Shown: positions 1-64,000 of the stretch, in pieces
Layout of the letters: every line of letters starts with the position of its first letter
Numbering within the stretch: position 1 is the first letter of the stretch
Source of the DNA: Escherichia coli
Lineage (GTDB): Bacteria; Pseudomonadota; Gammaproteobacteria; Enterobacterales; Enterobacteriaceae
Reading direction: 5' to 3' (one strand)
Assembly (NCBI RefSeq): GCF_001677475.2
Contig: NZ_CP015229.1
DNA length: 64,000 nucleotides
Notes under the pieces: generated by a model
Told to the model about the DNA's origin: nothing
What the model saw: the letters and a program-made list of their open reading frames with translations, nothing else
Databases searched by the model: none
Program-made: the position numbers and the translations under genes

Positions 1-1333
1 TCCTGTCGATATCGACGGAGCTTTGCCCTCTTTCATTCACCGCATGAACATTTGCAAGAGACAGTAGTGTTTCTTTTTTCGCCATATAAACGCCGCGAAC
101 GTCTTTGCGCATGTCAAAGTTCATGCTCAATGCTGGTCCAACAGAGGATTCCTGCATCACTTTGATATTACGCATAAAAAGGTGTTGCGGCTTGTTGTGT
201 AGCTCCAGCGAGGCACGCTTCATCTCAATGTTAGTCAGTGCCACAAAGGAGACGGCATTCCCGGCTGAGATTTGGATACCGCGCAATTTATAAACAAGGT
301 GGGTGTTATCCAGTTGAATATTATTCACTCGGAAATTTTGTGGTATCGAGAGATATTTGCCTTTAATTACCCCATAGCCGATTAACATCCCGGCACTATT
401 AATCATTTCAATATTATCAATCACGAAATTATCACAACCGTAAATAGCGACTGTCGCGTTATCAATACCTGCTTTCTTACTGAAATCCGGCGTGATATTG
501 CGGGCTTTGATATTACGGATAACAAAATGTTTACCATTTTCAACATGGATCAACTGCCGACAATCCGATCCCGTGATATTCGCCACGACAAAGTTTTTCA
601 CTGCCTGGTCTTCCGGGTAATTATTATCATAAGTGCTTCCCGCAAGACCTATGCCAATGCCCCAGTTGATTTTGCCGTTAGTACAGTTGATGCGCTCGAT
701 GATGTGGTCGGAGATCAAAATATCACTGTCGTTAATCGCCACGTTCCATTCAATAGCGTCCCCCTGTAAGTCGCTGAACTTACAATTGGTGATGTTGGCA
801 CCGATAATCTGGTTATGAAATCCCTGGCGTAAGATGGCGTAATTAGCGTGGCTGACAGTGAGGTTATCGATGGTCAGGTTGCGCATGACCCGTTTGTTTT
901 TGCCGCCGATATAAATCTGCGTTACCGGGCCAAAGCCGCTCATCACCAGCCCTTTGATGGAGCAGTCAGAACCGCGCACATCCAGGGTGATGTTATGCAT
1001 ACTGCCGCCCTCCTCCCCTGTCACCTGGCTGCCGTCCTGTAAGACAAATCGCCCTCTGCCGTTGCCGCGCAGGCTTCCAAGGATGTGTAACGTTTTACCG
1101 GGAGGGATAAAGATGCCGGTGTTGATATTGTCACAAACCAATCCGGCAGGCACGACGACCGTTTGCCCTTCGCTGAAGGCTTGTTTAAATGAGGCGATCC
1201 AGTCGTGAGGGTTGTAGTCGTTAATGTTAACGCTTTGTCGGGCGGGAAGCGCGCGGGCGAAAGGGGTATGGAGGAAGGCAAGCGCCGAGCTTGCCGTCAG
1301 GAAGGTGCGTCGGGAGAGTGTTTTAAATGGCAT
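1..1333 (-). CDS. wcaM: Colanic acid biosynthesis protein WcaM, 3' end truncated by window edge
   Basis: Minus-strand ATG at 1331-1333 (reverse complement of ggagaacgtATGccatttaaa) gives MPFK... N-terminus; open frame runs to window start; last gene of the wca cluster by synteny. Not in ORF track because no stop in window. Confidence 0.8.
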
Positions 1334-1343
1334 ACGTTCTCCT

Positions 1344-2564
1344 CTATAAAGCCTGCAGCAGGCTGGCGAGTTCTCGATTGATCACCTGCTGGTTAAAATC
1401 GTGTTCGACTTTTTCGCGAGCACGTTTGATAACCGGAGCCAGTTCGTCAGTGTCCAGTTGGCTAAATGCCGCCAGGCGTTGCGCCAGTGCGCGAGCATCG
1501 TTCTCAGGCACCAGCCAGCCGGATTTATCGGCCTCCACCAGTTCCGGTATTCCGCTATGCAGAGTAGAAACCACCGGAATGCCGACCGCCATCGCTTCCA
1601 TCAGCGCTACCGGAATGCCTTCCATATCGCCATCCGCGCCCGTTACCGATGGCAACAGGAAGACATCCGCGTCGTCGAGCATCGCTTTCACTTCGTGGCT
1701 CGGTTTAAAGCCCGGCATCTCTACCACATCTTCCAGTTGATATTGTTCGATGAGGGTACGCAGGCGTCGTTCCCACGGGCCAATGCCGAGGATGCGATAG
1801 CGAAATGCCATGCCCTGCTCTTTCAACTGACGGCAGGCTTCGATCGCCACATGCAGGCCTTTTTTCTCGGTTAAGCGTGCGACGGAAATGATTTCCAGCG
1901 GCGTTGCGGGCGCTTTCACCGGACGCGGGCTAAAGCGCGTCATGTCCACGCCCATACGCGATACGGCAATTTTTTCCCTCGGGCAGCCCATTTTTTGCAG
2001 CCTTCCGGCCCACAGATCGCTTATTGGTAACATCAGGTCGCCACGGCGAAACAGTTGTTGATATTCGGGAGTGTAGTGGTTGAGCACTTCCCGACTGGAG
2101 ATATCAATACCGTGGAAGATGGTGGCAATTTTGCCGCGAATGACACCCAGTTCGCGTAGTTTTGCTGCGGTTACCCCCGCAGGGCCAAAATGAGCGATAA
2201 AGACATCGGCATAAAATGGTGTTGCGACCTGGCCGCAAATGGCAGACAAAATCAGGTTCCGCGACTCGGCACCATAGCGTTTGAGGTTAAGCGCCTGCCA
2301 GGTATTTTTGCGATGAATGCCGCGTAAGGTCTGGCTGGCGCGGTGGCGCAGCTTCGCCACTTTGCCCGTAGGTTCGTCCTGTAACCAACGGGTTCTGGCG
2401 GCAAGGTTGTATTTCGTCCATGCCGCGTGGGTGTTCTGGGTGTCGCCTTTTTGCAGCGCAACAATCTCCACTTCAAAGCCCATATCAATAAACGCGGTAA
2501 TTTGATTGAGGACGAAGGTTTCTGACGACAGCGGAAATTTCAATAAGAAGAAGCCGACCTTCAT
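1344..2564 (-). CDS. wcaL: Colanic acid biosynthesis glycosyltransferase WcaL (GT4 family)
   Basis: 406-aa [25 protein letters not shown]...; length and synteny match WcaL; 4-bp overlap with wcaK. Confidence 0.9.
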
Positions 2565-3841
2565 TTCGCCTCCCCGATGCGCTCAAGCACAGACTGCACC
2601 ATCTGCATTCCCGTCTGACGTTCGCGACTGACGGCTTCGTTAAGTCGAGCGTTCAGCACCGGAAGCTGGCCTAAGGTATCCGCAACCATCGTTTGCAGGC
2701 TGCCGTCTAATAAATGACGGATATCAATCGCCATCTCTGGCAGTCCCAGCTGCTGCATAATCCCGGCGGATTTATGTTCATAGTTGATGGCAATCGCCGG
2801 AGTGGCAAAGTTCATTGAGATAATGGCGGAGTGCAGGCGCGTACCGACGGTGAGTTCACAGGCCCCCAGAATTTTGCCCATTTCCAGATCGTTAAGTTCA
2901 TCCATCACTACGTGATAACGGGCAGGATCGCTGATGTGCTGGCGCAGGTTGAGCGCCACCATGCGGTCGTCTTTGTTATAGCTGTCGATGCCCGTACAGG
3001 TGGAGAGCGCAATGACCTGATAGCCTTCGTCGAGAATGCGATTGACCACCCCGGCAAAGGCTTTTTCATACGCTTGTTGGGTGGTGCCGAGACGTTTGTC
3101 GAACGGTGCCAGTTCGCGCAGGGTAATTGCCACCGCTTTCTGTTGTGCGGCAACATCCAGCCAGTGTTGAACAGCATAGCTGGCGGTGAAGTCTTCAATG
3201 TGGTGATCGACCAGCCACGCGGTATCGACGCCATGTTCCACTTTTGCAGTGGTGATATTGCTGCGTTTCATCAGATCAAGGCTGACCGATTCGCGCAGGA
3301 TCAGCGCGTCACAGTGACCAAAAACGTAGTTCGCCAGTTGGTTAAATTGCTCATCCTGGAAGGGACCGACGCTGTGACCAATCATAAACAGCGGCTTTTT
3401 CGCCATAAACGTGCAAAGTGCATGTTCAAACTGCGGCACGCCGTAGAGATCGACAAAAAACGATCCGCCGACCTGAATAATGGCGTCGTAACCTGACAGC
3501 AAGCGCACGAAGTCGGTGAATCCCTGGGCGATGGCGATATTACGCAGCTTGCCAGTGTCGGTGACGCGTGAGAGCAATACCTGATGTTGGTAGCGGCGAC
3601 GGAGGACTTTTTTAACGCGCCCGACAACGCCCGCCGCGCTGTTGTGTTGTTTCATTTGCAGGAACAACGGATCGCCCATTACCGGGCGGTTGAGCAGCCA
3701 GGAAGAACTGACCGGATAGCGGCTCATCACGTCCACTTCGGCATGTGGATTGAGGATGTTGATGGCATCAAGTAAGCCGCGCAAGATGGCGCTGTCGCCG
3801 CGATTGCCGCAAGTATGGTTGCCAAGAATAAGTAATTTCAT
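2561..3841 (-). CDS. wcaK: Colanic acid biosynthesis pyruvyl transferase WcaK
   Basis: 426-aa ORF MKLLILGNHTCGNRGDSAILRGLL...; polysaccharide pyruvyl transferase signature; synteny. Confidence 0.9.
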   Translation of the reverse strand: MKLLILGNHTCGNRGDSAILRGLLDAINILNPHAEVDVMSRYPVSSSWLLNRPVMGDPLFLQMKQHNSAAGVVGRVKKVLRRRYQHQVLLSRVTDTGKLRNIAIAQGFTDFVRLLSGYDAIIQVGGSFFVDLYGVPQFEHALCTFMAKKPLFMIGHSVGPFQDEQFNQLANYVFGHCDALILRESVSLDLMKRSNITTAKVEHGVDTAWLVDHHIEDFTASYAVQHWLDVAAQQKAVAITLRELAPFDKRLGTTQQAYEKAFAGVVNRILDEGYQVIALSTCTGIDSYNKDDRMVALNLRQHISDPARYHVVMDELNDLEMGKILGACELTVGTRLHSAIISMNFATPAIAINYEHKSAGIMQQLGLPEMAIDIRHLLDGSLQTMVADTLGQLPVLNARLNEAVSRERQTGMQMVQSVLERIGEAK

Positions 3842-3902
3842 TTTTTCCTCATAAATTTGATGCCAGGTGAGGCTGTGTTTGTTTTGTTCGTTGCCGCTTT
3901 TT

Positions 3903-4089
3903 GCCTGATGCGACGCTGGCGCGTCTTATCAGGCCTACAAGACCCGAGCACAGAACCGTAGGCCGGATAAGGCGTTCACGCCGCATCCGGCATTCAGTGC
4001 CTGATGCGACGCTGACGCGTCTTATCAGGCCTACAGGTCCCGAGCACAGAACCGTAGGACGGATAAGGCGTTTTACGCCGCATCCGGCA
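3903..4089. repeat. REP/BIME cluster (two inverted REP units)
   Basis: Two copies of gcctgatgcgacgctg.cgcgtcttatcaggcctaca ... ccgtaggncggataaggcgtt.acgccgcatccggca between wcaK and wzxC. Confidence 0.8.
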
Positions 4090-4116
4090 ACCATTGCCGG
4101 AACCGAAAACAACAAC

Positions 4117-5595
4117 TCACCCCGCCCGTAAAAACATTTTCATTTTTTCGCTGCGACAAAACTGACGCTTCACTTCCACCACCAGCGGATGGCGCGACAG
4201 CACAATCATCACCACAAACGCCAGCACGCCCGCGGCTATTTGCACCGCCAGCAGCATCCCCAGCGCCAGTTGCCCTTTCAGTACAATGCCCAGTGCATAA
4301 CTGACCACCAGCGTCGGCAGCGAGAGATAAAACGGTAGCCACAAACTCAGGATGTACTGGCGATAACTGGAACCGAGCACCGGTTTAATCATCACGAAAT
4401 AGCTCAGAATGGTGTTGATAATCTGCACCAGCAGGAAACCGAGCGTGACGCCGATTGCGCCCGCCATCTGCCCACCAATGATGATTGCCGGAATAAACAG
4501 AAATGTTTTGAATACGTTGAATTTAAAGCTGATATCCACCCGCGCTTTCGCCATCAGCAGCGAACCAATCGGGTTACCCACTGAGCGCAGTAGCCCCACC
4601 ACACACAGCAATTGCAGCACCGGAATAATGCTGTTCCACTTTTCGCCAAATACCAGCGGTACAAAGTTATTCGACACCACCATTAGCCCCAGCAGCGCCG
4701 GAAAGTTGATAATCCCCACTACCGACAGCAGCTTGTAGAAGTTGACGCGCAGCTTTTCGGTGTCGTCCTGAATTTTGGCAAATGCCGGAAACAACACGCG
4801 GGTGATGATTGGGTTCAGCTTCATCGGCGGCACAACTGCCACGTTGTACGCCAGGTTGTATCCCCCTGCCACGCCCGCGCCGAGAATACGCGCCAGCACC
4901 AGCGTTGAAAGGTTGGTGTTGAGATAGTTGATGATGCTGTCCGCCGTCAGCCAGGCACCAAAGCGTAAGTTCGGTGCCACCGACGCCAGCGAGAAATGCA
5001 GACCGGGGCGATAAATTTTGCGGCCAAAGTAGCCAAACAGCAGCGTTCTTACCGCACTATTGACCAGATAACCGAGGATCGCGGTCATCGCCAGCGGCCA
5101 GAAATGGGCGCTAACCACCGTAAAAGTAAAGCCCGCCAGCACCGCGCTGGTTTCGATCATGCCGATTTTGTTGAACTCCAGCTCTTTTTGCATCAACGCG
5201 CGGAACTGCTGCCCGTGGGGGATCACCACAAACGCCAGTGACAATGTTTTAATCAACGGTGCCAGGTCCGGGTTATTCAGCACGTCGCCGATGAGATCAC
5301 TCAACAAAAACACTGCCACGCACACTACAATCCCCAGCCCGACGTTCAGCCAGTACAGCGTGGTGAGTTCCAGGTGGCTGATTTCTTTTCGCTGAATAAT
5401 CGAGTTAGCGATACCGAAGTCAGAAAGCGTATCTGCCAGCGCGATGATCACCAGCGACACGGTAAGCAAACCGAACTGGTGGTTGTCAATAATCCGCGCC
5501 AGCACGGTCATCTGTACCAGCCCGAGGCCGATGATGATCACCGTAGCAATCGCCGACCACTTCGCGCCGCTGATGGTTTTTTCACGTAAGCTCAT
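4117..5595 (-). CDS. wzxC: Colanic acid repeat-unit flippase WzxC
   Basis: 492-aa polytopic membrane ORF MSLREKTISGAKWSAIATVIIIGLG...; Wzx/MOP-type flippase; synteny. Confidence 0.9.
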   Translation of the reverse strand: MSLREKTISGAKWSAIATVIIIGLGLVQMTVLARIIDNHQFGLLTVSLVIIALADTLSDFGIANSIIQRKEISHLELTTLYWLNVGLGIVVCVAVFLLSDLIGDVLNNPDLAPLIKTLSLAFVVIPHGQQFRALMQKELEFNKIGMIETSAVLAGFTFTVVSAHFWPLAMTAILGYLVNSAVRTLLFGYFGRKIYRPGLHFSLASVAPNLRFGAWLTADSIINYLNTNLSTLVLARILGAGVAGGYNLAYNVAVVPPMKLNPIITRVLFPAFAKIQDDTEKLRVNFYKLLSVVGIINFPALLGLMVVSNNFVPLVFGEKWNSIIPVLQLLCVVGLLRSVGNPIGSLLMAKARVDISFKFNVFKTFLFIPAIIIGGQMAGAIGVTLGFLLVQIINTILSYFVMIKPVLGSSYRQYILSLWLPFYLSLPTLVVSYALGIVLKGQLALGMLLAVQIAAGVLAFVVMIVLSRHPLVVEVKRQFCRSEKMKMFLRAG

Positions 5596-5596
5596 A

Positions 5597-6991
5597 TCAA
5601 TATGCCGCTTTGTTAACGAAACCTTTGAATACCGTCAGGAAAACGATTTTGATATCGAACCAGACGCTCCATTCGCGGATGTACTCAAGGTCGAACTCGA
5701 CGCGTTTTTCCATTTTCTCCAGCGTGTCGGTTTCGCCGCGCCAGCCGTTAATCTGCGCCCAGCCAGTAATGCCCGGTTTCACTTTATGGCGCAGCATGTA
5801 GCCTTCAATGAGCTGTCGATACTGTTCGTTATGCGCCACTGCGTGCGGACGTGGCCCGACAATCGACATCCCACCAGTCAGCACATTGATAAACTGCGGC
5901 AATTCGTCCAGCGAGGTGCGGCGCAGAAAGTTCCCCACTTTGGTAACGCGCGGATCGTTCTGCGTCGCCTGGGTCACCACTTTGTCGTTCTCCATCACTT
6001 TCATGGAACGGAACTTCCACACTTTGATCGGTTTGCCATCCATGCCATAGCGAGTCTGGCGGAAAATAACCGGCCCTGGTGAACTGAGTTTCACCGCCAG
6101 CGCAATACAGCACAGCACCGGGGAGATCAGCAGCAGAATAAGCGTCGCCAGCACAATGTCTTCCGCACGTTTGAGCAGGCGGTTTACCCCGGAAAGCGGC
6201 GTATCGTACAGCGGTACCACCGGTACGCCGTTCATCTCTTCGATACGGGAATGGAGAATGTTGAAGGTAAAGACATCGGGGATCAGCAGCACCGAACAGG
6301 TGGTGTCCGCCAGTTGATGGACCAGTTTTTTCACGCGCGCGCCGTCGCACATTTGCATCGCGATATAGACGTTATGAATCTTGCCCGCTTTCGCATCCTC
6401 GACCAGTTGTTGCAGATTACCCGCCCAGTCGTTAGAAACGCCGCCCGGTTTTGGGTCGTGGTATACGCCCACCACTTCAAACCCTAACCACGGCTGATTA
6501 CGGAAGCTCTCCATCAGCATTTGTCCGGCGGCTAAATCCCCCGCTACGGCGACCATACGCTTGTTATAGCCATGATTACGCAGCCAGCCCGCCCCAATGC
6601 GAATACATGAACGGCAAACCACCAGTCCGATGCTGGTCAGCCCATACCACGCCAGCCAGATTTTCAGTTGCGTGTCGAAATCATTGTTGAACGCCACCAG
6701 ACCGGCGCTGAAAATCACGCTTAAGGTCCAGTTTTGTAGCAACAGGGCAAATTCTGTCGCTGCCCGAACACCGCGCCATGAGCGATAAAAATCGGTGATG
6801 CCGCCCAGCATCTGGAACACCACCAGCGTAATCAGCGCCACCAACAGGTGCATGTAGAGGAATGACAGTCCGCTCACTTCGCAAACCAGCCATAACCCGG
6901 CAAACATGATGGTGATATCTGAAAAGCGTTGCACCATAGAGATTAACGATGCATTGGTTTTCGCTCGCTCGCGCTTTTTTAGATTTGTCAT
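5597..6991 (-). CDS. wcaJ: Undecaprenyl-phosphate glucose-1-phosphate transferase WcaJ (initiating sugar transferase)
   Basis: 464-aa ORF with N-terminal TM helices and C-terminal bacterial sugar transferase domain (...PGITGWAQINGWRGETDT...). Confidence 0.9.
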   Translation of the reverse strand: MTNLKKRERAKTNASLISMVQRFSDITIMFAGLWLVCEVSGLSFLYMHLLVALITLVVFQMLGGITDFYRSWRGVRAATEFALLLQNWTLSVIFSAGLVAFNNDFDTQLKIWLAWYGLTSIGLVVCRSCIRIGAGWLRNHGYNKRMVAVAGDLAAGQMLMESFRNQPWLGFEVVGVYHDPKPGGVSNDWAGNLQQLVEDAKAGKIHNVYIAMQMCDGARVKKLVHQLADTTCSVLLIPDVFTFNILHSRIEEMNGVPVVPLYDTPLSGVNRLLKRAEDIVLATLILLLISPVLCCIALAVKLSSPGPVIFRQTRYGMDGKPIKVWKFRSMKVMENDKVVTQATQNDPRVTKVGNFLRRTSLDELPQFINVLTGGMSIVGPRPHAVAHNEQYRQLIEGYMLRHKVKPGITGWAQINGWRGETDTLEKMEKRVEFDLEYIREWSVWFDIKIVFLTVFKGFVNKAAY

Positions 6992-7011
6992 CGTTGTTCC
7001 TGTTCTATTGT

Positions 7012-7118
7012 CGCCTCGCCCCTCACCCCGGCCCTCTCCCCAAAGGGGCGAGGGGGAGAAGAAAGTTCCGTGCTCACTTCTCTCCGCAGGCAGTAGAGCG
7101 TCAGGGTGAGGGGGAAAG
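7012..7118. repeat. BoxC-like GC-rich palindromic intergenic element
   Basis: cgcccctcaccccggccctctcccc...ggggcgagggggag ... gggtgaggggg; nested inverted repeats between wcaJ start and cpsG stop; resembles the E. coli BoxC repeat (reverse complement gggagagggccggggtgagggg) as I recall it. Confidence 0.45.
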
Positions 7119-7126
7119 TAATGACA

Positions 7127-8497
7127 TTACTCGTTCAGCAACGTCAGCAGAGTTCGCGTTCGCGCTTCCATCAGCGGCACATCACCGCGCGATTCCACAT
7201 TCAGGCGCACCACCGGTTCGGTGTTGGAGGAGCGCAGGTTAAAGCGCCAGTCGGCAAAGGTCATGCTGATGCCATCGGTGCGATCCACCGCCAGCGCCTC
7301 ACGGCTAAAATGCTGTTCCACGCGGTTAATCGCCTCAACGGGATGCGCCAGTTTGCTGTTGATCTCACCGCTTGCCGGAAACGCCGCCATCCGGTCGCGT
7401 ACCAGTTCGCCCAGCGTTTTCTCTTTCAGGCACACCAGTTCGGCGACCAGCAGCCACGGGATCATGCCGCTGTCGCAGTAAGCGAAATCACGGAAGTAAT
7501 GGTGGGCGCTCATTTCGCCACCGTAGATGGCGTCTTCCTTGCGCATCCGTTCTTTAATAAAGGCGTGTCCGGTTTTCGACATCACCGGAGTGCCGCCCGC
7601 GGCAGTCACCACATCAACGGTGTTCCAGGAGAGACGTGGATCGTGGATGATCTTCGCGCCGGGATTTTTTTCGAGGAACGCTTCTGCCAGTAGGCCGACA
7701 ATGTAGTAGCCCTCAATAAACTGCCCTTTTTCGTCAAACAGGAAACAGCGGTCAAAATCGCCATCAAAGGCAATGCCCATATCCGCGCCGTGTTTGATGA
7801 CCGCATTGCGGGTGTCATCGCGGCATTCCGGCAGCAGCGGGTTAGGAATACCGTTGGGGAAATTGCCGTCCGGCGTGTTGTGCACTTTGATCAATTCCAC
7901 CGGTGCGCCGAGGGCGTTAAAGCGGGCTTCGATAGCGTCCACCACCGGCCCCGCTGCGCCGTTCCCGGAGTTGATTACCAGCTTGAGCGGCGTGAGGTTT
8001 TTGACGTTGATATAACCGAACAGGTGATCAACGTAAGCGTCACGCAGATTGATTTGCTGATAGCGACCGCGTTTTGTTTCATCAACGGGAGGAAAGTCGT
8101 TGGCTTCTGCCAGACGCTGGACGTCGCGCAGTCCGGTATCACCGCTGATCGGGCGGGCCCCTTCGCGCACCAGCTTCATGCCGTTGTAATCCATCGGGTT
8201 ATGGCTGGCGGTAACTTCGATGCCGCCATCCACGCCGAGATGGAACGTGGCGAAATAGATCTCTTCGGTGCCGGACATGCCAATATCCAGCACATCGACG
8301 CCCGCATCCTGTAAACCTTTCGCCAGCGCCAGTTTTAAGGTTTCGCTGGTGAGGCGGACATCACCGCCTAACACAATGGTTTTCGGTTTGAGAAATTCGC
8401 CATAGGCACGCCCAATACGCCAGGCAATATCTTCATTCAGTTCTTCGCCTAATTTCCCGCGAATATCGTAGGCTTTAAAGCAGGTTAATTTTTTCAT
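7127..8497 (-). CDS. cpsG: Phosphomannomutase CpsG (ManB)
   Basis: ORF 7127..8545; start trimmed to [19 protein letters not shown]... (456 aa); phosphohexomutase active-site motif TASHNP present. Confidence 0.9.
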
Positions 8498-8587
8498 GTC
8501 GTTACCCTTTTTCAGGCAATAGTTGGCCCTGACCGAAGCGGCCAATTTTGTTTTTGTCGTTATTTACATCGCGGTTCGGCATTCATT

Positions 8588-8689
<102 letters not shown>

Positions 8690-8699
<10 letters not shown>

Positions 8700-10126
8700 C
8701 CGTAGCGATCCGCGAAGCGCACCACATCATCCTCTTCGAGATAAGAGCCGGAGCGCACTTCAATTAAATCGAGCGGAATTTTCCCCGGGTTTTCCAGGCA
8801 GTGCTTCGCCCCCAGCGGAATATAAATGGACTCGTTTTCACCAAGCAGTTTGATATCACCGTCAATAGTGACTTTTGCCGTTCCCGCGACAACCACCCAG
8901 TGTTCCGCCCGGTGATGGTGCATCTGTACCGACAAGCCTTCGCCCGGTTTCACGGTGATGCGTTTCACCTGGTAGCGGTCGCCCGCGTCGATAGAGTCAT
9001 ATTTGCCCCACGGGCGATAGACTTCGCGATGTACCCGATGCTCATGGCGACCATCGGCTTTGATCTGCTCGACCACTTTTTTCACATCCTGCACCGCATT
9101 GCGGTCGGCAATCAGCACCGCATCTTTGGTCTGCACTACCACCAAATCTTTCACCCCGACGGTGGTGACCAGGCCAGATTCGGCATACACATAGCTGTTT
9201 TCAGTTTTGTGATTAATCACATCGCCATGGCAAACGTTGCCCTCGGCGGTGTGGGCGCTGATCTCCCATAAAGAGGACCAGGAGCCGACATCGCTCCAGC
9301 CCGCATCCATCGGCACCACAACAGCATCTGCCGTGCGTTCCATAACTGCGTAATCCACCGACTCTTCCGGGCAGGCCAGAAACGCTTCTTCATCCACACG
9401 AATAAAATCGAGATCCGGATCGACGGCGCTCATCGCTTTTTCACAGGCGTTGAGGATGTCCGGGCGATATTTTTTCAGTTCTTCGAGATAGCGTCCGGCG
9501 CGGAACAGGAACATGCCGCTGTTCCAGTAATATTCGCCGCTTGCCACATAGGCCTGGGCGGTTTCCAGATTCGGTTTTTCGACAAACTGCGCCACTTCAA
9601 AGGCCACCGTATCCTGCTCACCCGCCGACACTTCACCGCGACGAATATAGCCATAACCGGTTTCTGGTAGATCCGGCACAATGCCGAAGGTCACCAGCTT
9701 ACCTGCTTCGGCATATGGCATGGCATTACGCACGGCGGCACGGAACGCGTCTTCATCGGCAATCACATGATCCGCCGCCAATACCAGCATTAACGGGTCG
9801 CTCTCCGGGCTATGACGTTTTGCCGCCAGCGCCGCCAGTGCAATGGCAGGTGCAGTGTTACGCCCTGCCGGTTCGAGAATAATGTTCTCGGTGAGTTTGT
9901 TCAGTTGACGCAGCTGTTCCGCGACAATAAAGCGGTGCTGCTCATTACAAATCACCACCGGGCTTTCGCACTCCACGCCGTTCAGGCGACAGATGGTGGT
10001 TTGCAGCATGGTGAGATCGCCTTTCAGGCATAAAAACTGCTTGGGGTAAAGTACGCGGGAAAGCGGCCATAAGCGGCTCCCGGAGCCACCTGCCATCACA
10101 ACTGGATAGAGTTTCGACTGCGCCAT
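8690..10126 (-). CDS. cpsB: Mannose-1-phosphate guanylyltransferase CpsB (ManC)
   Basis: 478-aa [27 protein letters not shown]... with C-terminal cupin/mannose-6-P isomerase-like domain. Confidence 0.9.
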
Positions 10127-10128
10127 AA

Positions 10129-11352
10129 TTATCCCCGAATATCATTTATAAATTGACGTAACACGTTCTCTTTATCGAGCGTGCGTTCGGCATATTCACG
10201 TGCCACCGTGTTGTGTTTGGGCAGCAGGAGCGCCTGACGGATCCCCGCCACCAGTGCCTCGACCGATTCCGGTTCTACGCAAACCGCAATGCCCGGAAAG
10301 GTTTCGCAAAGCTGCCCCAGTTCGGTGTGGGCTTCTGCGGTAATCACCGCGTTACCACCTACCGCCAGAATATTGGTCAGTTTCGACGGCAATACGGCAT
10401 CTGCCGCGCCGCGTTTTTGCACTACCAGATGGCAATCGCCCATCTTCAGCAGTGCGGGTAAAGCGTCATACGATTGCAGTGGAAAAAATTGCATGTTGCG
10501 CAGTCCACGCTGCTGCGCCATTTTTTCCAGCCGCGCTTTGCCGCCGCCCTGCCCGACAATGGCAAAAATCAGCGGTTCATCGCGCAGGCGATCGGCAGCT
10601 TCAATAACGTTTTCCAGCCCTTGCTTTTCACCAATATTGCCGGAGTAAAGAATGATTTTTTTGTTATCCGGCAGGCCAAGCTGGTTACGAAGGGCATCAA
10701 CATCGGCGTCTGCAACATATTGAAAACGGGCGATTTCCGACCAATTGGGGAAGAAGATGACGTTTTCCGCCGCCACGCCTTTTTCGATGGCTTTATTCAT
10801 CATCGAACGCGAAATCGTGGAGACGTTATCGACGTTATGCAGTCCGCTACGTTCGAACGCCGTCGCCAGCTGTGCCACTTTGCCGCCTTTGCCTTTTCCG
10901 GCAAGGCCCAGCCCCAGCATGGCGTCCACTTCGTAATCCTGAATATGCAGCACCGTGCGCGCACCAGAAAGTTTCGCCAGCAGGCGCATTCCCGGCGTGC
11001 AAAACAGCGTTGGCACTACGCCAATAATGCGCTCCGGCTTCCAGCGACGTTGCGCCATCAGCGGGAAAAAACTGCTGACGGCAAAACTGCCGAGATGCAA
11101 CAGGCGTTTCAGGGTGCTCGGCTGTTTTGGCACATACAGCGGGCAGCGCCACACCGTGGCGGCCCCCTCTTCCCGTTTGTACCGCCAGGCGGAATAGTTC
11201 TCACCCACCTGCCACTGCGGGTAGTAAGGCGGTGCGGTAATGACCCGCACCTCATGACCTTGTGCCGCAAGCCATTCCACCATCTCTCCGGTGTATTTGC
11301 CGATGCCGGTTAACTCCGGCGAGTAGTTAATGCCGTAGACCAGTATTTTCAT
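10129..11352 (-). CDS. wcaI: Colanic acid biosynthesis glycosyltransferase WcaI
   Basis: 407-aa [27 protein letters not shown]...; GT4 family; synteny. Confidence 0.9.
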
Positions 11353-11828
11353 AATCCGGGTACTCCGGCACGCTTCTCAGCGAGAAAATAGGCGCGGCTG
11401 TTAGCGTGAACATTGTCACTGGCGAGCAGCGCGTCCGGCGTCAGCCAGCGGTAATCGTCATGCTGCTCATCCGGCAGTAACAGCTCTTCTTCCACTACTC
11501 TGAAGCGAAAACCGAGCACCACATAGTGAGTGGAGAAATCCGTGCCGGAGAAGTTATCGTCATAAAAGTGCTGCCAGACACCGTAAAACTGGCCTGCTGT
11601 TATCGGCAGACGCAGCCCCAGTTCCGCCATCGTCAGCCGCTCAAATGCGGCTTCCAGCGTTTCGTCTTTCTGCACGCGCCCTCCCGGCACAAACCAGTAA
11701 CCCTGCGCCGGGCGGTTGGTTCTTTTGCCAAGCAGAAACTCGCCGCGACTGTTCTCGACAATAAAGTCGAGAGAGACAAGCGGGGTGGAGCGCACTACCG
11801 TGGCAAAGTCTTCCTGACGTAAAAACAT
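11349..11828 (-). CDS. gmm: GDP-mannose mannosyl hydrolase (Nudix) Gmm/WcaH
   Basis: [26 protein letters not shown]...; Nudix fold; start taken at second Met (159 aa); overlaps wcaI by 4 bp. Confidence 0.85.
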
Positions 11829-11830
11829 CA

Positions 11831-12796
11831 TTACCCCCGAAAGCGGTCTTGATTCTCAAGGAACCACTGGTAAGTGCTGGCAAGCCCCGCTTCCAGTGAG
11901 ATTTCGTGATACCAGCCAAGCTGATGCAGGCGCGTCACATCCAGCAGTTTGCGCGGCGTACCATCCGGTTTACTGGCATCAAAAACCACCCGACCTTTGT
12001 AACCCACCACTTTGGCGATGGTTTGCGCCAGCTCGCGGATAGTGCAGTCAACGCCCGTGCCGACGTTAATGTGTGACAGCATCGGCTGGGTGTTTTCCAG
12101 CCAGACTTCGTGCGCCAGCTCCATCACATGAATGCTCGCCGCTGCCATATCATCGACGTGCAGAAATTCACGCATCGGTGTACCGCTGCCCCATACCACC
12201 ACGTCCGGTGCATTCTGTGCCGTCGTCTCGTGGAAGCGACGCAGCAATGCAGGTATCACATGCGAATTACTCGGATGGAAGTTGTCGTGTGGCCCGTACA
12301 GGTTGGTCGGCATGACCGAGCGGTAATCGCGTCCATACTGGCGGTTGTAAGATTCGCACAGTTTGATCCCGGCGATTTTGGCAATGGCGTAAGGCTCGTT
12401 GGTCGGCTCCAGCGTACCCTGCAATAACTCGCTTTCGGCCATCGGCTGTTTTGCCAGTTTCGGGTAGATGCAGGACGATCCGAGAAACAGCAGTTTGTTC
12501 ACGTCGTTCTGATGCGCAGCGTGAATGATGTTGCTCTCAATCATCATGTTCTGGTAGATGAAATCCGCCGGATAGGTGTTATTGGCAACAATGCCGCCCA
12601 CTTTCGCTGCCGCCAGATAAACCTGGTCAATGCGCTCGCTGGCAAAGAAATCATGCACCGCACGGCTATCCAGAAGGCTCAGCTCGTCGCGGGTGCGTAA
12701 TACCAGTTCCACATCACCGCGCTGTTCGAGCTGCCGCCTGATGGCGGAACCGACCATCCCGCGATGGCCAGCGATAAAAATGCGTTGTTTACTCAT
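11831..12796 (-). CDS. fcl: GDP-L-fucose synthase Fcl
   Basis: 321-aa [26 protein letters not shown]...; NAD(P)-binding GxxGxxG motif; synteny with gmd. Confidence 0.9.
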
Positions 12797-12798
12797 GC

Positions 12799-13920
12799 TT
12801 ATGACTCCAGCGCGATCGCCACGTCGTAGCCGTGAGATTTCAGCAGAGAGTGTTTTTTCGCCGCTTCGAGGTCATTAGCCACCATTTCAGACACCATCTC
12901 TCTGAGGGTGATTTCCGGTTTCCAGCCCAGTTTTTCGTGCGCTTTGGTCGGGTCGCCAAGCAGCGTTTCAACTTCAGCCGGACGGAAGTAACGCGGGTCA
13001 ACGGCGATAATCACATCACCCGGTTTAACGCCCGGCGCGTCATGCCCGGTGACGGAAACCACAATGCCCTTCTCTTCAACACCCGTGCCTTCAAAGCGCA
13101 GTTTGATGCCCAACTGTGCTGCCGCCATTTCCACGAACTGACGTACGGAGTACTGAACGCCGGTCGCGATAACGAAATCTTCTGGCTGTTCCTGTTGCAG
13201 CATCATCCACTGCATTTTTACGTAGTCTTTGGCATGGCCCCAGTCACGCAGGGAATCCATATTGCCGAGGTACAGGCACGACTCCAGCCCCTGGGCGATG
13301 TTGGCGATTGCGCGGGTAATTTTGCGGGTAACGAAGGTTTCGCCGCGGCGCGGGGATTCATGGTTGAAGAGAATACCGTTACAGGCGTACATGCCGTAGG
13401 ATTCGCGGTAGTTAACGGTGATCCAGTAGGCGTACAGTTTGGCGACCGCATACGGAGAGCGTGGGTAGAACGGCGTGGTTTCTTTCTGCGGAATTTCCTG
13501 CACCAGACCGTACAGTTCAGAAGTGGAAGCCTGATAGAAACGAGTTTTCTTTTCCAGACCGAGGAAGCGGATCGCCTCCAGCAGGCGCAGCGTACCCATC
13601 GCATCAACGTCTGCGGTATATTCCGGTGACTCAAAAGAGACCGCAACGTGGCTCATTGCGCCCAGGTTGTAAACTTCATCCGGCTGCACTTCACGCAAAA
13701 TGCGCGTCAGGTTGGAGGTATCACTCAGGTCGCCATAATGCAGATGGAATTTCGGGTTGCAGGTGTGCGGATCCTGATAAATGTGATCCACGCGCTCGGT
13801 GTTGAATGACGATGCACGACGCTTAATACCATGCACCTCATAACCTTTTTCCAGCAGAAACTCTGCCAGGTAAGAACCGTCTTGTCCGGTTACACCGGTG
13901 ATGAGAGCGACTTTTGACAT
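12799..13920 (-). CDS. gmd: GDP-mannose 4,6-dehydratase Gmd
   Basis: 373-aa [34 protein letters not shown]...; SDR-family dehydratase. Confidence 0.9.
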
Positions 13921-13946
13921 GTCTTATTCCTCTGTATTTTTTGAAT

Positions 13947-14495
13947 TTATTCAGTTTCAACGCGTTCGCGTATCACCACTGCGGGATTCCCCCGGCAAAC
14001 CACATTTGCCGGAAGCGATTTAAAAACACTGCTTCGCGCACCCACGACGGTGCCGTCGCCGATCGTTACGCCAGGGGCAACAAAGACATCGGTTGCCAGC
14101 CAGCATTTCTCGCCAATCACAATAGGTGTGGCGTTAATGGTGAAATGTTGACTTGCATGGTCGTGGCTACCGGTGCATAAATAACTTTTTTGCGATATCA
14201 CCGAATTTGCGCCAATGGTTATTTCACCGAGGGTATATAAATTGACCTCATCGCCGACCCACACGTAATCACCTAAGGTTAATTTCCACGGATAGGTAAT
14301 TTTTACTGACGGACGAATAACTACGTTTTTTCCTATTTTTGCGCCGAATAAACGTAATAAAAATTCCCGCCAGCGATACAATACTTGTGGCGACCAGGCA
14401 AATAATGTTGCCTGTACTGCCCACCACAATTGCACTTTAATAGCGTTGCCGCCCCGGAACCCTTTCGGCACCGAGAAACCACTTAAATCCTGCAT
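13947..14495 (-). CDS. wcaF: Colanic acid acetyltransferase WcaF (hexapeptide-repeat)
   Basis: 182-aa ORF with left-handed beta-helix hexapeptide repeats (...IGANSVISQKSYLCTGSHD...). Confidence 0.85.
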   Translation of the reverse strand: MQDLSGFSVPKGFRGGNAIKVQLWWAVQATLFAWSPQVLYRWREFLLRLFGAKIGKNVVIRPSVKITYPWKLTLGDYVWVGDEVNLYTLGEITIGANSVISQKSYLCTGSHDHASQHFTINATPIVIGEKCWLATDVFVAPGVTIGDGTVVGARSSVFKSLPANVVCRGNPAVVIRERVETE

Positions 14496-14510
14496 CGTTT
14501 TCCCTTATAT

Positions 14511-15257
14511 TCAGCTTTTGTTATATAAGGCTTTCGTCTTTGAGGTAGTACGTTGGCGTAAATGCCAGGATAATTCTGCCCAGAAGCCAGGCACATGTAA
14601 TATCTGCCGTTGGACTTTTTTGGCGTCAGCACACAATTCCATATTATTGGTGGTAGATACTCCACCCATAGAAAATTCAGACACCAGGCCATTGAGTTTT
14701 CTAAATGCATAACCAGCTTTATACATTTTGGCTGCCAGCGCGTAATCGGAAGAAACTTTATATTCCAGGTCATAACGCCATTTTTTCAAACCGGATACCG
14801 GGAAAAATATCGCCTGATGACTGGCGGGCAGGCTGTGATAAATATACCAGCCCGGTTTGGCGCTACGTTTAATTTTATGCCCGTCGCCAAAATCCAGCAG
14901 CGCATCGCCGGTGATCATCACGTTATCTTTTTGCATTTTTAACTTACGGACAAAAATTGCGGCATCCTGATGAAAAATATCGCCCGAGTTGAGAAACAAC
15001 GCGAACTTGCCTTGTGCCATCGCAATGCCCTTGTTCATGGCGTCGTAGATACCGTTATCTGGCTCGCTGACAAAGCGTAGGTTATAGATACCATTGAGGT
15101 TTTCCAGATACTCACGGGTGCCGTCGTTGGAACCGCCATCGACAACAATCCATTCGAAGCTGATATCGTCAGCCTGCGCCAGATGCGCCAGCGAGGCATG
15201 TGTTTTGACTATCCCTTCGAGGTTACGAAACGCGACAGTGATTATGCTAAGCAACAT
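14511..15257 (-). CDS. wcaE: Colanic acid glycosyltransferase WcaE (GT2 family)
   Basis: 248-aa [26 protein letters not shown]...; GT2 DxD-type fold; AT-richer than neighbours. Confidence 0.85.
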
Positions 15258-15267
15258 GTTCTTATTC

Positions 15268-16485
15268 TTACCTCGTAATATTTAACGCTTTTCGCAAAAT
15301 AAACGGACAGACGATTAAAAAAGCATATTCCGGGCTAAATATCGAACCGGTAAAAAACAGCGATACCGGAGTGAAAAGATATAATTGCACGCGAAAATTG
15401 CGATTATCACCAAAAGCGTTGATCATCATTTTTATCACTTTTCCCATGTACCACAGCGATAAAAACACTGCGAACCAGGAAAAATAAATAATCAGCAGAT
15501 ACAAACCATTGTCTATGGTTTTTCCGACATCCGCACCGTTAAATATTCCGAATGATGCGACATATTCATAAAGTGAGCCAAATCTGACTACACCGTCAAT
15601 ATGGGTCAAAGAATAACCGACCATCACCAGCGGACCGACAATACGATAATACGATGACGATCCTTCCGTACCTAAATCACCCAGACGGGTGGAAATATAA
15701 GGAAACGCGATTACCACACCAACCAGGAATACAGCCAGAGAAATCAATGCTAACGGTAACTTTTTCTTAATCGCCTCTTTATTCAGATATTGAAATACCC
15801 ACTCCAGCAAATAAAAAAGGATAAAGGTCATAACCCCTGAAAACGATCCGGATAATATTATCCCTGCGAGAATCATAGCATCTGTTTTAGGCGTTTTGAT
15901 ACCAAACTGTTTGATGCTGAGCCAAATTGAGATTAATGCCAGAGCGAAAAATGCCGGTTCGAAATAAAGTGCTGTCGTGCGCTTGCCACCGAATTTAATG
16001 AAATTCAGTACATAGCTGTTGCTGTAAATCAGATATTTCGAAATCGACTCCATAATACTGCTGCCGCCGGTGAGGATAATTTGCGCCATCTCCACCGCCG
16101 CCAGCGCCACCACCAACCCGACCACCAGATAAAAAAAGCGTAATATCTTGCGGTGGTTGTGGGGCGAAATCGTTTTAAAGCGAATACTCCACACCATGCC
16201 AATAATGATCACAATATAGACAAACAGCATGGTTGAAGTGACGTATTTACTGGCATCCAACGACTGACCAAACAGGTAGTTAAACGCCGTGAGTCCCGCA
16301 CCAATCCCTAAGGCAATCATCAATTTTTTAACGCTGATGCGCTCTAAAAACAGCAGTAACAAGACAGGTAAAAAAGTGACGATGGTGATGGGAAAACTTT
16401 CGCCAAGCTGGGCGATTTTGACGTTAACCAGCAGGTAGATCAGCGGCAGCAGCAGGTAGCTACAGATTCTGATAGAAGTTGACAT
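15268..16485 (-). CDS. wcaD: Colanic acid polymerase WcaD (Wzy-like)
   Basis: Polytopic membrane ORF; start trimmed to [21 protein letters not shown]... (405 aa); overlaps 3' end of wcaC by 26 bp; AT-rich. Confidence 0.8.
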
Positions 16486-17677
16486 ACTCCTCCAGCATCT
16501 GTTGTCCACTGTAGGCGGCACGGCTGCGTTGGCTGAACTCAGCCAGCGTGGTACCAAATACCGCCTGCGCGATTTCCGGTTTGCTTAACTGGACCAGTTG
16601 CAGCACCTCTTCTTCGCTGACGGTTTTACCGCCGGATTTTTGCAACACTTCACGCGCCGCGTCGCTATGGGTGGCAATCACCGGCACGCCAATTGATAAC
16701 GCCTCACACAAAATCAGTGGGTAGTTATCGACACGAGAACTGAACACCAGCGCATCCATCTGATTGAGCGCGCTCATCAGCTTACGTTTGTCGGTTTCAA
16801 AGCCGTGATTGACCACGTTGCCAGCGGTGAACGGCGAGAACTTACCAAAGGTATGCAGTTCGATTTTGTCGTCCAGCGCCATCATCTCGCGCACCAGTTG
16901 CTGGTTAGTTTTGCCGTCGTAACGCAGGTCATGCGCTACCACCGCGATTTTCGGCTTGCCCTGAGTTTCGCGCACCGGAGGCAGATCCGCCAGAATCGCT
17001 TCGGTTGCCATATCAATACCGTTATTGATAATCCGGCAACGCCCTGGGCCATACAGGCTATTGAAAGCGTCAGCCACATGCTGGCTGGGGGAAATAAACT
17101 GACAGCCCAGTGCCAGCATCTCACGGAATAACTGGCGTTTGCCCGCCACCAGCTGGCGCGCGCGATCAATCTTCACCGGCGGATAATTATTTAAGGTCGG
17201 GCATTTCTGGCAGCTCGTTTTCCAGCCTTCGCAACCGTCGGTAAAGGCGCAGCGTCCGGTAACGCTCCAGTGGTCGTGCAGCGTCCAGACCAGTGTGATA
17301 TCCGGTTTATGGTTTTTCACTTTTTCGCAAAAGCGCACCACGCTCTTAAGATTCAACCAATAGCTGTGCAGCACATGAAAATGCAGAACCAGCGGACCCG
17401 GTGTGCGAGTAATGGTGCGATATAACTCATTGAAATTACCGAACAGATCGCGATTAAACAGACGAAACAACGCAATGTTCGCCATCGCGGTCATCCGCGG
17501 CGTATGTTTGATGACCTGCGGGTAGTTCTGATGGCTGACGCTCTCTTTGCCGCCTTTGCCGTAGCCGTAGACAAAATGTGACGCCAGCCCCTGTTGCAGC
17601 GCGCGCTGGTGGAGATCTAACGCCACACCTGCCGCCCCGCCTTCCGCCAGTCGCACATTAAATTGCAGAATATTCAT
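16460..17677 (-). CDS. wcaC: Colanic acid glycosyltransferase WcaC (GT4 family)
   Basis: 405-aa ORF MNILQFNVRLAEGGAAGVALDLHQ... Confidence 0.9.
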   Translation of the reverse strand: MNILQFNVRLAEGGAAGVALDLHQRALQQGLASHFVYGYGKGGKESVSHQNYPQVIKHTPRMTAMANIALFRLFNRDLFGNFNELYRTITRTPGPLVLHFHVLHSYWLNLKSVVRFCEKVKNHKPDITLVWTLHDHWSVTGRCAFTDGCEGWKTSCQKCPTLNNYPPVKIDRARQLVAGKRQLFREMLALGCQFISPSQHVADAFNSLYGPGRCRIINNGIDMATEAILADLPPVRETQGKPKIAVVAHDLRYDGKTNQQLVREMMALDDKIELHTFGKFSPFTAGNVVNHGFETDKRKLMSALNQMDALVFSSRVDNYPLILCEALSIGVPVIATHSDAAREVLQKSGGKTVSEEEVLQLVQLSKPEIAQAVFGTTLAEFSQRSRAAYSGQQMLEEYVNFYQNL

Positions 17678-18162
17678 TTAATTACCTTCACTCGCGCTTT
17701 TTCTCCCACCACCAGCGCGTTGTCCGGGACAGAGTCGAGCACCACGCTGCCCGCGCCCACGGTGACGTTGTTACCAAGCGTGATATCACCAAGAATAATG
17801 ACGTTGGCACCGAGTTCGACACCGTTACCAATGTGTGGACATGCCATGTTATCGGCACCCCGATTGCCGATAGTGACGCCGTGGCGAATGGTGAAATCAT
17901 CCCCCGCGACCACGTTTTTATTGATCACTACGGCGTAACCGTGATGGATAGTAAAGCGTCGGCCAATGGTCGCGGCGGCCTGGATTTCATAACCGAAAAA
18001 GCATTCGGTGATAATGCGATACAGCACCAGCAGCGGGGCCGCCCACAGATTGTTGAGGACGTTCTTTTTGCGCCACACCGAACAAAAATGAGCAACGCGA
18101 TAGGCAAGAACCATGCAGCACGGGCGTAAACTCCAGCTGTTGGCGCGCAGATCTTCCAGCAT
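17674..18162 (-). CDS. wcaB: Colanic acid acetyltransferase WcaB (serine acetyltransferase-like)
   Basis: 162-aa ORF with hexapeptide repeats (...IGNRGADNMACPHIGNGVELGANVIILGDITLG...). Confidence 0.9.
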   Translation of the reverse strand: MLEDLRANSWSLRPCCMVLAYRVAHFCSVWRKKNVLNNLWAAPLLVLYRIITECFFGYEIQAAATIGRRFTIHHGYAVVINKNVVAGDDFTIRHGVTIGNRGADNMACPHIGNGVELGANVIILGDITLGNNVTVGAGSVVLDSVPDNALVVGEKARVKVIK

Positions 18163-18164
18163 CC

Positions 18165-19004
18165 TTAACGCCCCCGTATTCCATCAGCCAGACGTTTGCC
18201 GTTACGCACCGACAGTAGCGTCAACAAAGTCCGCCAGGTCATGCGTTTATTGCGGATCTGGTAGAGGGTAAACAATTGATATTTTTTGCTGGCGCGGTCA
18301 AATTTGTCTTTGTGCTTGCGGTAAAAGTGGAAGTATCCGGAGAATTTTTTCGGTGACGAGGTGATCTGCATTTCACCGTGATTGATATGCAGGATCTGCG
18401 TCGCTTCTTCCACTTTCCACGGTTCGCCATACTCCACCACCATCCGCAGGAAGATGTCGTAATCCTGTGCCGCTTTCAGTTCGGTATCGAACAAACACTC
18501 TTTGAAACGCCACGCCCAGGTAAAGACCTGATTGCCAATGATATTGCGTTTATAGAACAGGCGGCGTGAATAGGGTGATTTGGGATACAGCGGCAAACTT
18601 GCTGGTTGGGAATAGACTTCGCCCTGGCAAACGTAGTCGTTGGCGTACAAAAAGGCGTGAGTGACCAGTTGCTGCTTATGGGCGAGGAAGACGCTCAGGC
18701 GGTTGGGCGTCCATTCATCATCGTCATCGATCCCGGTGATGTATTCCCCTTGCGCCCGCATAATTGCCTGGTTACGTACCGCGCACGCTCCGCTGTTAAT
18801 ATCGTTGTGAATGTAAGTAATACGCGGATCGTTGAGGGCGGTGACGTACTGTTGCAGTTGTTCCCAGGAGGTGGAGCAATCATCCACGATGATCATCTCC
18901 CAGTTACTGTAGTCCTGGCGCAGGACCGATTTTATCGCCCGAATCGCCAGTTGTTGGCGGTTCCAGGTCGGCATATAGATTGAGATCAGCGGATTTTCTT
19001 TCAT
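18165..19004 (-). CDS. wcaA: Colanic acid glycosyltransferase WcaA (GT2 family)
   Basis: 279-aa ORF MKENPLISIYMPTWNRQQLAIRAIKSVLRQ... with DDD motif (GIDDDDEW). Confidence 0.9.
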   Translation of the reverse strand: MKENPLISIYMPTWNRQQLAIRAIKSVLRQDYSNWEMIIVDDCSTSWEQLQQYVTALNDPRITYIHNDINSGACAVRNQAIMRAQGEYITGIDDDDEWTPNRLSVFLAHKQQLVTHAFLYANDYVCQGEVYSQPASLPLYPKSPYSRRLFYKRNIIGNQVFTWAWRFKECLFDTELKAAQDYDIFLRMVVEYGEPWKVEEATQILHINHGEMQITSSPKKFSGYFHFYRKHKDKFDRASKKYQLFTLYQIRNKRMTWRTLLTLLSVRNGKRLADGIRGR

Positions 19005-19035
19005 AGGTTGTTCTCCCGACTTATGAGCTGGTTTG

Positions 19036-19078
19036 CTTGCCGGATGCGGCGTGAACGCCTTATCCGGCCTACGGGGCG
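19036..19078. repeat. REP element
   Basis: gcttgccggatgcggcgtgaacgccttatccggcctacgggg between wzc stop and wcaA start. Confidence 0.75.
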
Positions 19079-19096
19079 GTGCGAATGCAGGTGTCG

Positions 19097-21259
19097 TTAT
19101 TTCGCGTCCGACTTATATTCGTATTCGTAATAGCCATAATCCTGATACGCGCTGGCGCGGCGGAAGATGGAGTTCAGAATCACCCCTTTCACCGGAATAC
19201 CGTTTTGCTCAAAGCGGCTCAGACTGGTTTCCACTTCTTTCAATGTGTTGACCGCATAACGCGCCACCATTAACGTGGTTCCAACATGACGACCAACAAT
19301 TGCCGCATCGGTCACTGCCAGAATCGGCGGCGTATCAATCAACACCAGGTCGTAGTTTTTACTCGCCCAGTTCACCAGTTCGGCAAAGCGTTCGCTCATC
19401 AACAGTTCAGAAGGATTTGGCGGTACCTGACCGCGCGGGATCAGGTCAAATTTGGCAATAGAGGTCGGTTTAGCAGCGGTAGTAATATCGCCCTGACCAA
19501 TCAGAATTTCCGACAGGCCATTGACGTTATTGGTGCCCAACAGCTCGTGGGTGTAGCCTTTGCGCATATCGCAGTCGATCAACAACACCCGTTTATTGGT
19601 CTGACTGATCACCGCCGCCAGGTTAGCGCAGACAAAGGTTTTACCGATTGACGGGCTAACCCCGGTCATCATCAACACATTGTTCTGCGCCTGCATCATC
19701 GCGAAGTGCAGACTGGTACGCAGACTGCGGATGGCTTCAATCGCCAGATCGGTTGGATTCCCCACCGCCAGTAGCTGGCTCTGTTTATAGCGTTTAATCC
19801 CTTTGATGGTTTTGACGCTATCGCGCGCTTTCTGCCATTCCGACAGCGGGATGCTGGCATAGACGCTGATACCGTGTTCTTCCAGCACCTGCGGGCTTTC
19901 GATGCCACGATTAAACAACGAGCGCAGCAGTACACCCACGATAGAGAGCATCAGGCCGAGGATAATCGCCCCGAGGATAATCAGCCCTTTCTTCGGTTTC
20001 AGCACACCAGGCTGGGTGATTGCCGGGTCAACAATGCGCACATCGCCGACGGTGCTGGCTTCGGTGATTTTCAGCTCCTGTTCTTTATTCAGCAGTTGCA
20101 TATAGACCTGCTGACCAGACTCGACATCGCGGGTCAGACGGACAATTTCCTGCTGGGTTTTCGGCATCGCCGTTACGCGCCCGTTAAGTTTGGCTTTTTC
20201 GTCTTCCAGCGCCTGCCGTTTCTCCAGCAGCGTGCGGTACGCCGGATGAACTTTGGTGAACAGCTTGGAGATTTCCGCCTCTTTAAAGGTCAGTTCGTTC
20301 AGCTGCGCGTCGATGTTCACCATCGAATCGAGCACCGCTTTCGCTTCCAGCGGCAGATCAACAGAATCTTTATCCTGACGGAAGGCATTCAGTTTGTTTT
20401 CGGCAACATCGAGGCGGCTACGTACTTCCGGTAACTGTTGCGCGAGGAAAGCGAGGCTTTTCGACGCTTCCGCCGATTTGCGCTCAATATTTTGTTCCTG
20501 ATAGTTACGGGCGATGCTGTTAAGAATGTCGCGGATCTGTTCGCGATCTTCACCGGTATAAGTCAGGCTCAGTACGCCTGCGTCTTTGCCGTTCTCCGTT
20601 ACCGTCAGGCTGTTTTGCAGTTGGTTGATCATCCCCAGCGTGGAGTATTTGGTGATGGTAAACTCACTGCCCGGGCTAGCGTGAATAGCTTCAACCATCA
20701 GCGTGACGCCTTCTTTTGTCAGCATCTGGCCCGCTTGCCCACGGGCGCTAAAGCCGCCATCGCTGCTCAGAGTGTAGTTTTTATCGTCCAGCACATTAAG
20801 CGTAAACACCTGATCCGCCATCTCTTTCGGACGGTTAAAGGTGGTCACTTTCACCGTTTCGTTCTGACTTCCCATCAGGCGATCCCAGCCCGCACCGAAA
20901 ATCGGGAACGTGTTTTTGCTCACCGCAATATCGAGGTCGAGATCGTCCACCGTTTTACCAAGCACCAGGCGCGAACGAATCAACTGGATCTCGGCGTCCG
21001 ATGCAGGCGGTTTGTTGGCTAACGCCGATCCGATATCCTGCACTAACGAATTGCCGCTGCTTTGCTCGATTTGTACCAGTGCGTCGGCACTATAAATCGG
21101 CGTGGCGAAGAAGGTGTAAACCACGGCACAGAGGGCGAATACGGTGGTGATGCCAATCACCCACCAGCGCGCTTCAATGACGGTGCCGACCAGGCGACCA
21201 ATATCGATTTCATCACTGCCCGTTACCGGAGCGGCATGTTGTTTTACTTTTTCTGTCAT
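19097..21259 (-). CDS. wzc: Tyrosine autokinase Wzc (polysaccharide co-polymerase)
   Basis: ORF 19097..21295 trimmed to MTEKVKQHAAPVTGSDEIDIG... (720 aa); Walker A (GVSPSIGKT) and C-terminal Tyr-rich tail YGYYEYEYKSDAK. Confidence 0.9.
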   Translation of the reverse strand: MTEKVKQHAAPVTGSDEIDIGRLVGTVIEARWWVIGITTVFALCAVVYTFFATPIYSADALVQIEQSSGNSLVQDIGSALANKPPASDAEIQLIRSRLVLGKTVDDLDLDIAVSKNTFPIFGAGWDRLMGSQNETVKVTTFNRPKEMADQVFTLNVLDDKNYTLSSDGGFSARGQAGQMLTKEGVTLMVEAIHASPGSEFTITKYSTLGMINQLQNSLTVTENGKDAGVLSLTYTGEDREQIRDILNSIARNYQEQNIERKSAEASKSLAFLAQQLPEVRSRLDVAENKLNAFRQDKDSVDLPLEAKAVLDSMVNIDAQLNELTFKEAEISKLFTKVHPAYRTLLEKRQALEDEKAKLNGRVTAMPKTQQEIVRLTRDVESGQQVYMQLLNKEQELKITEASTVGDVRIVDPAITQPGVLKPKKGLIILGAIILGLMLSIVGVLLRSLFNRGIESPQVLEEHGISVYASIPLSEWQKARDSVKTIKGIKRYKQSQLLAVGNPTDLAIEAIRSLRTSLHFAMMQAQNNVLMMTGVSPSIGKTFVCANLAAVISQTNKRVLLIDCDMRKGYTHELLGTNNVNGLSEILIGQGDITTAAKPTSIAKFDLIPRGQVPPNPSELLMSERFAELVNWASKNYDLVLIDTPPILAVTDAAIVGRHVGTTLMVARYAVNTLKEVETSLSRFEQNGIPVKGVILNSIFRRASAYQDYGYYEYEYKSDAK

Positions 21260-21261
21260 TC

Positions 21262-21705
21262 TTATACCTGCTCTGCGTTCAATGCCTGCGCCCACTGGCG
21301 GGCAGACCGTTCAAGTAATGTGTACACCGCTGCAAACGTTTCCCGGCTTTTGCGATACGGATCGGGGATTTCACATTCGTTATCCCAGTGACCAAACAGC
21401 ATCACTTTGCCGCGCATCTCAGGTGCCATCTCGCATAAGCGTTCGATATGGCGCTTTTCCATGGTCAAAATCAGGTCATAGTTGCGACACAGACGGCGGC
21501 TGATTTGCCGTGCACAGTGACCTTCCAGAGACAGTTGATGTTCTGCGGCGACGCTGATAGCGGTAGGATCAGCGCCCTTACCGACCAGCGCGCCGAGTCC
21601 AGCGGACTCCACTTTCAGCTCCGGGTGATAACGTTGCAGTAAGCGTTCCGCCGTCGGGGAACGGCAAATATTGCCGACACAGACAACTAAGATGTTGTTA
21701 AACAT
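21262..21705 (-). CDS. wzb: Low-molecular-weight protein-tyrosine phosphatase Wzb
   Basis: 147-aa ORF MFNNILVVCVGNICRSPTAERLL... with CX5R P-loop. Confidence 0.9.
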   Translation of the reverse strand: MFNNILVVCVGNICRSPTAERLLQRYHPELKVESAGLGALVGKGADPTAISVAAEHQLSLEGHCARQISRRLCRNYDLILTMEKRHIERLCEMAPEMRGKVMLFGHWDNECEIPDPYRKSRETFAAVYTLLERSARQWAQALNAEQV

Positions 21706-21710
21706 GACGA

Positions 21711-22850
21711 TTACCAGTTATGAATGTCGCTGGCTGTATCCGTCATGTAACGGACACCGCTAATAGTTGGCAGCAACTGATTGATCAGACGGTTCCAGCG
21801 GGAAACCGGGGCGGTGGTGACATACACCACGTCATAAGGTTGCAGGCGGAATTCTGTCGCCATCACCAGCGACGTCGCATCGGACATATCCAGCTGGTAG
21901 ATATTGGCAATCTTGCCGTTACGCCCGCCCTCGCCTTTCAGCGGACGAATGACAAAGATGCCGCTGGCGTTGGAGGTGGTCATGTCGATACCTTCGGCAT
22001 TGCCCAGAGCTTCAGTCAGGGTCATGCCGCTAAAGTCCATTTTCAGGGTGCTCTGTTTCTTCACTTCACCCATCACAAATACTTTCAGATCATCATTACG
22101 CGGCACGTAGAGAATATCGCCGGGATAAAGCAGTCGGTTCTGATTGAGGTCGCCGTTTTGCATCAGCGCCTGCAAAGAAATGCGTTCTTCACGACCATTG
22201 TGTGTTAGCACCACGTTGCGCCAGTCAGCGGTGTCGGTCAGGCCACCTGCGGCGTTGATGGCATCGAGAATGGTCAGTGGCACGTTGGTGATCGCCTGTT
22301 GACCGGATTTATTCACCTGACCGGAGATATAGGCCTTTTGCGAGCGGAAGGCGGCGATATTAACGTCCACCTGCGGGTCAGCGATGTACGTCGCTAAGCG
22401 CCCGGTAATATCACTGCGGATTTCAGCGAGCGTTTTCCCCACGACGTGAACCTTGCCGATATACGGGTAGAACATAGTGCCGTCAGGCTGTACCCAGTTG
22501 CCGGTGTCGCTGGAGCTGCGGTACTGACCGGCTGGCGTGGTGAGTTCCGGGTGATCCCAGACGGTGACATTAAGAACGTCCCCCGGCCCGACGCGATACT
22601 GGTAATTCGCGATCTCACTTTCCAGCGTCATATTGGGGCGCGCTACATTCGGGCGTGGGCGTAATTGGTCAATCAGGCGCGGGGTCAGCGGATAAACATT
22701 CACCATTTTGTCGAGATCGAAATCAGCGTCCTGCTGTTTGATGACGTCTTTCCCCATCGTCGACATATTGCTGCCCGGAAGTACTGTGCAACCGCTTATC
22801 AAGGTTACTGACACCAATAATGGCATCAATTTCATTTTGGATTTCATCAT
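21711..22850 (-). CDS. wza: Outer-membrane polysaccharide export lipoprotein Wza
   Basis: 379-aa ORF with lipoprotein signal (...[10 protein letters not shown]...); first gene of the cps operon. Confidence 0.9.
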
Positions 22851-23028
22851 TGTTTATTTATCACTTTGGCAGAGTAATTATCCTGTGCACTATTAATAGC
22901 AATGTCGCCATGCACATTTACCTTGCAGTTAATTGAATAAAAATTTAACTGGCATCAGTCCTAAAAAAATTGATTTCATCCGCAGGCTATTGACAGAATA
23001 ATTCAGACTGGTCTTTCAGGCATCCAGA

Positions 23029-23040
23029 CACGCTACCGCC
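23029..23040 (-). promoter_or_regulatory. ops element (GGCGGTAGCGTG) inside the JUMPstart of the cps leader; RfaH recruitment site
   Basis: Plus strand reads cacgctaccgcc, so the minus (cps-sense) strand reads ggcggtagcgtg, about 180 nt upstream of the wza ATG in the untranslated leader. Confidence 0.7.
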
Positions 23041-23252
23041 CCTGGCTTTTAGCTACCAATACACTGATTTAGCTTAATTTTTAAAACCCTCTCAACATAC
23101 AGTCGTTGATGAGAAAGGGTTATTGCGGAAATTAACTTCCGAATATAAGGTGACATTATGGTAATTGAATATTGGCTCTCCAATAATGCAGGAGGAAGTG
23201 TTACAGCTAACGGAATAGCAGGCAAGGTAACAATTCGGCAATTGGCTATTTT

Positions 23253-23266
23253 TAAGAATTATATTA
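23253..23266. promoter_or_regulatory. Candidate RcsAB box upstream of the cps promoter
   Basis: taagaattatatta resembles RcsAB consensus TaAGaatatTCctA (partial match); AT-rich region upstream of the ops-containing leader. Confidence 0.3.
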
Positions 23267-33712: not shown

Positions 33713-35065
33713 GTGTTTATTGGTTTTGATTACGGTACAGCAAACTGTTCAGTGGCGGTCATGCGCGACGGTAAGCCGCAATTACTGAAAATGGAAAACG
33801 ACAGCACGCTGCTGCCTTCAATGCTTTGCGCGCCAACGCGTGAAGCGGTAAGCGAATGGCTGTACCGCCATCATGATGTTCCGGCAGACGACGATGAAAC
33901 GCAGGCGCTGTTGCGTCGGGCGATTCGTTATAACCGCGAAGAAGATATCGATGTTACGGCGAAAAGCGTGCAGTTCGGTCTTTCCTCACTGGCACAGTAC
34001 ATTGATGATCCAGAAGAAGTGTGGTTTGTGAAATCACCAAAATCGTTCCTCGGTGCCAGCGGCTTAAAACCGCAGCAGGTAGCGCTGTTTGAGGATCTGG
34101 TCTGCGCAATGATGTTACACATTCGCCAACAGGCGCAGGCGCAGCTGCCGGAGGCAATTACTCAGGCGGTGATTGGTCGCCCGATCAACTTCCAGGGGCT
34201 GGGCGGTGATGAAGCAAACACCCAGGCGCAAGGGATTCTGGAACGCGCGGCGAAGCGTGCCGGGTTTAAGGATGTGGTATTCCAGTACGAGCCGGTCGCG
34301 GCCGGGCTGGATTACGAAGCCACCTTACAGGAAGAAAAACGGGTGCTGGTGGTGGATATCGGCGGTGGTACGACTGACTGTTCATTGCTGCTGATGGGGC
34401 CGCAGTGGCGTTCGCGTCTCGATCGTGAAGCCAGCCTGCTGGGTCACAGTGGTTGCCGTATTGGCGGTAACGATCTGGATATCGCACTGGCGTTTAAAAA
34501 CCTGATGCCGTTACTGGGCATGGGTGGCGAAACCGAAAAAGGCATCGCCCTGCCGATTCTGCCGTGGTGGAATGCGGTTGCCATCAACGACGTACCTGCG
34601 CAAAGTGATTTCTACAGTAGTGCCAACGGTCGTCTGCTTAACGATCTGGTACGCGATGCCCGCGAACCGGATAAAGTGGCCCTGTTACAGAAAGTCTGGC
34701 GTCAGCGTTTAAGCTATCGCCTGGTACGTAGCGCAGAAGAGAGCAAAATTGCGCTTTCAAGCGTAGCGGAAACCCGCGCCTCACTGCCGTTTATCAGCGA
34801 TGAACTGGCTACGCTGATTAGCCAGCAAGGGCTGGAAAGCGCCCTCAACCAGCCACTGGCGCGGATTCTGGAACAGGTGCAACTGGCGCTGGATAACGCC
34901 CAGGAAAAACCGGATGTTATCTATCTGACCGGCGGTAGCGCCCGTTCACCGCTGATTAAAAAAGCGCTGACAGAACAGTTGCCGGGCATTCCGATTGCAG
35001 GTGGCGATGACTTTGGCTCCGTCACCGCCGGGCTGGCACGCTGGGCGGAAGTGGTGTTTCGTTAA
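33713..35065 (+). CDS. yegD: Hsp70-family (actin-like ATPase) protein YegD
   Basis: ORF 33650..35065; likely GTG start giving MFIGFDYGTANCSVAVMRDGKP... (450 aa); DnaK-like phosphate-1 motif. Confidence 0.85.
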   Translation: MFIGFDYGTANCSVAVMRDGKPQLLKMENDSTLLPSMLCAPTREAVSEWLYRHHDVPADDDETQALLRRAIRYNREEDIDVTAKSVQFGLSSLAQYIDDPEEVWFVKSPKSFLGASGLKPQQVALFEDLVCAMMLHIRQQAQAQLPEAITQAVIGRPINFQGLGGDEANTQAQGILERAAKRAGFKDVVFQYEPVAAGLDYEATLQEEKRVLVVDIGGGTTDCSLLLMGPQWRSRLDREASLLGHSGCRIGGNDLDIALAFKNLMPLLGMGGETEKGIALPILPWWNAVAINDVPAQSDFYSSANGRLLNDLVRDAREPDKVALLQKVWRQRLSYRLVRSAEESKIALSSVAETRASLPFISDELATLISQQGLESALNQPLARILEQVQLALDNAQEKPDVIYLTGGSARSPLIKKALTEQLPGIPIAGGDDFGSVTAGLARWAEVVFR

Positions 35066-35072
35066 TTGAAAA

Positions 35073-35118
35073 CTGGCTCAGCAGCGGCTTAAATCAGCCT
35101 GCGCCTGAGCCAGTTTTT
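35073..35118 (+). terminator. Candidate yegD terminator lying in the 3' end of the convergent yegI
   Basis: ctggctcag-(23 nt)-ctgagccag followed by ttttt. Confidence 0.35.
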
Positions 35119-37018
35119 CTGCCGCCTGACGTAACGGTTCCATCAACGGCATGGTCCGTGCTGGAGCATGAAGGCGGAATCGCTGCAACTCTGTCGCGCC
35201 GACTGTCAACGCCGATTCCAGCCGATGTCGTTTGGCGGCCATTTTTGCCATTACCGCTTGTCTGTCTGCAGGCGTTATCGCTTCATTCGGCCTGAACACA
35301 AAACGGCGTTCACAGCTCGCTTTCCAGTCGATAACCGCCTGGGTCAGATGGTCGCCAAACCCTTTCACTTGCTTAACACCACGACGGGTAACATCCGCTG
35401 CTGTTTCAATACCAAAGGACCGTAACGCCGCTTTACGCGCAGGGCCAACGCCGGGAATAGAGGCAACATCAATAAAAAATCCCTCCAGAAACTTCTGCTT
35501 CTGCCGTTCCCTTGCAGTGTCATGAAGTGCTGCCAGAGCGCGTTTCTCTTCTTCCGGTAACCCGAGAATTTCGTTCTTCATTTTTTCGAGCATCGTCCGT
35601 TTGGCGATAAAACCTTCCAGCCCGCCCAACTGTTGGATCTGGCTGACTAAATGGTCATAGTCCATTTTTGCGCGATTAAAAGCCTCTCTTCGTCGCTGGA
35701 CTTCTGCTTTGTACGCTTTGCTTGTCAGGCTGCCAATAATCCAGATAGCCGCCAGCACGGGAACCAAAATGATATAACGCGGTTCTACCTGAAGGCCGCA
35801 AAGCAGCAGCGATAATGCTGACAGTGCGATCTCAATCAGAATGATGTATTCACGCCGTAACAGGCCTAAAGGAAGCGGCCTGCCAGTCGGTTGGAAATGA
35901 TCGGGTAATGGTAATTGCAATGCTGGCGGTGCTACTGACGCCATCACCATCGCCCAGACTTTCGCCAGCACAAAATCACCACTGGTGGTAATGACCTCTT
36001 CGCCGAGATCAATAAAATAGATAACGCCTTGATTATCCAGCGCACACCACGGGCAGTCAGTCAAATGACCGGGGTAAACATGCATTGCCGAAACGGTACA
36101 TTTCTTTAACTGTTGGCGTAGTAAATCAAGTGCCGCTACCCACGCTTTTGCCGTCGGACGCGCGGTTGCCACGCCACTTTCCGTGAATGCCTGCTGAAAC
36201 ATGGCTTCAACATCGCCCGGTAACATCGACAGCGGAATAGATCGTGGCGGCGGTTTTAAACCACGCCGCTGATTATCTGACGCGTAGGCATAACGGAAAT
36301 GAGCAATATCCGTCTCCAGCGCATTCCCCGCATCAGAGATAAGCGGTACACCGGAATAAGGATGCCGACCACCAAACAAGACGTGAAAAATCAGCAACGC
36401 AAGGCCAAAATTATCGTGATTCGCGGTGCGTTCAAAGCCGACAAATGATGGCAATGTTTGCAGCTCTGGCGGCGTAAAATGCGACACGCCGACTTCGCAT
36501 AAATGCAGCGTGCCATTGGCGTTAATCTGAAAGGAGTCGCTATCAATCAACACCACTTTGCTGTCGCGACCTACCATAAAGCTGTTCTGGTTTACGTCCC
36601 CCACGACGTGCCCGTGCTCGTGAACCGTAGCAAAAGATGAAGCAATATTGCGCGCAACATAGAGTAGAAAATCCCACGCACAATGAGGGTAACTCTGGCG
36701 ACGATGTGCCGGGCTATAGATCATATGAATCGGTTCTTTACCAGAAACTTTTGGCATCATAAAACCGATAACTTTTCCGCCTCGTCCACCGTGAAGCGTT
36801 GCCTGCGGCCAGGCGACATAATTCAGCAACTGCGCGTCAGCTGTCGCAGCCATAAAGGCAAGTTTGTCCTGTTTTAATGCGGGTGGCGGCGTGTGATAAA
36901 TCTTGGCGACGCTATCGACAAACTCCTCGATATCATAAACCGCGCCTTCGCCACCTTTGCCCAGTTCACGGCCTGGCGTAACGCACTCACCAGTAGCAGT
37001 ATATAAAGTGTGTTTCAT
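35078..37018 (-). CDS. yegI: Ser/Thr protein kinase-like protein YegI
   Basis: ORF 35078..37027; ATG at 37016-37018 ([11 protein letters not shown]...) overlaps the pphC stop as ATGA; protein-kinase-like N-terminal half, internal TM segment. Confidence 0.8.
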   Translation of the reverse strand: MKHTLYTATGECVTPGRELGKGGEGAVYDIEEFVDSVAKIYHTPPPALKQDKLAFMAATADAQLLNYVAWPQATLHGGRGGKVIGFMMPKVSGKEPIHMIYSPAHRRQSYPHCAWDFLLYVARNIASSFATVHEHGHVVGDVNQNSFMVGRDSKVVLIDSDSFQINANGTLHLCEVGVSHFTPPELQTLPSFVGFERTANHDNFGLALLIFHVLFGGRHPYSGVPLISDAGNALETDIAHFRYAYASDNQRRGLKPPPRSIPLSMLPGDVEAMFQQAFTESGVATARPTAKAWVAALDLLRQQLKKCTVSAMHVYPGHLTDCPWCALDNQGVIYFIDLGEEVITTSGDFVLAKVWAMVMASVAPPALQLPLPDHFQPTGRPLPLGLLRREYIILIEIALSALSLLLCGLQVEPRYIILVPVLAAIWIIGSLTSKAYKAEVQRRREAFNRAKMDYDHLVSQIQQLGGLEGFIAKRTMLEKMKNEILGLPEEEKRALAALHDTARERQKQKFLEGFFIDVASIPGVGPARKAALRSFGIETAADVTRRGVKQVKGFGDHLTQAVIDWKASCERRFVFRPNEAITPADRQAVMAKMAAKRHRLESALTVGATELQRFRLHAPARTMPLMEPLRQAAEKLAQAQADLSRC

Positions 37019-37776
37019 GGTAACCACAGCGCCAGTGCCAACGTTTTATCATCATCGGTACGCTCGTTTACCGCCGGGCTGGACAAAAACTGCTTTAACA
37101 ATTCAGGTAATAAATCGAGTTGTTCCTGCGTTGCTGACACCAGCCCATTGAAAAACGGGGTAAAGAAAGGCACATGGGGAGAATTATCCAGCATATTTAA
37201 CGCCAGCCGCTGGATACCATCCGTAAATGCTGCAACTTTGTGCGCACGCTCAGTGCTGGTGAAAGTTTCCAGTCTGGAAACCGCATCTTCATCGGTAATG
37301 AAGTGCGTCATGTTGGCATATTCACCCACCATCGGCGTGAGCGGCAGTTGCAGACCGTGCCCCAAATCTACCACCACACCGCCGTCGCCAATCTGCATAA
37401 TCAGGGTGCCATTAGCTGATGAAATCAATCCCAGAAACGTGCAGGCAAAATCGCGAACAGCTAATTCTTTGGCTTCCGCCTCGGCAAAAAGTCGCTGACG
37501 AACGGTCAGCACAATATCCGTTGCGAGGACATCATTGAGCCCCAATTCCCCGCCCTGCACTTTTTGCATCATATAAGCCATCGCTTCATTGACGGCGAGC
37601 ATCGCGCCTTCGCCACCCTGCGAGACGCTACCTGCGCCATCGGCGACAAATACCGACAATAATGGCTGCTGGTCATTTAGCCAGGCAACCTGCATCTGGC
37701 AGGCATCCTGGCAAGGCAAGTCCGCGCTGATGTGCGACGTTCCAACGGTTGATGCATAGACCAGACGCCAGCTCAC
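37015..37776 (-). CDS. pphC: PP2C-family Ser/Thr phosphatase PphC (YegK)
   Basis: 253-aa [30 protein letters not shown]...[12 protein letters not shown]...; start overlaps the yegL stop by 4 bp. Confidence 0.85.
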
Positions 37777-38432
37777 ACTGACGTCCAGCCTTTTGGCGCT
37801 TCCAGCACAACTTCCGTTCCCGGCGTGGAGCGGGAAACCGAACGCAGCGAACTGGATAACCAGCTAAACAGTTCACGGAATTGTAATCCCTGCAGTGGCA
37901 AAGGCTGACGAACGCTGATTTGTGCCAGCGTCTTCATATCCGCCCCCTGAACGCCGATGGCAAAGAAGGCAAACTTCTTACCTTCTTCCCCCTGAAACAC
38001 TTTGTTGGCGGCTGCCTGCCACTCATCGGTTGGTGCACCATCAGTGATCATGAAAATCCACGGACGATAATAGGAAATACCATTGGCGCGATACTCACGT
38101 TTGCGCTCCTCAACCATATCCAGGGCTTTGGTAATGGCGGCCCCCATTGGTGTATCGCCCTGGGCAAACAGGATGGGCGGGAAAAAGTTAGCGGCGCTGG
38201 TAAAGGGTTGTTCCACATGCACTGGGCCGAACGTCACAATACCAAGTTCCACTCTTTTTAAGGCCAGCGGGTCGGCAAGCAGCTCATCGCGAAAGGTAAC
38301 CAATCCGGCGTTAAGTTCATTAATGGGTCTACCGTTCATCGAACCAGAAACATCCAGCAGCAAAATGCAGGGGCAACGTGGTTCCGGGTTACTGGCAAAA
38401 TCGCTGGTGGCAAACGTGATTTGTTCGCTCAT
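37773..38432 (-). CDS. yegL: von Willebrand factor A domain protein YegL
   Basis: 219-aa ORF with vWA MIDAS motif (LLLDVSGSM). Confidence 0.85.
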
Positions 38433-38613
38433 AAGAAATCCTTTCTTAGAGAATTATTGAGGTCCGGTATCATACCGATTGCAATAATGAAATAAGAGCA
38501 AACGAAGAAACTTTCAGAATTAGTCCCGGCGGCGCAGAAAATTTTGCTATTCGCCTCGCAAGAACGGAGAGCCGTCGATTGACACTAAGGGCGGAGTGAC
38601 ATAATTTCAGGAG

Positions 38614-38763
38614 TGAGGGTTAGGGAGAGGTTTCCCCCTCCCCCTGGTGTTCTTAGTAAGCCTGGAAGCTAATCACTAAGAGTATCACCAGTATGATGAC
38701 GTGCTTCATCATAACCCTTTCCTTATTAAAAGCCCTCTTCTCCGGGAGAGGCTTTCCCGTTTC
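38614..38763 (+). ncRNA. sibA: Sib antitoxin sRNA, copy 1 (SibA-like); ends approximate
   Basis: Promoter ttgaca (38579-84), 17-bp spacer, taattt; antisense to the whole ibs ORF; terminator hairpin agccctcttctccgggagaggct plus tttcccgttt. Confidence 0.6.
38653..38712 (-). CDS. ibsA: Ibs type I toxin peptide, 19 aa (MMKHVIILVILLVISFQAY)
   Basis: Minus-strand atgatgaagcacgtcatcatactggtgatactcttagtgattagcttccaggcttactaa; hydrophobic Ibs-family peptide fully overlapped by the antisense Sib. Confidence 0.8.
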   Translation of the reverse strand: MMKHVIILVILLVISFQAY

Positions 38764-38948
38764 AGCGTCCCGCTGAAATCGTCGGCTTACCTCCTTTCGC
38801 CCTGAATGCAGTCTATCGCTAACGCGTGAACAAAATAGTTTCCTCTGTGATTATTGCGTAACGACTCGCAAAGAATATTTGCTGGCAGGATCGCAGACTG
38901 CAAAGCCTGCAGATTGACAATCTTATCGTGAAGGCATACTTTCAGGAG

Positions 38949-39090
38949 TGAGGGTAGAGCGGGGGTTCCCCCGCCCTGGTAGTCTTAGTAAGCCGGGAAG
39001 CTTATGACTAAGAGCACCACGATGATGATCCACTTCATCATGACCCTTTCCTTATTTAAGGCCCCTTCCTCGGGAGGGGCTTTCCCGTTT
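38949..39090 (+). ncRNA. sibB: Sib antitoxin sRNA, copy 2; ends approximate
   Basis: Promoter ttgaca (38914-19), N17, tacttt (38937-42); terminator gccccttcctcgggaggggc plus tttcccgttt. Confidence 0.6.
38985..39041 (-). CDS. ibsB: Ibs type I toxin peptide, 18 aa (MMKWIIIVVLLVISFPAY)
   Basis: Minus-strand atgatgaagtggatcatcatcgtggtgctcttagtcataagcttcccggcttactaa. Confidence 0.8.
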   Translation of the reverse strand: MMKWIIIVVLLVISFPAY

Positions 39091-39276
39091 CAGCGTCCCG
39101 CTGAAATCATCGGCTTACCTCCTTTCGCCCTGAATGCAGTCTATCGCTGACTTGCGGATAAAATAGTTTCACATGTGATTATTGCGTAGCGTCTCGCAAA
39201 GAATATTTGCTGGCAGGATCGCAGACTGCAAAGCCTGCAGATTGACAATCTTATCGTGAAGGCATACTTTCAGGAG

Positions 39277-39418
39277 TGAGGGTAGAGCGGGGTTTCCCCC
39301 GCCCTGGTAGTCTTAGTAAGCTGGCCAGCTAATGACTAAGAGCACCACGATGATGAGTATCTTCATCATGACCCTTTCCTTATTTAAGACCCCTTCCTCG
39401 GGAGGGGCTTTCCCGTTT
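39277..39418 (+). ncRNA. Sib antitoxin sRNA, copy 3; ends approximate
   Basis: Promoter ttgaca (39242-47), N17, tacttt (39265-70); terminator hairpin 39388-39408 plus T-run. Confidence 0.6.
39313..39369 (-). CDS. Ibs type I toxin peptide, 18 aa (MMKILIIVVLLVISWPAY)
   Basis: Minus-strand atgatgaagatactcatcatcgtggtgctcttagtcattagctggccagcttactaa. Confidence 0.75.
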   Translation of the reverse strand: MMKILIIVVLLVISWPAY

Positions 39419-39576
39419 CAGCGTCCCGCTGAAATCGTCGGCTTACCTCCTTTCGCCATGCAAGCAGTCTATCGCTAACGCGTAGATAAAATAGTTTCAT
39501 GTGTTATTACTGGATGCGTGCTCGCAAATGTGCCCGTCATTCAGACGATTCCCGACAGTGTTTCATAATTCCTCCA

Positions 39577-39594
39577 TTTTTCTCCCTTATTGGC
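39577..39594 (+). promoter_or_regulatory. BaeR box upstream of mdtA
   Basis: ttttTCTCCCTTATTGGC versus published BaeR consensus TTTTTCTCCATDATTGGC (one mismatch), about 55 bp upstream of the mdtA ATG. Confidence 0.65.
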
Positions 39595-39647
39595 TGGCTA
39601 CACTAGTATCATTCCGCGAAACGTTTCAGGAAGAGAAACTCTTAACG

Positions 39648-40895
39648 ATGAAAGGCAGTTATAAATCCCGTTGGGTAATCGTAATCGTGGTGGTTATCGC
39701 CGCCATCGCCGCATTCTGGTTCTGGCAAGGCCGCAATGACTCCCGGAGTGCAGCCCCAGGGGCGACGAAACAAGCGCAGCAATCGCCAGCGGGTGGTCGC
39801 CGTGGTATGCGTTCCGGCCCATTAGCCCCGGTTCAGGCGGCGACCGCCGTAGAACAGGCAGTTCCGCGTTACCTCACCGGGCTTGGCACCATTACCGCCG
39901 CTAATACTGTTACGGTGCGCAGCCGCGTGGACGGTCAACTGATGGCGTTGCATTTCCAGGAAGGCCAGCAGGTCAAAGCAGGCGATTTATTGGCAGAAAT
40001 TGACCCCAGCCAGTTCAAAGTTGCATTAGCACAAGCCCAGGGCCAACTGGCAAAAGATAAAGCCACGCTTGCCAACGCCCGCCGTGACCTGGCGCGTTAT
40101 CAACAACTGGTAAAAACCAATCTCGTCTCCCGCCAGGAGCTGGATGCCCAACAAGCGCTGGTCAGTGAAACCGAAGGCACCATTAAGGCTGATGAAGCAA
40201 GCGTCGCCAGCGCACAGCTGCAACTCGACTGGAGCCGTATTACCGCACCAGTCGATGGTCGCGTTGGTCTCAAGCAGGTTGATGTTGGTAACCAAATCTC
40301 CAGTGGTGATACCACCGGGATTGTGGTGATCACCCAGACGCATCCTATCGATTTGCTCTTTACCCTGCCGGAAAGCGATATCGCTACCGTCGTGCAGGCG
40401 CAAAAAGCCGGGAAACCGCTGGTGGTAGAAGCCTGGGATCGCACCAATTCAAAGAAATTAAGCGAAGGCACGCTGTTAAGTCTCGATAACCAAATCGATG
40501 CCACAACCGGTACGATTAAAGTGAAAGCACGCTTTAATAATCAGGATGATGCGCTGTTTCCCAATCAGTTTGTTAACGCGCGCATGTTAGTCGACACCGA
40601 ACAAAACGCCGTAGTGATCCCAACAGCCGCCCTGCAAATGGGCAATGAAGGCCATTTTGTCTGGGTGCTGAATAGCGAAAACAAGGTCAGCAAACATCTG
40701 GTGACGCCGGGCATTCAGGACAGTCAGAAAGTGGTGATCCGTGCAGGTATTTCTGCGGGCGATCGCGTGGTGACAGACGGCATTGATCGCCTGACCGAAG
40801 GGGCGAAAGTGGAAGTGGTGGAAGCCCAGAGCGCCACTACTCCGGAAGAGAAAGCCACCAGCCGCGAATACGCGAAAAAAGGAGCACGCTCCTGA
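39648..40895 (+). CDS. mdtA: RND efflux membrane-fusion (periplasmic adaptor) protein MdtA
   Basis: ORF 39501..40895 trimmed to [28 protein letters not shown]... (415 aa). Confidence 0.9.
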
Positions 40896-43800
40896 TGCAG
40901 GTGTTACCCCCGAGCAGCACAGGCGGCCCGTCGCGCCTGTTTATTATGCGTCCTGTCGCCACCACGCTGCTGATGGTGGCGATCTTACTCGCCGGGATTA
41001 TCGGTTATCGCGCCCTGCCCGTTTCGGCGCTGCCGGAAGTGGACTATCCGACCATTCAGGTGGTCACGCTCTACCCAGGTGCCAGCCCGGATGTCATGAC
41101 CTCTGCCGTTACCGCGCCGCTCGAACGCCAGTTCGGGCAGATGTCCGGCCTGAAACAGATGTCGTCGCAAAGTTCCGGCGGTGCGTCAGTTATCACTTTG
41201 CAGTTCCAGCTAACATTACCGCTCGATGTCGCCGAGCAGGAAGTGCAGGCCGCGATTAACGCTGCGACCAACTTGTTGCCGAGCGATCTGCCTAACCCGC
41301 CGGTTTACAGCAAAGTGAACCCGGCAGATCCGCCGATCATGACGCTCGCCGTCACCTCAACCGCCATGCCGATGACGCAAGTGGAAGATATGGTGGAAAC
41401 CCGCGTCGCGCAGAAAATCTCGCAGATTTCCGGTGTCGGCCTGGTGACGCTTTCCGGCGGGCAGCGTCCGGCTGTTCGCGTCAAACTTAACGCTCAGGCG
41501 ATTGCCGCCCTCGGCCTGACCAGCGAAACCGTGCGCACCGCCATTACCGGCGCTAACGTCAACTCGGCAAAAGGTAGCCTCGACGGCCCTTCCCGTGCGG
41601 TCACGCTTTCCGCGAACGACCAGATGCAATCCGCCGAAGAGTATCGCCAGCTGATCATCGCCTACCAGAACGGCGCACCGATTCGTCTGGGCGATGTCGC
41701 AACTGTAGAGCAAGGTGCAGAAAACAGCTGGCTCGGCGCGTGGGCGAACAAAGAACAGGCCATTGTGATGAATGTTCAGCGCCAGCCCAGTGCTAACATT
41801 ATCTCCACCGCCGACAGCATCCGGCAGATGCTGCCACAGCTCACCGAAAGTCTGCCGAAATCGGTGAAGGTAACGGTACTTTCTGACCGCACCACCAATA
41901 TTCGCGCATCCGTCGATGATACTCAGTTTGAATTGATGATGGCTATCGCGCTGGTAGTCATGATTATCTACCTGTTTTTACGCAATATTCCGGCGACCAT
42001 CATTCCCGGTGTTGCCGTGCCGCTGTCGTTAATCGGCACTTTTGCGGTTATGGTGTTTCTCGATTTTTCAATCAATAACCTGACGCTGATGGCGTTAACT
42101 ATCGCCACCGGATTCGTGGTCGATGACGCCATCGTGGTGATCGAAAACATTTCCCGCTATATCGAAAAAGGCGAAAAACCGCTGGCGGCGGCGCTCAAAG
42201 GCGCGGGTGAGATCGGCTTTACCATTATCTCGCTGACCTTCTCGCTGATTGCGGTGTTGATCCCACTGCTGTTTATGGGCGATATCGTCGGGCGATTGTT
42301 CCGCGAATTTGCTATTACTCTGGCGGTAGCGATTTTGATCTCAGCGGTGGTGTCGCTGACCCTGACACCGATGATGTGCGCGCGGATGCTCAGCCAGGAG
42401 TCGTTGCGTAAACAGAACCGCTTCTCCCGTGCCTCGGAAAAAATGTTCGACAGGATAATCGCCGCCTATGGTCGTGGACTGGCGAAAGTGCTGAATCATC
42501 CGTGGCTGACCTTAAGCGTGGCGCTCAGCACGCTGCTGCTTAGCGTACTGCTGTGGGTGTTCATTCCGAAAGGTTTCTTCCCGGTACAGGACAACGGCAT
42601 TATTCAGGGCACCTTGCAGGCACCGCAATCCAGCTCCTTTGCCAATATGGCCCAGCGGCAACGCCAGGTCGCGGATGTGATTTTACAAGATCCGGCAGTG
42701 CAAAGCCTGACCTCATTTGTTGGCGTTGATGGCACTAACCCGTCGCTGAACAGTGCGCGTTTACAGATCAACCTCAAACCGTTGGATGAACGTGATGATC
42801 GGGTGCAAAAAGTCATCACCCGTCTGCAAACGGCGGTGGATAAAGTGCCGGGCGTCGATCTCTTCTTGCAACCAACGCAGGACCTGACCATCGATACTCA
42901 GGTCAGCCGCACCCAGTACCAGTTTACCTTGCAGGCCACGTCACTGGATGCGCTCAGTACCTGGGTGCCGCAGCTCATGGAAAAACTCCAGCAATTGCCA
43001 CAGCTTTCTGATGTCTCCAGCGACTGGCAGGACAAAGGGCTGGTGGCGTATGTCAATGTTGATCGCGACAGCGCCAGCCGTCTGGGGATCAGCATGGCGG
43101 ATGTCGATAACGCCCTGTACAACGCGTTTGGTCAGCGACTGATTTCCACTATTTATACTCAGGCTAACCAGTATCGCGTGGTGCTGGAACACAACACCGA
43201 AAATACCCCAGGCCTCGCGGCGCTGGATACCATTCGCCTGACCAGCAGCGACGGTGGCGTGGTGCCGTTAAGCTCAATTGCCAAAATTGAGCAGCGTTTT
43301 GCGCCACTTTCCATCAACCATCTGGATCAGTTCCCGGTAACGACCATCTCCTTTAACGTGCCGGATAACTATTCGCTGGGCGATGCGGTGCAGGCGATTA
43401 TGGACACCGAAAAGACGCTGAATCTACCGGTGGATATCACCACGCAGTTCCAGGGCAGCACCCTCGCCTTCCAGTCGGCGCTTGGCAGCACTGTCTGGCT
43501 GATTGTCGCGGCGGTGGTGGCGATGTATATCGTGCTCGGCATTCTGTACGAGAGCTTTATTCACCCGATCACCATTCTCTCGACGCTACCCACCGCAGGG
43601 GTCGGCGCGCTGCTGGCATTAATGATTGCCGGTAGCGAACTGGATGTGATTGCGATTATCGGCATTATTTTGCTGATCGGTATCGTGAAGAAGAACGCCA
43701 TCATGATGATCGACTTCGCGCTGGCTGCTGAGCGTGAGCAAGGCATGTCGCCGCGCGATGCAATCTACCAGGCTTGTCTGTTGCGTTTTCGTCCGATCCT

Positions 43801-44017
43801 GATGACCACTCTGGCGGCACTGCTTGGCGCGCTGCCGCTGATGTTGAGTACCGGGGTCGGCGCGGAACTGCGTCGTCCGTTAGGTATCGGCATGGTCGGC
43901 GGTCTGATTGTCAGCCAGGTGCTGACGCTGTTTACCACGCCGGTGATTTATTTGCTGTTCGACCGCCTGGCATTGTGGACCAAAAGCCGCTTTGCCCGTC
44001 ATGAAGAGGAGGCGTAA
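40895..44017 (+). CDS. mdtB: RND multidrug efflux transporter MdtB
   Basis: 1040-aa [37 protein letters not shown]...; AcrB/RND superfamily; start overlaps the mdtA stop (TGATG). Confidence 0.9.
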
Positions 44018-47000
44018 GTGAAGTTTTTTGCCCTCTTCATTTACCGCCCGGTGGCGACGATTTTACTGTCGGTCGCCATTACCCTTTGCGGCATACTGGG
44101 CTTCCGTATGCTGCCGGTCGCCCCGCTGCCGCAGGTCGATTTTCCGGTGATTATGGTCAGCGCCTCGCTGCCCGGTGCGTCACCTGAAACAATGGCGTCT
44201 TCCGTTGCCACGCCGCTGGAGCGCTCACTTGGGCGCATTGCCGGAGTCAGCGAAATGACCTCCAGCAGTTCGCTCGGCAGCACGCGGATTATTTTGCAGT
44301 TTGATTTTGACCGGGATATCAACGGCGCAGCGCGTGATGTGCAGGCGGCGATCAACGCTGCACAAAGTTTGCTGCCCAGCGGGATGCCAAGCCGTCCGAC
44401 CTATCGCAAAGCGAACCCGTCGGATGCGCCAATTATGATCCTGACGCTAACCTCCGATACTTATTCGCAAGGTGAACTGTACGATTTCGCCTCAACACAG
44501 CTTGCCCCGACGATTGCGCAAATCGACGGTGTCGGTGATGTCGATGTTGGCGGCAGCTCGCTGCCCGCCGTGCGCGTCGGGCTGAATCCGCAGGCGCTGT
44601 TTAATCAGGGCGTATCGCTGGACGACGTACGCACTGCCATCAGCAATGCCAACGTGCGTAAACCGCAGGGGGCGCTGGAAGATGGCACTCACCGCTGGCA
44701 GATCCAGACCAATGATGAGCTAAAAACCGCCGCTGAATATCAGCCGTTGATTATTCATTACAACAACGGCGGCGCGGTTCGTCTGGGTGATGTGGCGACG
44801 GTGACAGACTCGGTGCAGGATGTGCGCAACGCCGGGATGACCAACGCCAAACCGGCTATTTTGCTGATGATCCGCAAGCTGCCGGAAGCCAATATTATCC
44901 AGACGGTTGACAGCATCCGGGCAAAATTACCGGAGTTGCAGGAGACCATTCCGGCGGCGATTGATCTGCAAATTGCCCAGGATCGCTCCCCCACCATTCG
45001 CGCCTCGCTGGAAGAAGTCGAGCAAACGCTGATTATCTCGGTGGCGCTGGTGATTCTGGTGGTGTTTTTATTCCTGCGCTCGGGTCGCGCCACTATTATT
45101 CCCGCCGTTGCGGTGCCGGTTTCGCTGATTGGTACGTTTGCGGCGATGTACCTGTGCGGTTTCAGTCTCAATAATCTTTCGTTAATGGCGCTCACCATCG
45201 CTACTGGTTTCGTGGTGGATGACGCCATCGTAGTGCTGGAAAACATTGCCCGTCATCTGGAAGCGGGGATGAAACCGCTACAGGCCGCGCTGCAAGGCAC
45301 CCGTGAAGTCGGATTTACGGTGCTGTCGATGAGTCTGTCACTGGTGGCGGTGTTCCTGCCGCTGCTGTTGATGGGCGGATTGCCGGGCCGACTGTTACGC
45401 GAATTTGCCGTGACGCTTTCAGTCGCCATTGGGATTTCGTTGCTGGTTTCCCTCACGCTAACGCCGATGATGTGCGGCTGGATGCTAAAAGCCAGCAAGC
45501 CGCGCGAGCAAAAGCGACTGCGTGGTTTTGGTCGCATGTTGGTAGCCCTGCAACAAGGCTATGGCAAGTCGCTGAAATGGGTGCTCAATCATACCCGTCT
45601 GGTTGGCGTGGTGCTGCTTGGCACCATTGCGCTGAATATCTGGCTATATATCTCGATCCCGAAAACCTTCTTCCCGGAGCAGGACACCGGCGTGTTGATG
45701 GGCGGGATACAGGCGGATCAGAGTATTTCGTTTCAGGCAATGCGCGGCAAATTGCAGGATTTCATGAAAATTATCCGTGACGATCCGGCAGTGGATAATG
45801 TCACCGGATTTACCGGCGGTTCGCGAGTGAACAGCGGGATGATGTTTATCACCCTCAAGCCACGCGACGAACGCAGCGAAACGGCGCAGCAAATTATCGA
45901 CCGTCTGCGGGTGAAGCTGGCGAAAGAACCGGGGGCGAATCTGTTCCTGATGGCGGTACAGGATATTCGCGTTGGTGGGCGTCAGTCGAACGCCAGCTAC
46001 CAGTACACGTTGTTATCCGACGACCTGGCGGCACTGCGCGAATGGGAGCCGAAAATCCGCAAAAAACTGGCGACGTTGCCAGAATTGGCGGACGTGAACT
46101 CCGATCAGCAGGATAACGGCGCGGAGATGAATCTGGTTTACGATCGCGACACCATGGCGCGGCTGGGAATCGACGTGCAGGCCGCCAACAGCCTGTTAAA
46201 TAACGCCTTCGGTCAGCGGCAAATCTCGACCATTTACCAGCCGATGAACCAGTACAAAGTGGTGATGGAAGTGGATCCGCGCTATACCCAGGACATCAGC
46301 GCGCTGGAAAAAATGTTCGTTATCAATAACGAAGGAAAAGCGATCCCACTGTCGTATTTCGCTAAATGGCAACCGGCGAATGCCCCGCTGTCGGTGAATC
46401 ATCAGGGATTATCGGCGGCCTCGACCATCTCGTTCAACCTGCCGACCGGAAAATCGCTCTCGGACGCCAGTGCGGCGATCGATCGCGCAATGACCCAGCT
46501 TGGTGTGCCTTCGACGGTGCGCGGCAGTTTTGCCGGAACAGCGCAGGTGTTCCAGGAGACGATGAACTCACAGGTGATCCTGATTATCGCCGCCATCGCC
46601 ACGGTCTATATCGTGCTGGGTATCCTTTACGAGAGTTACGTACATCCGTTGACGATTCTCTCCACCCTGCCCTCGGCGGGCGTTGGGGCGCTGTTGGCGC
46701 TGGAGCTGTTCAATGCCCCGTTCAGCCTAATCGCCCTAATAGGGATCATGCTATTAATCGGCATCGTGAAGAAAAACGCCATTATGATGGTCGATTTTGC
46801 GCTTGAAGCCCAACGGCACGGTAACCTCACGCCGCAGGAAGCTATTTTCCAGGCCTGTCTGCTGCGTTTTCGCCCGATTATGATGACTACCCTGGCGGCG
46901 CTGTTTGGCGCGCTGCCGCTGGTATTGTCGGGCGGTGACGGTTCGGAGCTGCGGCAACCCCTGGGGATCACCATTGTCGGCGGTCTGGTAATGAGCCAGC

Positions 47001-47095
47001 TTCTGACGCTGTATACCACACCGGTGGTGTATCTCTTTTTCGACCGTCTGCGGCTGCGTTTTTCGCGTAAACCTAAACAAACGGTAACCGAGTAA
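44018..47095 (+). CDS. mdtC: RND multidrug efflux transporter MdtC
   Basis: 1025-aa [46 protein letters not shown]... Confidence 0.9.
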
Positions 47096-48511
47096 ATGAC
47101 AGATCTTCCCGACAGCACCCGCTGGCAATTGTGGATTGTGGCTTTCGGCTTCTTTATGCAGTCGCTGGACACCACCATCGTAAACACTGCCCTTCCCTCA
47201 ATGGCACAAAGCCTCGGGGAAAGTCCGTTGCATATGCACATGGTCATTGTCTCTTATGTACTGACCGTGGCGGTGATGCTGCCCGCCAGCGGCTGGCTGG
47301 CGGACAAAGTCGGCGTGCGCAATATTTTCTTTACCGCCATCGTGCTGTTTACTCTCGGTTCACTGTTTTGCGCGCTTTCCGGCACGCTGAACGAACTGTT
47401 GCTGGCACGCGCGTTACAGGGCGTTGGCGGTGCGATGATGGTGCCGGTCGGCAGGTTAACGGTGATGAAAATCGTACCGCGCGAGCAATATATGGCGGCA
47501 ATGACCTTTGTCACGTTACCCGGTCAGGTCGGTCCGCTGCTCGGTCCGGCGCTCGGCGGTCTGCTGGTGGAATACGCGTCGTGGCACTGGATCTTTTTGA
47601 TCAACATTCCGGTGGGAATTATCGGTGCGATCGCCACATTGATGTTAATGCCGAACTACACCATGCAGACGCGGCGCTTTGATCTTTCCGGCTTTTTATT
47701 GCTGGCGGTTGGCATGGCGGTATTAACCCTGGCGCTGGACGGCAGTAAAGGTACAGGTTTATCGCCGCTGGCGATTGCTGGCCTGGTCGCAGTTGGCGTG
47801 GTGGCACTGGTGCTTTATCTGCTGCACGCCAGAAATAACAACCGCGCCCTGTTCAGTCTGAAACTGTTCCGTACTCGTTCCTTTTCGCTGGGCCTGGCGG
47901 GGAGTTTTGCCGGACGTATTGGCAGTGGCATGTTGCCCTTTATGACACCGGTTTTCCTGCAAATTGGCCTTGGCTTCTCACCGTTTCATGCCGGACTGAT
48001 GATGATCCCGATGGTGCTTGGCAGCATGGGAATGAAGCGAATTGTTGTTCAGGTGGTGAATCGCTTTGGCTACCGTCGGGTACTGGTAGCGACCACGCTG
48101 GGTCTGTCGCTGGTCACCCTGTTGTTTATGACTACCGCTCTGTTGGGCTGGTACTACGTTTTGCCGTTCGTCCTGTTTTTACAAGGGATGGTCAACTCGA
48201 CCCGTTTCTCCTCCATGAACACCCTGACGCTGAAAGATCTCCCGGACAATCTGGCGAGCAGCGGCAACAGTCTGCTGTCGATGATTATGCAATTGTCGAT
48301 GAGTATCGGCGTCACAATCGCCGGGCTGTTGCTGGGACTTTTTGGTTCGCAGCATGTCAGCGTCGACAGCGGCACCACACAAACCGTCTTTATGTACACC
48401 TGGCTTAGCATGGCGTTTATCATCGCCCTTCCGGCGTTCATCTTTGCCAGAGTGCCGAACGATACGCATCAAAATGTAGCTATTTCGCGGCGAAAAAGGA
48501 GCGCGCAATGA
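47096..48511 (+). CDS. mdtD: MFS transporter MdtD
   Basis: 471-aa [44 protein letters not shown]...; 14-TM MFS. Confidence 0.9.
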
Positions 48512-49911
48512 AGTTTTGGCGACCCGGTATTACCGGCAAACTGTTTCTGGCGATTTTCGCCACCTGCATTGTCTTGCTGATCAGTATGCACTGGGCGGTG
48601 CGTATCAGTTTTGAGCGTGGCTTTATTGATTACATCAAGCATGGTAATGAACAGCGATTACAACTGTTAAGTGATGCGCTTGGCGAGCAGTATGCGCAAC
48701 ATGGCAACTGGCGCTTCCTGCGCAACAATGATCGCTTTGTCTTTCAGATCCTGCGTTCATTTGAACACGATAATTCGGAAGATAAACCCGGCCCGGGTAT
48801 GCCACCACACGGCTGGCGTACTCAGTTCTGGGTGGTTGATCAAAACAACAAAGTGCTGGTTGGTCCGCGAGCGCCGATTCCACCTGACGGTACACGGCGA
48901 CCCATTCTGGTCAACGGTGCGGAAGTGGGCGCGGTGATTGCCTCCCCCGTTGAGCGGCTGACCCGCAATACTGATATCAATTTCGATAAACAACAACGGC
49001 AAACCAGCTGGCTGATTGTCGCCCTGGCAACGTTACTCGCGGCACTCGCCACTTTTCTGCTGGCGCGCGGTTTGCTGGCACCGGTAAAACGACTTGTCGA
49101 TGGCACGCACAAACTGGCGGCAGGCGATTTCACTACCCGCGTAACGCCCACCAGTGAAGATGAACTGGGCAAACTGGCGCAAGACTTCAACCAGCTTGCC
49201 AGCACGCTGGAGAAAAACCAGCAAATGCGGCGCGATTTTATGGCCGATATTTCTCACGAACTGCGTACGCCATTAGCGGTGCTGCGCGGTGAACTGGAAG
49301 CCATTCAGGATGGCGTGCGCAAATTCACGCCGGAGACGGTGGCGTCTTTACAGGCGGAGGTCGGTACACTGACCAAACTGGTTGACGATCTTCATCAGTT
49401 GTCGATGTCTGATGAAGGCGCTCTCGCCTATCAAAAAGCACCGGTAGATTTGATCCCACTGCTGGAAGTGGCGGGCGGCGCATTTCGCGAACGATTTGCC
49501 AGCCGTGGCCTGAAACTGCAATTTTCCCTGCCAGACAGTATCACCGTATTTGGCGATCGCGACCGTTTAATGCAGTTATTCAATAACTTACTTGAAAACA
49601 GCCTGCGCTACACTGACAGCGGCGGCAGCCTGAAAATCTCTGCCGAGCAGCACGACAAAACGGTGCGCCTGACCTTTGCCGACAGTGCGCCAGGTGTCAG
49701 TGACGATCAGCTACAAAAATTGTTTGAACGTTTTTATCGCACCGAAGGTTCCCGCAACCGCGCCAGCGGCGGTTCCGGGCTGGGGCTGGCGATTTGCCTG
49801 AACATTGTTGAAGCACATAATGGCCGCATTATTGCTGCCCATTCGCCTTTTGGCGGGGTAAGCATTACAGTAGAGTTACCGCTGGAACGGGATTTACAGA
49901 GAGAAGTATGA
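48508..49911 (+). CDS. baeS: Envelope-stress sensor histidine kinase BaeS
   Basis: 467-aa ORF with HAMP, H-box (ISHELRTPL) and HATPase_c ([10 protein letters not shown]) motifs. Confidence 0.9.
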
Positions 49912-50630
49912 CCGAGTTACCAATCGACGAAAACACACCGCGTATTTTGATCGTGGAAGATGAACCGAAGCTGGGGCAGTTGCTCATTGATTATCTGCGT
50001 GCTGCGAGCTATGCGCCGACGCTTATCAGCCACGGCGATCAGGTACTGCCGTATGTGCGCCAGACACCACCGGATCTGATCCTGTTGGATCTGATGCTCC
50101 CTGGCACCGATGGCTTGACGCTGTGCCGGGAAATTCGTCGTTTTTCTGACATTCCTATCGTGATGGTGACGGCAAAAATCGAAGAGATCGACCGCCTGCT
50201 CGGACTGGAGATTGGCGCAGATGATTATATCTGTAAGCCGTACAGCCCACGGGAAGTGGTAGCGCGCGTCAAAACCATTTTGCGCCGTTGCAAACCGCAG
50301 CGCGAGTTGCAGCAACAGGATGCTGAAAGCCCGTTGATTATCGACGAAGGTCGTTTTCAGGCTTCATGGCGTGGTAAAATGCTTGACCTGACGCCTGCGG
50401 AATTTCGTCTGCTGAAAACGCTCTCTCATGAACCAGGAAAAGTGTTCTCCCGCGAGCAATTGCTCAATCATCTTTATGACGACTACCGCGTAGTAACCGA
50501 CCGCACCATCGACAGCCACATTAAAAACCTGCGCCGCAAGCTGGAATCTCTCGACGCCGAACAGTCATTTATCCGCGCCGTTTACGGCGTTGGTTACCGC
50601 TGGGAAGCCGACGCCTGCCGCATCGTTTAG
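49908..50630 (+). CDS. baeR: OmpR-family response regulator BaeR
   Basis: 240-aa [33 protein letters not shown]...; REC plus winged-helix domains; overlaps baeS by 4 bp. Confidence 0.9.
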
Positions 50631-50820
50631 TTTTAGCGACATTACTTTGTTAGCCGGAGATGGCGTTCAGACCAGATCCGGCAACATTATCCCACGCATG
50701 GTCAGCAAACTGACATTATCTCTCCGCCCTGGCAGGTATCAGAAAATCGCTCATACTTTAATCGGTAAACAGCACCTTTAGATGCTGTTTTCGATACGCA
50801 ATTTCAATCAAGGAGTCATT

Positions 50821-51153
50821 ATGGCTGGTTGGTTTGAACTCAGTAAGAGCAGTGATAATCAGTTCCGGTTTGTGCTAAAAGCGGGCAATGGTGAGACTAT
50901 CCTCACCAGCGAGCTGTATACCTCAAAAGCCTCTGCGGAAAAGGGCATTGCGTCGGTGCGTAGCAACAGCCCGCAAGAAGAACGCTATGAGAAAAAAACG
51001 GCAAGCAACGGCAAATTCTATTTCAATCTGAAAGCCGCCAATCATCAAATTATCGGCTCCAGCCAGATGTACGCCACCGCGCAATCTCGTGAAACCGGAA
51101 TTGCCTCCGTTAAAGCCAATGGCACAAGCCAGACGGTGAAAGACAATACGTAA
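50821..51153 (+). CDS. yegP: UPF0339 (tandem DUF1508) protein YegP
   Basis: ORF 50782..51153 trimmed to MAGWFELSKSSDNQFRFVLKAGNGETILTSELY... (110 aa) with RBS aaggag; two internal repeats (FRFVLKA.., FYFNLKA..). Confidence 0.85.
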   Translation: MAGWFELSKSSDNQFRFVLKAGNGETILTSELYTSKASAEKGIASVRSNSPQEERYEKKTASNGKFYFNLKAANHQIIGSSQMYATAQSRETGIASVKANGTSQTVKDNT

Positions 51154-51299
51154 TTACGATGCCGGGCGTGGGTTGTTGGCGTCCGGCGCTTTACCAGATA
51201 CCCCCACAGCGCTACAATGCCCGCCCTTAAAGTGGGGGCACTCCCCTAACCGCTTCATCAGGTGAAGCGGATCTGACCTGTCATCAGAACGAGAGAATT

Positions 51300-52661
51300 A
51301 TGTTTAAACCGGAACTCCTTTCCCCGGCGGGAACGCTGAAAAATATGCGTTACGCTTTCGCTTATGGCGCAGATGCTGTTTATGCGGGCCAGCCGCGTTA
51401 CTCCCTGCGTGTGCGCAACAACGAATTCAACCACGAAAATCTTCAGCTCGGCATCAATGAAGCCCACGCGCTGGGGAAAAAGTTTTATGTCGTGGTCAAC
51501 ATTGCACCGCACAACGCCAAGCTGAAAACTTTTATCCGTGACCTGAAACCGGTGGTGGAAATGGGGCCGGATGCGCTGATTATGTCCGATCCAGGGCTGA
51601 TTATGCTGGTGCGTGAGCACTTCCCTGAAATGCCGATCCATCTCTCGGTACAGGCTAACGCCGTGAACTGGGCGACGGTGAAATTCTGGCAGCAAATGGG
51701 CCTGACCCGCGTGATCCTCTCTCGCGAGCTGTCGCTGGAAGAGATTGAAGAGATCCGCAATCAGGTGCCAGATATGGAGATCGAAATCTTCGTTCACGGC
51801 GCGCTGTGCATGGCCTACTCCGGTCGCTGCCTGCTCTCTGGCTATATCAACAAGCGCGACCCGAACCAGGGCACCTGCACCAACGCCTGCCGCTGGGAGT
51901 ACAACGTCCAGGAAGGGAAAGAAGATGACGTTGGCAACATCGTACACAAGTACGAGCCGATTCCGGTGCAAAATGTTGAGCCGACGCTGGGTATCGGCGC
52001 GCCAACCGACAAAGTGTTTATGATCGAAGAAGCCCAGCGTCCGGGCGAGTATATGACCGCGTTTGAAGATGAGCACGGCACTTACATCATGAACTCGAAA
52101 GATCTGCGCGCCATCGCCCATGTAGAACGCCTGACCAAAATGGGCGTGCATTCGCTGAAAATCGAAGGTCGTACCAAATCTTTCTACTATTGCGCACGCA
52201 CCGCGCAGGTTTACCGTAAAGCTATCGATGACGCCGCTGCGGGCAAACCGTTCGATACCAGCCTGCTGGAAACTCTGGAAGGTCTGGCGCATCGTGGCTA
52301 TACCGAAGGTTTCCTGCGTCGTCATACTCACGACGATTATCAGAACTACGAATACGGTTATTCAGTTTCTGACCGCCAGCAGTTTGTTGGTGAGTTTACC
52401 GGTGAGCGCAAGGGGGACCTCGCGGCGGTAGCGGTGAAAAATAAATTCTCCGTTGGCGACAGCCTGGAGCTGATGACGCCGCAAGGCAACATTAACTTTA
52501 CCCTTGAGCACATGGAAAACGCCAAAGGCGAAGCTATGCCGGTAGCACCAGGCGATGGTTATACTGTGTGGCTCCCGGTGCCGCAGGATCTTGAGCTAAA
52601 TTACGCGCTGCTGATGCGTAATTTCTCCGGGGAAACCACGCGTAACCCCCACGGTAAGTGA
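51300..52661 (+). CDS. trhP: Peptidase U32-family protein YegQ / TrhP (tRNA 5-hydroxyuridine synthesis)
   Basis: 453-aa ORF MFKPELLSPAGTLKNMRYAFAYGADAVYAGQPRYSLR...; U32 family. Confidence 0.85.
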   Translation: MFKPELLSPAGTLKNMRYAFAYGADAVYAGQPRYSLRVRNNEFNHENLQLGINEAHALGKKFYVVVNIAPHNAKLKTFIRDLKPVVEMGPDALIMSDPGLIMLVREHFPEMPIHLSVQANAVNWATVKFWQQMGLTRVILSRELSLEEIEEIRNQVPDMEIEIFVHGALCMAYSGRCLLSGYINKRDPNQGTCTNACRWEYNVQEGKEDDVGNIVHKYEPIPVQNVEPTLGIGAPTDKVFMIEEAQRPGEYMTAFEDEHGTYIMNSKDLRAIAHVERLTKMGVHSLKIEGRTKSFYYCARTAQVYRKAIDDAAAGKPFDTSLLETLEGLAHRGYTEGFLRRHTHDDYQNYEYGYSVSDRQQFVGEFTGERKGDLAAVAVKNKFSVGDSLELMTPQGNINFTLEHMENAKGEAMPVAPGDGYTVWLPVPQDLELNYALLMRNFSGETTRNPHGK

Positions 52662-52691
52662 TTAATTTCGATTATTTTTCCCGGATGGAAA

Positions 52692-52713
52692 ATTCTTAGA
52701 AACCGATCACATA
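52692..52713 (+). promoter_or_regulatory. Candidate CRP site of the cyaR promoter
   Basis: One good half-site TCACA (52707-11) with a weak partner ttaga; centred about 43 bp upstream of the cyaR 5' end; -10-like tatcat at 52733-38. Confidence 0.35.
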
Positions 52714-52745
52714 CAGCTGCATTTATTAAGGTTATCATCCGTTTC

Positions 52746-52832
52746 GCTGAAAAACATAACCCATAAAATGCTAGCTGTACCAGGAACCACCTCCTTAGCC
52801 TGTGTAATCTCCCTTACACGGGCTTATTTTTT
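52746..52832 (+). ncRNA. cyaR: CyaR (RyeE) Hfq-dependent sRNA
   Basis: gctgaaaaacataacccataaaatgctagctgtaccaggaaccacctccttagcctgtgtaatctcccttacacgggcttatttttt matches my memory of CyaR and ends in a terminator hairpin (gtgtaa...ttacac) plus T6. Confidence 0.85.
52806..52832. other. Phage P2-type attachment core, apparently unoccupied attB, at the cyaR 3' end
   Basis: aatctcccttacacgggcttatttttt is the reverse complement of the P2 att core AAAAAATAAGCCCGTGTAAGGGAGATT (from memory); no ogr-like or other phage ORF follows. Confidence 0.55.
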
Positions 52833-53160
52833 ATGCATAAGCCCTATCCCTGATAACCGTCTTCCATTGACCACATCGATAGAATCCCCCTTCATAGCAC
52901 GATGCCTTTCACTTAACGGCATCGTGCTCGCCCAGGTTCCGGCTACGCACGGCCAGAACGCGCATGTTTGACGCTTACCAAAAAATGAACCTAAAGCATT
53001 GGAATATTTTTGACATCATTTTCTGATGGCGGCATAGAATAAAAATTCTGCTTTAGTTTCATCTATCTGTTTGTCATTATTACTCACATTCAATAATGGT
53101 GTTGAAGAACATCTATCAGAGATAAAAATGAATGTGTCCATGGTAGTCTTGAATCTATTC

Positions 53161-53478
53161 TCACTCTCCACATTTGAATGTCAGACGAGCGACGCCATGT
53201 AATCCTGCACCTTCTGTCTTCAGGTCAACTATCTGCATTTTTTTGCCCTGAGTAACACAGAAATGGGCTGCATCATTTTTTACTATATTTTCTGCACCAG
53301 AAATTCTGCCCCTGGCTAAAGAAGCTTCGGCTTCGGTGTAGTATTGGTTATCGAGTTTACGCTGAATATTACTTTTATATGCAAGGCCAAATTTACCGAT
53401 ACTTGTCTCATCATTATGCACAGCACAACCAGACATAAGAAAAACACTAATTAATGATATAGCAGCTATCTTGTTCAC
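53161..53478 (-). CDS. yegR: Small putative lipoprotein, probably YegR
   Basis: ORF 53161..53538; probable GTG start giving (M)NKIAAISLISVFLMSGCAV... (105 aa) with lipobox LMSGC; position next to yegS. Confidence 0.55.
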   Translation of the reverse strand: MNKIAAISLISVFLMSGCAVHNDETSIGKFGLAYKSNIQRKLDNQYYTEAEASLARGRISGAENIVKNDAAHFCVTQGKKMQIVDLKTEGAGLHGVARLTFKCGE

Positions 53479-53894
53479 CTCACCTTCCCCCATTAAATAC
53501 CAACGACACTCTCTAGTGTTTAAATATAATAATGGCATGATTATTATAATTGAATAGGATTATAATAAATATTCTGTACAACATTTCCTACATAAGTAGG
53601 AATTACGGACATGGAGGCCCTTCCGGGTAACTCCATGGGGGGCTTTAATATATTTTGAATAGTATATTGAAGATGCCACTGTTTAGTTGAATTATTAGGT
53701 ATATGCTCTTTTTTGAAATTTATCGGTAGCTGCCGTTAGTATTCGCTGTCCCCATTGCAAGCTCCTGGTGGTAACCACTGAATCCTCCATACTTGAACTG
53801 ACTTTTTATCCTCCGACTTTCATCCTGTTCTGACTCCACCTTTTCTTTTCTGCTCTACACTATCTACAGACCAATCATAAAGGCACATACGATC

Positions 53895-54794
53895 ATGGCA
53901 GAATTTCCCGCCAGCTTACTGATTCTTAATGGCAAAAGTACTGACAATTTACCATTGCGCGAAGCAATTATGCTTTTGCGTGAGGAAGGAATGACGATCC
54001 ATGTGCGGGTCACCTGGGAGAAAGGTGATGCCGCACGATTTGTAGAGGAGGCCCGGAAGTTGGGCGTCGCAACGGTGATTGCCGGTGGTGGCGATGGCAC
54101 CATTAATGAAGTTTCTACGGCGTTGATTCAGTGTGAGGGGGATGACATACCCGCGCTGGGAATTTTGCCATTAGGAACCGCCAATGATTTTGCCACCAGT
54201 GTAGGGATTCCTGAGGCACTGGATAAGGCACTGAAACTGGCAATTGCCGGTAACGCCATTGCAATAGATATGGCGCAGGTCAACAAACAAACCTGTTTTA
54301 TTAATATGGCGACAGGCGGGTTTGGGACGCGTATTACCACAGAAACGCCGGAAAAATTAAAAGCCGCGCTGGGTGGCGTCTCTTACATCATTCATGGCTT
54401 AATGCGTATGGATACTCTGCAACCGGACCGTTGTGAAATCCGCGGTGAAAACTTTCACTGGCAAGGTGACGCCCTGGTCATTGGTATTGGTAACGGGCGT
54501 CAGGCCGGTGGCGGTCAACAATTGTGCCCGAACGCGTTAATTAACGATGGCTTGCTGCAACTGCGCATTTTTACCGGCGATGAAATTCTTCCGGCTCTCG
54601 TATCAACCTTAAAATCTGACGAAGATAACCCGAATATTATCGAAGGCGCTTCGTCGTGGTTTGATATACAAGCCCCACACGAAATCACTTTTAATCTTGA
54701 TGGCGAACCGTTGAGTGGGCAAAACTTCCATATTGAAATACTTCCGGCGGCGTTACGTTGTCGATTACCACCAGATTGTCCATTATTGCGTTAA
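53895..54794 (+). CDS. yegS: Lipid kinase YegS (DAGK_cat family)
   Basis: 299-aa [35 protein letters not shown]...GGDGTINEV... Confidence 0.9.
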
Positions 54795-54832
54795 TCAAAC
54801 TATTCTTTCTTGAACCAGGGAGAATCCGTAAT

Positions 54833-54866
54833 GCCGGATGCGGTGTAAACACCTTATCCGGCATAC
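54833..54866. repeat. REP element
   Basis: gccggatgcggtgtaaacaccttatccggcat between yegS and gatR. Confidence 0.7.
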
Positions 54867-54875
54867 AGAACAATA

Positions 54876-55655
54876 CTACACCGTAATTAATTTTACCCGT
54901 GTCTTCTGCAATGCCAGTTTATCCACCTCTGACACAGCATCATCGGTAATAATAATGTCGATTTTTTCGATTGGCAGTACCTGATTAAAACCACGACGGT
55001 TAAATTTCGATGAATCGAGAACGGCAATCACTTTATTAGCGGCGGTGACCATCGCCCCGCTAATCGAATAACCTTCATTAAAGGTCGTAATACCATTAAC
55101 CGCATCAATACCATCAGCACCGACAAACATTAAATCGGCATTAATATCCTGCAATGAACGCTCGGCAATGGAACCATGCATCGAGCGCGTTTTATGGCGG
55201 ACGGTGCCACCACAGACGACCAGAGTAATGTCTTTATTTTCGGAAAGGGCAAACGCTGCCGGGAGACTATTGGTAATCACCGTGATATTTTTGGCGGTCA
55301 TTAATCCTTCAGCGATAAGCATCGTCGTACTTCCGCTGTCGAGAATAACGGTCATCCCTTCGTGGATCATTTTGACTGCCGCCTGCGCTATTCTGTTTTT
55401 TGGCGCGCTGGCGAGCTGAAATCGCTCTTTAAACCCGACTTCCTGGGTCTCGATTTCACTATTACCAGACATTATTTTCGCCGCACCGCCATGAAAGCGC
55501 GTAACCACGCCTTTTTGTTCGAGAAAGCGCAAATCGGCACGGATTGTCGCTTCCGAGGCAGCAAATACTCCCGCCAGATCCTGAACAAGCACGGTTCCCT
55601 GTTCATTCACTAATTGGATGATCTTATTCCTTCGCTCGAATGAATTCATCGTCAT
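54876..55655 (-). CDS. gatR: DeoR-family galactitol operon repressor GatR, uninterrupted
   Basis: 259-aa ORF MTMNSFERRNKIIQLVNEQGTVLVQDLAGVFAASEATIRADLRFLEQKGVV...; continuous HTH plus sugar-binding domain; no IS sequence. Confidence 0.85.
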   Translation of the reverse strand: MTMNSFERRNKIIQLVNEQGTVLVQDLAGVFAASEATIRADLRFLEQKGVVTRFHGGAAKIMSGNSEIETQEVGFKERFQLASAPKNRIAQAAVKMIHEGMTVILDSGSTTMLIAEGLMTAKNITVITNSLPAAFALSENKDITLVVCGGTVRHKTRSMHGSIAERSLQDINADLMFVGADGIDAVNGITTFNEGYSISGAMVTAANKVIAVLDSSKFNRRGFNQVLPIEKIDIIITDDAVSEVDKLALQKTRVKLITV

Positions 55656-55714
55656 TTACCCATATTCAATTGTGGCTAGTGTAAACGAAGGGGGACCATT
55701 GGTGAATGATCTGT

Positions 55715-55750
55715 TTTGCACAATACCGGGCCAGCATCACGCTGGCCCGC
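55715..55750 (-). terminator. Candidate gat operon terminator
   Basis: cgggccagc-atcac-gctggcccg hairpin just downstream of the gatD stop; flanking U-run is weak. Confidence 0.3.
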
Positions 55751-55754
55751 GGTT

Positions 55755-64000: not shown

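Follow-up and report, generated by a model that had tools for sequence, protein, structure and literature searches.

The GC-rich palindrome that separates cpsG from wcaJ in the colanic-acid operon is almost certainly a copy of the BoxC/PIT/TMECO repeat. In the window, which is the whole 64,000-nucleotide stretch of DNA analysed here, the feature is probably a head-to-head BoxC pair, composed of one intact and one decayed unit, that occupies the usual stem-loop site 3' of the cpsG stop codon. The palindrome is a member of an already-known repeat family and an ordinary copy of it.

Identity of the cpsG-wcaJ palindrome

Gene names were taken from the RefSeq annotation of homologous E. coli regions. 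The coordinates of the open reading frames bear out the predicted length of 135 bp for the cpsG-wcaJ gap (Table 1). The accompanying description of the operon as otherwise tightly packed needs qualification, as three further gaps of 92-275 bp are present (3842-4116, 8498-8689 and 19005-19096) and all contain REP units. Four units are found in wcaK-wzxC, three in cpsG-cpsB and one in wcaA-wzc, which together are all of the wca-operon gaps longer than 30 bp other than cpsG-wcaJ. REP-linked indels in these other gaps were noted previously (PMC3158064). The cpsG-cpsB gap of strain D7 contains 88 bp extra, and a further REP/BIME cluster of three units is located near 61.3 kb of the window (61291-61393). 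Small plus-strand ORFs over the cpsG-wcaJ gap (6906-7109 and 6949-7242) were dismissed as antisense artefacts of the GC-rich repeat.

Table 1. Genes and sequence features at and around the cpsG-wcaJ gap, in window coordinates
Feature	Position	Strand	Basis
wzxC	4117-5595	minus	ORF coordinates
wcaJ	5597-6991	minus	ORF coordinates
cpsG-wcaJ intercistronic gap, 135 bp (long allele)	6992-7126	minus	ORF coordinates; RefSeq annotation of identical gaps in O26:H11 and other strains
wcaJ Shine-Dalgarno (AGGAA)	6997-7001	minus	5 nt 5' of ATG; outside all predicted stems
Extra G-block (AGGGGCGAGG on mRNA), 3' of BoxC unit	7014-7023	minus	inverted repeat, 10/10
Intact BoxC/PIT/TMECO unit, type B, one mismatched triplet	7019-7054	minus	published pattern; K-12 no. 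3
Spacer, 22 nt, the conserved 5' flank of the type-B unit	7055-7076	minus	mRNA reads TGAGCACGGAACTTTCTTCTCC
Decayed second BoxC unit, inverted, head-to-head (probable)	7077-7114	plus	column-for-column alignment with intact inverted units
Outer stem 5' arm on mRNA, CCCCCUCACCC	7103-7115	minus	pairs with 7019-7029; MFE and centroid folds
cpsG	7127-8497	minus	ORF coordinates
cpsB	8690-10126	minus	ORF coordinates

The palindrome had been described as BoxC-like, and one half of it is an exact BoxC/PIT/TMECO unit, both by match to the published pattern and by comparison with K-12 copy no. 3. TMECO is the element formerly called BoxC and then PIT, and its pattern is a 33-37 nt sequence of the form 5'-CCCTCNCCC N3-6 GGGNGAGGG N3 GGGNGAGGG-3' (Holder et al. 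2015, PMC4666352). The family is the subject of a series of earlier studies (Bergler 1992; Bachellier et al.; Hoyne and Maher 2000, 2002; Holder et al. 2015, PMC4666352). A regular expression for the pattern, which recovered all expected copies in six K-12 loci, had a single minus-strand match in the 64-kb window (7020-7054). The intact unit is arranged as CCCTCGCCCC-TTT-GGGGAGAGGG-CCG-GGGTGAGGGG. Read from 7054 to 7019, the minus strand is CCCTCGCCCCTTTGGGGAGAGGGCCGGGGTGAGGGG, which is identical at 36 of 36 positions to TMECO no. 3 of K-12, a type-B element with one mismatched triplet (Table 1 of PMC4666352). The cpsG-wcaJ unit is likewise of type B, with CCG as the second loop and one mismatched triplet. 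Hundreds of E. coli genomes, O26:H11 strain 11368 among them, have a 135-bp gap that is 100% identical to this one. Since the O26:H11 orthologue appears as TMECO no. 391 (NC_013361 2875141-2875106; Supplementary Table S8 of PMC4666352), at coordinates that were checked, the cpsG-wcaJ copy is already catalogued.

E. coli K-12 contains 23 TMECO copies, every one of them intergenic, and an independent survey gave BoxC a length of 56 bp and 32 copies. The original prediction proposed a search for other genomic copies, and these exist. Each E. coli genome contains, at the median, 12 sites matched by the 135-bp query, and nearly all of the 55,258 sites are chromosomal, with 22 on plasmids. With BoxC dispersed in this manner across E. 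coli genomes, the refuting condition set for the palindrome, an absence of other copies, fails. The copy shares with the BoxC/PIT/TMECO family its intergenic and chromosomal location, its multi-copy nature, strain polymorphism with a collapsed stem-loop allele and, probably, pairing with an inverted unit. It differs from the typical TMECO in lying inside a long operon, rather than between transcription units.

The nested inverted repeats quoted for the gap were recovered with a repeat finder. CCCCTCACCCC (7019-7029) lies opposite GGGTGAGGGGG (7104-7114), and the extended outer arms (7019-7037 and 7095-7113) are 19 nt long and 84% complementary, with a core of CCCCTCACCCC and GGGTGAGGGG. The inner repeat consists of CCCTCTCCCC (7032-7041) together with GGGGAGA (7053-7059), in which 7035-7041 and 7053-7059 are complementary at 7/7 positions. 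Two further pairings are available, one between GGGGAGAAG (7053-7061) and CTTCTCTCC (7077-7085), with 8/9 paired, and an alternative and perfect one between CCTCGCCCCT (7014-7023, the extra G-block on the mRNA) and AGGGGCGAGG (7044-7053, the C-block on the mRNA), with 10/10 paired.

The second half of the palindrome, arranged as CTTCTCTCC-GCAGGCAGT-AGAGCG-TCA-GGGTGAGGGGG, aligns with the inverted units found in the same gap of Kluyvera, Enterobacter, Lelliottia and Buttiauxella, and also with the head-to-head pairs of the K-12 lldD-trmL and yagA-yagE loci. Its outer block (GGGTGAGGGG) is intact, and its inner C-block and G-block are mutated. The putative partner aligns with inverted units elsewhere as well, although it is too decayed for a pattern match or for A/B typing (its loop is TCA), and only one TMECO is recognizable in the gap as a consequence of this decay. 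Inverted pairing of a type-A with a type-B unit is frequent in the family. The C-rich ends of the two units face each other, as in K-12 pair 17+18 and unlike the tail-to-tail K-12 pairs 7+8, 10+11 and 12+13. A flank of the form GCAC(C)G...CTTTTC, which in the window is the spacer between the units, also lies 5' of the type-B unit elsewhere in K-12, as well as in other genera. When ten head-to-head pairs are folded to a consensus, a 10-bp outer stem encloses two hairpins. No covariation was detected in this fold of ten pairs, which reflects sequence conservation only, so the structure of the pair is without independent support.

Length variation and DNA-level readings of the gap

The cpsG-wcaJ gap is dimorphic in E. 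coli. The long 135-bp allele is present in 509 of 5,426 complete E. coli genomes (~9%), and most of the others have a 54-55-bp gap; in an even sample, the corresponding span of 353-355 bp was found in 50 of 60 records. The K-12 gap is 54 bp and contains a single hairpin, CCCUUACCC-CACUGC-GGGUAAGGG; the hairpin of the short allele is 9-10 bp. The two alleles differ over the entire gap, and their arms differ by one compensatory pair, U-A vs C-G. No duplicated flank was found at the junction of the long and short alleles in a search for a target-site duplication. The dimorphism is clean and natural, and could be used to test the effect of BoxC on segmental mRNA stability or on local genome instability.

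The length of the gap ranges from 39 to 357 nt across species. It has grown to 247 nt in Enterobacteriaceae bacterium RIT714 (L034:2254-2500) and to 357 nt in the metagenome-assembled genome (MAG) UBA5654 (L059:2144-2500), in both cases through partial BoxC units and spacers that have multiplied in tandem. The E. coli E69 long allele (L010:2374-2500) lacks, at the unit's 3' end, 8 nt (GGGGCGAG) that lie between short direct repeats, a case of slippage at the cpsG-wcaJ locus, and also has a 1-nt deletion in the spacer. Holder et al. (PMC4666352) described TMECO loci as more rearranged than control sites, and inverted TMECO pairs as recurrently collapsing to a plain stem-loop, which they termed the 'palindrome effect'. 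The cpsG-wcaJ site behaves like these loci, with length polymorphism, pair collapse, slippage and tandem multiplication.

Within Escherichia, the short hairpin may represent the older state, as suggested by the single hairpin in the 53-56-nt gaps of the outgroups E. whittamii, Salmonella enterica subsp. arizonae and Citrobacter, a polarity that is drawn from few outgroups and from a scan in which many Escherichia species, E. albertii, E. fergusonii, E. marmotae and E. ruysiae among them, and Salmonella enterica subsp. enterica are absent. The long allele would then have arisen by replacement with BoxC or by elaboration of the hairpin, with gene conversion by a copy elsewhere, or slippage at the C- and G-blocks, as likely routes. 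Simple transposition is an unlikely origin, because no target duplication was seen. The feature resembles miniature inverted-repeat transposable elements (MITEs), such as ERIC/IRU and YPAL, in being a composite of about 100 bp with terminal inverted repeats (CCCCTCACCC...GGGTGAGGGG). A MITE was nonetheless rejected, as there is neither a target-site duplication at the long/short junction nor an empty site; the short allele does not qualify as one, since a related hairpin is already present there. We know of no transposase associated with BoxC. Compared with the short hairpin, the additional BoxC sequence in the long allele is probably neutral, and at the DNA level it may make the site prone to deletion and length change.

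The proposal that the palindrome marks the boundary of a mobile cassette finds no support. GC content is flat across the cpsG-wcaJ gap, with no compositional boundary, divergence from K-12 and from O26 alike is similar on both sides, and a target-site duplication is lacking. A broader DNA-level role, as a triplex- or cruciform-prone hotspot of recombination or instability, or as the edge of an exchangeable block beside the O-antigen region, is improbable on the same observations. It would fit the range of gap lengths, the tandem multiplications and the E69 deletion described above, but the variability is limited to the gap itself. It would also fit the behavior of the family in vitro, where TMECO oligonucleotides form intrastrand triplexes; the G-rich strand of an identical type-B sequence with one mismatched triplet adopts an intrastrand purine-motif triplex by CD and NMR, but the triplex was undetected by in vivo footprinting (Holder et al., PMC4666352).

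None of the 5,426 complete E. coli genomes is more than 97.3-97.5% identical to the window (regions 30000-54000 and 5000-9000), which indicates an Escherichia lineage not represented among them; E. coli E69 reaches 96.4% and E. whittamii 94.4%. Despite the divergence of the window, its 135-bp gap is 100% identical to the O26:H11 allele. A recombination tract was considered, given this identity to the O26 allele against ~3% divergence of the flanks, and was rejected as not significant. The mismatch-free tract of 281 bp around the gap is unexceptional, since 3 of 45 equal-sized bins elsewhere also had 0 mismatches.

The cpsG-wcaJ hairpin across Enterobacteriaceae

A scan of species-representative genomes with WcaJ gave 80 loci, and the cpsG-wcaJ gap was extracted from 74 of them. 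In ~70 enterobacterial species the gap always contains a GC-rich hairpin or a BoxC single or pair. Gaps of 46-58 nt with one GC-rich hairpin of 8-12 bp are found in E. whittamii, Salmonella enterica subsp. arizonae, Citrobacter, Leclercia, Kosakonia, Silvania, and some Enterobacter and Lelliottia. Gaps of 81-357 nt with BoxC singles or head-to-head pairs are found in Enterobacter, Kluyvera, Buttiauxella, Lelliottia, Superficieibacter, Pluralibacter, Phytobacter, Pseudenterobacter and Huaxiibacter. Short and long states coexist within single genera. In short gaps, 6-11 nt separate the stop codon from the hairpin and 15-20 nt separate the hairpin from the wcaJ ATG, and 25 of 34 such gaps fold with z < -2 (median -2.7). 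Salmonella, reported to be without TMECO, keeps the cpsG-wcaJ hairpin. One locus (L084), on a contig labelled 'Chryseobacterium sp. 18061', carries a wcaJ of enterobacterial type (82% amino-acid identity), and its flanks are typically enterobacterial as well; this assembly is probably contaminated or mislabelled.

The stem is maintained by compensatory changes. In 13 unambiguously aligned sequences from Escherichia, Salmonella and Citrobacter, 97.6% of the cells in the hairpin alignment are paired, compared to 47-66% in a control in which the partner was slid by 1-3 columns. Two pairs in these sequences show a double compensatory switch (C-G to or from U-A, and G-C to or from A-U), and the covariation score of the alignment was reached by 0 of 500 shuffles. 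RNAalifold applied to 30 short gaps returned 5 pairs, each with compensatory changes. Of the 74 gaps, 52 have the more stable predicted fold on the sense strand and 19 on the antisense strand, a bias that is a weak pointer to a role at the RNA level, since the lineages are not independent. Literature searches for the cpsG-wcaJ stem-loop and for processing of wca mRNA yielded no description of either. That compensatory evolution has kept the hairpin across genera is a hint that the 20-gene colanic-acid operon may have a small post-transcriptional feature that is so far undescribed.

In the window, the mRNA strand of the gap is predicted to fold at -59.0 kcal/mol, compared to -45.4 +/- 3.6 kcal/mol for dinucleotide shuffles (z = -3.76), and one of 200 shuffles folded as well as the gap. 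The opposite strand folds at -56.6 kcal/mol (z = -2.31). Both the MFE and the centroid structure of the mRNA strand consist of two inner hairpins enclosed by an outer stem, with the wcaJ ribosome-binding site unpaired. The wcaJ start region, ACAGGAACAACG-ATG, is kept in most genera. No Rfam family reached its gathering threshold in a scan of 6500-7700 with permissive E-values; the best scores were 12.7-15.7 bits compared to gathering scores of 37-40, with E-values of at least 1.1, and belonged to families that are all eukaryotic or archaeal.

Possible roles of the stem-loop

An RNase-processing or stability element, one of the functions originally proposed for the gap, is plausible. Such a role draws indirect support from the conservation of a hairpin, with compensatory changes, at precisely this place in different genera. 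On cps mRNA the BoxC pair would fold as a three-way junction, the outer stem of which (CCCUCACCC/GGGUGAGGG) would be the counterpart of the short-allele stem (CCCUUACCC/GGGUAAGGG). RNA polymerase would pass the stem-loop unaffected. Once the mRNA is cut in the AU-rich stretch 5' of the wcaJ ribosome-binding site, the stem-loop would bar 3' to 5' exonucleases passively, and the wza...cpsG segment would then outlive the wcaJ-wzxC-wcaKLM segment, as with REP stabilizers in other operons. Such a passive barrier to mRNA decay is offered tentatively as the most economical mechanism for the stem-loop, if it acts at all.

The analogy is with REP/BIME elements, which are intercistronic mRNA stabilizers, the paradigm being malE-malF. 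REP stabilizers of this kind are reportedly described in the work of Newbury and colleagues from 1987 and of Khemici and Carpousis from 2004. Like the malE-malF stabilizers, the cpsG-wcaJ feature is a stable GC-rich stem-loop located just 3' of the upstream cistron, is without a U-tract and belongs to a dispersed repeat. It differs in sequence. The REP core GCC(G/T)GATGCG(A/G)CG, which forms part of an imperfect palindrome of ~35 nt, has 14 matches in the window, including the gaps at 3903-4088 and 8588-8688, so that neighboring operon gaps hold true REPs, whereas the REP consensus (GCCKGATGCGRCG) has 0 matches in 6992-7126. To our knowledge, a stabilizer function of BoxC has never been shown.

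It is also possible, although somewhat unlikely, that the palindrome is purely selfish or neutral and plays no part in the operon. Palindromes of the BoxC type would gather in a few permissive gaps, and the hairpin found elsewhere would be a remnant of decay or collapse. A remnant of a palindromic repeat looks like a hairpin, whether it is used or not, and the short hairpins of Lelliottia and Leclercia (CCCTCTCCC...GGGAGAGGG) are exact BoxC inner hairpins. All other operon gaps longer than 30 bp also hold palindromic repeats, in the form of REP, and TMECO loci are unusually variable, with inverted pairs that collapse to stem-loops. Published work reports no role of these elements in gene expression and no positional bias relative to genes, and no functional association was found in K-12. 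A neutral remnant is harder to reconcile with compensatory double changes that keep the stem in Escherichia, Salmonella and Citrobacter, despite arms that have drifted from BoxC. It also does not account for the hairpin in Salmonella or for distances to the stop codon and ribosome-binding site that are alike in all genera. A conserved stem-loop is favored over a selfish palindrome, with moderate confidence, because the stem is maintained by compensation, its position is constant and it persists in a genus reported to be TMECO-free.

A stronger form of the conserved stem-loop reading is speculative and rather unlikely. In this form, the colanic-acid operon would possess, in this stem-loop, a genuine cis-acting RNA element conserved throughout Enterobacteriaceae, and BoxC units would seed preferentially at pre-existing hairpins with C-blocks and G-blocks, by templated conversion or slippage and not by random transposition. 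If true, hairpin seeding would explain the independent occurrence of BoxC singles and pairs in one gap in at least eight genera, and would provide a first handle on the spread of a 30-year-old orphan repeat family. The BoxC pair at the K-12 ygfF-gcvP locus (L090:482-646, compared with L007) is uninformative with regard to homing to hairpins. O157:H7 and ~2,400 other genomes lack both ygfF and the pair, and in O157:H7 bglA is followed by a REP-like palindrome that adjoins gcvP. Since the pair-less alleles are without ygfF altogether, there is no simple empty site.

The suggestion that the palindrome acts as a partial terminator is not borne out by the sequence that follows the structure. Like a Rho-independent terminator, the feature is a GC-rich hairpin, and a very stable structure of this kind within an operon could be taken for a partial intrinsic terminator or attenuator that reduces transcription of wcaJ and later genes. 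However, on the mRNA the structure is followed by CGAGGCGACAAUAGAACAGG, without a U-run, and the sequence after it reads CGAGGCGACAAUAGAACAGGAACAACG-AUG. A U-tract is also absent from the short alleles in all genera, and a terminator scan reported no BoxC stem on either strand. Transcription of the colanic-acid (wca/cps) operon proceeds under RfaH antitermination, which also argues against an attenuator at this site. Its position inside an operon likewise sets the feature apart from Rho-independent terminators. As far as the work of Hoyne and Maher is summarized in PMC4666352, PIT elements have no promoter or terminator activity. Partial termination or attenuation is highly improbable on these grounds, and it is very unlikely that the cpsG-wcaJ palindrome is a terminator. 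No promoter was found in a scan of 6700-7400. A weak terminator-like hairpin over the cpsG stop codon (7122-7146, minus strand), with 10 pairs of which 3 are G-C, followed by UUACUUUCCC, is probably a chance match. A catalogued BoxC copy, from a family without a demonstrated function, should not be annotated as a terminator or as a cassette boundary.

Least probable of all is an RNA G-quadruplex or structural switch that controls the translation of wcaJ. The unit's G-rich part (GGGGAGAGGGCCGGGGUGAGGGG) has the four G-tracts of a canonical quadruplex motif and stops 27 nt upstream of the start codon of wcaJ, and such a part could in principle form a three-tetrad quadruplex, but NMR of the DNA oligonucleotide revealed a triplex and not a quadruplex (Holder et al., PMC4666352). 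The adjoining C-blocks give very stable Watson-Crick hairpins, the ribosome-binding site lies outside the BoxC element, and four G-tracts are absent from the site in ~90% of E. coli genomes and in most genera, all of which argue against a quadruplex.

Another conserved sequence lies upstream of cpsG. The last ~50 nt of the cpsB-cpsG gap before the cpsG start (8498-8548, minus strand) are strongly conserved in nearly all of the genera recovered, at the same position (loci L012-L089), and are far more conserved than the cpsG-wcaJ hairpin. We know of no annotation for this stretch, which reads ...GGCC-n-GGTCAGGGC(C/T)(A/G)ACTGTTGCCTGAA(A/G)AAGGG... and may serve as a leader or translation element.

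Follow-up and report, generated by a model that had tools for sequence, protein, structure and literature searches.

An AT-rich stretch within the colanic acid operon of Escherichia coli is inherited with its neighbours and may be a maintained, H-NS-controlled internal region

The window, the whole 64,000-nt stretch of Escherichia coli DNA analysed here, carries on its minus strand the wcaD-wcaE-wcaF part of a colanic acid (wca/cps) operon. The gene wcaD (15268..16485, minus strand), taken from the list of open reading frames, encodes a putative colanic acid polymerase of 405 aa. It is followed by wcaE (14511..15257, minus strand), for a family-2 glycosyltransferase of 248 aa (PF00535), and, between wcaE and gmd, by wcaF (13947..14495, minus strand), for a hexapeptide-repeat acetyltransferase of 182 aa (Pfam Hexapep). 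WcaD matches the NCBIfam equivalog TIGR04010 with 870.8 bits (cut-off 589.65), model positions 1-404 aligning with residues 1-404; WcaE matches TIGR04009 (514.4 bits, cut-off 369.2) and WcaF matches TIGR04008 (393.9 bits, cut-off 326.3). The names wcaD and wcaE given in the initial annotation are confirmed by these equivalogs and by the RefSeq annotation of E. coli N3, whose corresponding region is 97.7% identical to the window in nucleotides and in which wcaD is annotated with 405 aa. Comparison of the ORFs with E. coli N3 gives the canonical order wza-wzb-wzc-wcaA-B-C-D-E-F-gmd-fcl-gmm-wcaI-cpsB-cpsG-wcaJ-wzxC-wcaK-L to wcaM, the last of which extends past the window start. The lineage of the window is ~2% diverged from each of 5,426 complete E. 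coli genomes. In the wza leader, a JUMPstart element with ops (GGCGGTAGCGTG) is present at 23029..23066 on the minus strand (Rfam RF01707, 57.9 bits, gathering score 35). This leader marks the predicted main RfaH-dependent transcription unit, which contains the AT-rich block described below.

The wcaC stop and the wcaD start are interlocked (16460..16493, minus strand). The genes overlap by 26 nt (16460-16485), as the initial annotation had stated. The wcaD ATG is located at 16485-16483, behind a Shine-Dalgarno-like GGAGGAG (16493-16487), and GCTGGAGGA stands directly before this ATG in every upstream sequence displayed. The ATG, the preceding GGAGGA and the 26-nt overlap occur without variation in every one of 82 clusters. 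The synonymous sites of wcaC codons 393-403 are at least 95% conserved, and this junction is the top window of synonymous conservation in the cluster. The start of wcaD had been considered ambiguous, with a first ATG giving 429 aa. This was an error: the 429-aa ORF begins with a TTG at 16557, and the first ATG (16485) gives 405 aa. The other in-frame start codons upstream are two GTGs, no more, and seven clusters have an in-frame stop within the proposed 24-codon extension. The cross-species comparison settles the question; judged from these aligned sequences, wcaD starts with the ATG at 16485. Its translation is probably coupled to that of wcaC by way of the 26-nt overlap and the GGAGGA.

WcaD is a polytopic inner-membrane protein with at least 8 hydrophobic 19-mers, and wzxC and wzc share the operon with its gene, which makes this a Wzx/Wzy-dependent locus. 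AlphaFold2 models it as mostly helical, with a few short strands (pLDDT 89, pTM 0.90). The only notable match of this model in the PDB is to chain 7tpg_B, the WaaL O-antigen ligase (E 7.4e-3, probability 1.00), with a TM of 0.43 over 396 aligned columns; the second match has an E of 0.69 and a TM of 0.17. At the sequence level, no match to PDB sequences was obtained at E ≤ 10. The Wzy_C/O-antigen ligase family PF04932 gave no Pfam match at E ≤ 0.001 and noise at E ≤ 10, and the precomputed family label is PF27321 (WcaD), distinct from PF04932. WcaD is termed a putative colanic acid polymerase, its activity on undecaprenyl-PP-linked repeat units being assigned by annotation alone. The protein is among the better conserved ones of the cluster, with a median identity of 89.6% between genera. 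A word-index search returned orthologues of at least 83% identity alone, and the family is small, an exhaustive search giving 225 representatives at E ≤ 1e-3 among 1.84 billion. Distant relatives were also considered as a clue to a donor and set aside; of two genomic contexts inspected, one was informative.

Per-gene composition sets wcaD (GC 0.423, GC3 0.502), wcaE (0.462, 0.514) and wcaF (0.477, 0.470) apart from the cluster. The GC of the 16 other cluster genes is 0.507-0.559, and GC3 elsewhere in the cluster is 0.58-0.70 against ~0.50-0.51 in wcaD and wcaE. The initial annotation had described wcaD-wcaE as a low-GC segment; the AT-richness is real, and wcaF has to be added to it. It had also proposed a check of GC and codon usage, and this reveals a significant deviation from the neighbouring genes. 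In a change-point test along the operon, GC3 is 0.504 within the segment and 0.646 outside it (Fisher p = 1.6e-16), with the maximum at 16408 and the minimum at 13480, and the drop is matched by 0/2000 codon shuffles. Among the other chromosomal ORFs of the window, GC3 spans 0.31-0.69 (mean 0.58), a range that includes the ~0.50 of the block; the remaining cluster genes (0.58-0.70) lie at or above this mean. The block is AT-rich in a relative sense only.

The extent of the shift was mapped with 40-codon GC3 bins and with the observed-minus-expected GC3 given the amino acid, both in the window and in a 59-taxon mean. An AT-shifted synonymous trough of ~2.2 kb runs from about wcaD codon 160 to about gmd codon 40 (~13800..16005, minus strand). 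Its onset is near wcaD codons 120-160 (about 16000-16125), there is a partial recovery toward the 5' end of wcaE (codons ~40-160), and its end lies ~40 codons inside gmd (about 13800). Over its first ~120 codons, wcaD has a synonymous GC3 like that of the flanks (-0.03 to -0.06), whereas the remainder is at -0.15 to -0.28; the same within-gene pattern is repeated in the 59-taxon mean. The borders of the synonymous shift thus lie inside wcaD and gmd, not at gene borders. Mean AT in the trough is 0.547, and AT reaches at least 0.58 in 38% of its 100-nt windows, compared with 2-3% in the remaining cluster. Most 100-nt windows of cluster coding sequence with AT of at least 0.62 are found at 14257-16226, the others being in the 3' part of wcaM and at three isolated spots. 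The wcaD region is the main extended AT-rich zone within the coding sequence of the cluster.

This dip is old. The GC3 of wcaD/wcaE/wcaF (D/E/F) is below that of the other cluster genes in 74/74 species' loci from more than 20 genera, with a mean difference of -0.152, and D/E/F rank lowest of all cluster genes in GC3 in 69-71 of the 74 loci. Their 4-fold divergence matches that of the flanks, with identities to other genera of 0.42-0.52 and 0.46-0.58, respectively. Pairwise distances of D/E/F correlate with those of each flank as well as the flanks do with one another (r = 0.93 and 0.93 vs 0.95), mean distances are equal (0.224, 0.224 and 0.200), and nearest neighbours agree in 44 and 40 cases, against 42 of 59 between the flanks. 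Polarised 4-fold changes in D/E/F are nearly balanced (67 W>S, 72 S>W), GC4 being 0.62 with an implied equilibrium of 0.61, and no net AT-to-GC flux, as expected of upward amelioration, was seen at these sites. The flanks are losing GC, with 331 W>S and 598 S>W changes, a GC4 of 0.77 and an equilibrium of 0.64. These counts come from the strictest set of sister pairs, four in number, and from parsimony polarisation, a method with a bias where GC is high. Since mutation favours AT in D/E/F and flanks alike, D/E/F can remain AT-rich without selection; what may really call for explanation is that the flanks stay GC-rich.

Of the marks of a horizontally acquired segment, the block has a composition unlike that of its neighbours. 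Phylogeny or divergence discordant with the flanking genes was not found for D/E/F in the distance matrices or at 4-fold sites. The block is not patchily distributed, being present in all 74 loci, and its borders do not coincide with junctions of genes or mobile elements. The AT-richness is an ancestral property of the cluster across the Enterobacteriaceae. The block and its GC-rich neighbours have been inherited together, its base composition is close to an equilibrium of its own, and a recent mosaic origin is therefore not supported. The suggestion of a mosaic cluster made in the initial annotation found no support in the tests made: the dip is universal, divergence and relationships are those of the flanks, the borders lie within genes, and a distant K locus already has the same gene order.

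An older replacement is a separate matter. The stretch from mid-wcaD to early gmd might have been replaced in an ancestor older than the last one shared by all sampled clusters, e.g., when it recombined homologously with a colanic-like capsule locus of lower GC, so that the difference would be a functionless leftover of history. The compositional step is indeed sharp and significant, and suitable donors exist in the form of a low-GC Klebsiella-type group 1 K locus (L082, GCA_022258985.1) with the same order C-D-E-F-gmd-fcl-gmm-I-J. The GC-rich flanks, out of equilibrium and losing GC, are as expected if two different backgrounds had been joined. However, D/E/F and flanks differ neither in phylogeny nor in divergence, and D/E/F lack net AT-to-GC flux. 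Identity to the K-locus homologues has no step at the trough borders; a chimeric wcaD was rejected in the same comparison. The offset has persisted in 74/74 lineages though about half of the 4-fold sites have changed, and history would not explain the near-invariant synonymous patches within the trough. Such an ancient relic is considered rather unlikely.

Alternatively, codon selection or biased gene conversion may keep GC3 high in the flanks and be a weaker force over D/E/F, for instance because little of these proteins is needed. D/E/F would then rest at an AT-biased mutational equilibrium with no role at the DNA level. Their 4-fold sites are at equilibrium, and the strong GC-to-AT excess of the flanks on recent branches is the signature of an opposing force. 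Codon usage, gauged by rare-codon and codon-class counts, is also in line with this: D/E/F contain 45.5 classical rare codons per 1000 against 21.9 (~2x), with all codon classes shifted, and the slope of D/E/F GC3 on flank GC3 over the 74 loci is 0.65, below 1. All these genes are nevertheless part of one operon. The first ~120 codons of wcaD are flank-like and the rest are not, wcaE has the reverse pattern, and because of these switches within genes an expression effect acting at the gene level cannot be the cause. Furthermore, wcaA, wcaC, wcaI and wcaL, glycosyltransferase genes of similar role, are GC3-rich, and the conserved patches are left unexplained. A weaker GC-favouring force is considered an unlikely account of the dip.

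The amino-acid composition of the proteins contributes to the dip. The GC deficit of wcaD (-0.120) is divided between amino-acid composition (-0.060) and synonymous choice (-0.059), that of wcaE (about -0.081) between -0.038 and -0.043, and in wcaF composition contributes +0.013 and the synonymous shift, the strongest of the three, -0.076. Part of the AT-richness is thus the hydrophobic composition of WcaD, and an equal or larger part consists of AT-shifted synonymous codons. This synonymous shift is confined to wcaD, wcaE and wcaF, two of which encode soluble enzymes. The view that such AT-richness is typical of Wzy-type polymerases accounts for half of the wcaD deficit and for none of that of wcaF, and the gene of the flippase WzxC, the other polytopic membrane protein of the cluster, is GC-rich (GC 0.539, GC3 0.70). 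A pure composition effect, with the block AT-rich only since Wzy-type polymerases are hydrophobic and rich in Phe/Ile/Leu/Tyr, agrees with the F, I and Y contents of WcaD (8.6%, 11.4% and 5.7%, vs 3.8%, 6.1% and 3.2% in the pooled cluster) but is refuted as the sole cause by this split between amino-acid and synonymous contributions, by the wcaF values and by wzxC, and is highly improbable.

Leaving aside the gene overlap, the two stretches of highest synonymous conservation in the cluster lie within the trough, and the three strongest synonymous-conservation windows of the cluster are all within wcaD (p about 0.001 each). Patch A (15895..15944, minus strand), a 50-nt stretch over wcaD codons 181-197 with near-invariant synonymous sites, has a mean of 1.8 mismatches per 50 nt across genera, the wcaD median being 9.7. 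In a rolling window of 8 codons its synonymous conservation is 0.944, a value that 0.1% of shuffles attain at any position. Patch B (15537..15569, minus strand; codons 306-317) has six synonymous sites invariant in 82/82 clusters, in the codons TCA, TTC, GGA, TTT, AAC and GGT, a mix of preferred and rare ones. It overlaps the conserved protein motif G303...D325 N326 G327, and conservation past it reaches codon ~330 (15496). A second sigma-70-like site on the sense strand, TAGACA-16 nt-GATTAT (15488..15515, minus strand; consensus scan, 9/12), adjoins patch B. It is a candidate by consensus match alone; TAGACA is kept in 73/82 clusters, and the -10 is GATTAT or AATTAT in 66/82.

Two other candidate explanations of the patches were rejected. 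Conserved local RNA structure was assessed by RNAalifold on 47 diverse sequences in 100-nt windows, with column shuffles within codon position, and was rejected, as z at the two patches ranged from about -0.6 to +0.9. As for an overlapping gene, the only alternative frame free of stops over a longer distance in every taxon is a 50-codon antisense span at patch A, and an antisense protein is unlikely there because the constrained stretch has only 17 codons.

The window contains an intragenic promoter known from E. coli K-12. The published primers for the K-12 wcaD fragment match exactly at 15834..15914 on the minus strand; they cover all but ~11 nt of the fragment, and the flanking primer sequence matches too. 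In K-12, this promoter was mapped as sigma-70-dependent and H-NS-repressed (Warman et al. 2020, PMC7229825). In vitro it depends on sigma-70 R451 and an AT-tract, and the replacement scheme published for it is the one used for extended -10 elements (PMC7229825). Its authors regard it as spurious, intragenic sigma-70 promoters in H-NS-silenced AT-rich genes being described as chance products of foreign DNA (PMC7229825). By identity to the K-12 fragment, the promoter of the window would be active with sigma-70 RNA polymerase.

The extended -10 element TGCTATGAT of this sense-strand promoter lies at 15872..15880 on the minus strand. TGnTATGAT is kept in 79/82 clusters across more than 20 genera, with C, G or T as n. 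The T at position 3 of wcaD codon 203 is conserved at 96% despite variation of the amino acid between A, G and V. Patch A is placed at about -30 to -79 from the inferred internal transcript start. The three clusters without the -10 T have the most patch A mismatches (8-11, vs ≤ 4 in the other 79), so that -10 loss and patch A degradation coincide in exactly the same three clusters; Mangrovibacter, equally divergent as these, retains both TGnTATGAT and patch A. The synonymous conservation of the -10 and patch A and their joint loss suggest constraint. The AT-tract required in vitro by the K-12 promoter is not conserved, with an AT fraction of 0.36-0.71 across 42 variants.

Generic promoter and terminator scans over 12500-18500 gave counts at shuffle expectation (7 vs 7.5 and 9 vs 7.5). 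The RcsAB box (TAAGAATATTCCTA, ≤ 3 mismatches) has no match in the cluster, not even upstream of wza, which makes this negative uninformative, and the IHF consensus WATCAANNNNTTR has none in the trough. A literature search for an internal cps-operon promoter or wcaD transcription-start data gave nothing useful.

Expression data from other strains concern the same genes. In EAEC 042 delta-hns at 25 °C, the list of genes up at least 205-fold includes wcaD, wcaE, wcaF, gmd, fcl, gmm and wcaI (PMC7582179). The genes wza to wcaC are absent from this list, a table of top-ranked genes only, and wcaD to wcaI are up 288-582-fold (PMC7582179). In CFT073, the wza-wcaM locus is RfaH-binding and H-NS-bound (PMC9765446).

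The best explanation overall, to which we give about an even chance, is that the block is a maintained H-NS-controlled internal region of the operon. The AT-rich region would persist since the DNA itself is used, as an H-NS-targeted control zone holding a sense-strand sigma-70 promoter with the extended -10 TGnTATGAT (15880-15872) and, upstream of it, the conserved patch of 50 nt. Once relieved of H-NS silencing, e.g., at low temperature or upon Rcs induction, the internal promoter would add transcription of the distal genes, namely the 3' part of wcaD, wcaE, wcaF, gmd, fcl, gmm and wcaI. The main transcript would cross the AT-rich region with the help of RfaH recruited at the JUMPstart/ops leader. 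The H-NS binding evidence for such a control zone comes from other strains, the ~2.2-kb trough far exceeds the needs of one promoter, and patch B is left without explanation.

More tentatively, the 'spurious' wcaD promoter may be a conserved H-NS-gated internal promoter made of the extended -10 and the 50-nt element, with the trough as silencing platform and patch B (15537-15569) as a further element; this is possible, although on balance doubtful. If true, wcaE to wcaI, including the GDP-fucose genes, would gain an input separate from the Rcs-controlled wza promoter. Confirmation would change the view of colanic acid and GDP-fucose gene expression and of H-NS 'silencing' of core operons. The literature's model of spurious transcription from foreign DNA shows synonymous conservation across genera, and is lost together with its upstream patch. 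A compositional dip in a gene cluster is also often taken as a sign of horizontal or mosaic origin, and the wca dip, conserved family-wide, co-inherited with its flanks and at equilibrium, is a clean counter-example to that inference.

The basic feature, an AT-rich dip in a well-studied operon, is already known; besides the 2020 study of Warman et al., the D/E/F dip has reportedly been described before. The closest known system is wcaD-wcaE-wcaF of the colanic acid (wca/cps) gene cluster of E. coli K-12 (Stevenson et al. 1996, J Bacteriol 178:4885). The window has the same genes, order, lengths and 26-nt wcaC/wcaD overlap as the K-12 cluster, with 97.7% nucleotide identity to complete E. coli genomes and no difference of substance.

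The wzx and wzy genes of O-antigen and capsule loci are AT-rich, and in O-antigen loci the entire serotype-specific part is AT-rich, variable and swapped between strains. Likewise, wcaD has the lowest GC of its cluster (0.423). In contrast to O-antigen loci, the wca cluster has a GC-rich flippase gene (wzxC), two genes for soluble enzymes belong to its AT-rich block, and WcaD is well conserved (median 89.6% identity between genera). The Klebsiella-type K locus has the nine genes wcaC-D-E-F-gmd-fcl-gmm-wcaI-wcaJ in the same order, behind wzi-wza-wzb-wzc, with homologues of 44-89% amino-acid identity to the wca genes. Unlike the wca cluster, it is AT-rich throughout (GC3 0.20-0.34) without a D/E/F-specific dip, its polymerase gene (GC 0.289) is the second lowest there, and it has neither patch A nor TGnTATGAT. 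With respect to the H-NS-silenced intragenic promoters of Warman et al., the published fragment is present base for base on the sense strand, as far as the primer sequences cover it. It differs from the spurious promoters described in that synonymous sites of the wca extended -10 and of the 50-nt patch upstream of it are conserved in 79/82 clusters, and in that wcaD is not foreign in any recent sense.

The colanic acid (wca/cps) operon occupies 1-22850 of the window on the minus strand. Its ORFs correspond gene for gene to the RefSeq annotation of E. coli N3, the best-matching complete genome (97.7% identity over 13900-17700), and the cluster is the known colanic acid cluster. A JUMPstart/ops element is located in the wza leader (23029-23066, minus strand). 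The initial annotation of 14511-16485 as wcaE plus wcaD is upheld by NCBIfam equivalog models: wcaD (15268-16485, minus strand, 405 aa) scores 870.8 bits and wcaE (14511-15257, minus strand, 248 aa), with a Pfam family-2 glycosyltransferase domain, 514.4 bits. The next gene, wcaF (13947-14495, minus strand), carries Pfam hexapeptide repeats and scores 393.9 bits. In context and membrane topology, WcaD agrees with a Wzy-type polymerase; it has no sequence match to Wzy_C, nothing was returned for it by Pfam, and the sole notable PDB match of its predicted fold is WaaL (E 7.4e-3, TM 0.43). Further along the operon, an algC RNA motif (RF02929, 77 bits; 8502-8551, minus strand) lies directly upstream of cpsG, and a naRNA4/REP-type element (RF02564; 3961-4031, plus strand) lies within the wcaK-wzxC gap, which measures 275 nt here versus 161 nt in E. 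coli N3.

The wcaD start had been described as ambiguous, with the first ATG giving 429 aa. That 429-aa ORF begins with a TTG at 16557, and the first ATG is at 16485; apart from the TTG, the frame upstream of this ATG holds just two further start codons, both GTG. The reported 26-nt overlap with wcaC is correct, and both overlap and ATG are invariant in 82/82 colanic clusters, with GCTGGAGGA 5' of the ATG in every sequence displayed. The TTG is missing from many clusters, in seven of the 82 a stop interrupts the frame upstream of the ATG within 13-19 codons, and the NCBIfam WcaD model alignment begins at residue 1. The start is thus unambiguous. Across wcaC codons 393-403, synonymous sites show a conservation of 95% or more, which is what dual coding and a ribosome-binding site would be expected to impose.

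The AT-richness of wcaD and wcaE relative to their neighbours is real and far beyond chance, but the block comprises three genes: wcaF had been passed over and gmd taken as a flank. Whole-gene GC is 0.423 for wcaD, 0.462 for wcaE and 0.477 for wcaF, against 0.507-0.559 in the other 16 cluster genes; the corresponding GC3 values are 0.50, 0.51 and 0.47 against 0.58-0.70. A change-point test on third positions divides the operon into a block with GC3 0.504 and a remainder at 0.646 (Fisher p = 1.6e-16); a drop of this size occurred in 0/2000 codon shuffles. The term AT-rich holds only relative to the cluster, as chromosomal ORFs elsewhere in the window span a GC3 range (mean 0.58) that includes values of about 0.50, and the remaining cluster genes equal or exceed this mean. 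After correction of GC3 for the encoded amino acid, the synonymous shift does not follow gene borders. The deficit is just -0.03 to -0.06 in wcaD codons 1-120, deepens to between -0.15 and -0.28 over the remainder of the gene from codon ~160 onwards, eases to between -0.06 and -0.13 over wcaE codons 1-160, returns to about -0.2 in the wcaE 3' end, wcaF and gmd codons 1-40, and is zero beyond. This trough (~13800-16005, minus strand) is the principal internal stretch of extended AT >= 0.62 in the cluster. A second low-GC zone is present at the distal cluster end, in the 3' part of wcaM (1-1000, minus strand, especially 264-558), with GC 0.43-0.48 and 100-nt windows of up to AT 0.68.

Elsewhere in the window, two short minus-strand ORFs, at 53161-53538 (GC 0.394, GC3 0.31) and 58517-58969 (GC 0.426, GC3 0.41), have a GC much below anything in the colanic cluster; the genes adjoining them (53895-60241) have GC3 0.46-0.58. 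The yegH-asmA interval (25166-25807, plus strand; GC 0.43-0.45) contains a RelE/ParE-type toxin frame in two pieces of 44 aa and 61 aa; the helix-turn-helix antitoxin-like ORF after it (102 aa) is intact. At this place E. coli N3 carries a toxin-antitoxin pair with both genes intact. Three tandem SIB antitoxin RNA genes are found at 38579-38727, 38914-39056 and 39242-39384 (plus strand; Rfam RF00113, 138-150 bits), where E. coli K-12 has two (SibA and SibB). Among 5,426 complete E. coli genomes, the best match is 97.7% in the wca region (13900-17700) and 98.1% at mdtA-mdtB (40000-44000), and the window may come from an Escherichia lineage outside them. With a wcaC-wcaF query, 622 genomes have no match and 67 records match at just 60-80%.

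A mosaic origin of the cluster had been suggested from this composition. In 80 loci with WcaD relatives, taken from species-representative genomes of more than 20 genera (including Salmonella, Citrobacter, Enterobacter, Lelliottia, Kosakonia, Buttiauxella, Cedecea, Mangrovibacter and Atlantibacter), GC3 of the three genes lies below the rest in every locus with enough genes for the comparison, 74 in all (mean difference -0.152, from -0.077 to -0.232). In 69-71 of these 74 they rank lowest in GC3, and their GC3 follows that of the flanking cluster genes across loci (r = 0.83, slope 0.65). Their divergence is the same as that of the flanks, with a 4-fold-site identity to other genera of 0.42-0.52 and 0.46-0.58, respectively. 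Pairwise distance matrices of the three genes correlate with those of the upstream and downstream blocks at r = 0.93 and 0.93 (block versus block, 0.95), with equal mean distances and equal nearest-neighbour agreement; the genes have been co-inherited with their flanks. The closest non-orthologous WcaD relative (46% identity) is encoded in a Klebsiella-type capsule locus (GCA_022258985.1, contig DAGPKX010000033.1, 1-21203; gnd 96% identical to K. pneumoniae), where homologues of wcaC-D-E-F-gmd-fcl-gmm-wcaI-wcaJ stand in colanic order. All of these are AT-rich (GC3 0.20-0.34), with no dip specific to the three genes, and no identity step is seen at the trough borders between the window and these homologues. 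The gene order therefore predates the colanic cluster, of which this locus is a low-GC sister. Ahead of the wca homologues, the locus has wzi-wza-wzb-wzc followed by wzx and genes for a glycosyltransferase and a pyruvyl transferase; it also includes a WcaM-like gene.

Parsimony-polarised 4-fold changes in sister pairs, a method that is biased in GC-rich sequence, gave no hint of drift of the three genes towards flank composition: 358 W>S versus 550 S>W changes over all 21 pairs, and 67 versus 72 in the four pairs with close outgroups (GC4 0.62, implied equilibrium 0.61). Taken together, the universal dip, the shared divergence and relationships, the lack of any sign of amelioration and the older gene order exclude a mosaic of recent date; all that is left is an event that predates every sampled cluster. 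That the AT-richness is a relic of such an ancient event seems rather doubtful to us.

In the GC-rich genes, which make up most of the cluster, 4-fold sites have undergone far more GC-to-AT than AT-to-GC changes on recent branches (598 vs 331; GC4 0.77 vs equilibrium 0.64, under the same polarisation). It follows that either these genes are losing GC, or selection or biased gene conversion keeps them above mutational equilibrium. A GC-favouring force could be weaker across the trough, whose AT-richness would then have no role at the DNA level; we regard this as unlikely. The conserved sub-genic shape of the trough argues against a gene-level expression effect.

Protein composition is refuted as the sole cause. 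Expected GC was derived from each gene's own amino-acid sequence, with codon frequencies taken from the 16 cluster genes outside the block. On this basis, the -0.120 deficit of wcaD is made up of -0.060 due to amino-acid composition (Phe, Ile and Tyr are enriched) and -0.059 due to codon choice; the two components are -0.038 and -0.043 in wcaE, and +0.013 and -0.076 in wcaF. The codon effect is within +/-0.03 in all remaining cluster genes. In the three genes, the A/T shift is present across every codon class, and classical rare codons are twofold enriched (45.5 vs 21.9 per 1000). wzxC, likewise encoding a polytopic membrane protein, has GC 0.539 and GC3 0.70. Being typical of a Wzy gene, as had been proposed, therefore accounts for part of wcaD and for none of wcaF.

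The synonymous-codon conservation of the whole cluster was scanned in the 82 sequences (background frequency of the commonest codon, 0.68). The top three windows are all located in wcaD, and such values were reached anywhere in just 0.1% of shuffles. The wcaC/wcaD overlap ranks first. Patch A (15895-15944) ranks second, with cross-genus mismatches of 1.8 per 50 nt compared with a median of 9.7 for wcaD. The third, patch B (15537-15569, minus strand, extending to ~15496), has six synonymous sites (TCA, TTC, GGA, TTT, AAC, GGT) without variation in any of the 82 clusters, which span more than 20 genera, and further conserved sites up to codon 330. Patch B overlaps a conserved protein motif, its fixed codons are a mix of preferred and rare ones, and it adjoins a TAGACA-16-GATTAT match (15515-15488); neither RNA structure nor an overlapping ORF was found there. 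Neither patch is accounted for by local RNA structure, by ORFs in alternative frames or by consensus sites for RcsAB or IHF.

Directly downstream of patch A lies GAT GnT ATG ATT, in which TGnTATGAT is kept in 79 of the 82 clusters. The 'n' varies freely, and the preceding T is 96% conserved despite an amino-acid change at that codon. The site belongs to an intragenic 'wcaD' promoter known in E. coli K-12 (Warman et al. 2020, PMC7229825), whose published primers and sequence correspond exactly to 15834-15914 of the window, in sense orientation. Its transcription in vitro is sigma-70-dependent and needs an upstream AT-tract, and it was classed by its authors as H-NS-repressed and spurious (PMC7229825). 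The first T of the -10 is lost in three clusters, from two Atlantibacter species and one locus labelled Citrobacter freundii. The same three have the most patch A mismatches (8-11, versus at most 4 elsewhere), whereas the equally divergent Mangrovibacter retains both elements. This joint loss is consistent with patch A and the -10 forming one functional unit; that the promoter AT-tract is not conserved across clusters counts against it.

The region may be kept AT-rich through a role as an H-NS-bound internal control zone holding the wcaD promoter, a reading we hold with about even confidence. Besides the AT zone of the trough itself, it is supported by the effect of hns deletion in EAEC 042 at 25 °C, where wcaD, wcaE, wcaF, gmd, fcl, gmm and wcaI appear, with increases of 288-582-fold, in the list of genes raised at least 205-fold, from which the wza to wcaC genes are absent (PMC7582179). 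In CFT073, the wza-wcaM locus is bound by H-NS and recruits RfaH (PMC9765446).

The initial annotation was thus right in outline, incomplete in extent, wrong in the start-codon detail and unsupported as to a recent mosaic origin. The literature already counts wcaD among AT-rich, H-NS-silenced genes, and the AT-rich wcaD-wcaE segment as first described was already known. A modest new lead is offered by two features of wcaD: a promoter, published as spurious, that is conserved across genera and lost jointly with patch A, and patch B, a second stretch under constraint.

Follow-up and report, generated by a model that had tools for sequence, protein, structure and literature searches.

RfaH lowers transcriptional pausing, Rho-dependent termination and some intrinsic termination (PMC2871177), and ribosome recruitment and the counter-silencing of H-NS/StpA are among its other documented effects. 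The colanic acid (cps/wca) operon of Escherichia coli has been connected with this factor before. A 'JUMPStart-RfaH antitermination mechanism' of the wca operon is attributed in the literature to Stout (1996) and to Hobbs and Reeves (1994), and an effect of RfaH on colanic acid synthesis to Navasa et al. (2014).

The same locus appears in RfaH ChIP-seq data from E. coli CFT073 (Hustmyer et al. 2022, PMC9765446), in a dataset row that gives wza, the sequence GGCGGTAGCGTG and the position -190. In that study the wza ops was flagged as a UTR site on the non-template strand, where RfaH signal appeared in delta-hns delta-stpA cells, and wza-wcaM was described as a cryptic RfaH-regulated locus whose promoter is silenced by H-NS/StpA in rich medium. 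The wza region was bound by H-NS in CFT073, a sigma-70 peak lay upstream of wza in cells lacking both hns and stpA, and the RfaH signal was gone in delta-rfaH cells. RfaH bound leader ops sites only, not intragenic ops-like ones. The published RfaH signal at wza is limited to the delta-hns delta-stpA background and to strain CFT073, which is not the strain studied here.

The contribution of single ops bases has been described as well (Zuber et al. 2018, PMC5995543). RfaH recruitment is lost when G4, G5, A7 or G8 is substituted and drops approximately threefold when C3 or T6 is. Bases 3-8 are unneeded for pausing, and T11-G12 causes the pause at U11.

Here we analyzed the ops element upstream of wza in a 64-kb stretch of E. 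coli DNA, referred to below as the window. The wza JUMPstart/ops element and its function are already published for this locus. Our analysis adds modest points: how widely and how precisely the element is conserved (75 of 79 leaders from 18 named genera), that one clade has naturally lost JUMPstart, and a set of conserved leader blocks that are unexplained.

Results

An intact ops element at the end of a full-length JUMPstart

A preliminary description of the window had reported an ops/JUMPstart element on the minus strand, about 180 nt upstream of the wza ATG. Read directly, the minus strand from 23040 to 23029 is GGCGGTAGCGTG. The wza ATG is at 22850, so that the first base of ops falls at -190 and 178 nt separate the end of ops from the ATG; the earlier reading of ops was correct in its coordinates, strand, sequence and approximate distance. 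The element sits in the 5' leader, outside coding sequence, within the 657-bp yegH-wza intergenic region, and the divergent gene yegH starts at 23508 on the plus strand (RefSeq E. coli annotation).

The wza ops matches the 12-nt consensus GGCGGTAGnnTG on the non-template, wza-sense strand. All of the RfaH-contact and hairpin bases (C3, G4, G5, T6, A7 and G8) are intact, and the T11-G12 pause dinucleotide is present, with T at 23030 and G at 23029. The pause is predicted at U11, the first of these two positions, with G12 following it.

We compared the window with the Rfam JUMPstart model, RF01707. The match covered model positions 1-38 of 38 and scored 57.9 bits (gathering score 35), with an E value of 1.1e-10 for the whole window. 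The span first proposed for the element, 23029-23067, agreed with the known JUMPstart, since its 39 bp equal the JUMPstart length and RF01707 matched over its full length. The ops element occupies model positions 27-38, which is the 3' end of JUMPstart, and a second copy of GGTAGC is found in the JUMPstart 5' half, at 23057-23052. The JUMPstart is placed upstream of the polysaccharide cluster wza-wzb-wzc-wca. Coordinates of the features discussed below are collected in Table 1.

Table 1. Features of the wza leader, the colanic acid operon and ops-like sequences, in window coordinates
Feature	Position	Strand	Basis or remark
JUMPstart, 39 bp	23029..23067	-	Rfam 38-nt model aligns to 23066..23029
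ops element GGCGGTAGCGTG	23029..23040	-	Non-template strand for wza transcription; unique in window
Seven other copies of GGCGGTAG	10359, 23619, 34931, 42322, 52424, 56054, 58313		None with T11-G12
yegH-wza divergent intergenic region, 657 bp (cps promoter and leader)	22851..23507		ORFs, RefSeq annotation
Conserved block TAAGAAATATCGCA	23333..23346	-	Conservation 0.6-0.9 per base vs 0.1-0.3 in flanks, 80 leaders
Candidate core-promoter block, starts TTGTCA	23310-23285	-	Conservation profile; kept in L039
Candidate core-promoter block, TATAAT at 23263-23258	23268-23249	-	Conservation profile; kept in L039
Conserved block TTACCTTGCCTGCTATTCCGTTAGCTGTAACACTTCC, upstream of JUMPstart	23194..23232	-	Conservation profile; kept in L039
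Conserved leader block ATTATTCTGTCAATAG	23003-22988	-	Alignment of 38 leaders
Conserved leader block TTTTTAGGACTGATGCCAGTTA	22966-22945	-	Alignment of 38 leaders
Conserved leader block GCACAGGATAATTACTCTGCCAAAGTGATAAATAA	22889-22853	-	Alignment of 38 leaders
wza, first gene of colanic acid operon	21711..22850	-	379-aa ORF, RefSeq annotation
Rest of operon	1..21705	-	Minus-strand ORF chain; order and lengths match colanic acid cluster
REP-type hairpin GCCGGAUAAGGCGUUCACGCCGCAUCCGGC in 92-nt wzc-wcaA gap	19039..19068	-	Sequence; no U-tract after
REP-type repeat cluster (BIME-like) in 275-nt wzxC-wcaK gap	3895..4110		Sequence; naRNA4 match

The sequence GGCGGTAGCGTG was the sole exact copy of the 12-mer, and the sole complete ops site, in the 64-kb window. 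Exact and one-mismatch matches to the 12-mer together numbered 2, against 0.36 expected. We rejected the one-mismatch site, GGCGTTAGCGTG at 45465..45454, because it carries G5T, a change at a contact base whose substitution abolishes RfaH recruitment. The core 8-mer GGCGGTAG occurred 8 times in the window, against 1.46 copies expected from shuffles, and the copy in the wza leader alone combined T11-G12 with a non-coding leader position. A second ops within the operon, GGCGGTAGGTGG at 10366-10355 in the ORF assigned wcaI, was rejected on the grounds that it lacks T11 and G12 and is intragenic. The excess of GGCGGTAG may stem from codon or dipeptide usage, Gly-Gly-Ser being one example. Since the other seven copies are without T11-G12 and intragenic ops-like sites do not bind RfaH, we concluded that the window holds one functional ops site. 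The seven other 8-mers are not to be annotated as ops.

Other RNA families were also matched in the window. A mir-320 match in the leader (18.7 bits; gathering score 55.5) was dismissed as noise. Three tandem SIB RNA genes (RF00113; 149.5, 137.8 and 139.3 bits) were found at 38579-39384 on the plus strand; SIB RNAs act as the antitoxins in Sib/Ibs type I toxin-antitoxin loci. A CyaR/RyeE small RNA gene (RF00112, 100.7 bits) was found at 52744-52829, also on the plus strand.

Conservation of ops across wza leaders

We examined 80 loci encoding Wza proteins of 87-100% identity, taken from one-genome-per-species contigs in 18 named genera of Enterobacteriaceae; 79 of these had upstream DNA. The core GGCGGTAG was present in the leader of 75 of the 79 loci. 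It was located 186-199 nt from the wza ATG in 74 loci, and at 308 nt in Citrobacter amalonaticus S646 (L045). In the latter, an insertion of ~118 bp (3785-3905 of that locus) between conserved wza leader blocks moved ops from ~190 to 308 nt; it could be a small repeat or a mobile element. One other leader (L005) had a single substitution in the core, GACGGTAGCGTG.

The alignment of 77 leaders showed no variation at ops positions 1, 3-9 and 11, and position 12 was G in 74. Position 10 varied freely (G in 66, A in 8, C in 3), and corresponds to the 'n' of the published consensus. Leader alignments showed JUMPstart as a conserved island with divergent flanks on either side. Upstream of it, leaders were 10-40% identical to the window sequence over 23190-23080, and identity was likewise just 10-40% in the leader 20-150 nt upstream of JUMPstart. 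The 1-kb leader region was present in 4,839 of 5,426 complete E. coli genomes, with 99.8% identity to ATCC 11775 and 98.6% to K-12.

The bases required for RfaH recruitment in the substitution experiments (PMC5995543) were exactly those that were invariant in the leader alignment, and all were present at wza. Because the invariant central bases of ops are unneeded for pausing (Zuber et al. 2018), the invariance of the RfaH-contact bases across the aligned sequences argues for purifying selection on RfaH binding, beyond pausing alone.

These comparisons leave a negligible probability that the motif is a functionless chance match. The 8-mers of GGCGGTAG were indeed over-represented, and short matches arise in coding sequence, but the full 12-mer was unique in the window and the 38-nt JUMPstart had an E value of 1e-10. 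The wza ops is far above chance, and its position is shared by 75 of 79 leaders; this conservation, together with the positive RfaH ChIP result, refutes a chance origin. The identity assigned in the preliminary description, ops within JUMPstart, was upheld by the full-length Rfam match, the presence of the RfaH and pause bases, the footprint in 18 named genera and the published ChIP-seq data.

The JUMPstart/ops element was absent from three loci, L035, L036 and L039 (Pseudescherichia vulneris, Escherichia sp. ESNIH1 and MAG UBA7338). All three kept yegH-wza synteny, the RcsAB-box-like block and the rest of the conserved blocks in promoter and leader; the L039 example spans 3540-3975 of that locus. 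This distribution suggests that the Pseudescherichia vulneris group lost JUMPstart naturally. Because JUMPstart is missing where synteny and promoter blocks are kept, the element is dispensable in some backgrounds.

Read-out of the element as DNA or as RNA

In Rfam, JUMPstart belongs to the cis-regulatory RNAs and is modelled with a stem of 5 bp. We considered whether JUMPstart is mainly an RNA element, in which a leader hairpin or long-range pairing controls stability, processing or translation without RfaH. The Rfam stem was formable in 98.9% of cells across 38 aligned leaders. RNAalifold proposed an alternative helix between AUUGGUA (23060-23054) and a conserved UGCCAGU located ~75 nt downstream of ops, which was formable in 94% of cells. 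It also fits this idea that the JUMPstart 5' half is conserved though RfaH contacts ops alone.

Against it, the Rfam stem and the long-range helix showed zero two-sided (compensatory) changes, and their covariation was no better than that of column shuffles. The RNAalifold covariation term for the 38 leaders was -0.24, and the minimum-energy structure of the 38-nt JUMPstart RNA differed from the Rfam hairpin. Experiments have established that ops is read as non-template DNA (PMC5995543). With a folding z of 0.08 relative to shuffled sequence, no compensatory pairs, and pair counts at the level of shuffles, we rejected RNA structure as the main JUMPstart mechanism and consider it very unlikely. 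Some RNA role, above all for the conserved 5' half of JUMPstart, may still exist, though these data lent it no support. Most likely, RfaH reads the wza element as non-template-strand DNA on a polymerase paused at U11.

Promoter region and conserved leader blocks

The GC content was 34.5% in the 600 bp from 22801 to 23400, compared with ~54% in the operon, and such an AT-rich leader region fits H-NS binding. All conserved promoter-like blocks were located upstream of ops, with the promoter-like and RcsAB-box-like blocks lying 190-310 nt upstream (Table 1). The block TAAGAAATATCGCA resembles the published RcsAB-box consensus, TaAGaatatTCctA, and is a putative RcsAB box. A sigma-70 consensus scan of the yegH-wza intergenic region returned a single weak site (23182-23155), fewer than shuffles would give, and was uninformative. 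RfaH can load only while polymerase transcribes ops, so the published ChIP occupancy in CFT073 indirectly indicates that ops is transcribed and speaks against a transcription start downstream of it. The upstream position of the promoter-like blocks and the published sigma-70 peak lend this indirect support too.

A 49-aa 'hypothetical protein' (WP_162829205.1) is annotated at ~23158-23307 on the plus strand in many RefSeq E. coli genomes, though not in K-12, and runs opposite to the promoter and leader of wza. Since part of its stretch is poorly conserved between genera, this ORF is probably spurious.

Downstream of ops, three non-coding blocks (22853-23003) nearly matched ops in conservation across the 18 named genera. 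Inspection of the sequence before the wza ATG, which is preceded by ...GCCAAAGTGATAAATAAACAATG, revealed no obvious Shine-Dalgarno sequence. Because the ops-ATG distance is held, the downstream blocks are conserved and an obvious Shine-Dalgarno is lacking, the wza leader could be a composite device, made up of ops, the conserved downstream blocks and maybe a helix joining UGCCAGU to the 5' half of JUMPstart. We regard this as rather unlikely. If true, the composite leader would be an undescribed element that aids RfaH-mediated ribosome loading or gives a second regulatory input.

Genes, repeats and terminators in the downstream operon

By order and length, the ORFs that follow wza were assigned as wzb, wzc, wcaA-F, gmd, fcl, gmm, wcaI, cpsB, cpsG, wcaJ, wzxC, wcaK and wcaL, with names taken from the known E. 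coli cps order, and wcaM would extend past the left end of the window. Names were checked against annotation for wza, wzb and wzc only. A match to the Rfam algC RNA motif (RF02929) was found at 8502-8551 on the minus strand, with 77.3 bits against a gathering score of 33.8, in the ~190-nt gap between the ORFs assigned cpsB (manC) and cpsG (manB).

Repeats of the REP type occurred in two of the gaps between genes (Table 1). The wzc-wcaA gap, folded as 96 nt, gave -29.5 kcal/mol (z = -2.1), and from its sequence the REP hairpin in this gap is a possible attenuator. Rfam matches to naRNA4 (REP-derived, CssrE) were located at 3961-4031 on the plus strand, in the wzxC-wcaK REP cluster, and at 61341-61411 on the minus strand. 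Terminator-like sites showed no enrichment in the operon, with 25 sites against 23.6 in shuffled sequence, and these numbers gave no evidence for canonical intrinsic terminators as the barrier that RfaH overcomes. On the present analysis, it is plausible that RfaH would be needed specifically for passing the internal REP and hairpin repeats. A region of low GC content (43-47%, against ~54% elsewhere in the operon) was observed at 13800-16200, over the ORFs assigned wcaD, wcaE and wcaF, which makes this stretch a candidate for binding by H-NS or for action by Rho within the operon.

The composition of the operon bears on a further reading, in which the wza ops is a strong pause able to bind RfaH, yet RfaH adds little; RcsAB and H-NS would control the operon essentially at initiation, and JUMPstart would be a largely vestigial legacy of an ancestral polysaccharide cluster. 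The colanic acid operon is silent unless initiation is activated, and it stays silent in the wild type on rich medium (PMC9765446). Most of the operon has a native-like GC content, its terminator-like sites are not enriched, and three lineages without JUMPstart retain the cluster and its promoter blocks. However, the RfaH-contact bases are conserved near-perfectly across the 18 named genera, though they are unneeded for pausing. The RfaH ChIP occupancy (PMC9765446) and the published effect of RfaH on colanic acid, as cited from Navasa (2014), also oppose a vestigial role, and we consider it extremely unlikely.

Discussion

With high confidence, we identify the element upstream of wza as the colanic acid (cps/wca) operon's JUMPstart/ops site, where RfaH is loaded. 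Its sequence, strand, position, significance and conservation come from the present analysis, and RfaH occupancy and mechanism are taken from the literature.

With the element acting as an RfaH loading site, transcription would initiate at an RcsA/RcsB-activated, H-NS-silenced promoter in the yegH-wza intergenic region, and RNA polymerase would enter the leader and pause at ops U11 (window 23030). The exposed non-template GGCGGTAGCGTG would fold into a small hairpin in which C3 pairs with G8 and T6 is flipped out, and the RfaH N-terminal domain would read this hairpin. RfaH would be freed from autoinhibition and would ride the polymerase over the remaining operon, excluding NusG. It would cut pausing, Rho-dependent termination and some intrinsic termination, and would aid elongation across H-NS/StpA-bound DNA. 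The refolded RfaH C-terminal domain would recruit a ribosome, which may matter as wza is without an obvious Shine-Dalgarno sequence. The expected outcome would be expression of the distal genes of the ~22-kb operon.

Which barriers inside the colanic acid operon RfaH overcomes is something we infer. The size of the RfaH requirement in this operon is uncertain, because most of the operon is ~54% GC and not typically 'foreign'. Loading of RfaH at wza explains how a 22-kb, 20-gene exopolysaccharide operon can be expressed from a single Rcs-activated promoter, and it places colanic acid in the RfaH regulon beside the LPS core, O-antigen, capsule and hemolysin operons.

Comparison with known systems

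The E. coli colanic acid JUMPstart/ops described previously (Stout 1996; Hustmyer et al. 2022) is the same locus, with the same 12-mer, the same position at -190 and the same neighbors, yegH and wza. It was described in another strain, and there is no difference of substance between the published cps JUMPstart and that of the window.

The ops elements of waaQ (rfaQ) and of the O-antigen operon (rfb/wzx) in CFT073 carry a 12-mer, GGCGGTAGCGTG, that is identical to the one at wza (PMC9765446). All three are found in the non-template 5' leader of a long surface-polysaccharide operon. The O-antigen ops is at -71 from the first gene in CFT073, compared with -190 at wza. The waaQ and O-antigen operons are constitutive, whereas wza must be activated by Rcs or freed from H-NS.

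The group 1 capsule of E. coli K30 and Klebsiella is encoded by a cluster of the wza-wzb-wzc type, with a JUMPstart in the leader and dependence on RfaH. A stem-loop after wzc reportedly divides the K30 cluster into two gene blocks, a parallel to the REP hairpin found here in the wzc-wcaA gap. Group 1 clusters carry JUMPstart between galF and wzi, whereas in the window it lies in the wza leader. Group 1 capsule expression is described as constitutive, and not as dependent on an RcsAB box.

Lastly, the hlyCABD and kps ops elements follow the same recruitment logic as wza, in operons that are bound by H-NS. The hly ops, GGCGGTAGCATG, differs from that of wza at position 10 and stands at -634 in a much longer leader (PMC9765446).

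Follow-up and report, generated by a model that had tools for sequence, protein, structure and literature searches.

An uninterrupted yegL–pphC–yegI operon in Escherichia coli and its likeness to TerY-P phospho-signalling triads

We analysed a 64,000-nucleotide (64-kb) stretch of the Escherichia coli contig NZ_CP015229.1, hereafter the window. ORF calls over this stretch revealed three intact genes on the minus strand at 35078–38432, the ends of which agree exactly with the coordinates given in an earlier note on the same DNA: yegL (37773–38432, ATG start, 219 aa), pphC, also named yegK (37015–37776, GTG start, 253 aa), and yegI (35078–37018, ATG start, 646 aa). They encode a vWA protein, a PP2C-type Ser/Thr phosphatase and a protein assigned, from its ORF and conserved motifs, as a membrane-anchored Hanks-type Ser/Thr kinase. 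The triad sits in the chromosomal slot between yegD and the sib/ibs repeats plus mdtA, and the gene order in the window (dgcE, alkA, yegD, yegI, pphC, yegL, three SIB copies, mdtA, mdtB) agrees with that of annotated genomes. The proteins are 95–98% identical to those of K-12 and 98% identical to their best E. coli match; compared with K-12 and WP4-S18-ESBL-07, identity is 98% for YegL, 95–98% for PphC and 97–98% for YegI. Synteny, this level of identity and the domains described below bear out the gene names proposed in the earlier note, and no frameshift, which would have spoken against its description of the locus, is present in any of the three ORFs.

The length of 646 aa is that recorded in RefSeq for 'protein kinase YegI' in strains in which the three genes are contiguous. 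The locus shares with that of REL606 and O157:H7 the genes, their order, the ATGA at the pphC/yegI junction, the 646-aa YegI and the flanks (yegD, sib/ibs and mdtA), and we found no functional difference between them. At the DNA level, none of 5,426 complete E. coli genomes is more than 97.3–97.8% identical to the window, which we therefore assign to a somewhat divergent Escherichia lineage with a mosaic allele.

YegL matches the Pfam family VWA (E=3.5e-9). Its MIDAS motif, D27-x-S29-x-S31 (38340–38354, minus strand), is completed by T94 and D131, all five residues being invariant in 58 homologues. The same is true of S193, S195 and S200 in a Ser-rich C-terminal tail (W191–S202; 37827–37862, minus strand), which we consider a candidate phospho-acceptor on the basis of this conservation. 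PphC matches the Pfam family PP2C_2 (PF13672, E=1.8e-50), with D24, D46, G47, D131, D186, D242 and D243 invariant in the homologue alignment. Published work established that PphC has Mn2+-dependent activity, that it dephosphorylates YegI, and that the two proteins act as a cognate pair in vitro (10.1101/303594).

The only Pfam match of YegI is HHH_5; the scan returned no protein-kinase family, and kinase-domain matches in NCBIfam and PADLOC are weak (E=3e-6 to 5e-3). The identification of YegI as a kinase therefore rests on its conserved motifs and on published assays. Indeed, the Hanks catalytic set (G20–G25, K39, D141, D159/D161, E185) is invariant or nearly so, the residues invariant in 48 homologues being G22, G23, K39, D141, D159, S162, E185, D202 and R287, and YegI has been reported to autophosphorylate and to need K39, D141 and S162 for its activity (10.1101/819920). 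C-terminal to the kinase domain, YegI carries a zinc-ribbon-like motif predicted to bind zinc, C307-x5-H313-x8-C322-P-W-C325 (36044–36100, minus strand), whose four ligands, together with W324, are invariant in the 48 homologues. Further downstream lies a two-helix membrane hairpin (approximately residues 389–437; 35708–35854, minus strand), with hydrophobic segments at this place in 46 of the 48 homologues; YegI is an inner-membrane protein with both termini in the cytoplasm (10.1101/819920).

The C-terminal tail of YegI contains, between long helices, a putative helix-hairpin-helix (HhH) module (approximately residues 515–560; 35339–35476, minus strand) with the hairpins GVGPARK and GFG. The assignment is weak, the HHH_5 match having an E-value of 0.0025. 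G525, G553, G555 and W565 are invariant in the 48 homologues. The AF2 model of the C-terminal 200 residues (pLDDT 92.8) is all-helical, with a coiled coil and the HhH and no beta-barrel. A Foldseek search of this model against the PDB gave a local match to the N-terminal domain of Rad51/Dmc1, which we take to be an HhH fold, with a probability of 0.84–0.96 and a non-significant E-value of about 1; coiled-coil noise dominated the other matches.

This combination of enzymes recalls the TerY-P triad (Anantharaman, Iyer & Aravind 2012), which is described in Bell et al. 2024 (PMC11090510) and PMC4978471 as a vWA protein, a PP2C phosphatase and an STK-ZnR kinase. The E. coli triad has in common with it a vWA protein with an intact MIDAS (DxSxS...T...D), a PP2C phosphatase encoded in the same operon (pphC overlaps yegL by 4 bp), a Ser/Thr kinase followed, at the motif level, by a C-terminal zinc ribbon (C307/H313/C322/C325), and the grouping of all three into one mobile cassette. 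It differs in that YegI adds the membrane hairpin and the coiled-coil/HhH tail, and in that yegL–pphC–yegI stands alone, next to neither McrBC/CoCoNuT, Ter nor other DNA-processing genes; the match of YegL to the PADLOC TerY profile, detailed below, is marginal.

A search for homologous triads, as the earlier note had proposed, yielded 79 loci from many phyla. The three triad genes are the only ones that recur among these loci, and no fourth conserved gene or effector was found beside them; the single additional cluster that recurs starts from an ORF antisense to pphC and seems spurious. Homologues are also carried by 39 non-Escherichia plasmids or megaplasmids, and no PphC homologue was found in phage genomes. 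We consider it probable, with good confidence, that the locus is the ancestral, uninterrupted form of the operon and constitutes a self-contained, horizontally mobile phospho-switch of TerY-P architecture, working as follows. A single mRNA started upstream of yegL would carry all three genes, and ribosomes ending one gene would restart on the next at GTGA or ATGA; because the overlaps would let ribosomes restart, kinase and phosphatase would be made in a fixed ratio. YegI, responding at the membrane to a metal or to nucleic acid, would phosphorylate the Ser-rich tail of YegL and/or other targets, and PphC would reset this phosphorylation. One ancient event would have set yegJ, as part of an AT-rich cassette of 725 bp, between pphC and yegI in 36% of E. 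coli genomes, K-12 among them; bringing its own divergent, H-NS-bound promoters, the cassette would have broken the coupling and made yegI a separate transcription unit.

The pair might instead be an ordinary housekeeping Ser/Thr signalling module whose targets are cellular proteins, in stationary phase for instance, with YegL as a mere scaffold. The operon belongs to the core of E. coli, YegI and PphC are cognate in vitro, as stated above, and yegI has been reported to be weakly expressed in stationary phase and to be mutated repeatedly in the long-term evolution experiment (10.1101/303594, 10.1101/819920). We nevertheless regard this explanation as possible but doubtful: the closest relatives outside Escherichia are found in Burkholderiales (about 65% identity) and not in other enterobacteria, the three triad genes stay together from phylum to phylum while none of their neighbours is conserved, and the sole known substrate of the pair is YegI itself.

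The likeness to TerY-P raises the question of an anti-phage or conflict function, in which the kinase would sense incoming nucleic acid through its HhH and trigger a phosphorylation-dependent response. Besides the three-part architecture, including the zinc-ribbon-like motif after the kinase, this idea draws on the spread of the triad as a self-contained cassette, patchy across phyla and present on conjugative megaplasmids, on the variable slot that adjoins the sib/ibs toxin–antitoxin repeats, and on immunity-protein-type Pfam matches (Tli3, Imm52 and SUKH) in the corresponding slot of Superficieibacter. In addition, PMC11090510, citing Gao et al. 2020, ascribes a stand-alone defence role to TerY-P-like modules whose kinase bears an OB fold. 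The operon of Gao et al. likewise encodes these three classes of enzyme, but its kinase has a C-terminal OB fold, which YegI lacks, having the zinc-ribbon-like motif, the membrane hairpin and the HhH instead. Moreover, the PADLOC defence models match the triad unconvincingly: the TerY model (PDLC02224) gives YegL a marginal match confined to residues 90–145 (E=0.017, 12.6 bits), PphC matches nothing, YegI matches generic kinases weakly (PD-T4-6/MkoA), and no TerY-P phosphatase or kinase model was hit. No effector gene is conserved beside the triad, the literature found reports no phage phenotype, and the locus is present in 5,417 of the 5,426 complete E. coli genomes, strain ET5 being one of the rare natural exceptions, a near-universality that sets it apart from typical accessory defence islands. 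An anti-phage role thus seems to us rather unlikely.

The earlier note had described the genes as joined by ATGA overlaps. Both 4-bp overlaps exist, and the one between pphC and yegI is indeed ATGA (37015–37018, minus strand; pphC TGA at 37017–37015, yegI ATG at 37018–37016), as reported for REL606 and O157:H7 (10.1101/819920), but the one between yegL and pphC is GTGA (37773–37776, minus strand; yegL TGA at 37775–37773, pphC GTG at 37776–37774). Inspection of the sequence upstream of the three starts showed that the operon has one strong ribosome-binding site, AAGGA (38439–38443, minus strand), 6 nt 5' of the yegL ATG, and that good sites are absent before pphC and yegI. Of 74 homologous loci from many phyla, 50 join yegL to pphC by a 4-bp overlap and 19 join pphC to yegI in this way, most of the other pphC/yegI junctions having a gap of at most 20 bp. 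Because they are kept in homologous triads across phyla, we take the overlaps to be non-accidental, and from their geometry and the weak ribosome-binding sites at pphC and yegI we infer translational coupling.

The overlaps could, alternatively, reflect mere compact packing of genes that are translated independently, since 4-bp overlaps are the most frequent overlap class in bacterial operons and most distant homologues join pphC and yegI by a short gap without overlap. This is unlikely in view of the retention of the yegL/pphC overlap across phyla and of the restriction of AAGGA to yegL. A promoter and terminator scan of the operon in the window gave nothing above shuffled expectation, with no promoter called 5' of yegL, and robust expression of the operon could not be detected in published work (10.1101/303594, 10.1101/819920); co-transcription and coupling are for these reasons given here as predictions.

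We then compared the pphC/yegI junction with that of K-12, where yegJ lies on the plus strand between the two genes. The earlier note described this arrangement correctly and was right in seeing no room for yegJ in the DNA analysed here: tblastn with K-12 YegJ (E<=1e-3) detected no homologue anywhere in the 64 kb. The same note had offered the K-12 form as a derived insertion. It is derived, as the outgroups discussed below are contiguous, but it is not a clean insertion. Blastn breakpoints and alignments showed that K-12-type alleles have 785 bp containing yegJ (NC_000913.3, 2150935–2151719) in place of a 50-bp segment (36974–37023 of the window, minus strand), so that yegI differs over roughly its first 17 codons and pphC in its final two. 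K-12 YegI begins MKTNIKVFTSTGELTTL, whereas that of the window begins differently (15 residues), and PphC ends in AE in K-12 and in LP in the window. The K-12 segment, which splits the operon, consists of yegJ (DUF2314, PF10077), a 199-bp divergent promoter spacer of 29% GC, and a hairpin after yegJ; the GC content of the insert is 37.7%, compared to 52%. The yegI–yegJ spacer contains promoter-like sites, and an H-NS-flagged RpoD-binding site has been published for it (PMC3946193). The hairpin after yegJ is an 11-bp perfect one and resembles a terminator stem.

Two divergent yegJ-bearing alleles agree in their breakpoints and in the N-terminus of YegI, and the arrival of yegJ looks like a single event. 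We rejected a transposon origin, since a search for target-site duplications or terminal inverted repeats in and around the K-12 segment, along the lines of the flanking-repeat check suggested in the earlier note, gave only short chance matches. The donor was sought among the 79 triad loci, none of which contains yegJ. Sliding-window identity between K-12, the window and the best contiguous match revealed a mosaic locus (90–100%) with no clean gradient of divergence around the insertion, a pattern that is silent on the size of the recombination tract.

The contiguous junction is present in 3,471 (64%) and the yegJ form in 1,934 (36%) of the 5,426 complete E. coli genomes, the carriers of the latter including clinical and animal isolates. 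In a GTDB scan that returned no representatives of E. coli, E. fergusonii or E. albertii, and hence with incomplete outgroup sampling, Escherichia sp. E1V33, MOD1-EC7003, E. whittamii, strain E69 and Klebsiella spallanzanii were all contiguous with −4/−4 junctions; the triads of Frankia, Variovorax and other distant taxa are contiguous as well. Because four non-coli Escherichia lineages, K. spallanzanii and distant phyla agree in this respect, the yegJ-bearing form is, judging from these alignments, derived and the contiguous form ancestral as well as commoner. The converse, a K-12-like ancestor from which a precise loss of yegJ produced the contiguous form, is extremely improbable and already close to refuted: yegJ is admittedly an old resident of the neighbourhood, lying directly downstream of yegD, between alkA and mdtA, in Superficieibacter electus and a related MAG, and being equally diverged from its E. 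coli counterpart at the DNA level (~75% identity, vs 74% for yegD), but the sampled outgroups are contiguous, the deletion would have had to restore exactly both the ATGA at the pphC/yegI junction and the canonical N-terminus of YegI, and the Superficieibacter locus, as it has no triad, is silent on yegJ inside the triad.

We also entertain, as quite improbable, a pair of more speculative ideas. In the first, the triad is an unrecognized stand-alone member of the TerY-P conflict systems, in which the membrane kinase may detect nucleic acid at the inner membrane via its cytoplasmic HhH and phosphorylate the Ser-rich tail of YegL, with PphC resetting the system. In the second, yegJ is a long-standing partner of yegD, next to which it lies in Superficieibacter, and has moved into the triad in one third of E. 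coli. Such a relocation, if true, would have given rise to a naturally occurring form of the switch with an 'uncoupled kinase'.

The operon is real but ordinary and already known, and the window has the majority form; the ATGA overlap and the difference between K-12 and B strains with respect to yegJ have been published (Rajagopalan and Dworkin 2018, 2020; Göpel et al. 2026; 10.1101/303594, 10.1101/819920, PMC13232886). What our analysis adds is the population frequencies and exact breakpoints of the yegJ difference, the match to the TerY-P architecture (invariant MIDAS, zinc-ribbon-like Cys/His motif, membrane hairpin and HhH tail) and the presence of yegJ beside yegD in Superficieibacter. 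With 1,934 genomes carrying it, yegJ is more widespread than the published statement confining it to K strains implies. K-12 has an atypical genotype at this locus, and in yegJ-bearing strains YegI differs at its N-terminus and has a promoter region of its own, associated with H-NS; because the contiguous form accounts for 64% of complete E. coli genomes, the regulation of YegI and PphC would be better studied in a contiguous strain, of which REL606, O157 and CFT073 are examples. Finally, the TerY-P-like architecture, the serine tail of YegL and the HhH tail of YegI lead to concrete hypotheses on the substrate of this kinase and the signal to which it may respond.

The three genes of the triad lie on the minus strand as intact open reading frames: yegL (38432..37773, 219 aa, ATG start), pphC, also called yegK (37776..37015, 253 aa, GTG start), and yegI (37018..35078, 646 aa counted from the ATG; the ORF lister placed the start at a GTG at 37027, three codons upstream). 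YegL, PphC and YegI have identical lengths in the RefSeq annotation of the most similar E. coli genome, and the flanks correspond to the K-12 neighbourhood, with dgcE, alkA and yegD next to yegI, and the sib/ibs repeats, mdtA and mdtB beyond yegL. The earlier note gave the coordinates and overlap geometry correctly but was wrong to write of ATGA overlaps in the plural: in the sequence, the yegL stop and pphC start overlap as GTGA (37776..37773, minus strand), and the pphC stop and yegI start as ATGA (37018..37015, minus strand). A good ribosome-binding site (AAGGA) precedes yegL alone; the sequence upstream of pphC and yegI contains none worth the name. This pattern fits translational coupling across the triad, short of proving it. 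On the far side, yegD (plus strand) and yegI (minus strand) converge with 12 bp between their stop codons (35066-35077), as in K-12; a terminator cannot fit there, and the transcripts of the two genes would therefore overlap.

In K-12 MG1655, the order is yegI, yegJ (on the opposite strand), pphC, yegL, and a search of the whole 64-kb window returned no YegJ homologue, which confirms the earlier claim that yegJ is absent here and present in K-12. In the alignment, 50 bp of the window (36974-37023) correspond to 785 bp in K-12. This segment includes a different yegI 5' end, whose product starts MKTNIKVFTSTGELTTL instead of the 15-residue N-terminus of the window (the two ends are related in protein, with DNA about 50% identical, as read from both sequences), together with a 199-bp spacer (29% GC), yegJ and a perfect 11-bp hairpin; PphC ends in LP in the window and in AE in K-12. 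The K-12 form had been proposed to be a derived insertion. Its derived status is upheld by contiguous outgroups; a clean insertion is not what the alignment gives, since 785 bp stand for 50 bp. Nor did the suggested flanking direct repeats turn up: no target-site duplication was found at the borders of the K-12 segment and no terminal inverted repeat around it. The spacer contains eight promoter-like sites versus 2.8 expected from shuffled sequence, and is listed as a binding site for RpoD holoenzyme with H-NS, with predicted divergent yegI and yegJ promoters (PMC3946193). The K-12 YegJ N-terminus, MKKILLMLSLLFFTTAGFS (5186-5260 of the K-12 locus, L001), resembles a Sec signal peptide. YegJ is listed as cytoplasmic, the two-hybrid clones begin at residue 16, and the protein binds RNase E and is toxic on overproduction (Göpel et al. 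2026, PMC13232886).

The triad is near-universal in E. coli (5,417/5,426 complete genomes); among the nine genomes missing it, ET5 retains only yegD and an ibs gene. The contiguous junction occurs in 3,471 of the 5,426 genomes and the yegJ segment in 1,934, which together account for almost all of the 5,407 genomes matching the junction query. Although yegJ alleles span 90% to 100% identity, the divergent allele of the blood isolate MS14387 has the same breakpoints and YegI N-terminus as K-12, which points to one old event at the origin of the yegJ form. For the direction of change we turned to a PphC scan with one genome per species, which returned 79 loci (the E. coli, E. fergusonii and E. 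albertii representatives were not among them). As for the homologous triads that the earlier note proposed to look for, all three genes are present in 74 loci, always in the order yegL-pphC-yegI, with a 4-bp overlap at the yegL/pphC junction in 50 of them and at the pphC/yegI junction in 19, the remainder of the latter being mostly gaps of at most 20 bp. Both overlaps are 4 bp in Escherichia sp. E1V33, Escherichia sp. MOD1-EC7003, E. whittamii, the divergent strain E69 and Klebsiella spallanzanii. Because these outgroups are contiguous and YegJ is absent from all 79 loci, the contiguous form is, on an incomplete sampling of close relatives, judged to be the ancestral one, with the K-12 form derived from it.

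Outside E. coli, YegJ has its closest relatives (75-76%) in Superficieibacter electus and in a metagenome-assembled genome related to it, where the order is alkA, an MBOAT operon, yegD, yegJ, mdtA, the last step being direct or via an island of immunity-type genes. In both, yegJ lies directly downstream of yegD (L082 6001-6462 and L086 7001-7462) without the kinase triad. In S. electus, genes with immunity-protein-type Pfam matches (Tli3, Tle3_C, Imm52, SUKH) occupy the stretch before mdtA, which marks the yegD-mdtA slot as a variable hotspot. Since yegJ and yegD are equally divergent between Superficieibacter and E. coli (75% and 74% DNA identity), yegJ looks like an old yegD neighbour in this chromosomal slot rather than an arrival from a distant source. 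The divergent yegI 5' end of K-12 suggests that recombination may have brought in the yegJ form from an unsampled lineage with yegI-yegJ-pphC already in place.

YegL matches Pfam VWA (E=3.5e-9), and its MIDAS residues (D27, S29, S31, T94, D131) and three serines of its C-terminal tail are invariant in 58 homologues. PphC matches PP2C_2 (E=1.8e-50), with D24, D46, G47, D131, D186, D242 and D243 invariant. The Pfam scan gave no kinase match for YegI; a 48-homologue alignment shows that the kinase motifs are kept (Gly-rich loop, K39, D141, D159/D161, S162, E185, D202, R287), that a C307-H313-C322-C325 motif C-terminal to the kinase domain is invariant, that 46/48 homologues have a hydrophobic hairpin at about 389-437, and that the conserved C-terminal region carries GVGPARK and GFG hairpins. 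This protein also matches Pfam HHH_5 (E=0.0025), and its last 200 residues are modelled by AlphaFold as all-helical with confidence (pLDDT 92.8). Foldseek matched this model to the Rad51/Dmc1 N-terminal domain, which we take to be a helix-hairpin-helix (HhH) fold, only locally and with a non-significant E-value despite a high probability (0.84-0.96). PphC is a Mn2+-dependent phosphatase that dephosphorylates YegI, the only known substrate (10.1101/303594), and neither pphC nor yegI is robustly expressed in the laboratory (10.1101/303594, 10.1101/819920). PphC is also the fastest-evolving protein of the locus within Escherichia (83-93% identical against L003, L004, L005 and L027, four Escherichia comparison loci; YegL 95-98%, YegI 91-96%, YegD 97-99%), and DNA identity between K-12 pphC and contiguous alleles falls to about 90% near window position 37300-37600.

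This motif set (MIDAS vWA, PP2C, kinase followed by a zinc ribbon) is that of the TerY-P triad, for which a role as a metal-sensing phosphorylation switch has been hypothesised (PMC11090510). The triad could be viewed as a mobile, conflict-type module: no other genes recur among the 79 loci, the nearest non-Escherichia PphC relatives after K. spallanzanii are from Burkholderiales (about 65% identity), and homologues occur on 39 non-Escherichia plasmids or megaplasmids. PLSDB also includes several E. coli "plasmid" records of 4.8-4.9 Mb with the locus (H110, H111, H113); these are evidently chromosomes, so E. coli matches there should not be taken for plasmid carriage. A known defence system is a different matter: PADLOC models did not recognise the locus, no triad was found in phage genomes, and the triad is near-universal in E. 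coli. As the stand-alone antiphage variant of TerY-P has an OB-fold kinase (PMC11090510) whereas YegI has an HhH tail, the locus is not placed in the validated Gao-type defence family and is filed as the orthologue of a known E. coli operon, with TerY-P architecture.

The window itself (compared over 34800-38700 and 41000-45000) shares no more than 97.3-97.8% identity with any complete E. coli genome in RefSeq, whether at this locus or at mdtBC, and 90-94% with other sampled Escherichia species; it thus belongs to a lineage close to, yet outside, the sampled E. coli genomes, which leaves our conclusions unaffected. Stretches 100% identical to strain WP4-S18-ESBL-07 nevertheless alternate with stretches at 92-95%, indicating a divergent lineage with mosaic recombination. 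Between yegL and mdtA lie three tandem SIB antitoxin RNA copies on the plus strand (38579-38727, 38914-39056 and 39242-39384; Rfam RF00113, 138-150 bits). K-12 has two (sibA, sibB), WP4-S18-ESBL-07 three ibs genes and MS14387 four; strains thus differ in how many copies of this type I toxin-antitoxin repeat they carry.

The triad finding is not new: Rajagopalan and Dworkin (10.1101/303594, 10.1101/819920) described both the ATGA overlap of REL606 and O157:H7 and the yegJ interruption in K strains, whose possible regulatory effect they discussed, and Göpel et al. 2026 (PMC13232886) displayed the synteny of the locus. Our additions are modest: the exact breakpoints, the altered gene ends, the genome-wide frequencies, the polarity given by the outgroups, the position of yegJ next to yegD in Superficieibacter, and the zinc-ribbon, HhH and serine-tail features. 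These frequencies contradict the published confinement of yegJ to K strains. Export of YegJ, if true, could be relevant to the damage to the envelope that accompanies its overproduction, and E. coli genomes without the triad, such as ET5, could serve as natural null backgrounds.

Follow-up and report, generated by a model that had tools for sequence, protein, structure and literature searches.

Three tandem Ibs/Sib toxin-antitoxin units between yegL and mdtA are a common length variant of a well-studied Escherichia coli locus

The yegL-mdtA spacer and its three Ibs/Sib units

In the 64,000-nucleotide stretch of E. coli DNA analysed here (the window), the spacer between yegL and mdtA contains three head-to-tail Ibs/Sib units with a period of 328-335 nt. 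The left flank, yegL (37773-38432, minus strand), is a 219-aa ORF for a vWA-domain protein, annotated as yegL at the matching position in E. coli genomes. The right flank, mdtA (39648-40895, plus strand), is a 415-aa gene call in an identical draft contig and is annotated as mdtA in E. coli genomes. The position of the array is orthologous, with both flanks syntenic with K-12 and with the matching records in 5,419 of 5,426 complete genomes.

A scan with all Rfam families gave three SIB_RNA (RF00113) matches on the plus strand, at 38579-38727 (149.5 bits), 38914-39056 (137.8 bits) and 39242-39384 (139.3 bits). All three were full-length (model positions 1-147), with E-values from 1e-29 to 3e-32 and a gathering score for the family of 56 bits; such scores are far beyond chance. 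An earlier note on this DNA had described three tandem units with minus-strand Ibs peptides of 18-19 aa, and the peptides found were exactly those that it had quoted, with the three SIB_RNA matches covering their ORFs. The units lie in the spacer as it had placed them, with a correction to the span: the array begins 11 nt earlier than the 38590 given there, at 38579, where the putative -35 element of Sib1 lies.

In each unit, the toxin ORF and its Shine-Dalgarno sequence (SD) lie wholly inside, and antisense to, the Sib RNA. The first ORF, ibs1 (38653-38712, minus strand), falls within Sib1 (38615-38758, plus strand), ibs2 (38985-39041, minus) within Sib2 (38950-39085, plus) and ibs3 (39313-39369, minus) within Sib3 (39278-39413, plus). 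Sib1 is 144 nt and takes its ends from the K-12 sibA annotation, to which it is identical at 144/144 positions. Sib2 and Sib3 are both SibB-type antitoxin RNAs of about 136 nt, with the ends of Sib2 taken from K-12 sibB and those of Sib3 transferred from the K-12 annotation. With these ends, all three would begin with +1G, which is the start nucleotide of sibA and sibB (PMC12956327).

For the toxins, ibs1 is ibsA and encodes the 19-aa peptide MMKHVIILVILLVISFQAY, the same as K-12 IbsA (WP_010723109.1). The ibs2 ORF encodes the 18-aa peptide MMKWIIIVVLLVISFPAY, whose RefSeq accession, WP_012767741.1, is also annotated in 19KM1831, O157:H7, E. coli B, 504838 and ATCC 43896. The 18-aa product of ibs3, MMKILIIVVLLVISWPAY (WP_100692412.1), was verified by translation and matched Pfam Ibs_toxin with E = 3.3e-8. 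RefSeq accessions already exist for all three peptides, which PGAP names as Ibs family toxins, and PF13956 is recorded for each of them in an identical public contig. Directly upstream of every ibs ORF is AAGGAAAGGGT(T/C), giving an SD plus ATGATG. Conserved 48-aa ORFs on the plus strand of units 2 and 3 were discounted as a mechanical result of reading through the Sib/terminator region.

The putative Sib1 (SibA) promoter (38579-38605, plus strand), which corresponds to positions 1-27 of the Rfam model, is composed of TTGACA (38579-38584), a 15-nt spacer and TG-n-CATAAT (38600-38605). By sequence and Rfam alignment, those of Sib2 (38914-38940) and Sib3 (39242-39268), on the same strand, would consist of TTGACA (38914-38919 and 39242-39247), again a 15-nt spacer, and CATACT (38935-38940 and 39263-39268). 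A scan of the window with generic sigma-70 promoter and terminator consensus sequences called none of the Sib promoters or terminators. This can be explained by the 15-nt spacing between the -35 and -10 elements and by a terminator tail, CUUUCCCGUUU, that is not a clean T run. The calls made here rest instead on identity or near-identity to the K-12 sibA and sibB ends, the Rfam model and the predicted folds. The promoter and terminator that had been proposed for the plus strand of each unit are thus placed at the K-12 end positions by homology and fold, and are uncalled by the generic scan.

Sib1, Sib2 and Sib3 are predicted to share a common fold, in which a closing P1 stem is followed by a TRD1 hairpin and then by a start-codon hairpin (ATGATGA...TCATCAT). 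In the 3' part, a single-stranded CUUUCCUUAUU segment (TRD2) precedes a GC-rich terminator hairpin, predicted at 38729-38755 in Sib1 (fold z = -4.5), 39058-39083 in Sib2 (z = -4.2) and 39386-39410 in Sib3 (z = -3.6). The predicted folds match the published Sib architecture.

On the minus strand, a hairpin formed by TTTCAGCG-TCC-CGCTGAAA is located at 38760-38778, near the probable 5' end of the ibs1 mRNA, with copies at 39088-39106 and 39416-39434. This hairpin, TTTCAGCGTCCCGCTGAAA, is kept in every unit; it is nearly invariant across 12 units and recognisable in K-12 ibsC, ibsD and ibsE. The ibsC and ibsD transcripts have been mapped and are about 160 nt long (PMC2943612). By analogy with this mapping, ibs transcription would start about 59 nt upstream of the ATG, near the hairpin. 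Alignment of the upstream regions with those of K-12 ibsC, ibsD and ibsE revealed no convincing ibs promoter. The best candidates were weak, with TTCAGG or TTGCAT followed after 17-18 nt by GACGAT.

Unit number in E. coli and the origin of the array

Of 5,426 complete E. coli genomes searched, 5,419 contained the locus, giving 5,422 matching records. Unit numbers were estimated from two samples, of 40 and 60 records, picked at regular intervals along the ranking and classed by span and annotated ibs genes. In the 40-row sample, four units were present in 3 records, three in 18, two in 16 and one in 1, and 2 were unclear. In the 60-row sample, for which the four-unit array of E. coli B was used as the query, the corresponding numbers were 8, 24, 23 and 3, again with 2 unclear. 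Among the sampled complete-genome records, three units were therefore found in about 40-45%, two in about 40%, four in about 8-13% and one in about 3-5%. In E. coli, three units is co-modal with two and an ordinary arrangement of the locus.

For the reference strains, K-12 MG1655 has two units at the locus (sibA/ibsA and sibB/ibsB), O157:H7 and E. coli 042 have three each, and E. coli B has four, seen as four Rfam matches. The K-12 annotation bears out the two units that the earlier note had given for that strain. The possibility, also raised in the earlier note, that K-12 and most strains carry three units here turned out to be half right: K-12 has two, but three units are as common as two. 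A pattern scan of genome contigs brought up five Escherichia lineages; in lineages other than E. coli, the representatives had one or two units each. Variation between genomes was described in the 2010 survey by Fozo and colleagues, which counted 6-7 ibs genes per genome in O157:H7, 7 in S. boydii, S. sonnei and E. fergusonii, 4 in S. flexneri and 3 in S. dysenteriae (PMC2887945); a 2024 BLASTn copy-number study in mSystems did not cover ibs/sib.

The third unit could in principle be a mis-assembled duplicate within a two-unit array. Two drafts of the same lineage contain contigs interrupted within the array, at window positions 38966 in unit 2 and 39294 in unit 3, which correspond to one place in the repeat, indicating that short-read assemblers struggle here. 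However, the units are distinct in sequence, each with its own peptide, a contig of GCA_016118575.1 crosses the entire array and matches the window at 100% identity over 15,123 nt, and the same three-unit layout is present in thousands of complete genomes. An assembly duplication is ruled out on these grounds, and the probability of such an artefact is negligible. Unit counts from short-read drafts are themselves unreliable, because contigs break inside the array.

The earlier note had proposed that this strain gained one unit by tandem amplification, that is, that a K-12-like array of two units acquired a third by tandem duplication in the strain or its immediate ancestors. K-12 does have two units, and tandem repeats of about 330 nt are a natural substrate for duplication. 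The sequences of the units argue against it. The core of window unit 2 shares 99.2% identity with O157 unit 2 and 97.6% with E. coli B unit 3, against 92.0% with window unit 3; for unit 3, identity to the final unit of both O157 and B is 95.2%. Units 2 and 3 are each nearer to a counterpart in a distant strain than to each other, and 8% of positions differ between them over 300 nt. In addition, the three-unit state is found in around 40-45% of the sampled records, and the same three peptides occur in ETEC 504838 and ATCC 43896, which are just 97.4% identical to the window at the locus. The array is also not a K-12 array plus one unit, because neither the unit 2 peptide nor the unit 3 peptide is K-12 IbsB (MMKLLIIVVLLVISFPAY). 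With three units common, units 2 and 3 diverged and counterparts present elsewhere, the proposed gain is unsupported, and we regard a recent duplication as highly improbable.

As the units resemble their positional counterparts in other strains more than their own neighbours, they would predate the divergence of the strains. From these identities, the units appear to be old paralogues with recognisable counterparts across strains. The peptides also extend beyond the strains named so far: E. whittamii encodes MMKWIIIVVLLVISFPAY too, and strain E69 and Escherichia sp. E1V33 encode MMKILIIVVLLVISWPAY.

In the K-12 sibB unit, a core 99.2% identical to that of E. coli B unit 2 is joined to a distal spacer 100% identical to that of B unit 4. 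This suggests that the K-12 array is a deletion derivative, with a deletion chimera as its second unit, and not the baseline from which the other arrays should be measured. Spacer types are shuffled among positions in different strains, which would be consistent with repeated unequal crossing-over or gene conversion.

We therefore hold with high confidence that the three-unit array is a common allele of a polymorphic array of one to four units, in which old paralogues would have been reshuffled by unequal crossing-over or gene conversion between repeats of about 330 nt, and in which the modules would work as set out below. The family membership of the RNAs and peptides, the orthology of the locus, the population frequency and the age of the units on which this reading draws come from the present analysis. 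K-12 is a poor baseline for the locus, where two, three and four units are all common.

Proposed mechanism, recognition domains and the Trp allele

In the proposed mechanism, the plus-strand promoter of each unit would drive synthesis of a Sib sRNA (about 136-144 nt) terminating at the GC-rich hairpin, while the opposite strand would yield a low level of an ibs mRNA, about 160 nt long, translated into a hydrophobic membrane peptide of 18-19 aa. The Sib RNA would be complementary to the entire ibs ORF and its ribosome-binding site. By analogy with SibC/ibsC, pairing would begin at TRD1, opposite the last ibs codons, and at TRD2, opposite the SD and start codon. Pairing would then block translation and lead to RNase III-dependent decay of the mRNA, with toxin being made only if the level of Sib falls.

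The repression mechanism, the toxicity of the peptides and the transcript ends of the window units are presumed from published work on K-12 SibC, SibD and IbsC. SibC has two independent recognition domains, TRD1 at the end of the ORF and TRD2 at the translation-initiation region, which set its specificity for the ibs mRNA (PMC2943612). Sib action proceeds by a block in translation followed by RNase III-dependent decay (PMC4147584). When overproduced, IbsC depolarises the membrane, and its toxicity needs central hydrophobic and C-terminal residues (PMC8309996); Salmonella IbsA, according to a preprint, inhibits the Fo sector of ATP synthase. For the K-12 pairs, both toxicity of the overproduced peptide and repression by the cognate Sib are known (PMC2943612, PMC4147584, PMC8309996).

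When the TRD coordinates of SibC were transferred by alignment of the Sib sequences, unit 1 was found to be unlike units 2 and 3 in both TRD1 and TRD2. Sib2 and Sib3 have 10 differences in 136 positions; their TRD2 is identical, with an identical run of 28 nt, and they are distinguished only by TRD1, which has 4 mismatches, and by the loop of the start-codon hairpin. In SibC/SibD swaps, one TRD forming a contiguous helix of 22-25 bp was sufficient for repression (PMC2943612). Cross-repression between units 2 and 3 is plausible from the sequences, because they share TRD2 and one TRD sufficed in those swaps. Full insulation of the two units is doubtful, as their TRD2 is identical and only 4 mismatches separate them at TRD1.

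A tentative extension is that units 2 and 3 are not mutually insulated, so that Sib2 and Sib3 could each repress the toxin mRNA of the other, and that the variation at residue 15, whose codon sits in the middle of TRD1, may reflect selection on RNA-RNA recognition and not on the peptide. We consider this possible, although somewhat unlikely. If true, the array would be a natural series of tandem type I modules drifting between redundancy and specificity, and would show why units can be lost by unequal crossing-over without cell death. The pairs within one array are unequally diverged in their Sib specificity domains and could serve in studies of cross-talk.

For the third peptide, a Trp in place of the conserved Phe near the C-terminus had been pointed out. 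The Trp is present, but it is not new, as the peptide is the known allele WP_100692412.1. The exact 57-nt ibs3 ORF occurs in 12 complete E. coli genomes, and the two of these that were examined, 504838 and ATCC 43896, carry all three window peptides in the window order, WP_010723109.1 (IbsA), WP_012767741.1 and WP_100692412.1, with MMKILIIVVLLVISWPAY annotated under the last of these as 'type I toxin-antitoxin system Ibs family toxin'. Another 116 records have a Sib3 with one base different; two of these, 19KM1831 and 042, were examined, and both encode MMKLLIIVVLLVISWPAY (WP_100249772.1). The collected alleles have Phe, Tyr, Trp or Leu at residue 15 and LL, IL, WI or LV at residues 4-5, in several combinations.

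The Trp-Pro codons of ibs3 create a 12-nt palindrome, AGCTGGCCAGCT (39319-39330), inside the TRD1-equivalent segment of Sib3/ibs3; units 1 and 2 have no palindrome of at least 8 nt at this position. In the predicted folds, the loop of the P5 (TRD1) hairpin is 4 nt in Sib3 and 6 nt in Sib1 and Sib2; the shortening of the TRD1 loop from 6 to 4 nt is a predicted effect of the palindrome of the Trp allele, AGCUGGCCAGCU in Sib3.

These features of unit 3 allow for another possibility, which is that the array is partly decayed and that one unit, most plausibly unit 3 with its Trp and TRD1 palindrome, has no active toxin or specific antitoxin. The Sib of the decayed unit would then serve only as a spare antitoxin for its neighbour. 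The identical TRD2 of Sib2 and Sib3 with its 28-nt run, together with the sufficiency of 22-25 bp of contiguous pairing at one TRD in the SibC/SibD swaps (PMC2943612), would make one unit redundant and relax selection on it, and C-terminal residues matter for the toxicity of IbsC (PMC8309996), residue 15 being the one altered here. However, the ORF and SD of unit 3 and its putative Sib promoter and terminator are intact, with an Rfam score (139.3) equal to that of unit 2, and position 15 remains aromatic or hydrophobic (F/Y/W/L). The Trp allele is also kept with identical codon context in divergent Escherichia lineages, which argues for a maintained function and against decay. A decayed unit is unlikely.

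Comparison with known systems

The array is real, correctly named and already annotated, and represents a length variant that is common at this well-studied locus. Publications from 2008-2010 had already described the module, its arrangement in tandem and its copy-number differences between strains, and the importance of the present case is small beyond correct annotation.

The closest known systems are sibA/ibsA and sibB/ibsB of K-12, which agree with the window in locus, family and orientation. Window unit 1 is identical to SibA/IbsA (144/144 nt), and units 2 and 3 are SibB-type, each with 7 differences from K-12 SibB in a 136-nt alignment. K-12 differs in having two units and an IbsB peptide that is absent from the window, while the two 18-aa peptides of the window are absent from K-12.

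Among the longer arrays, those of ETEC 504838 and ATCC 43896 have three units with the same peptides in the same order as the window, in spite of the limited nucleotide identity at the locus given above. The window lineage itself is absent from the 5,426 complete genomes, the best of which is 97.7% identical over 24 kb. The O157:H7 array is at the same locus and its first two peptides are identical to those of the window. In the E. coli B array, also at this locus, the third unit encodes the window unit 2 peptide and a K-12-type IbsB unit is additionally kept. The last unit of both O157 and B ends in ...ISYPAY, with Tyr, whereas window unit 3 ends in ...ISWPAY, with Trp.

SibC/ibsC and SibD/ibsD resemble the window units in their fold and in the placement of TRD1 at the end of the ORF and TRD2 at the SD and start codon. 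They differ in being at other loci, in encoding 19-aa peptides and in having +1A, NAD-capped transcripts in contrast to the +1G of the SibA/SibB type. The ldr/rdl and zor/orz systems are alike in pairing a small hydrophobic toxin with an antisense sRNA, in being duplicated within one intergenic region and in having a copy number that varies between strains. However, their sequences are unrelated, and their antitoxins are either divergently encoded or overlap the 5' UTR alone, unlike Sib, which spans the entire toxin ORF.

Lineage of the window and its other RNA elements

When the segment at 27000-51000 was compared with 5,426 complete E. coli genomes, the top identity was only 97.7% over 24 kb, whereas three draft assemblies (GCA_016118575.1, GCA_012665465.1 and GCA_012921415.1) were 99.99-100% identical to the window across 10.7-15 kb. 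The window therefore belongs to an E. coli-like lineage absent from the complete RefSeq genomes. The other Rfam matches were a CyaR sRNA (52744-52829), two REP-derived naRNA4 elements (3961-4031 and 61341-61411), and two minus-strand elements: an algC RNA motif (8502-8551), adjoining the 5' end of ORF 7127-8545, and a JUMPstart element (23029-23066), which lies upstream of ORF 21711-22850. These matches are all to be expected in this E. coli region.

Conserved sequences within the repeat units

Each of the three units carries one perfect AAGGAGG on the minus strand (38790-38797, 39118-39125 and 39446-39453). This motif, inside the block GGCGAAAGGAGGTAAGCCGA, showed no variation across the aligned A/B-type units (12/12) and is located upstream of the point where ibs transcription is inferred to begin. 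No start codon is present at SD distance after AAGGAGG. The motif may act as a promoter element or as a standby site in a longer transcript, or it may have no role.

ORF calling also returned a 48-aa plus-strand ORF in unit 2 (39004-39150) and in unit 3 (39332-39478), both reading MTKSTTMM...FPFQRPAEI.GLPPFA..AVYR. These ORFs start within Sib and then read across the terminator, and most likely arise as a mechanical consequence of the repeat.

Unit number in draft assemblies and related genomes

The array breaks short-read assemblies. In one draft assembly a contig starts within unit 2 (window 38966) and in another within unit 3 (window 39294); the two starts share the same in-unit position and are 328 nt apart. 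Therefore, counts of ibs/sib units taken from draft genomes are unreliable.

At this locus, E. albertii, E. whittamii and Escherichia sp. MOD1-EC7003 each have one SibB-type unit, adjoining mdtA, and none has a unit of the type encoding the 19-aa IbsA-type peptide. E. albertii also gave no alignment to approximately 35150-38500 of the window (yegI-pphC-yegL).

In the K-12 sibB unit, the core is 99.2% identical to that of unit 2 of E. coli B, and the distal spacer is 100% identical to that of unit 4 of E. coli B. The K-12 unit therefore looks like a chimera of these two parts, which suggests that the two-unit array of K-12 arose from a four-unit array via deletion between repeats.

Follow-up and report, generated by a model that had tools for sequence, protein, structure and literature searches.

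The intergenic region between yegL and mdtA of Escherichia coli K-12 harbors the sibA/ibsA-sibB/ibsB type I toxin-antitoxin repeats, which are said to have been described by Fozo et al. in 2008. For the K-12 copies it is known that the Ibs peptides are toxic and that the cognate Sib RNAs repress this toxicity (PMC4147584, PMC2943612), and multiplicity of ibs genes in tandem was earlier reported for the O157:H7 strain Sakai, which carries seven of them (PMC2887945). The mdtA gene (also named yegM) that follows the repeats is preceded by a published BaeR box, which spans positions -34 to -17 relative to the mapped mdtA start site, and the consensus for such boxes, which was given by Nishino et al. 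(2005) and is cited in PMC3799227, is TTTTTCTCCATDATTGGC.

Here we analyzed a stretch of 64 kb of E. coli DNA (hereafter the window) that carries this locus with three Sib/Ibs units (Table 1). When compared with the K-12 mdtA promoter, that of the window showed no differences, because it has the same 18-bp box, the same 53-bp distance from the box to the ATG codon and the same sequence from position -91 to the ATG codon, and the same -10 element and start-site position would thus be expected. The array upstream comprises three units in the window versus two in K-12. With respect to the K-12 sib repeats, the locus, the orientation and the first and last units are alike, and the window adds one internal unit made of a B-type Sib and an A-type spacer, as is also the case in strain EDL933. 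Both the identity of the box and this ordinary arrangement are already known, and positions 39577-39594 very probably represent the described BaeR-dependent promoter site of the mdtABCD-baeSR operon in a strain that has three Sib/Ibs units.

Table 1. Features of the yegL-mdtA region, in coordinates of the window
Feature	Position	Strand	Remarks
yegL CDS	37773..38432	-	borders the intergenic region on the left; from the RefSeq annotations of K-12 and strain 19KM1831
Sib/Ibs tandem array	38600..39528		Tandem Repeats Finder: period 328 bp, 2.8 copies, 88% matches, score 1402
Sib copy 1 (SibA type)	38615..38758	+	100% to K-12 sibA; 149.5 bits; ends from K-12 annotation
ibsA ORF	38653-38712	-	antisense to Sib copy 1; MMKHVIILVILLVISFQAY
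Sib copy 2	38950..39085	+	extra internal unit: B-type Sib, then A-type spacer; 137.8 bits
ibs ORF of copy 2	38985-39041	-	antisense; MMKWIIIVVLLVISFPAY
Sib copy 3	39278..39413	+	K-12 SibB counterpart, mdtA-proximal; 139.3 bits; ends from K-12 sibB annotation
ibs ORF of copy 3	39313-39369	-	antisense; MMKILIIVVLLVISWPAY
Sib3 terminator hairpin	39386..39410	+	followed by UUUCCCGUUUC; RNA fold -15.4 kcal/mol
Candidate ibs3 -10 TAGACT	39466..39471	-	putative; reads away from mdtA
Conserved block	39538..39568	+	TTCAGACGATTCC.GACAGTGTTTCATA; upstream of the operator
BaeR operator	39569..39594	+	published 18-bp box 39577-39594; leftward extension putative
mdtA -10 TACACT	39599..39604	+	6 nt upstream of the mapped start
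mdtA transcription start	39611 (A)	+	37 nt before the ATG; secondary start 39619 (29 nt)
mdtA CDS	39648..40895	+	first gene of mdtABCD-baeSR; 415 aa; annotation of matching E. coli records

The Sib/Ibs array upstream of mdtA

The yegL start codon (38430-38432, read as cat on the + strand) lies to the left of the array. The Rfam model SIB_RNA (RF00113) matched the window at 38579-38727, 38914-39056 and 39242-39384, always on the + strand and over the full model (positions 1-147), with the scores listed in Table 1 against a gathering score of 56; the first of these spans includes the promoter of Sib copy 1. Each Sib wholly contains a short ORF of 18-19 aa that encodes a hydrophobic peptide and whose equivalent is annotated as an Ibs-family toxin in strain 19KM1831, the closest match found. 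The toxic activity of Ibs and its repression by Sib come from the literature on the K-12 copies and are putative for the variants in units 2 and 3 of the window.

The ibs ORFs are all located on the - strand, and therefore the transcription of the ibs genes proceeds toward yegL and away from mdtA. The candidate -10 box of the mdtA-proximal ibs gene is based on the motif GCAGTCTATCGCT, which was invariant in the five aligned units (five of five), and its position fits the size of about 160 nt reported for the ibsC and ibsD mRNAs (PMC2943612). Only the Sib RNAs are co-directional with mdtA, and each of them ends in a hairpin terminator, whose predicted stability ranged from -14 to -20 kcal/mol over the Sib terminators and was -19.8 kcal/mol in unit 2; a second hairpin (39416-39434) follows the terminator of the third Sib. 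A simple terminator scan missed the Sib terminators, in which the U-tract is interrupted. The stem of the terminator of copy 3 (39385-39410) was observed to carry a G-to-A change (UAAGACCCC versus UAAGGCCCC in unit 2), with a fall in predicted stability from -19.8 to -15.4 kcal/mol.

To locate the additional unit, the segments of the three units were compared with those of K-12. Unit 1 was 98-100% identical to the K-12 unit A, and unit 3 was 93-99% identical to the K-12 unit B in all four segments. The Sib body of unit 2 was 95% identical to that of the K-12 unit B, and its right-hand spacer was 85% identical to that of unit A versus 73% to that of unit B. From these segment identities it follows that the extra 328 bp are internal to the array and more than 400 bp away from the mdtA ATG codon, an arrangement such as unequal crossing-over inside the array would produce. 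The presence of three ibs/Sib units between yegL and mdtA was also confirmed in EDL933.

As to the source of the DNA, a comparison with 5,426 complete E. coli RefSeq genomes gave 97.7% as the highest identity for the 24-kb segment from dgcE to mdtC (26000-50000). The identity to the cryptic Escherichia clades was 93-94% over mdtA and the region downstream. The DNA thus appears to come from E. coli sensu stricto, but from a lineage or mosaic without a close representative among these genomes.

The BaeR operator and the mdtA promoter

The sequence at 39577-39594, TTTTTCTCCCTTATTGGC, matches the BaeR consensus at 17 of 18 positions and is identical to the K-12 site (NC_000913.3, 2153945-2153962). 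When up to three mismatches were allowed, this box was the sole match to the consensus on both strands of the 64 kb, the chance expectation being 0.19. The core TTTTTCTCC-N3-ATTGGC is common to the mdtA upstream region and to those of the K-12 spy and acrD genes, from which the mdtA box differs in having a C rather than an A at box position 10. The preliminary description had proposed a BaeR box at this place, had assigned it to the mdtABCD-baeSR operon and had set it about 55 bp before mdtA, and all three proposals are borne out, since the site is unique in the window and identical to a K-12 sequence that lies before mdtA under a BaeR ChIP-exo peak, and the measured gap between the box and the ATG codon at 39648 is 53 bp. 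That description had also located the box about 40 bp downstream of, and immediately after, the third Sib/Ibs unit. The distance is 48 bp from the end of the repeat to the box, or 40 bp if the operator is counted from 39569, and the claim of immediate adjacency stands for the repeat unit but not for the Sib3 RNA, which ends at about 39413, 163 bp before the box.

The occupancy of this site by BaeR was taken from published data on K-12. The BaeR ChIP-exo analysis of strain MG1655 revealed two peaks upstream of mdtA, peak_5 (2153931-2153967) with a signal-to-noise value of 10.96, and peak_6 (2153972-2153998) (PMC7657598, Data Set S2). The K-12 and window sequences align here without indels, and peak_5 corresponds to 39563-39599, which covers the box, and peak_6 to 39604-39630, i.e. 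from -7 to +20 relative to the mdtA start, a span that would be expected from a polymerase held at the promoter. In agreement with a role of BaeR, a baeR deletion in K-12 decreased mdtA expression 16-fold under ethanol stress (log2 -4.0) and had no effect without stress (change of 0.07) (PMC7657598). On the basis of sequence identity, both the occupancy and the dependence on BaeR can be expected to apply to the window strain.

A co-regulation of mdtA by CpxR has been reported in the literature, but no CpxR direct-target peak is listed at mdtA in PMC7657598. When the CpxR consensus GTAAA-N5-GTAAA was searched with up to two mismatches, no match was obtained between the last Sib and mdtA, and the only intergenic match was a weak one at 38858-38872, within the spacer of unit 1. 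Over the whole window, 71 such loose matches were counted versus 45 ± 6.5 in shuffled sequences, none of them near mdtA, and this excess is probably an effect of composition or codon usage.

The distance between the mdtA start site and the ATG codon is 37 nt in MG1655 (RegulonDB v10.5) and 37 and 29 nt in the O157:H7 strain EDL933, with a deviation of 0, according to a Cappable-seq study of the latter (PMC10469882, Table S5, sheet 3). Because the window is identical to MG1655 and EDL933 from -91 to the ATG codon, the start could be mapped to 39611 and the -10 element to TACACT. The promoter sequence CTA(A/C)ACTAGTATCATT (39597-39613) was nearly invariant in about 80 genomes, and a -35-like hexamer is missing from the mdtA promoter. 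Two other promoter candidates were discarded. The hexamer TAGTAT (39604-39609), a -10 candidate with a predicted start near 39616, gave way to TACACT and position 39611 in view of the mapped start site, and it may act as the -10 element of the minor start at 39619. A sigma-70-like match (TTCAGA-18-CATAAT, 39540-39569) that is conserved across genera was rejected as a second active promoter, because no start about 72 nt before the mdtA ATG codon is listed for EDL933, in which 250 bp of upstream sequence were screened under eight conditions (PMC10469882).

To delimit the operator, the mdtA loci of 80 species-level Enterobacteriaceae genomes were compared by using the 415-aa MdtA translation as query. 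The most conserved upstream elements were TTCATA(A/T)TTCCTCCATTTTT (39563-39583) and the CTA(A/C)ACTAGTATCATT sequence that contains the -10 element. Outside Escherichia and Citrobacter, positions 39584-39594, which form the 3' half of the box as published, were variable and poorly conserved, and therefore the exact limits of the operator are uncertain. Two direct repeats, CTCCAT (39572-39577) and CTCCCT (39582-39587), are found 10 bp apart, with TACACT 8 bp beyond the end of the second repeat unit. The upstream CTCCAT is identical to the CTCCAT core of spy and nearly invariant across genera; in contrast to the spy and acrD boxes, mdtA has a second repeat 10 bp upstream, which is the better conserved of the two across genera. 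The spacing between the box and the likely -10 element would also differ from that of acrD by about one helical turn. Because of the two direct repeats, the match of the upstream CTCCAT to the spy core and the conservation across genera, we place the putative two-repeat operator at about 39569-39594 (-42 to -17), which suggests a functional core that is shifted leftward by about 8 bp relative to the published box.

In class II promoters of the PhoB type, tandem direct repeats spaced about 10-11 bp apart overlap or replace the -35 element, and the -10 element follows about 10 bp downstream. The mdtA promoter would work in a similar way, since its tandem direct repeats are one helical turn apart at about -42 to -21, no -35 element is recognizable and the -10 element comes 8 bp after the second repeat. 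The regulator and the recognition sequence differ from those of the pho box, and the likeness of BaeR to PhoB is drawn from sequence, start site and general knowledge. According to this model, phosphorylated BaeR, a member of the OmpR/PhoB family, would bind at 39569-39594 (about -42 to -17), presumably as a tandem dimer on the CTCCAT and CTCCCT repeats 10 bp apart, where it would stand in for the -35 element upstream of TACACT in the manner of PhoB at the pho box and would then activate the sigma-70-dependent transcription of mdtA with a 37-nt leader. The sequence, the position of the start site and the analogy within the family are the basis of this proposed tandem-dimer, PhoB-like mechanism.

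Conservation of the Sib-mdtA pair across genera

The association of Sib with mdtA was followed across genera with nhmmer and with Rfam. All Escherichia species sampled, as well as Citrobacter, Pseudocitrobacter and Yokenella, have a Sib on the same strand as mdtA, with its 3' end 231-236 bp before the gene, and in Kluyvera the distance from Sib to mdtA was 207-335 bp. Enterobacter, Klebsiella, Raoultella, Lelliottia, Atlantibacter and Cedecea have no Sib upstream of mdtA. In the Sib-bearing genera, the end of the module is marked by the conserved sequence CTCGCAAA (39521-39528). The Sib-mdtA adjacency is old, with one unit being the likely ancestral state that E. coli expanded to two to four.

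Such an old pairing at a fixed distance raises the question of whether it reflects shared control rather than an accident of descent. The proximal Sib/Ibs unit and the mdtA promoter might form a coupled divergent control region in which BaeR, or a factor that acts at the 39538-39568 block, also regulates ibs, so that envelope stress would tune the proximal ibs promoter; if true, a membrane-active ibs toxin would be tied to the envelope-stress response. The nearly fixed distance of Sib in Escherichia, Citrobacter, Pseudocitrobacter and Yokenella, more variable in Kluyvera, would fit this idea, and so would the location of the module end about 10 bp from the conserved mdtA block and the putative transcription-factor sites, unpublished, that were mentioned upstream of ibs promoters (Han et al., PMC2943612). 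However, the 39538-39568 block, which was conserved in 28 genomes with Sib upstream of mdtA, was conserved, together with the operator, equally well in 46 genomes without upstream Sib/Ibs, including those of the six genera that lack such a Sib, which indicates that both the block and the operator belong to mdtA. In these 46 genomes there is an abrupt onset of similarity to the window near position 39538, and therefore the whole of the conserved control region is located beyond the end of the array (39528). The fixed distance can, moreover, be explained by common descent of a compact intergenic region, the ibs genes are absent from both the BaeR iModulon genes and the BaeR direct targets as listed in PMC7657598, and a prophage that parts the ibs ORF from its promoter is tolerated in some strains. 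We consequently regard shared control of the two as improbable, and favor a BaeR-dependent promoter that serves mdtABCD-baeSR.

The prophage was observed in strain SMN152SH1 (NZ_CP024618.1; positions 1-18560 of the extracted locus), where a degraded lambdoid element of about 18 kb is inserted between the body of the proximal Sib and its terminator, at the core CCTTATT(A/T)AAGG (about 39377-39388 in the window). Its genes include espJ, nleH, cif and an nleG-like one, which code for type III secretion system effectors, and xis and int are located at the mdtA end. Although the insertion parts the ibs ORF from its promoter, the native sequence upstream of mdtA is retained over about 270 bp, with the promoter unchanged. 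Because strain 2013C-4974 gave the same truncated match as SMN152SH1, the 3' end of the proximal Sib appears to act in some EHEC-like strains as an attachment site for prophages.

Copy number of the units and control of mdtA

The number of units varies among E. coli strains. Among 60 records taken at even spacing from 5422, 24 had three units, 24 had two, about seven appeared to have four or more and one had a single unit, the remaining few being insertions or partial matches; the three-unit arrangement was thus found in about 40% of the sampled complete E. coli genomes. In 5357 of 5417 E. coli records, the 261 bp from 39440 to 39700 showed an identity of 95% or higher. To compare the copy-number classes in detail, we used strains with one (CH4799), two (MG1655), three (19KM1831 and EDL933) and four units (derivatives of strain B). 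All of them have the same box and the same 53-bp gap between the box and the ATG codon, with 380-387 bp from the last Sib to the ATG codon, and the sequence from -91 to the ATG codon was identical in strains with one, two, three and four units and in one strain with a prophage insertion. The natural one-unit allele of CH4799 has an ibsA-type Sib joined to the mdtA-proximal right flank, with 387 bp from Sib to the ATG codon, and in the four-unit allele of the BL21 lineage the spacing of the units is 336, 328 and 328 bp.

The preliminary description had suggested that tandem amplification of the units could change the spacing of elements upstream of mdtA or cause readthrough from the ibs promoters into this gene. 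In its general form, this idea holds that gain or loss of Sib/Ibs units shifts promoter elements or lets transcription of the repeats enter mdtA, and it predicts that induction differs between two-unit and three-unit strains. It is true that no more than 40-48 bp separate the array from the operator, that the number of units ranges from one to four among E. coli genomes, and that the Sib RNAs run in the direction of mdtA with terminators of interrupted U-tract, that of unit 3 being weaker than that of unit 2 (-15.4 versus -19.8 kcal/mol). Nevertheless, the spacing argument fails, because the extra unit was gained within the array, 400 bp or more away from the ATG codon, and the proximal unit, its junction with mdtA and the sequence from -91 to the ATG codon are the same in all classes from one to four units. 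Readthrough from the ibs promoters is contradicted by their location on the - strand, from which they fire away from mdtA. As for the Sib RNAs, one Sib lies directly upstream of mdtA in every strain, and transcripts of the more distal copies face additional terminators. Furthermore, transcription starts 37 nt before the ATG codon in both the two-unit strain MG1655 and the three-unit strain EDL933, and the BaeR footprint and the conservation across genera, which begins at about 39538, downstream of the array, fall inside the region shared by all copy-number classes when the K-12 and EDL933 data are transferred to the window, which is essentially the outcome that the preliminary description had named as contrary to its suggestion. 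This explanation is accordingly very unlikely, still more so than shared control.

The copy number most likely changes by unequal recombination between internal units, which leaves the proximal unit, the junction and the whole mdtA control region constant in every copy-number class. Because this control region is constant, the Sib/Ibs copy number is not expected, as judged from the DNA, to affect the control of mdtA by BaeR. Long-range effects of the number of repeats may exist, through supercoiling from the divergent ibs and the co-directional Sib transcription or through nucleoid proteins.

Finally, that the box is a functionless chance resemblance to the BaeR consensus has next to no probability, because although short AT-rich motifs can arise by chance and 18 of 100 shuffles of the window contained at least one match with up to three mismatches, the box has a single mismatch, stands where such a site would be expected, ahead of the leading gene of the BaeR-regulated operon, shares its motif with spy and acrD and is conserved in all Escherichia species sampled, and the K-12 ChIP-exo and expression data refute chance insofar as they are transferable by sequence identity.

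For specialists, the by-products of this analysis are the putative operator core, which is conserved across genera and displaced leftward by 8 bp from the published box, the conserved block of 25-30 bp upstream and the apparent prophage site at the 3' end of the proximal Sib. Taken together, these results indicate that the copy number of one to four varies inside the array, and it need not count as a confounder when mdtABC and BaeSR are compared between K-12, B strains and pathogenic lineages.

Follow-up and report, generated by a model that had tools for sequence, protein, structure and literature searches.

Anatomy of the yegP-trhP spacer of Escherichia coli: a yegP 3' hairpin, a trhP promoter and a conserved three-hairpin leader with a candidate operator

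Introduction

Threonyl-tRNA synthetase autoregulates its synthesis through anticodon-arm mimicry in its own mRNA, and the hairpin of the thrS leader (GUGAUC-UUUCGUGUG-GGUCAC) is located upstream of the sequence UAAGGA. Two enzymes that act on tRNA provide further precedents for mRNA recognition: TadA edits mRNA hairpins that resemble anticodon arms, and Tgt acts on virF mRNA. Other described elements that bear on the locus considered here are the intrinsic terminators, the protective 5'-UTR stem-loops of the ompA type, and the rRNA/tRNA-type promoters, whose GC-rich discriminators are typical of promoters inhibited by ppGpp/DksA (stringent and growth-rate control).

The trhP (yegQ) gene encodes TrhP, a prephenate-dependent U34 hydroxylase, and its leader resembles the thrS operator in that a 7-nt anticodon-like loop is located just upstream of the Shine-Dalgarno sequence, and in that the gene product binds the tRNA concerned. 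The proposed logic would also be the same, with excess enzyme binding the mimic and competing with the 30S subunit. In contrast to thrS, trhP encodes a tRNA-modifying enzyme and not a synthetase, its leader holds one mimic hairpin (referred to as P3) instead of two, the Enterobacteriaceae version of P3 departs from the tRNA rules by its C33 and C37, and binding to P3 and repression through it are hypothetical. As in the mRNA substrates of TadA and Tgt, P3 carries the target context of a tRNA enzyme, U34-G35, but it sits in the leader of the enzyme itself, and its modification is likewise hypothetical.

Here, the spacer between yegP and trhP is described within a window of 64,000 nucleotides (the whole stretch of E. 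coli DNA that was analysed), in which the gene order is baeS-baeR-yegP-trhP(yegQ)-cyaR. The explanation that we favour for the spacer as a whole, and consider probable, combines a yegP 3' hairpin, a trhP promoter and a three-hairpin leader in which P3 would serve as an operator. The firm part of this account is the anatomy, i.e. a terminator, a promoter and a structured leader.

Layout of the spacer

The spacer is 146 nt long and is identical with the region (51154-51299) in which an earlier note, made from the sequence alone, had reported two stable stem-loops. Both stems can indeed be read, and when folded alone hairpin 1 reaches -18.3 kcal/mol (z -3.0) and hairpin 2 reaches -13.2 kcal/mol (z -4.8), values that were equalled by 0/200 shuffles in each case. 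The remark that neither hairpin has a strong U-tract also holds, as they are followed by GCUUUACC and AUCUGACC, respectively, and a terminator scan calls neither of them. When the entire spacer is folded, the sense strand is only modestly more stable than its shuffles (z -2.1), and the antisense strand is no more stable than its own (z -1.1).

The spacer consists of two independent elements with the trhP promoter between them, and because the promoter occupies this position, hairpins 1 and 2 are separate elements (Table 1). The annotation of the spacer is corrected in this sense, with one hairpin assigned to the termination of yegP and the trhP promoter abutting it. The promoter between the hairpins, the additional leader hairpins P1 and P3, and a CCCCCAC/GTGGGGG pairing in the whole-spacer fold had been missed earlier. 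The latter was considered as a third stem and rejected: the pairing is impossible in the trhP mRNA because it spans the transcription start, and its 5' arm is replaced in a toxin-antitoxin allele of the locus. An Rfam scan of the 4-kb region passes only CyaR (52744-52829), and its single match in the spacer is at chance level (E=9.5).

Table 1. Features of the yegP-trhP region, in window coordinates
Feature	Position	Strand	Basis or remark
yegP CDS	50821-51153	+	ORF list and E. coli genome annotation; stop codon 51151-51153
Hairpin 1, probable yegP 3'-end/terminator hairpin	51161-51187	+	Stem 51161-51169 with 51179-51187
trhP promoter, -35 box TTTACC	51190-51195	+	Promoter scan; overlaps the short U-run after hairpin 1
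Mapped 3' end of yegP mRNA	51191 (U00096.3 2165559)	+	Term-seq; 4 nt past the stem of hairpin 1
trhP promoter, -10 box TACAAT	51213-51218	+	Promoter scan
C-rich discriminator GCCCGCCC	51219-51226	+	Includes the transcription start, C at 51225
P1, 5'-proximal leader hairpin UGGGGG-CACU-CCCCUA	51233-51248	+	-8.2 kcal/mol
P2 (hairpin 2)	51250-51270	+	+26..+46 of the trhP leader
P3, UCUGA-CCUGUCA-UCAGA	51272-51288	+	Near-invariant anticodon-arm-like hairpin
Weak Shine-Dalgarno-like GAGAG	51291-51295	+	2 nt past P3; GAGA kept in most species
trhP (yegQ) CDS	51300-52661	+	ORF list and E. coli genome annotation; ATG at 51300

Hairpin 1 and the 3' end of yegP

Hairpin 1 is a GC-rich stem-loop that starts 8 nt past the yegP stop codon and pairs GCCGGGCG (51161-51168) with CGTCCGGC (51180-51187) through seven Watson-Crick pairs and one G.U pair, and a U.G pair (51169/51179) extends it further, leaving a loop of ~9-11 nt. 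In E. coli, the U-tract after the stem is limited to the three U's of GCUUUACC; the tail reads UUUUUCUUU, a proper U-tract, in Citrobacter, and UUUAUAUCC in the E. coli toxin-antitoxin allele. Term-seq has mapped a yegP 3' end, classed as 'primary', to U00096.3 2165559 (Adams et al. 2021, PMC7815308, supplementary file 1), and the conversion of this coordinate to the window was verified against the K-12 annotation.

Conservation was followed in 80 Enterobacteriaceae species collected through TrhP, in which yegP was counted as the upstream neighbour when a full-length copy was present within 2.5 kb upstream of trhP. Full-length yegP is found just upstream of trhP in only 13/80 species, all 13 of which carry a GC-rich hairpin after the yegP stop codon that ends at the trhP -35 box, and among the 80 species hairpin 1 is seen only after yegP. 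The GCCGGG/CCCGGC base of these hairpins is conserved, and the top is variable yet paired, as in Kluyvera, Citrobacter, Enterobacter and Lelliottia.

Hairpin 1 is very probably the terminator or 3' hairpin of yegP, in which role it may act as an intrinsic terminator with a weak U-tract and/or as a barrier to 3' exonucleases. It resembles the intrinsic terminators in its GC-rich stem, in its distance from the stop codon and in the RNA 3' end 4 nt downstream, but it differs from them by having three U's, by being left uncalled by the consensus scan, and by its tail, since the short U-run after the stem is also used as the -35 box of trhP. An intrinsic terminator with just three U's is a poor one, and the 3' end at 51191 could therefore also result from the trimming of longer transcripts. 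In itself, hairpin 1 is an ordinary element, and the yegP 3' end was already present in public data.

A REP/BIME origin of hairpin 1 was considered and rejected. The K-12 annotation holds no repeat feature at its position, and it shares only the GCCGG/CCGGC ends with what we take to be the REP consensus. An 801-bp query spanning the spacer matches E. coli genomes at a median of one site each, a measure that is too coarse for a 27-nt repeat.

The trhP promoter

A consensus scan places the trhP promoter at 51190-51218 in the form TTTACC-17-TACAAT. The -10 box reads TACAAT in 78 of the 80 species and TATAAT in the other two, a discriminator of the NCCCGCCC type follows it in all 80, and TTTAC[TC] at the 17-nt spacing is found in 69/80. 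The published transcription start of yegQ (NC_000913.2 2163617, 29 reads, 75-nt 5'UTR; Kim et al. 2012, PMC3415461) corresponds to C51225 of the window, which is the seventh base after the -10 box. Start-site data from Klebsiella have no entry for KPN_02532. The trhP promoter is of the sigma-70 type and conserved, with a discriminator rich in C, and since transcription starts downstream of hairpin 1, which lies upstream of the -35 box, this hairpin is outside the primary trhP transcript.

With TACAAT followed by GCCCGCCC (a discriminator conserved in 80/80), the promoter is similar to the rRNA/tRNA-type promoters with GC-rich discriminators, but its -35 box is weak. A toxin-antitoxin (parDE) cassette present in 34% of E. 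coli genomes parts hairpins 1 and 2 by ~780 bp and removes or replaces the -35 box of trhP.

Hairpins P1 and P2 of the trhP leader

The 75-nt trhP leader folds into three consecutive hairpins, P1, P2 and P3, of which P2 corresponds to hairpin 2. In P2, CCGCTTCA (51250-51257) and TGAAGCGG (51263-51270) enclose a TCAGG loop and form a perfect 8-bp stem, or 9 bp with the closing U.G pair. A hairpin at the P2 position forms in 71/71 distinct leader sequences, with stems as different as CCGCCUCA/UGAGGCGG, UCGCCGCA/UGCGGCGA and CCGUCCCA/UGGGACGG, and compensatory changes on both sides are found at 8/8 pairs. The cells of P2 are paired in 88% of cases in a sequence-only MAFFT alignment and in 94.6% in an alignment fitted by a covariance model, which leans towards structure and with which the unfitted alignment agrees. 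Furthermore, the covariation score of P2 was reached by 0/500 shuffles, pairing drops to 34-50% in controls with a slid partner, and the frequent G.U pairs fit the sense strand only. Because all eight pairs show compensatory changes, P2 is regarded as a selected RNA structure, and because its sequence drifts while its pairing persists, it is the helix that selection keeps. That P2 is a helix under selection at the RNA level within the trhP leader can be stated with high confidence.

P1 is preceded by 8 nt of the RNA, and its pairing survives sequence changes such as GAGGA/UCCUC and GUGG/CCAC. In the model-fitted alignment 78% of its cells are paired and all 6 pairs have changes on both sides, a covariation that is looser than that of P2. 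The covariance model of the leader, which was built from Enterobacteriaceae alone, also matches Yersinia, Mixta, Morganella, Pectobacterium, Providencia and Limnobaculum, and gives one match per locus, except for an insertion-duplicated copy in Cedecea (L078). It has no other match anywhere in the 64-kb window, and all 13 species with an upstream yegP keep the leader.

The earlier note had suggested that both hairpins form a leader structure of trhP, an idea that would fall if the stems showed no covariation and transcription began past both of them. Hairpin 2 covaries and is part of the mapped 75-nt 5'UTR, and for this hairpin the suggestion stands, whereas hairpin 1 belongs to the 3' end of yegP and is excluded from the primary trhP transcript by the position of the start site. 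The more specific idea of an attenuator, in the sense of an intrinsic terminator, is not supported for hairpin 2: it is followed by AUCUGACC and lacks a U-tract, the leader consists of three independent hairpins without a competing antiterminator pairing, and the Term-seq tables (one data set; Adams et al. 2021) list no 3' end in the yegQ 5'UTR.

Several other candidate functions were rejected. A riboswitch is not indicated by three separate hairpins with neither a junction nor a pseudoknot and with no Rfam match. The reading frames of two possible leader uORFs, GUG-GGG-GCA-CUC-CCC-UAA and GUG-AAG-CGG-AUC-UGA, are not conserved across species (by inspection), and neither is the GGA at the P2-P3 junction that might serve as a CsrA site. 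A loop-loop pairing between P2 (UCAGG) and P3 (CCUG) is inconsistent with the many species in which the P2 loop is CCUGG and unable to pair. The leader shares stable hairpins, a short length and conserved pairing with the ompA-type protective stem-loops, but P1 is set back by 8 nt from the 5' end, and the weakest hairpin of the leader, P3, is the most conserved, a pattern not predicted by a role in stability.

P3, a frozen block before the start codon

P3 starts 1 nt after the end of P2, and its 3' end is separated from the AUG by 11 nt. In a set of 89 Enterobacterales species, consisting of the 80 Enterobacteriaceae and nine species from six other families of the order, the motif NCUGA-N7-UCAGN is present in 89/89, located 11-17 nt before the start codon. 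Positions 1, 3 and 4 of the loop, equivalent to C32, U34 and G35, are invariant in these species, only C or U occurs at position 2, position 5 admits U, A or C, and positions 6 and 7 are freer; the outermost pair of the stem, 27:43, is lost in 6/89. The major-allele frequency of the 23-nt block around P3 is 0.983, with 14/23 columns invariant, as compared to 0.980, 0.993 and 0.761 for positions 1, 2 and 3 of the trhP codons, i.e. the block is as conserved as the first two codon positions and far above the third. When folded alone, P3 is marginal (-3.6 kcal/mol, z -0.6), with a 4-5-bp stem and a 7-nt loop, and because the stem never varies, covariation offers no proof of its pairing. Judged from this pattern of substitutions, selection on P3 acts on its sequence.

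The 17-nt anticodon arms of 33 E. coli tRNA species (K-12 and O157 loci) were compared with P3. The closest is that of tRNA-Thr(UGU), the product of thrU (confirmed by BLAST and ARAGORN), whose anticodon stem-loop is ACUGA-CUUGUAA-UCAGU: it is identical to E. coli P3 at 13/17 positions, as compared to 10/17 for the next best of the 33 tRNAs. The two share the anticodon stem CUGA/UCAG and C32, U34 and G35 of the loop. In Pectobacterium and Limnobaculum, where the P3 loop is CUUGUGA, with U33 and a purine at 37, the identity rises to 14/17, and the runner-up tRNA reaches 10-11 across the P3 versions. Among random perfect hairpins with a 5-bp stem and a 7-nt loop, an identity of at least 13/17 occurs with P=0.011 if any of the 33 arms may be matched and with P=0.0025 if the match must be to one of the six TrhP substrates, and the latter value is not overwhelming for a resemblance that was noticed post hoc.

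The triplet of P3 equivalent to the anticodon is always UGU, UGA or UGC, which are the anticodons of three TrhP substrates, Thr4, Ser1 and Ala1. Most species lack the canonical loop signature of U33 and a purine at 37: position 33 is C in 82/89 and position 37 is C in 80/89, and U33 occurs in Yersinia, Morganella, Providencia, Pectobacterium, Limnobaculum, Sodalis and Shimwellia. tRNA-Thr4 is one of the six tRNAs hydroxylated by TrhP/TrhO, and TrhP prefers Leu3 and Pro3, not Thr4 (Sakai et al. 2019, PMC6599085).

A reading of the P3 loop as a codon-like specifier (UCA/ACA) was rejected, being inconsistent across species. No P3-like motif was found upstream of trhO, cmoM or cmoA, and the leader of the paralogue rlhA holds no mimic of the substrate of rlhA itself. 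The only homologue outside Enterobacterales with a usable upstream region, an Oceanospirillaceae-like gene that is 63% identical, has a different upstream region without the leader. Of two fragment representatives, one was a mutated contig resembling E. coli and the other an unrelated operonic paralogue.

A possible mechanism of trhP control

P3 is well placed for the exclusion of the 30S subunit by a bound protein, as 2 nt separate its 3' end from GAGAG and 11-17 nt from the start codon. From this position and from its conservation we infer that P3 may be an operator, at which a sequence-specific factor would control 30S binding, whereas P2 may provide a rigid scaffold that keeps P3 folded and exposed, perhaps via end-to-end stacking. 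That the trhP leader controls translation initiation is, in our estimate, somewhat better than an even bet.

The most likely P3-binding factor would be TrhP itself. TrhP present beyond the pool of unmodified tRNA might bind P3 and block initiation, and poor translation of trhP might then expose the mRNA to Rho. By analogy with thrS, TrhP as the effector acting via anticodon-arm mimicry is a tentative proposal. Slightly more doubtful is the full version of this model, according to which P3, held by hairpin 2, mimics the cmo5U-bearing arms with UGN anticodons, and TrhP binds to it, or even hydroxylates the equivalent of U34, and thereby adapts translation of trhP to how much unmodified tRNA is present. 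Expression of yegQ is raised >30-fold in a Rho N340S mutant (Chhakchhuak and Sen 2022, PMC9160355). This rise fits a poorly translated leader open to Rho, although the study did not map the site of the effect.

Alternative explanations

The leader might work without any dedicated regulator, with P1-P3 setting the half-life of the mRNA and a fixed low level of translation, similarly to the 5'-UTR hairpins that slow RNase E, and with P3 frozen by its overlap with the landing site of the ribosome. All three elements are indeed simple hairpins, without a junction or pseudoknot, trhP has a weak Shine-Dalgarno sequence, there is no documented sRNA or protein partner, and CLASH provides only a yegQ chimera internal to the CDS. 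However, overlap with a landing site does not normally freeze 17-23 nt throughout an order in which every pair of the neighbouring P2 helix has changed, a purely structural role would let the stem of P3 covary like that of P2, and P1, with 8 nt in front of it, lies far into the transcript for a hairpin that protects a 5' end, which leaves this explanation unlikely, though worth keeping in mind. Frozen stretches beside a start codon are also typical of sRNA target sites, and the strong effect of Rho on yegQ is likewise seen for leaders under sRNA control, so a trans-acting sRNA could target P3 and the Shine-Dalgarno region, with P2 serving as an Hfq or structural module. The Hfq CLASH tables place the yegQ chimera in the CDS and none in the leader, and no candidate sRNA with a complementary seed was found; we regard this alternative as improbable. 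A little less improbable is a DNA operator, in which a dimeric transcription factor would bind TCTGA-N7-TCAGA (+48..+64) and block elongation. Conserved half-sites around a variable centre have the classic look of such a site, and the stem of P3 shows no compensatory change, but the site lies 50-60 bp past the start and adjoins P2, which is selected as RNA and has G.U pairs on the sense strand. The conservation is also asymmetric, in that the loop is frozen in its 5' half but free in its 3' half, and the outermost base is variable in the left arm and fixed in the right arm; in addition, we know of no E. coli factor with a TCTGA-N7-TCAGA motif.

If P3 is bound by a protein that recognizes the anticodon arm of tRNA-Thr, this protein might be other than TrhP, e.g. 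threonyl-tRNA synthetase (ThrRS). P3 is closest to tRNA-Thr(UGU), the loops of E. coli, Pectobacterium and Limnobaculum carry G35-U36, which are the identity nucleotides of ThrRS, and the hairpin of the thrS leader has a similar UCGUG loop. Nevertheless, A36 in 17/89 species and C36 in one would abolish recognition by ThrRS, and ThrRS has no functional reason to control trhP, which makes this possibility very improbable. The least probable reading is the one in which both stable hairpins upstream of trhP constitute its leader and function as a transcription attenuator or a processing site. The weak yegP terminator, if read through, would place hairpin 1 in a longer trhP transcript; against this, the transcription start lies between the hairpins, neither of them has a U-tract, Term-seq lists no 3' end in the yegQ 5'UTR, hairpin 1 occurs only after yegP (13/80 species, all with the leader), and 34% of E. 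coli genomes have the cassette inserted between the two.

Implications

No paper on the trhP leader or on the regulation of trhP was found in the literature, and with no match to an Rfam family the leader is an undescribed member of the conserved cis-acting 5'UTR structures. The interest of the spacer rests on P3 more than on the two hairpins originally noted: a frozen leader element that looks like a substrate of the encoded enzyme offers a testable hypothesis for the feedback control of wobble-uridine hydroxylation. If TrhP is indeed the effector, the leader would represent a new variant of autoregulation by substrate mimicry and, to our knowledge, no tRNA-modifying enzyme before TrhP would have been shown to control its own synthesis in this manner. 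In that case, the C28-U29-G30/C40-A41-G42 stem common to Thr4, Pro3 and Ala1 would be a candidate recognition element of TrhP. P2-P3, with a length of ~40 nt, provides a minimal RNA for studying TrhP-RNA recognition.

As a minor observation, the bases between hairpin 1 and the promoter constitute an insertion hotspot, with parDE found there in a third of E. coli strains.

Insertions and Gene Content around trhP

The 21 nt that extend from hairpin 1, the probable terminator hairpin at the yegP 3' end, to 'GCGCTACAAT' (window 51188-51208) are an insertion hotspot located upstream of the trhP -10 box. In 1846 of the 5426 complete E. coli genomes these nucleotides are replaced by a ~780-bp parD/parE (RelE-family) toxin-antitoxin cassette, and this allele has lost the trhP -35 box while retaining the -10 box and the leader. 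Further E. coli strains, Q5 and NDM2, carry other cargo at the same yegP-trhP junction (see table), and the Q5 island has its left-end sequence in common with the parD/parE cassette.

The distribution of yegP (DUF1508) upstream of trhP is patchy as well. Among the loci of 80 Enterobacteriaceae species (L005-L084), the full-length gene is found between baeR and trhP in 13, and a 24-residue remnant is present in one additional species (L061). Upstream of trhP, yegP is absent in Salmonella and Klebsiella, and it is present again in Yersinia and Sodalis. On the other side of trhP, the cryptic prophage PR-X/ogrK adjoins the sRNA CyaR in the K-12 annotation.

Features flanking trhP or inserted upstream of it (L-numbers denote loci from other genomes)
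Feature	Location	Remark
sRNA CyaR (RyeE)	window 52744-52829	immediately 3' of trhP; Rfam 100.7 bits, E 3.9e-20
parD/parE toxin-antitoxin cassette	L001 790-1565	counterpart of window 51188-51208
Q5 island, DUF4034 and DUF1266 genes	L003 3488 onward	larger than the toxin-antitoxin cassette
Strain NDM2 cargo: IS1 and truncated parD	L004 1751-2950	

Variation within the trhP Leader

The leader folds into three stems (P1, P2 and P3), and it is divided in Cedecea sulfonylureivorans (L078 2242-2503) by a ~155-bp insertion directly 3' of P2. The ~26 bp that include P2 (TTAACCGCTTCACCCGGTGAAGCGGT) are duplicated, with one copy on each side of the insert. Within the insert there is a hairpin that resembles a terminator, and the insert as a whole may represent a small mobile element. 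In three other loci (L033, L036 and L047, from Raoultella and Enterobacter sp. JUb54) the P1 loop holds an additional hairpin of 16-18 nt, such as CACTCTCCCTGCGAGAGCG. P1 can thus accommodate inserted sequence, while the distance between P2 and P3 is constant. An E. coli-like yegP-trhP contig from Logan (SRR9087304; L112 100-340) displays many transitions throughout, including a compensated pair in P2 (CCGC/GCGG to CCAC/GUGG), with P3 unchanged except for its final base. The sample from which the contig derives could have undergone mutagenesis or been damaged.

Half of the six TrhP substrates, tRNA-Thr(UGU), Pro(UGG) and Ala(UGC) (E. coli loci L091, L094 and L097), have C28-U29-G30/C40-A41-G42 in common in their anticodon stems, and the corresponding bases of P3 are identical. 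Among the 33 E. coli tRNA species compared, this combination otherwise occurs only in Asp(GUC). The shared stem may be a recognition element, or else a coincidence.

Expression of trhP

The discriminator of the trhP promoter, GCCCGCCC (window 51219-51226), is of a type that is unchanged in 80 of 80 species. It is similar to the GC-rich discriminators of rRNA and tRNA promoters, a likeness which suggests that trhP, itself a tRNA-modification gene, might be under stringent or growth-rate control. In a Rho N340S mutant, yegQ (trhP) is reported to be upregulated more than 30-fold by RT-qPCR and to be among the most strongly raised genes; the same study states that an elemental pause sequence occurs in yegQ, and gives no position for the Rho-dependent event (Chhakchhuak and Sen 2022, PMC9160355).

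Follow-up and report, generated by a model that had tools for sequence, protein, structure and literature searches.

An unoccupied P2 attachment site at the 3' end of Escherichia coli cyaR and a probable old, att-flanked P2-type relic beside it

The 3' end of the small RNA gene cyaR in the Escherichia coli DNA analysed here (the window, meaning the whole stretch of 64,000 nt) appears to be an unoccupied chromosomal attachment site, attB, of phage P2 at 52806..52832, and the interval that follows it (52833..53808) is probably an old P2-type relic flanked by att-like ends. We give this combined reading, which was reached by sequence comparison, a probability of roughly 0.8. The relic is most likely shared by each of the 5,426 complete E. 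coli genomes. The ‘empty’ E. coli site, including the conserved gene yegR, appears to be the leftover of an earlier P2-type insertion, while a genuinely empty state survives in a sister lineage. The initial annotation had described the locus as a naive integration hotspot. The term hotspot stands, with a larger insertion at the core in about 17% of 5,423 complete E. coli genomes, and the term naive does not, because the interval after cyaR shows homology to att arms on both sides, in the form of P-arm homology at 52833..52882 and P'-arm- and core-like sequence at 53751..53808. The locus would thereby offer an example of the repeated use of a single sRNA-terminator site and of prophage remnants becoming fixed chromosomal genes.

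The cyaR gene was identified by a full-length match to the Rfam family CyaR_RyeE (RF00112) at 52744..52829 on the plus strand, with 100.7 bits against a gathering score of 47, and including its terminator it occupies 52744..52832 (plus strand). The Rho-independent terminator consists of a stem-loop at 52797..52824 followed by a T-run, the U-tract of the RNA, that reaches 52832; no other terminator-like site was found in 52600..53700. The last 27 nt of cyaR, AATCTCCCTTACACGGGCTTATTTTTT at 52806..52832 on the plus strand, begin two bases before the loop of this terminator, within the 5' stem arm, and run on through the loop and the 3' stem arm to the end of the U-tract; they match at 27 of 27 positions the P2 feature annotated as ‘attP’ and ‘Int attP core’ (AF063097, 24356..24382). 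A blastn search of 50,697 phage records extended the match to P2 to 28 of 28 nt (AF063097, 24355..24382, minus strand), confirming the earlier statement that the last 27 nt of cyaR are the reverse complement of the P2 att core. The same core is found in the other Peduovirus genomes P2_2H4, P2_2H1, P2_4C9, 9W and 10W. It is unique in the 64-kb window, where no second copy with up to three mismatches was detected and where none would be expected by chance (100 shuffles).

Because the core is identical to that of P2 and the prophage junctions of other genomes lie at its edges, 52806..52832 is predicted to function as an attB. On these grounds it would be the classical, preferred chromosomal attB of P2, which we take to be the site named locI, the preferred site in E. 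coli C, reportedly mapped by Barreiro and Haggard-Ljungquist in 1992. From what is known of P2 biology, the P2 integrase and IHF would recombine the 27-bp core of attP with the identical 27-bp chromosomal core, and, since the phage brings its own copy of the core, the cyaR terminator at the left junction would be intact again after integration. Read from cyaR towards the downstream flank, the integrated prophage would have the order core, P arm, ogr and D at one end and int, P' arm and core at the other, and a P2 lysogen of 52806..52832 would be expected to show the junctions cyaR-core-P arm and P' arm-core-ATGCATAAGCC. The genome from which the window derives is predicted to be lysogenised by P2 at this position. 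Genome annotations can mark the 27-bp core as attB(P2), giving a precise boundary for the calling of P2-type prophages, for which prophage callers evidently overrun into yegR and yegS.

The use of cyaR as a P2 landing site, the K-12 remnant at this position and the existence of empty strains are already known, all of them being textbook knowledge or published. ‘cyaR RNA’ has been tabulated as a P2 insertion site, with Wphi2 entered for strain W, ogr-D' for K-12, P2*B for strain B and none for Crooks (Archer et al., 2011; PMC3032704). The site in the window shares with the tabulated one its core, its position at the 3' end of cyaR between yegQ and yegR/yegS, and its junction points. Its core is no different from that of the P2 attB as known, and what the window adds is a 169-nt AT-rich segment further downstream. 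The restoration of the RNA gene after integration is a likeness to phages that integrate into the 3' ends of tRNA, tmRNA and sRNA genes, among them 186 at tRNA-Ile, Fels-2 and SopE-phi at ssrA, and P2-like phages at rybB (PMC3448106; PMC3032704). Unlike the cores of these phages, the short P2 core of 27 nt lies entirely within the terminator and includes no structural domain of the RNA.

Upstream of cyaR lies yegQ/trhP (51300..52661, plus strand), a 453-aa ORF named after the annotation of syntenic E. coli genomes. Downstream are yegR (53161..53478, minus strand), an ORF that is annotated in syntenic genomes and encodes a small lipoprotein of 105 aa in this form, the conserved yegS upstream block together with yegS (53810..54794, plus strand; CDS 53895..54794), and, beyond yegS, a gene for a DeoR-family repressor in the position of gatR (54876..55655). 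Since the yegS upstream block follows the cyaR core directly in the genome E69 and in the metagenome contig L033, both discussed below, this block and yegS would form the true far flank of the integration slot. No homologue of P2 Int, Ogr or gpD or of K-12 OgrK was found by tblastn in the whole window (best E = 0.1, outside the site), 52700..53250 contains no zinc-finger-like ORF of the CxxC...CxxC type, and strains 042 and 106 have empty alleles that are co-linear with the window. The site is therefore without a prophage and without a K-12-type ogrK/D' remnant. The initial annotation was accordingly right on two counts, in reporting neither an Ogr-like ORF nor an ogrK-yegZ remnant, and in calling the attachment site empty, as the core is contiguous with the flank that is found to the right of prophages elsewhere and int, ogr and D are missing.

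K-12 matches the window through cyaR and the core, beyond which it has a P2-type P arm, then ogrK, a truncated D and finally a partial core, TACACGGGCTTATTTTTTT, confirming by direct comparison the cryptic P2 remnant that had been attributed to this strain. After the partial core comes the flank ATGCATAAGCCC..., the same sequence that follows the core directly in the window. The two genomes have the core and the downstream flank in common; they differ in that the window is without the remnant composed of ogrK and yegZ (the truncated D), and both would retain the older relic, which is much more decayed. Judged with a 120-nt probe across the site, 4,207 of 5,423 complete E. coli genomes are contiguous there, approximately 308 more are contiguous only if a small, K-12-like insertion is tolerated, and approximately 908 have a larger insertion at the core. 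Where a complete E. coli genome matches only in part, the match has exactly 52806 as its first position or exactly 52832 as its last. All three of the larger insertions that were sampled are P2-type prophages, each with the order gpB-orf-cox-C-int (1014 nt)-P' arm-core abutting the downstream flank of the window, and in one of the three genomes the other prophage end was located about 33 kb away, with tail genes, D and ogr abutting yegQ. A P' arm identical to that of P2 precedes the core in five occupied loci. The comparison with occupied strains that had been proposed at the outset thus places the junctions on the core edges, the right ones starting at 52806 and the left ones finishing at 52832, with the core duplicated.

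Directly after the core, 52833..52882 (plus strand) resembles the P arm of P2 attP, with 37 identities in 49 aligned positions by global alignment; 16 nt that hold the IHF site in P2 are missing from the window. An exact 15-mer within it, CATTGACCACATCGA at 52865..52879, falls inside the annotated P-arm binding site of P2 Int (L004, 1563-1590) and includes one of the two Int arm-type repeats, at the expected offset of 33-47 nt from the core. The local alignment of the P arm scored 30, which was reached by none of 2000 dinucleotide shuffles. The 15-mer is identical in P2, in nine compared E. coli loci and in a lineage diverged by approximately 6%, while the surrounding DNA has decayed to about 75% identity and has lost the IHF site. 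In Escherichia sp. MOD1-EC7003, whose left flank is 93.6% identical to that of the window, the part with the IHF site is kept, and the left end scored 44 against the P2 P arm versus 15.4 ± 2.4 for shuffled sequences (z = 11.8, 0/5000). A match of 52833..53160 to P2-family DNA had been named at the outset as evidence against a naive site, and such homology is found in a limited way, as the P-arm homology of 52833..52882. Searched against the 50,697 phage records, the window gave nothing past the core except records with host flank.

The far end of the interval, 53751..53808 (plus strand), reads CCATTGCAAGCTCCTGGTGGTAACCACTG-AATCCTCCATACTTGAACTGACTTTTTA immediately before the conserved yegS upstream block, and we interpret it as a decayed attR-like end, made up of a P'-arm-like part at 53751..53780 and a degenerate core, AATCCTCCATACTTGAACTGACTTTTTA, at 53781..53808. 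Aligned with the P' arm and core of P2, it shows 40 identities in 58 aligned columns (z = 3.8), a score that 29 of 5000 shuffles reach, and its core matches at about 18 of 27 positions with one indel. The similarity of the window's own right end thus appears modest, and in a scan of the window with the core only, the site at 53781 was no better than about 54 other sites and is no evidence when taken alone. The case for the right end is made instead by its position, by its orthology with the MOD1-EC7003 copy and by the junction in the metagenome contig L032. The right end of MOD1-EC7003 scored 47 against the P2 P' arm and core versus 15.6 ± 2.2 for shuffled sequences (z = 14.2, 0/5000), with 21 of 27 core positions matching without gaps. 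Further to the left, toward the former 3' end of int, P'-arm homology was not significant in either the window or MOD1-EC7003.

An allele without the cassette was found in a genome labelled E. coli E69, which is 95% identical to the window in yegQ and 87% identical in yegS. There the cyaR core is joined directly to the sequence that starts at about 53810 in the window, 85 nt upstream of yegS. Metagenome contigs were scanned for a core with the yegS upstream block no more than 30 nt behind it, and two were found, L032 and L033, both 99.4% identical to E69. Contig L033 has the order yegQ-cyaR-core-yegS without 52833..~53809, and this cyaR-core-yegS allele of E69 and L033 is the truly naive allele. 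Contig L032 carries a P2-identical P' arm, the core and the yegS upstream sequence, a real attR in the E69 lineage, and its BLAST alignment with the window starts within the P' arm, at 53752, and runs on without interruption. P2 attP, the real attR, the MOD1-EC7003 end, the window and the K-12 end form a graded series in the alignment. The E69-type junction is unlikely to be an assembly artefact, because it was seen in three independent assemblies; among the 5,426 complete E. coli genomes, the cassette-less cyaR-core-yegS junction was found in none. The sister lineage may either never have had the cassette or have excised it. In Salmonella, homology upstream of yegS begins at 53818. A match of ‘Salmonella phage S.Kent 1-2-1’ to 53818..53865 was rejected as a Salmonella chromosomal yegS fragment without the cyaR core.

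The resemblance to P2 could also have arisen in the opposite direction, if an ancestor of P2 had taken the 3' end of cyaR together with host flank by aberrant excision. Temperate phages that use tRNA and sRNA genes do carry the 3' end of their target, and such a capture would explain the likeness on the left side equally well. It would, however, leave unexplained both the P'-arm-plus-core-like far end next to yegS and the existence of a cassette-less allele. Moreover, the 15-mer holds an Int arm-type repeat, and P2-type phages that recognise other cores share repeats of this type, with the consensus tgTGGaCa (PMC3448106), which argues that they are functional elements of the phage and not host sequence. 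We therefore consider capture by the phage very unlikely.

A truly naive attB, with ordinary ancestral intergenic DNA following the core and a likeness to the P2 arms that is due to chance or convergence, is very improbable and largely refuted. The window contains no phage gene, the phage records offer no match past the core once those with host flank are set aside, and the right-end site does not stand out in the core-only scan, all of which speaks for a naive site. Yet chance or convergence would have to produce an exact 15-mer in an Int arm site at the expected offset, as none of the 2000 shuffles did, as well as the two ends of MOD1-EC7003 that match at z = 12 and 14, in a segment that is precisely absent from E69 and L033 and whose right end is co-linear with the real attR of L032. 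Finally, it is hardly credible that the intact core makes a poor or non-functional attB here through interference from the neighbouring relic arm, in the way that P2 is said to be diverted to the secondary site locH by the full P arm that adjoins the core in K-12. One Int arm-type repeat is indeed kept 33-47 nt from the core, but in five loci the same flank, ATGCATAAGCCCTATC..., lies on the right-hand side of a resident P2-type prophage, so that integration beside the relic flank is routine, and about one in six complete genomes has a large insertion at the site.

Under the reading that we prefer, an old att-flanked relic next to an unoccupied attB, an ancestor from which both E. coli and the MOD1-EC7003 lineage descend would have acquired a P2-type prophage at the cyaR core, and nearly all of the phage DNA would then have been lost. 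The core copy on the yegS side would have drifted while the copy on the cyaR side stayed perfect, because the latter is part of the cyaR terminator. The attB of today would in that case be the attL junction of the old relic. Present-day P2 phages would enter the surviving left core, from which it would follow that K-12 carries two generations of P2 remains in tandem. In the window the interval measures 976 nt, including yegR, and has 39% G+C, compared to 54% for yegQ and 49% for yegS; the orthologous relic of MOD1-EC7003 is 451 nt long, with both ends better preserved than those of the window.

Such a relic is of a familiar kind, an att-flanked prophage remnant with tandem accretion. Counterparts exist in the CIME-type elements described for ICESt1 and ICESt3 of Streptococcus thermophilus and in ‘grounded’ prophages. 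Similar to a CIME, the relic is bounded by attL-like and attR-like sites and has no recombinase of its own, and a single att site is reused by incoming elements, leading to tandem accretion as in K-12. In contrast to a CIME, its right-hand core is decayed, and mobilisation in trans appears doubtful for this reason. It is unlikely that the retained arm-type 15-mer still has a function, or that the yegR cassette remains mobilisable in trans. On one reading, the retained arm-type site might help to capture the P2 integrase and might be part of the reason why this site is preferred; on an alternative one, the cassette might be moved in trans by the Int and Cox of a resident P2. If either were true, a core E. 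coli lipoprotein gene would be the cargo of an ancient, fixed P2-type element.

The yegR ORF continues upstream to an ATG at 53538, and its product has the lipobox LMSGC. YegR has been detected as a lipoprotein in the proteome of O157:H7 (PMC3210124). The yegR family, PF27694, is almost confined to Escherichia and Shigella; our local copy of Pfam returned no match. The few relatives in other genera are found in unrelated chromosomal or IS-flanked, non-phage contexts, and phage genomes contain no homologue apart from records that include host flank. yegR does have a strong PHROG match (phrog_21109), which may be due to predicted prophages whose boundaries were drawn past the att site and into yegR. 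Two matches past the core were rejected on inspection of the records: ‘Escherichia phage vB_EcoM-720R8’ (ON470606.1) includes host yegR, yegS and gatR, and ‘Phage TP’ (AY639599.1) consists of a K-12-type ogr remnant and host yegQ. These two records can yield false ‘phage’ matches and probably explain the PHROG assignment of yegR. No published link between yegR and a prophage relic was found in a search that did not cover the 1992 mapping paper; as far as searched, the relic is a new observation, and the arm-like flank may have been noted in that paper.

The gap between cyaR and yegR, 52833..53160, measures 328 nt. The initial annotation had given it as about 330 bp of AT-rich sequence, which is accurate for the length and not for the composition of the whole, as the first 154 nt have 51% G+C and only the last 169 nt (52987..53155) fall to 32%. 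This AT-rich segment, which lies directly downstream of the yegR stop codon, is polymorphic. It is missing from K-12 and strain 106 and found in strain 042, and among 5,415 complete E. coli genomes 946 carry it (042 and APEC types), whereas about 82% do not. The segment is probably ancestral and was deleted later in most E. coli, because the cryptic lineage MOD1-EC7003 largely retains it (to window position 53109). The same region contains a 51-aa minus-strand ORF (53016..53171) with no family match. Closer to cyaR, an inverted repeat at 52896..52928 forms a near-perfect hairpin with 14-nt arms, AGCACGATGCCTTT and AACGGCATCGTGCT, and a 5-nt loop; it has no T-run on either strand and is conserved in E. 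coli. Its distance from the core matches that of the P2 ogr/F-operon terminator, which lies 68-91 nt after the core, and the sequences of the hairpin and the P2 terminator are not alignable. Weak matches of 52938..52992 to Salmonella Eganvirus (55 nt, 76%, E = 0.4-5) were dismissed as chance, as they fall in a gene for an ‘aI protein’ far from att.

The P2 core is also found outside Escherichia, with the identical 27 nt at the end of cyaR in six Kluyvera species. Homology of the Kluyvera loci to the window stops exactly at 52832. No P-arm relic follows the core in K. cryocrescens, K. ascorbata, K. sichuanensis or K. georgiana, and the last three, not K. cryocrescens, have a toxin-antitoxin-like ORF pair between cyaR and yegS. 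In K. intermedia a P2-type P arm follows the core, so the site is occupied by a P2-type element. Two contigs of metagenome-assembled genomes, L008 (‘Citrobacter sp.’) and L010 (‘Collinsella sp.’), contain E. coli-type junctions of cyaR with a P2 prophage at 96-98% identity to the window, and are probably mis-binned Escherichia DNA.

For 44000..56000 of the window, the best identity among 5,426 complete RefSeq E. coli genomes was 97.7%, and the source genome may belong to a divergent, E. coli-like lineage that is poorly represented among complete genomes. No tRNA gene was found in the window. Rfam matches other than cyaR comprise a JUMPstart element (23029..23066, minus strand), an algC RNA motif (8502..8551, minus strand) and two REP-type naRNA4 elements (3961..4031, plus strand, and 61341..61411, minus strand). 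Three tandem Sib antitoxin RNA genes are located at 38579..39384 (Rfam SIB_RNA, 138-150 bits); K-12 presumably has two at this locus, sibA and sibB, in which case the Sib/Ibs toxin-antitoxin repeat would differ in copy number between K-12 and the window.
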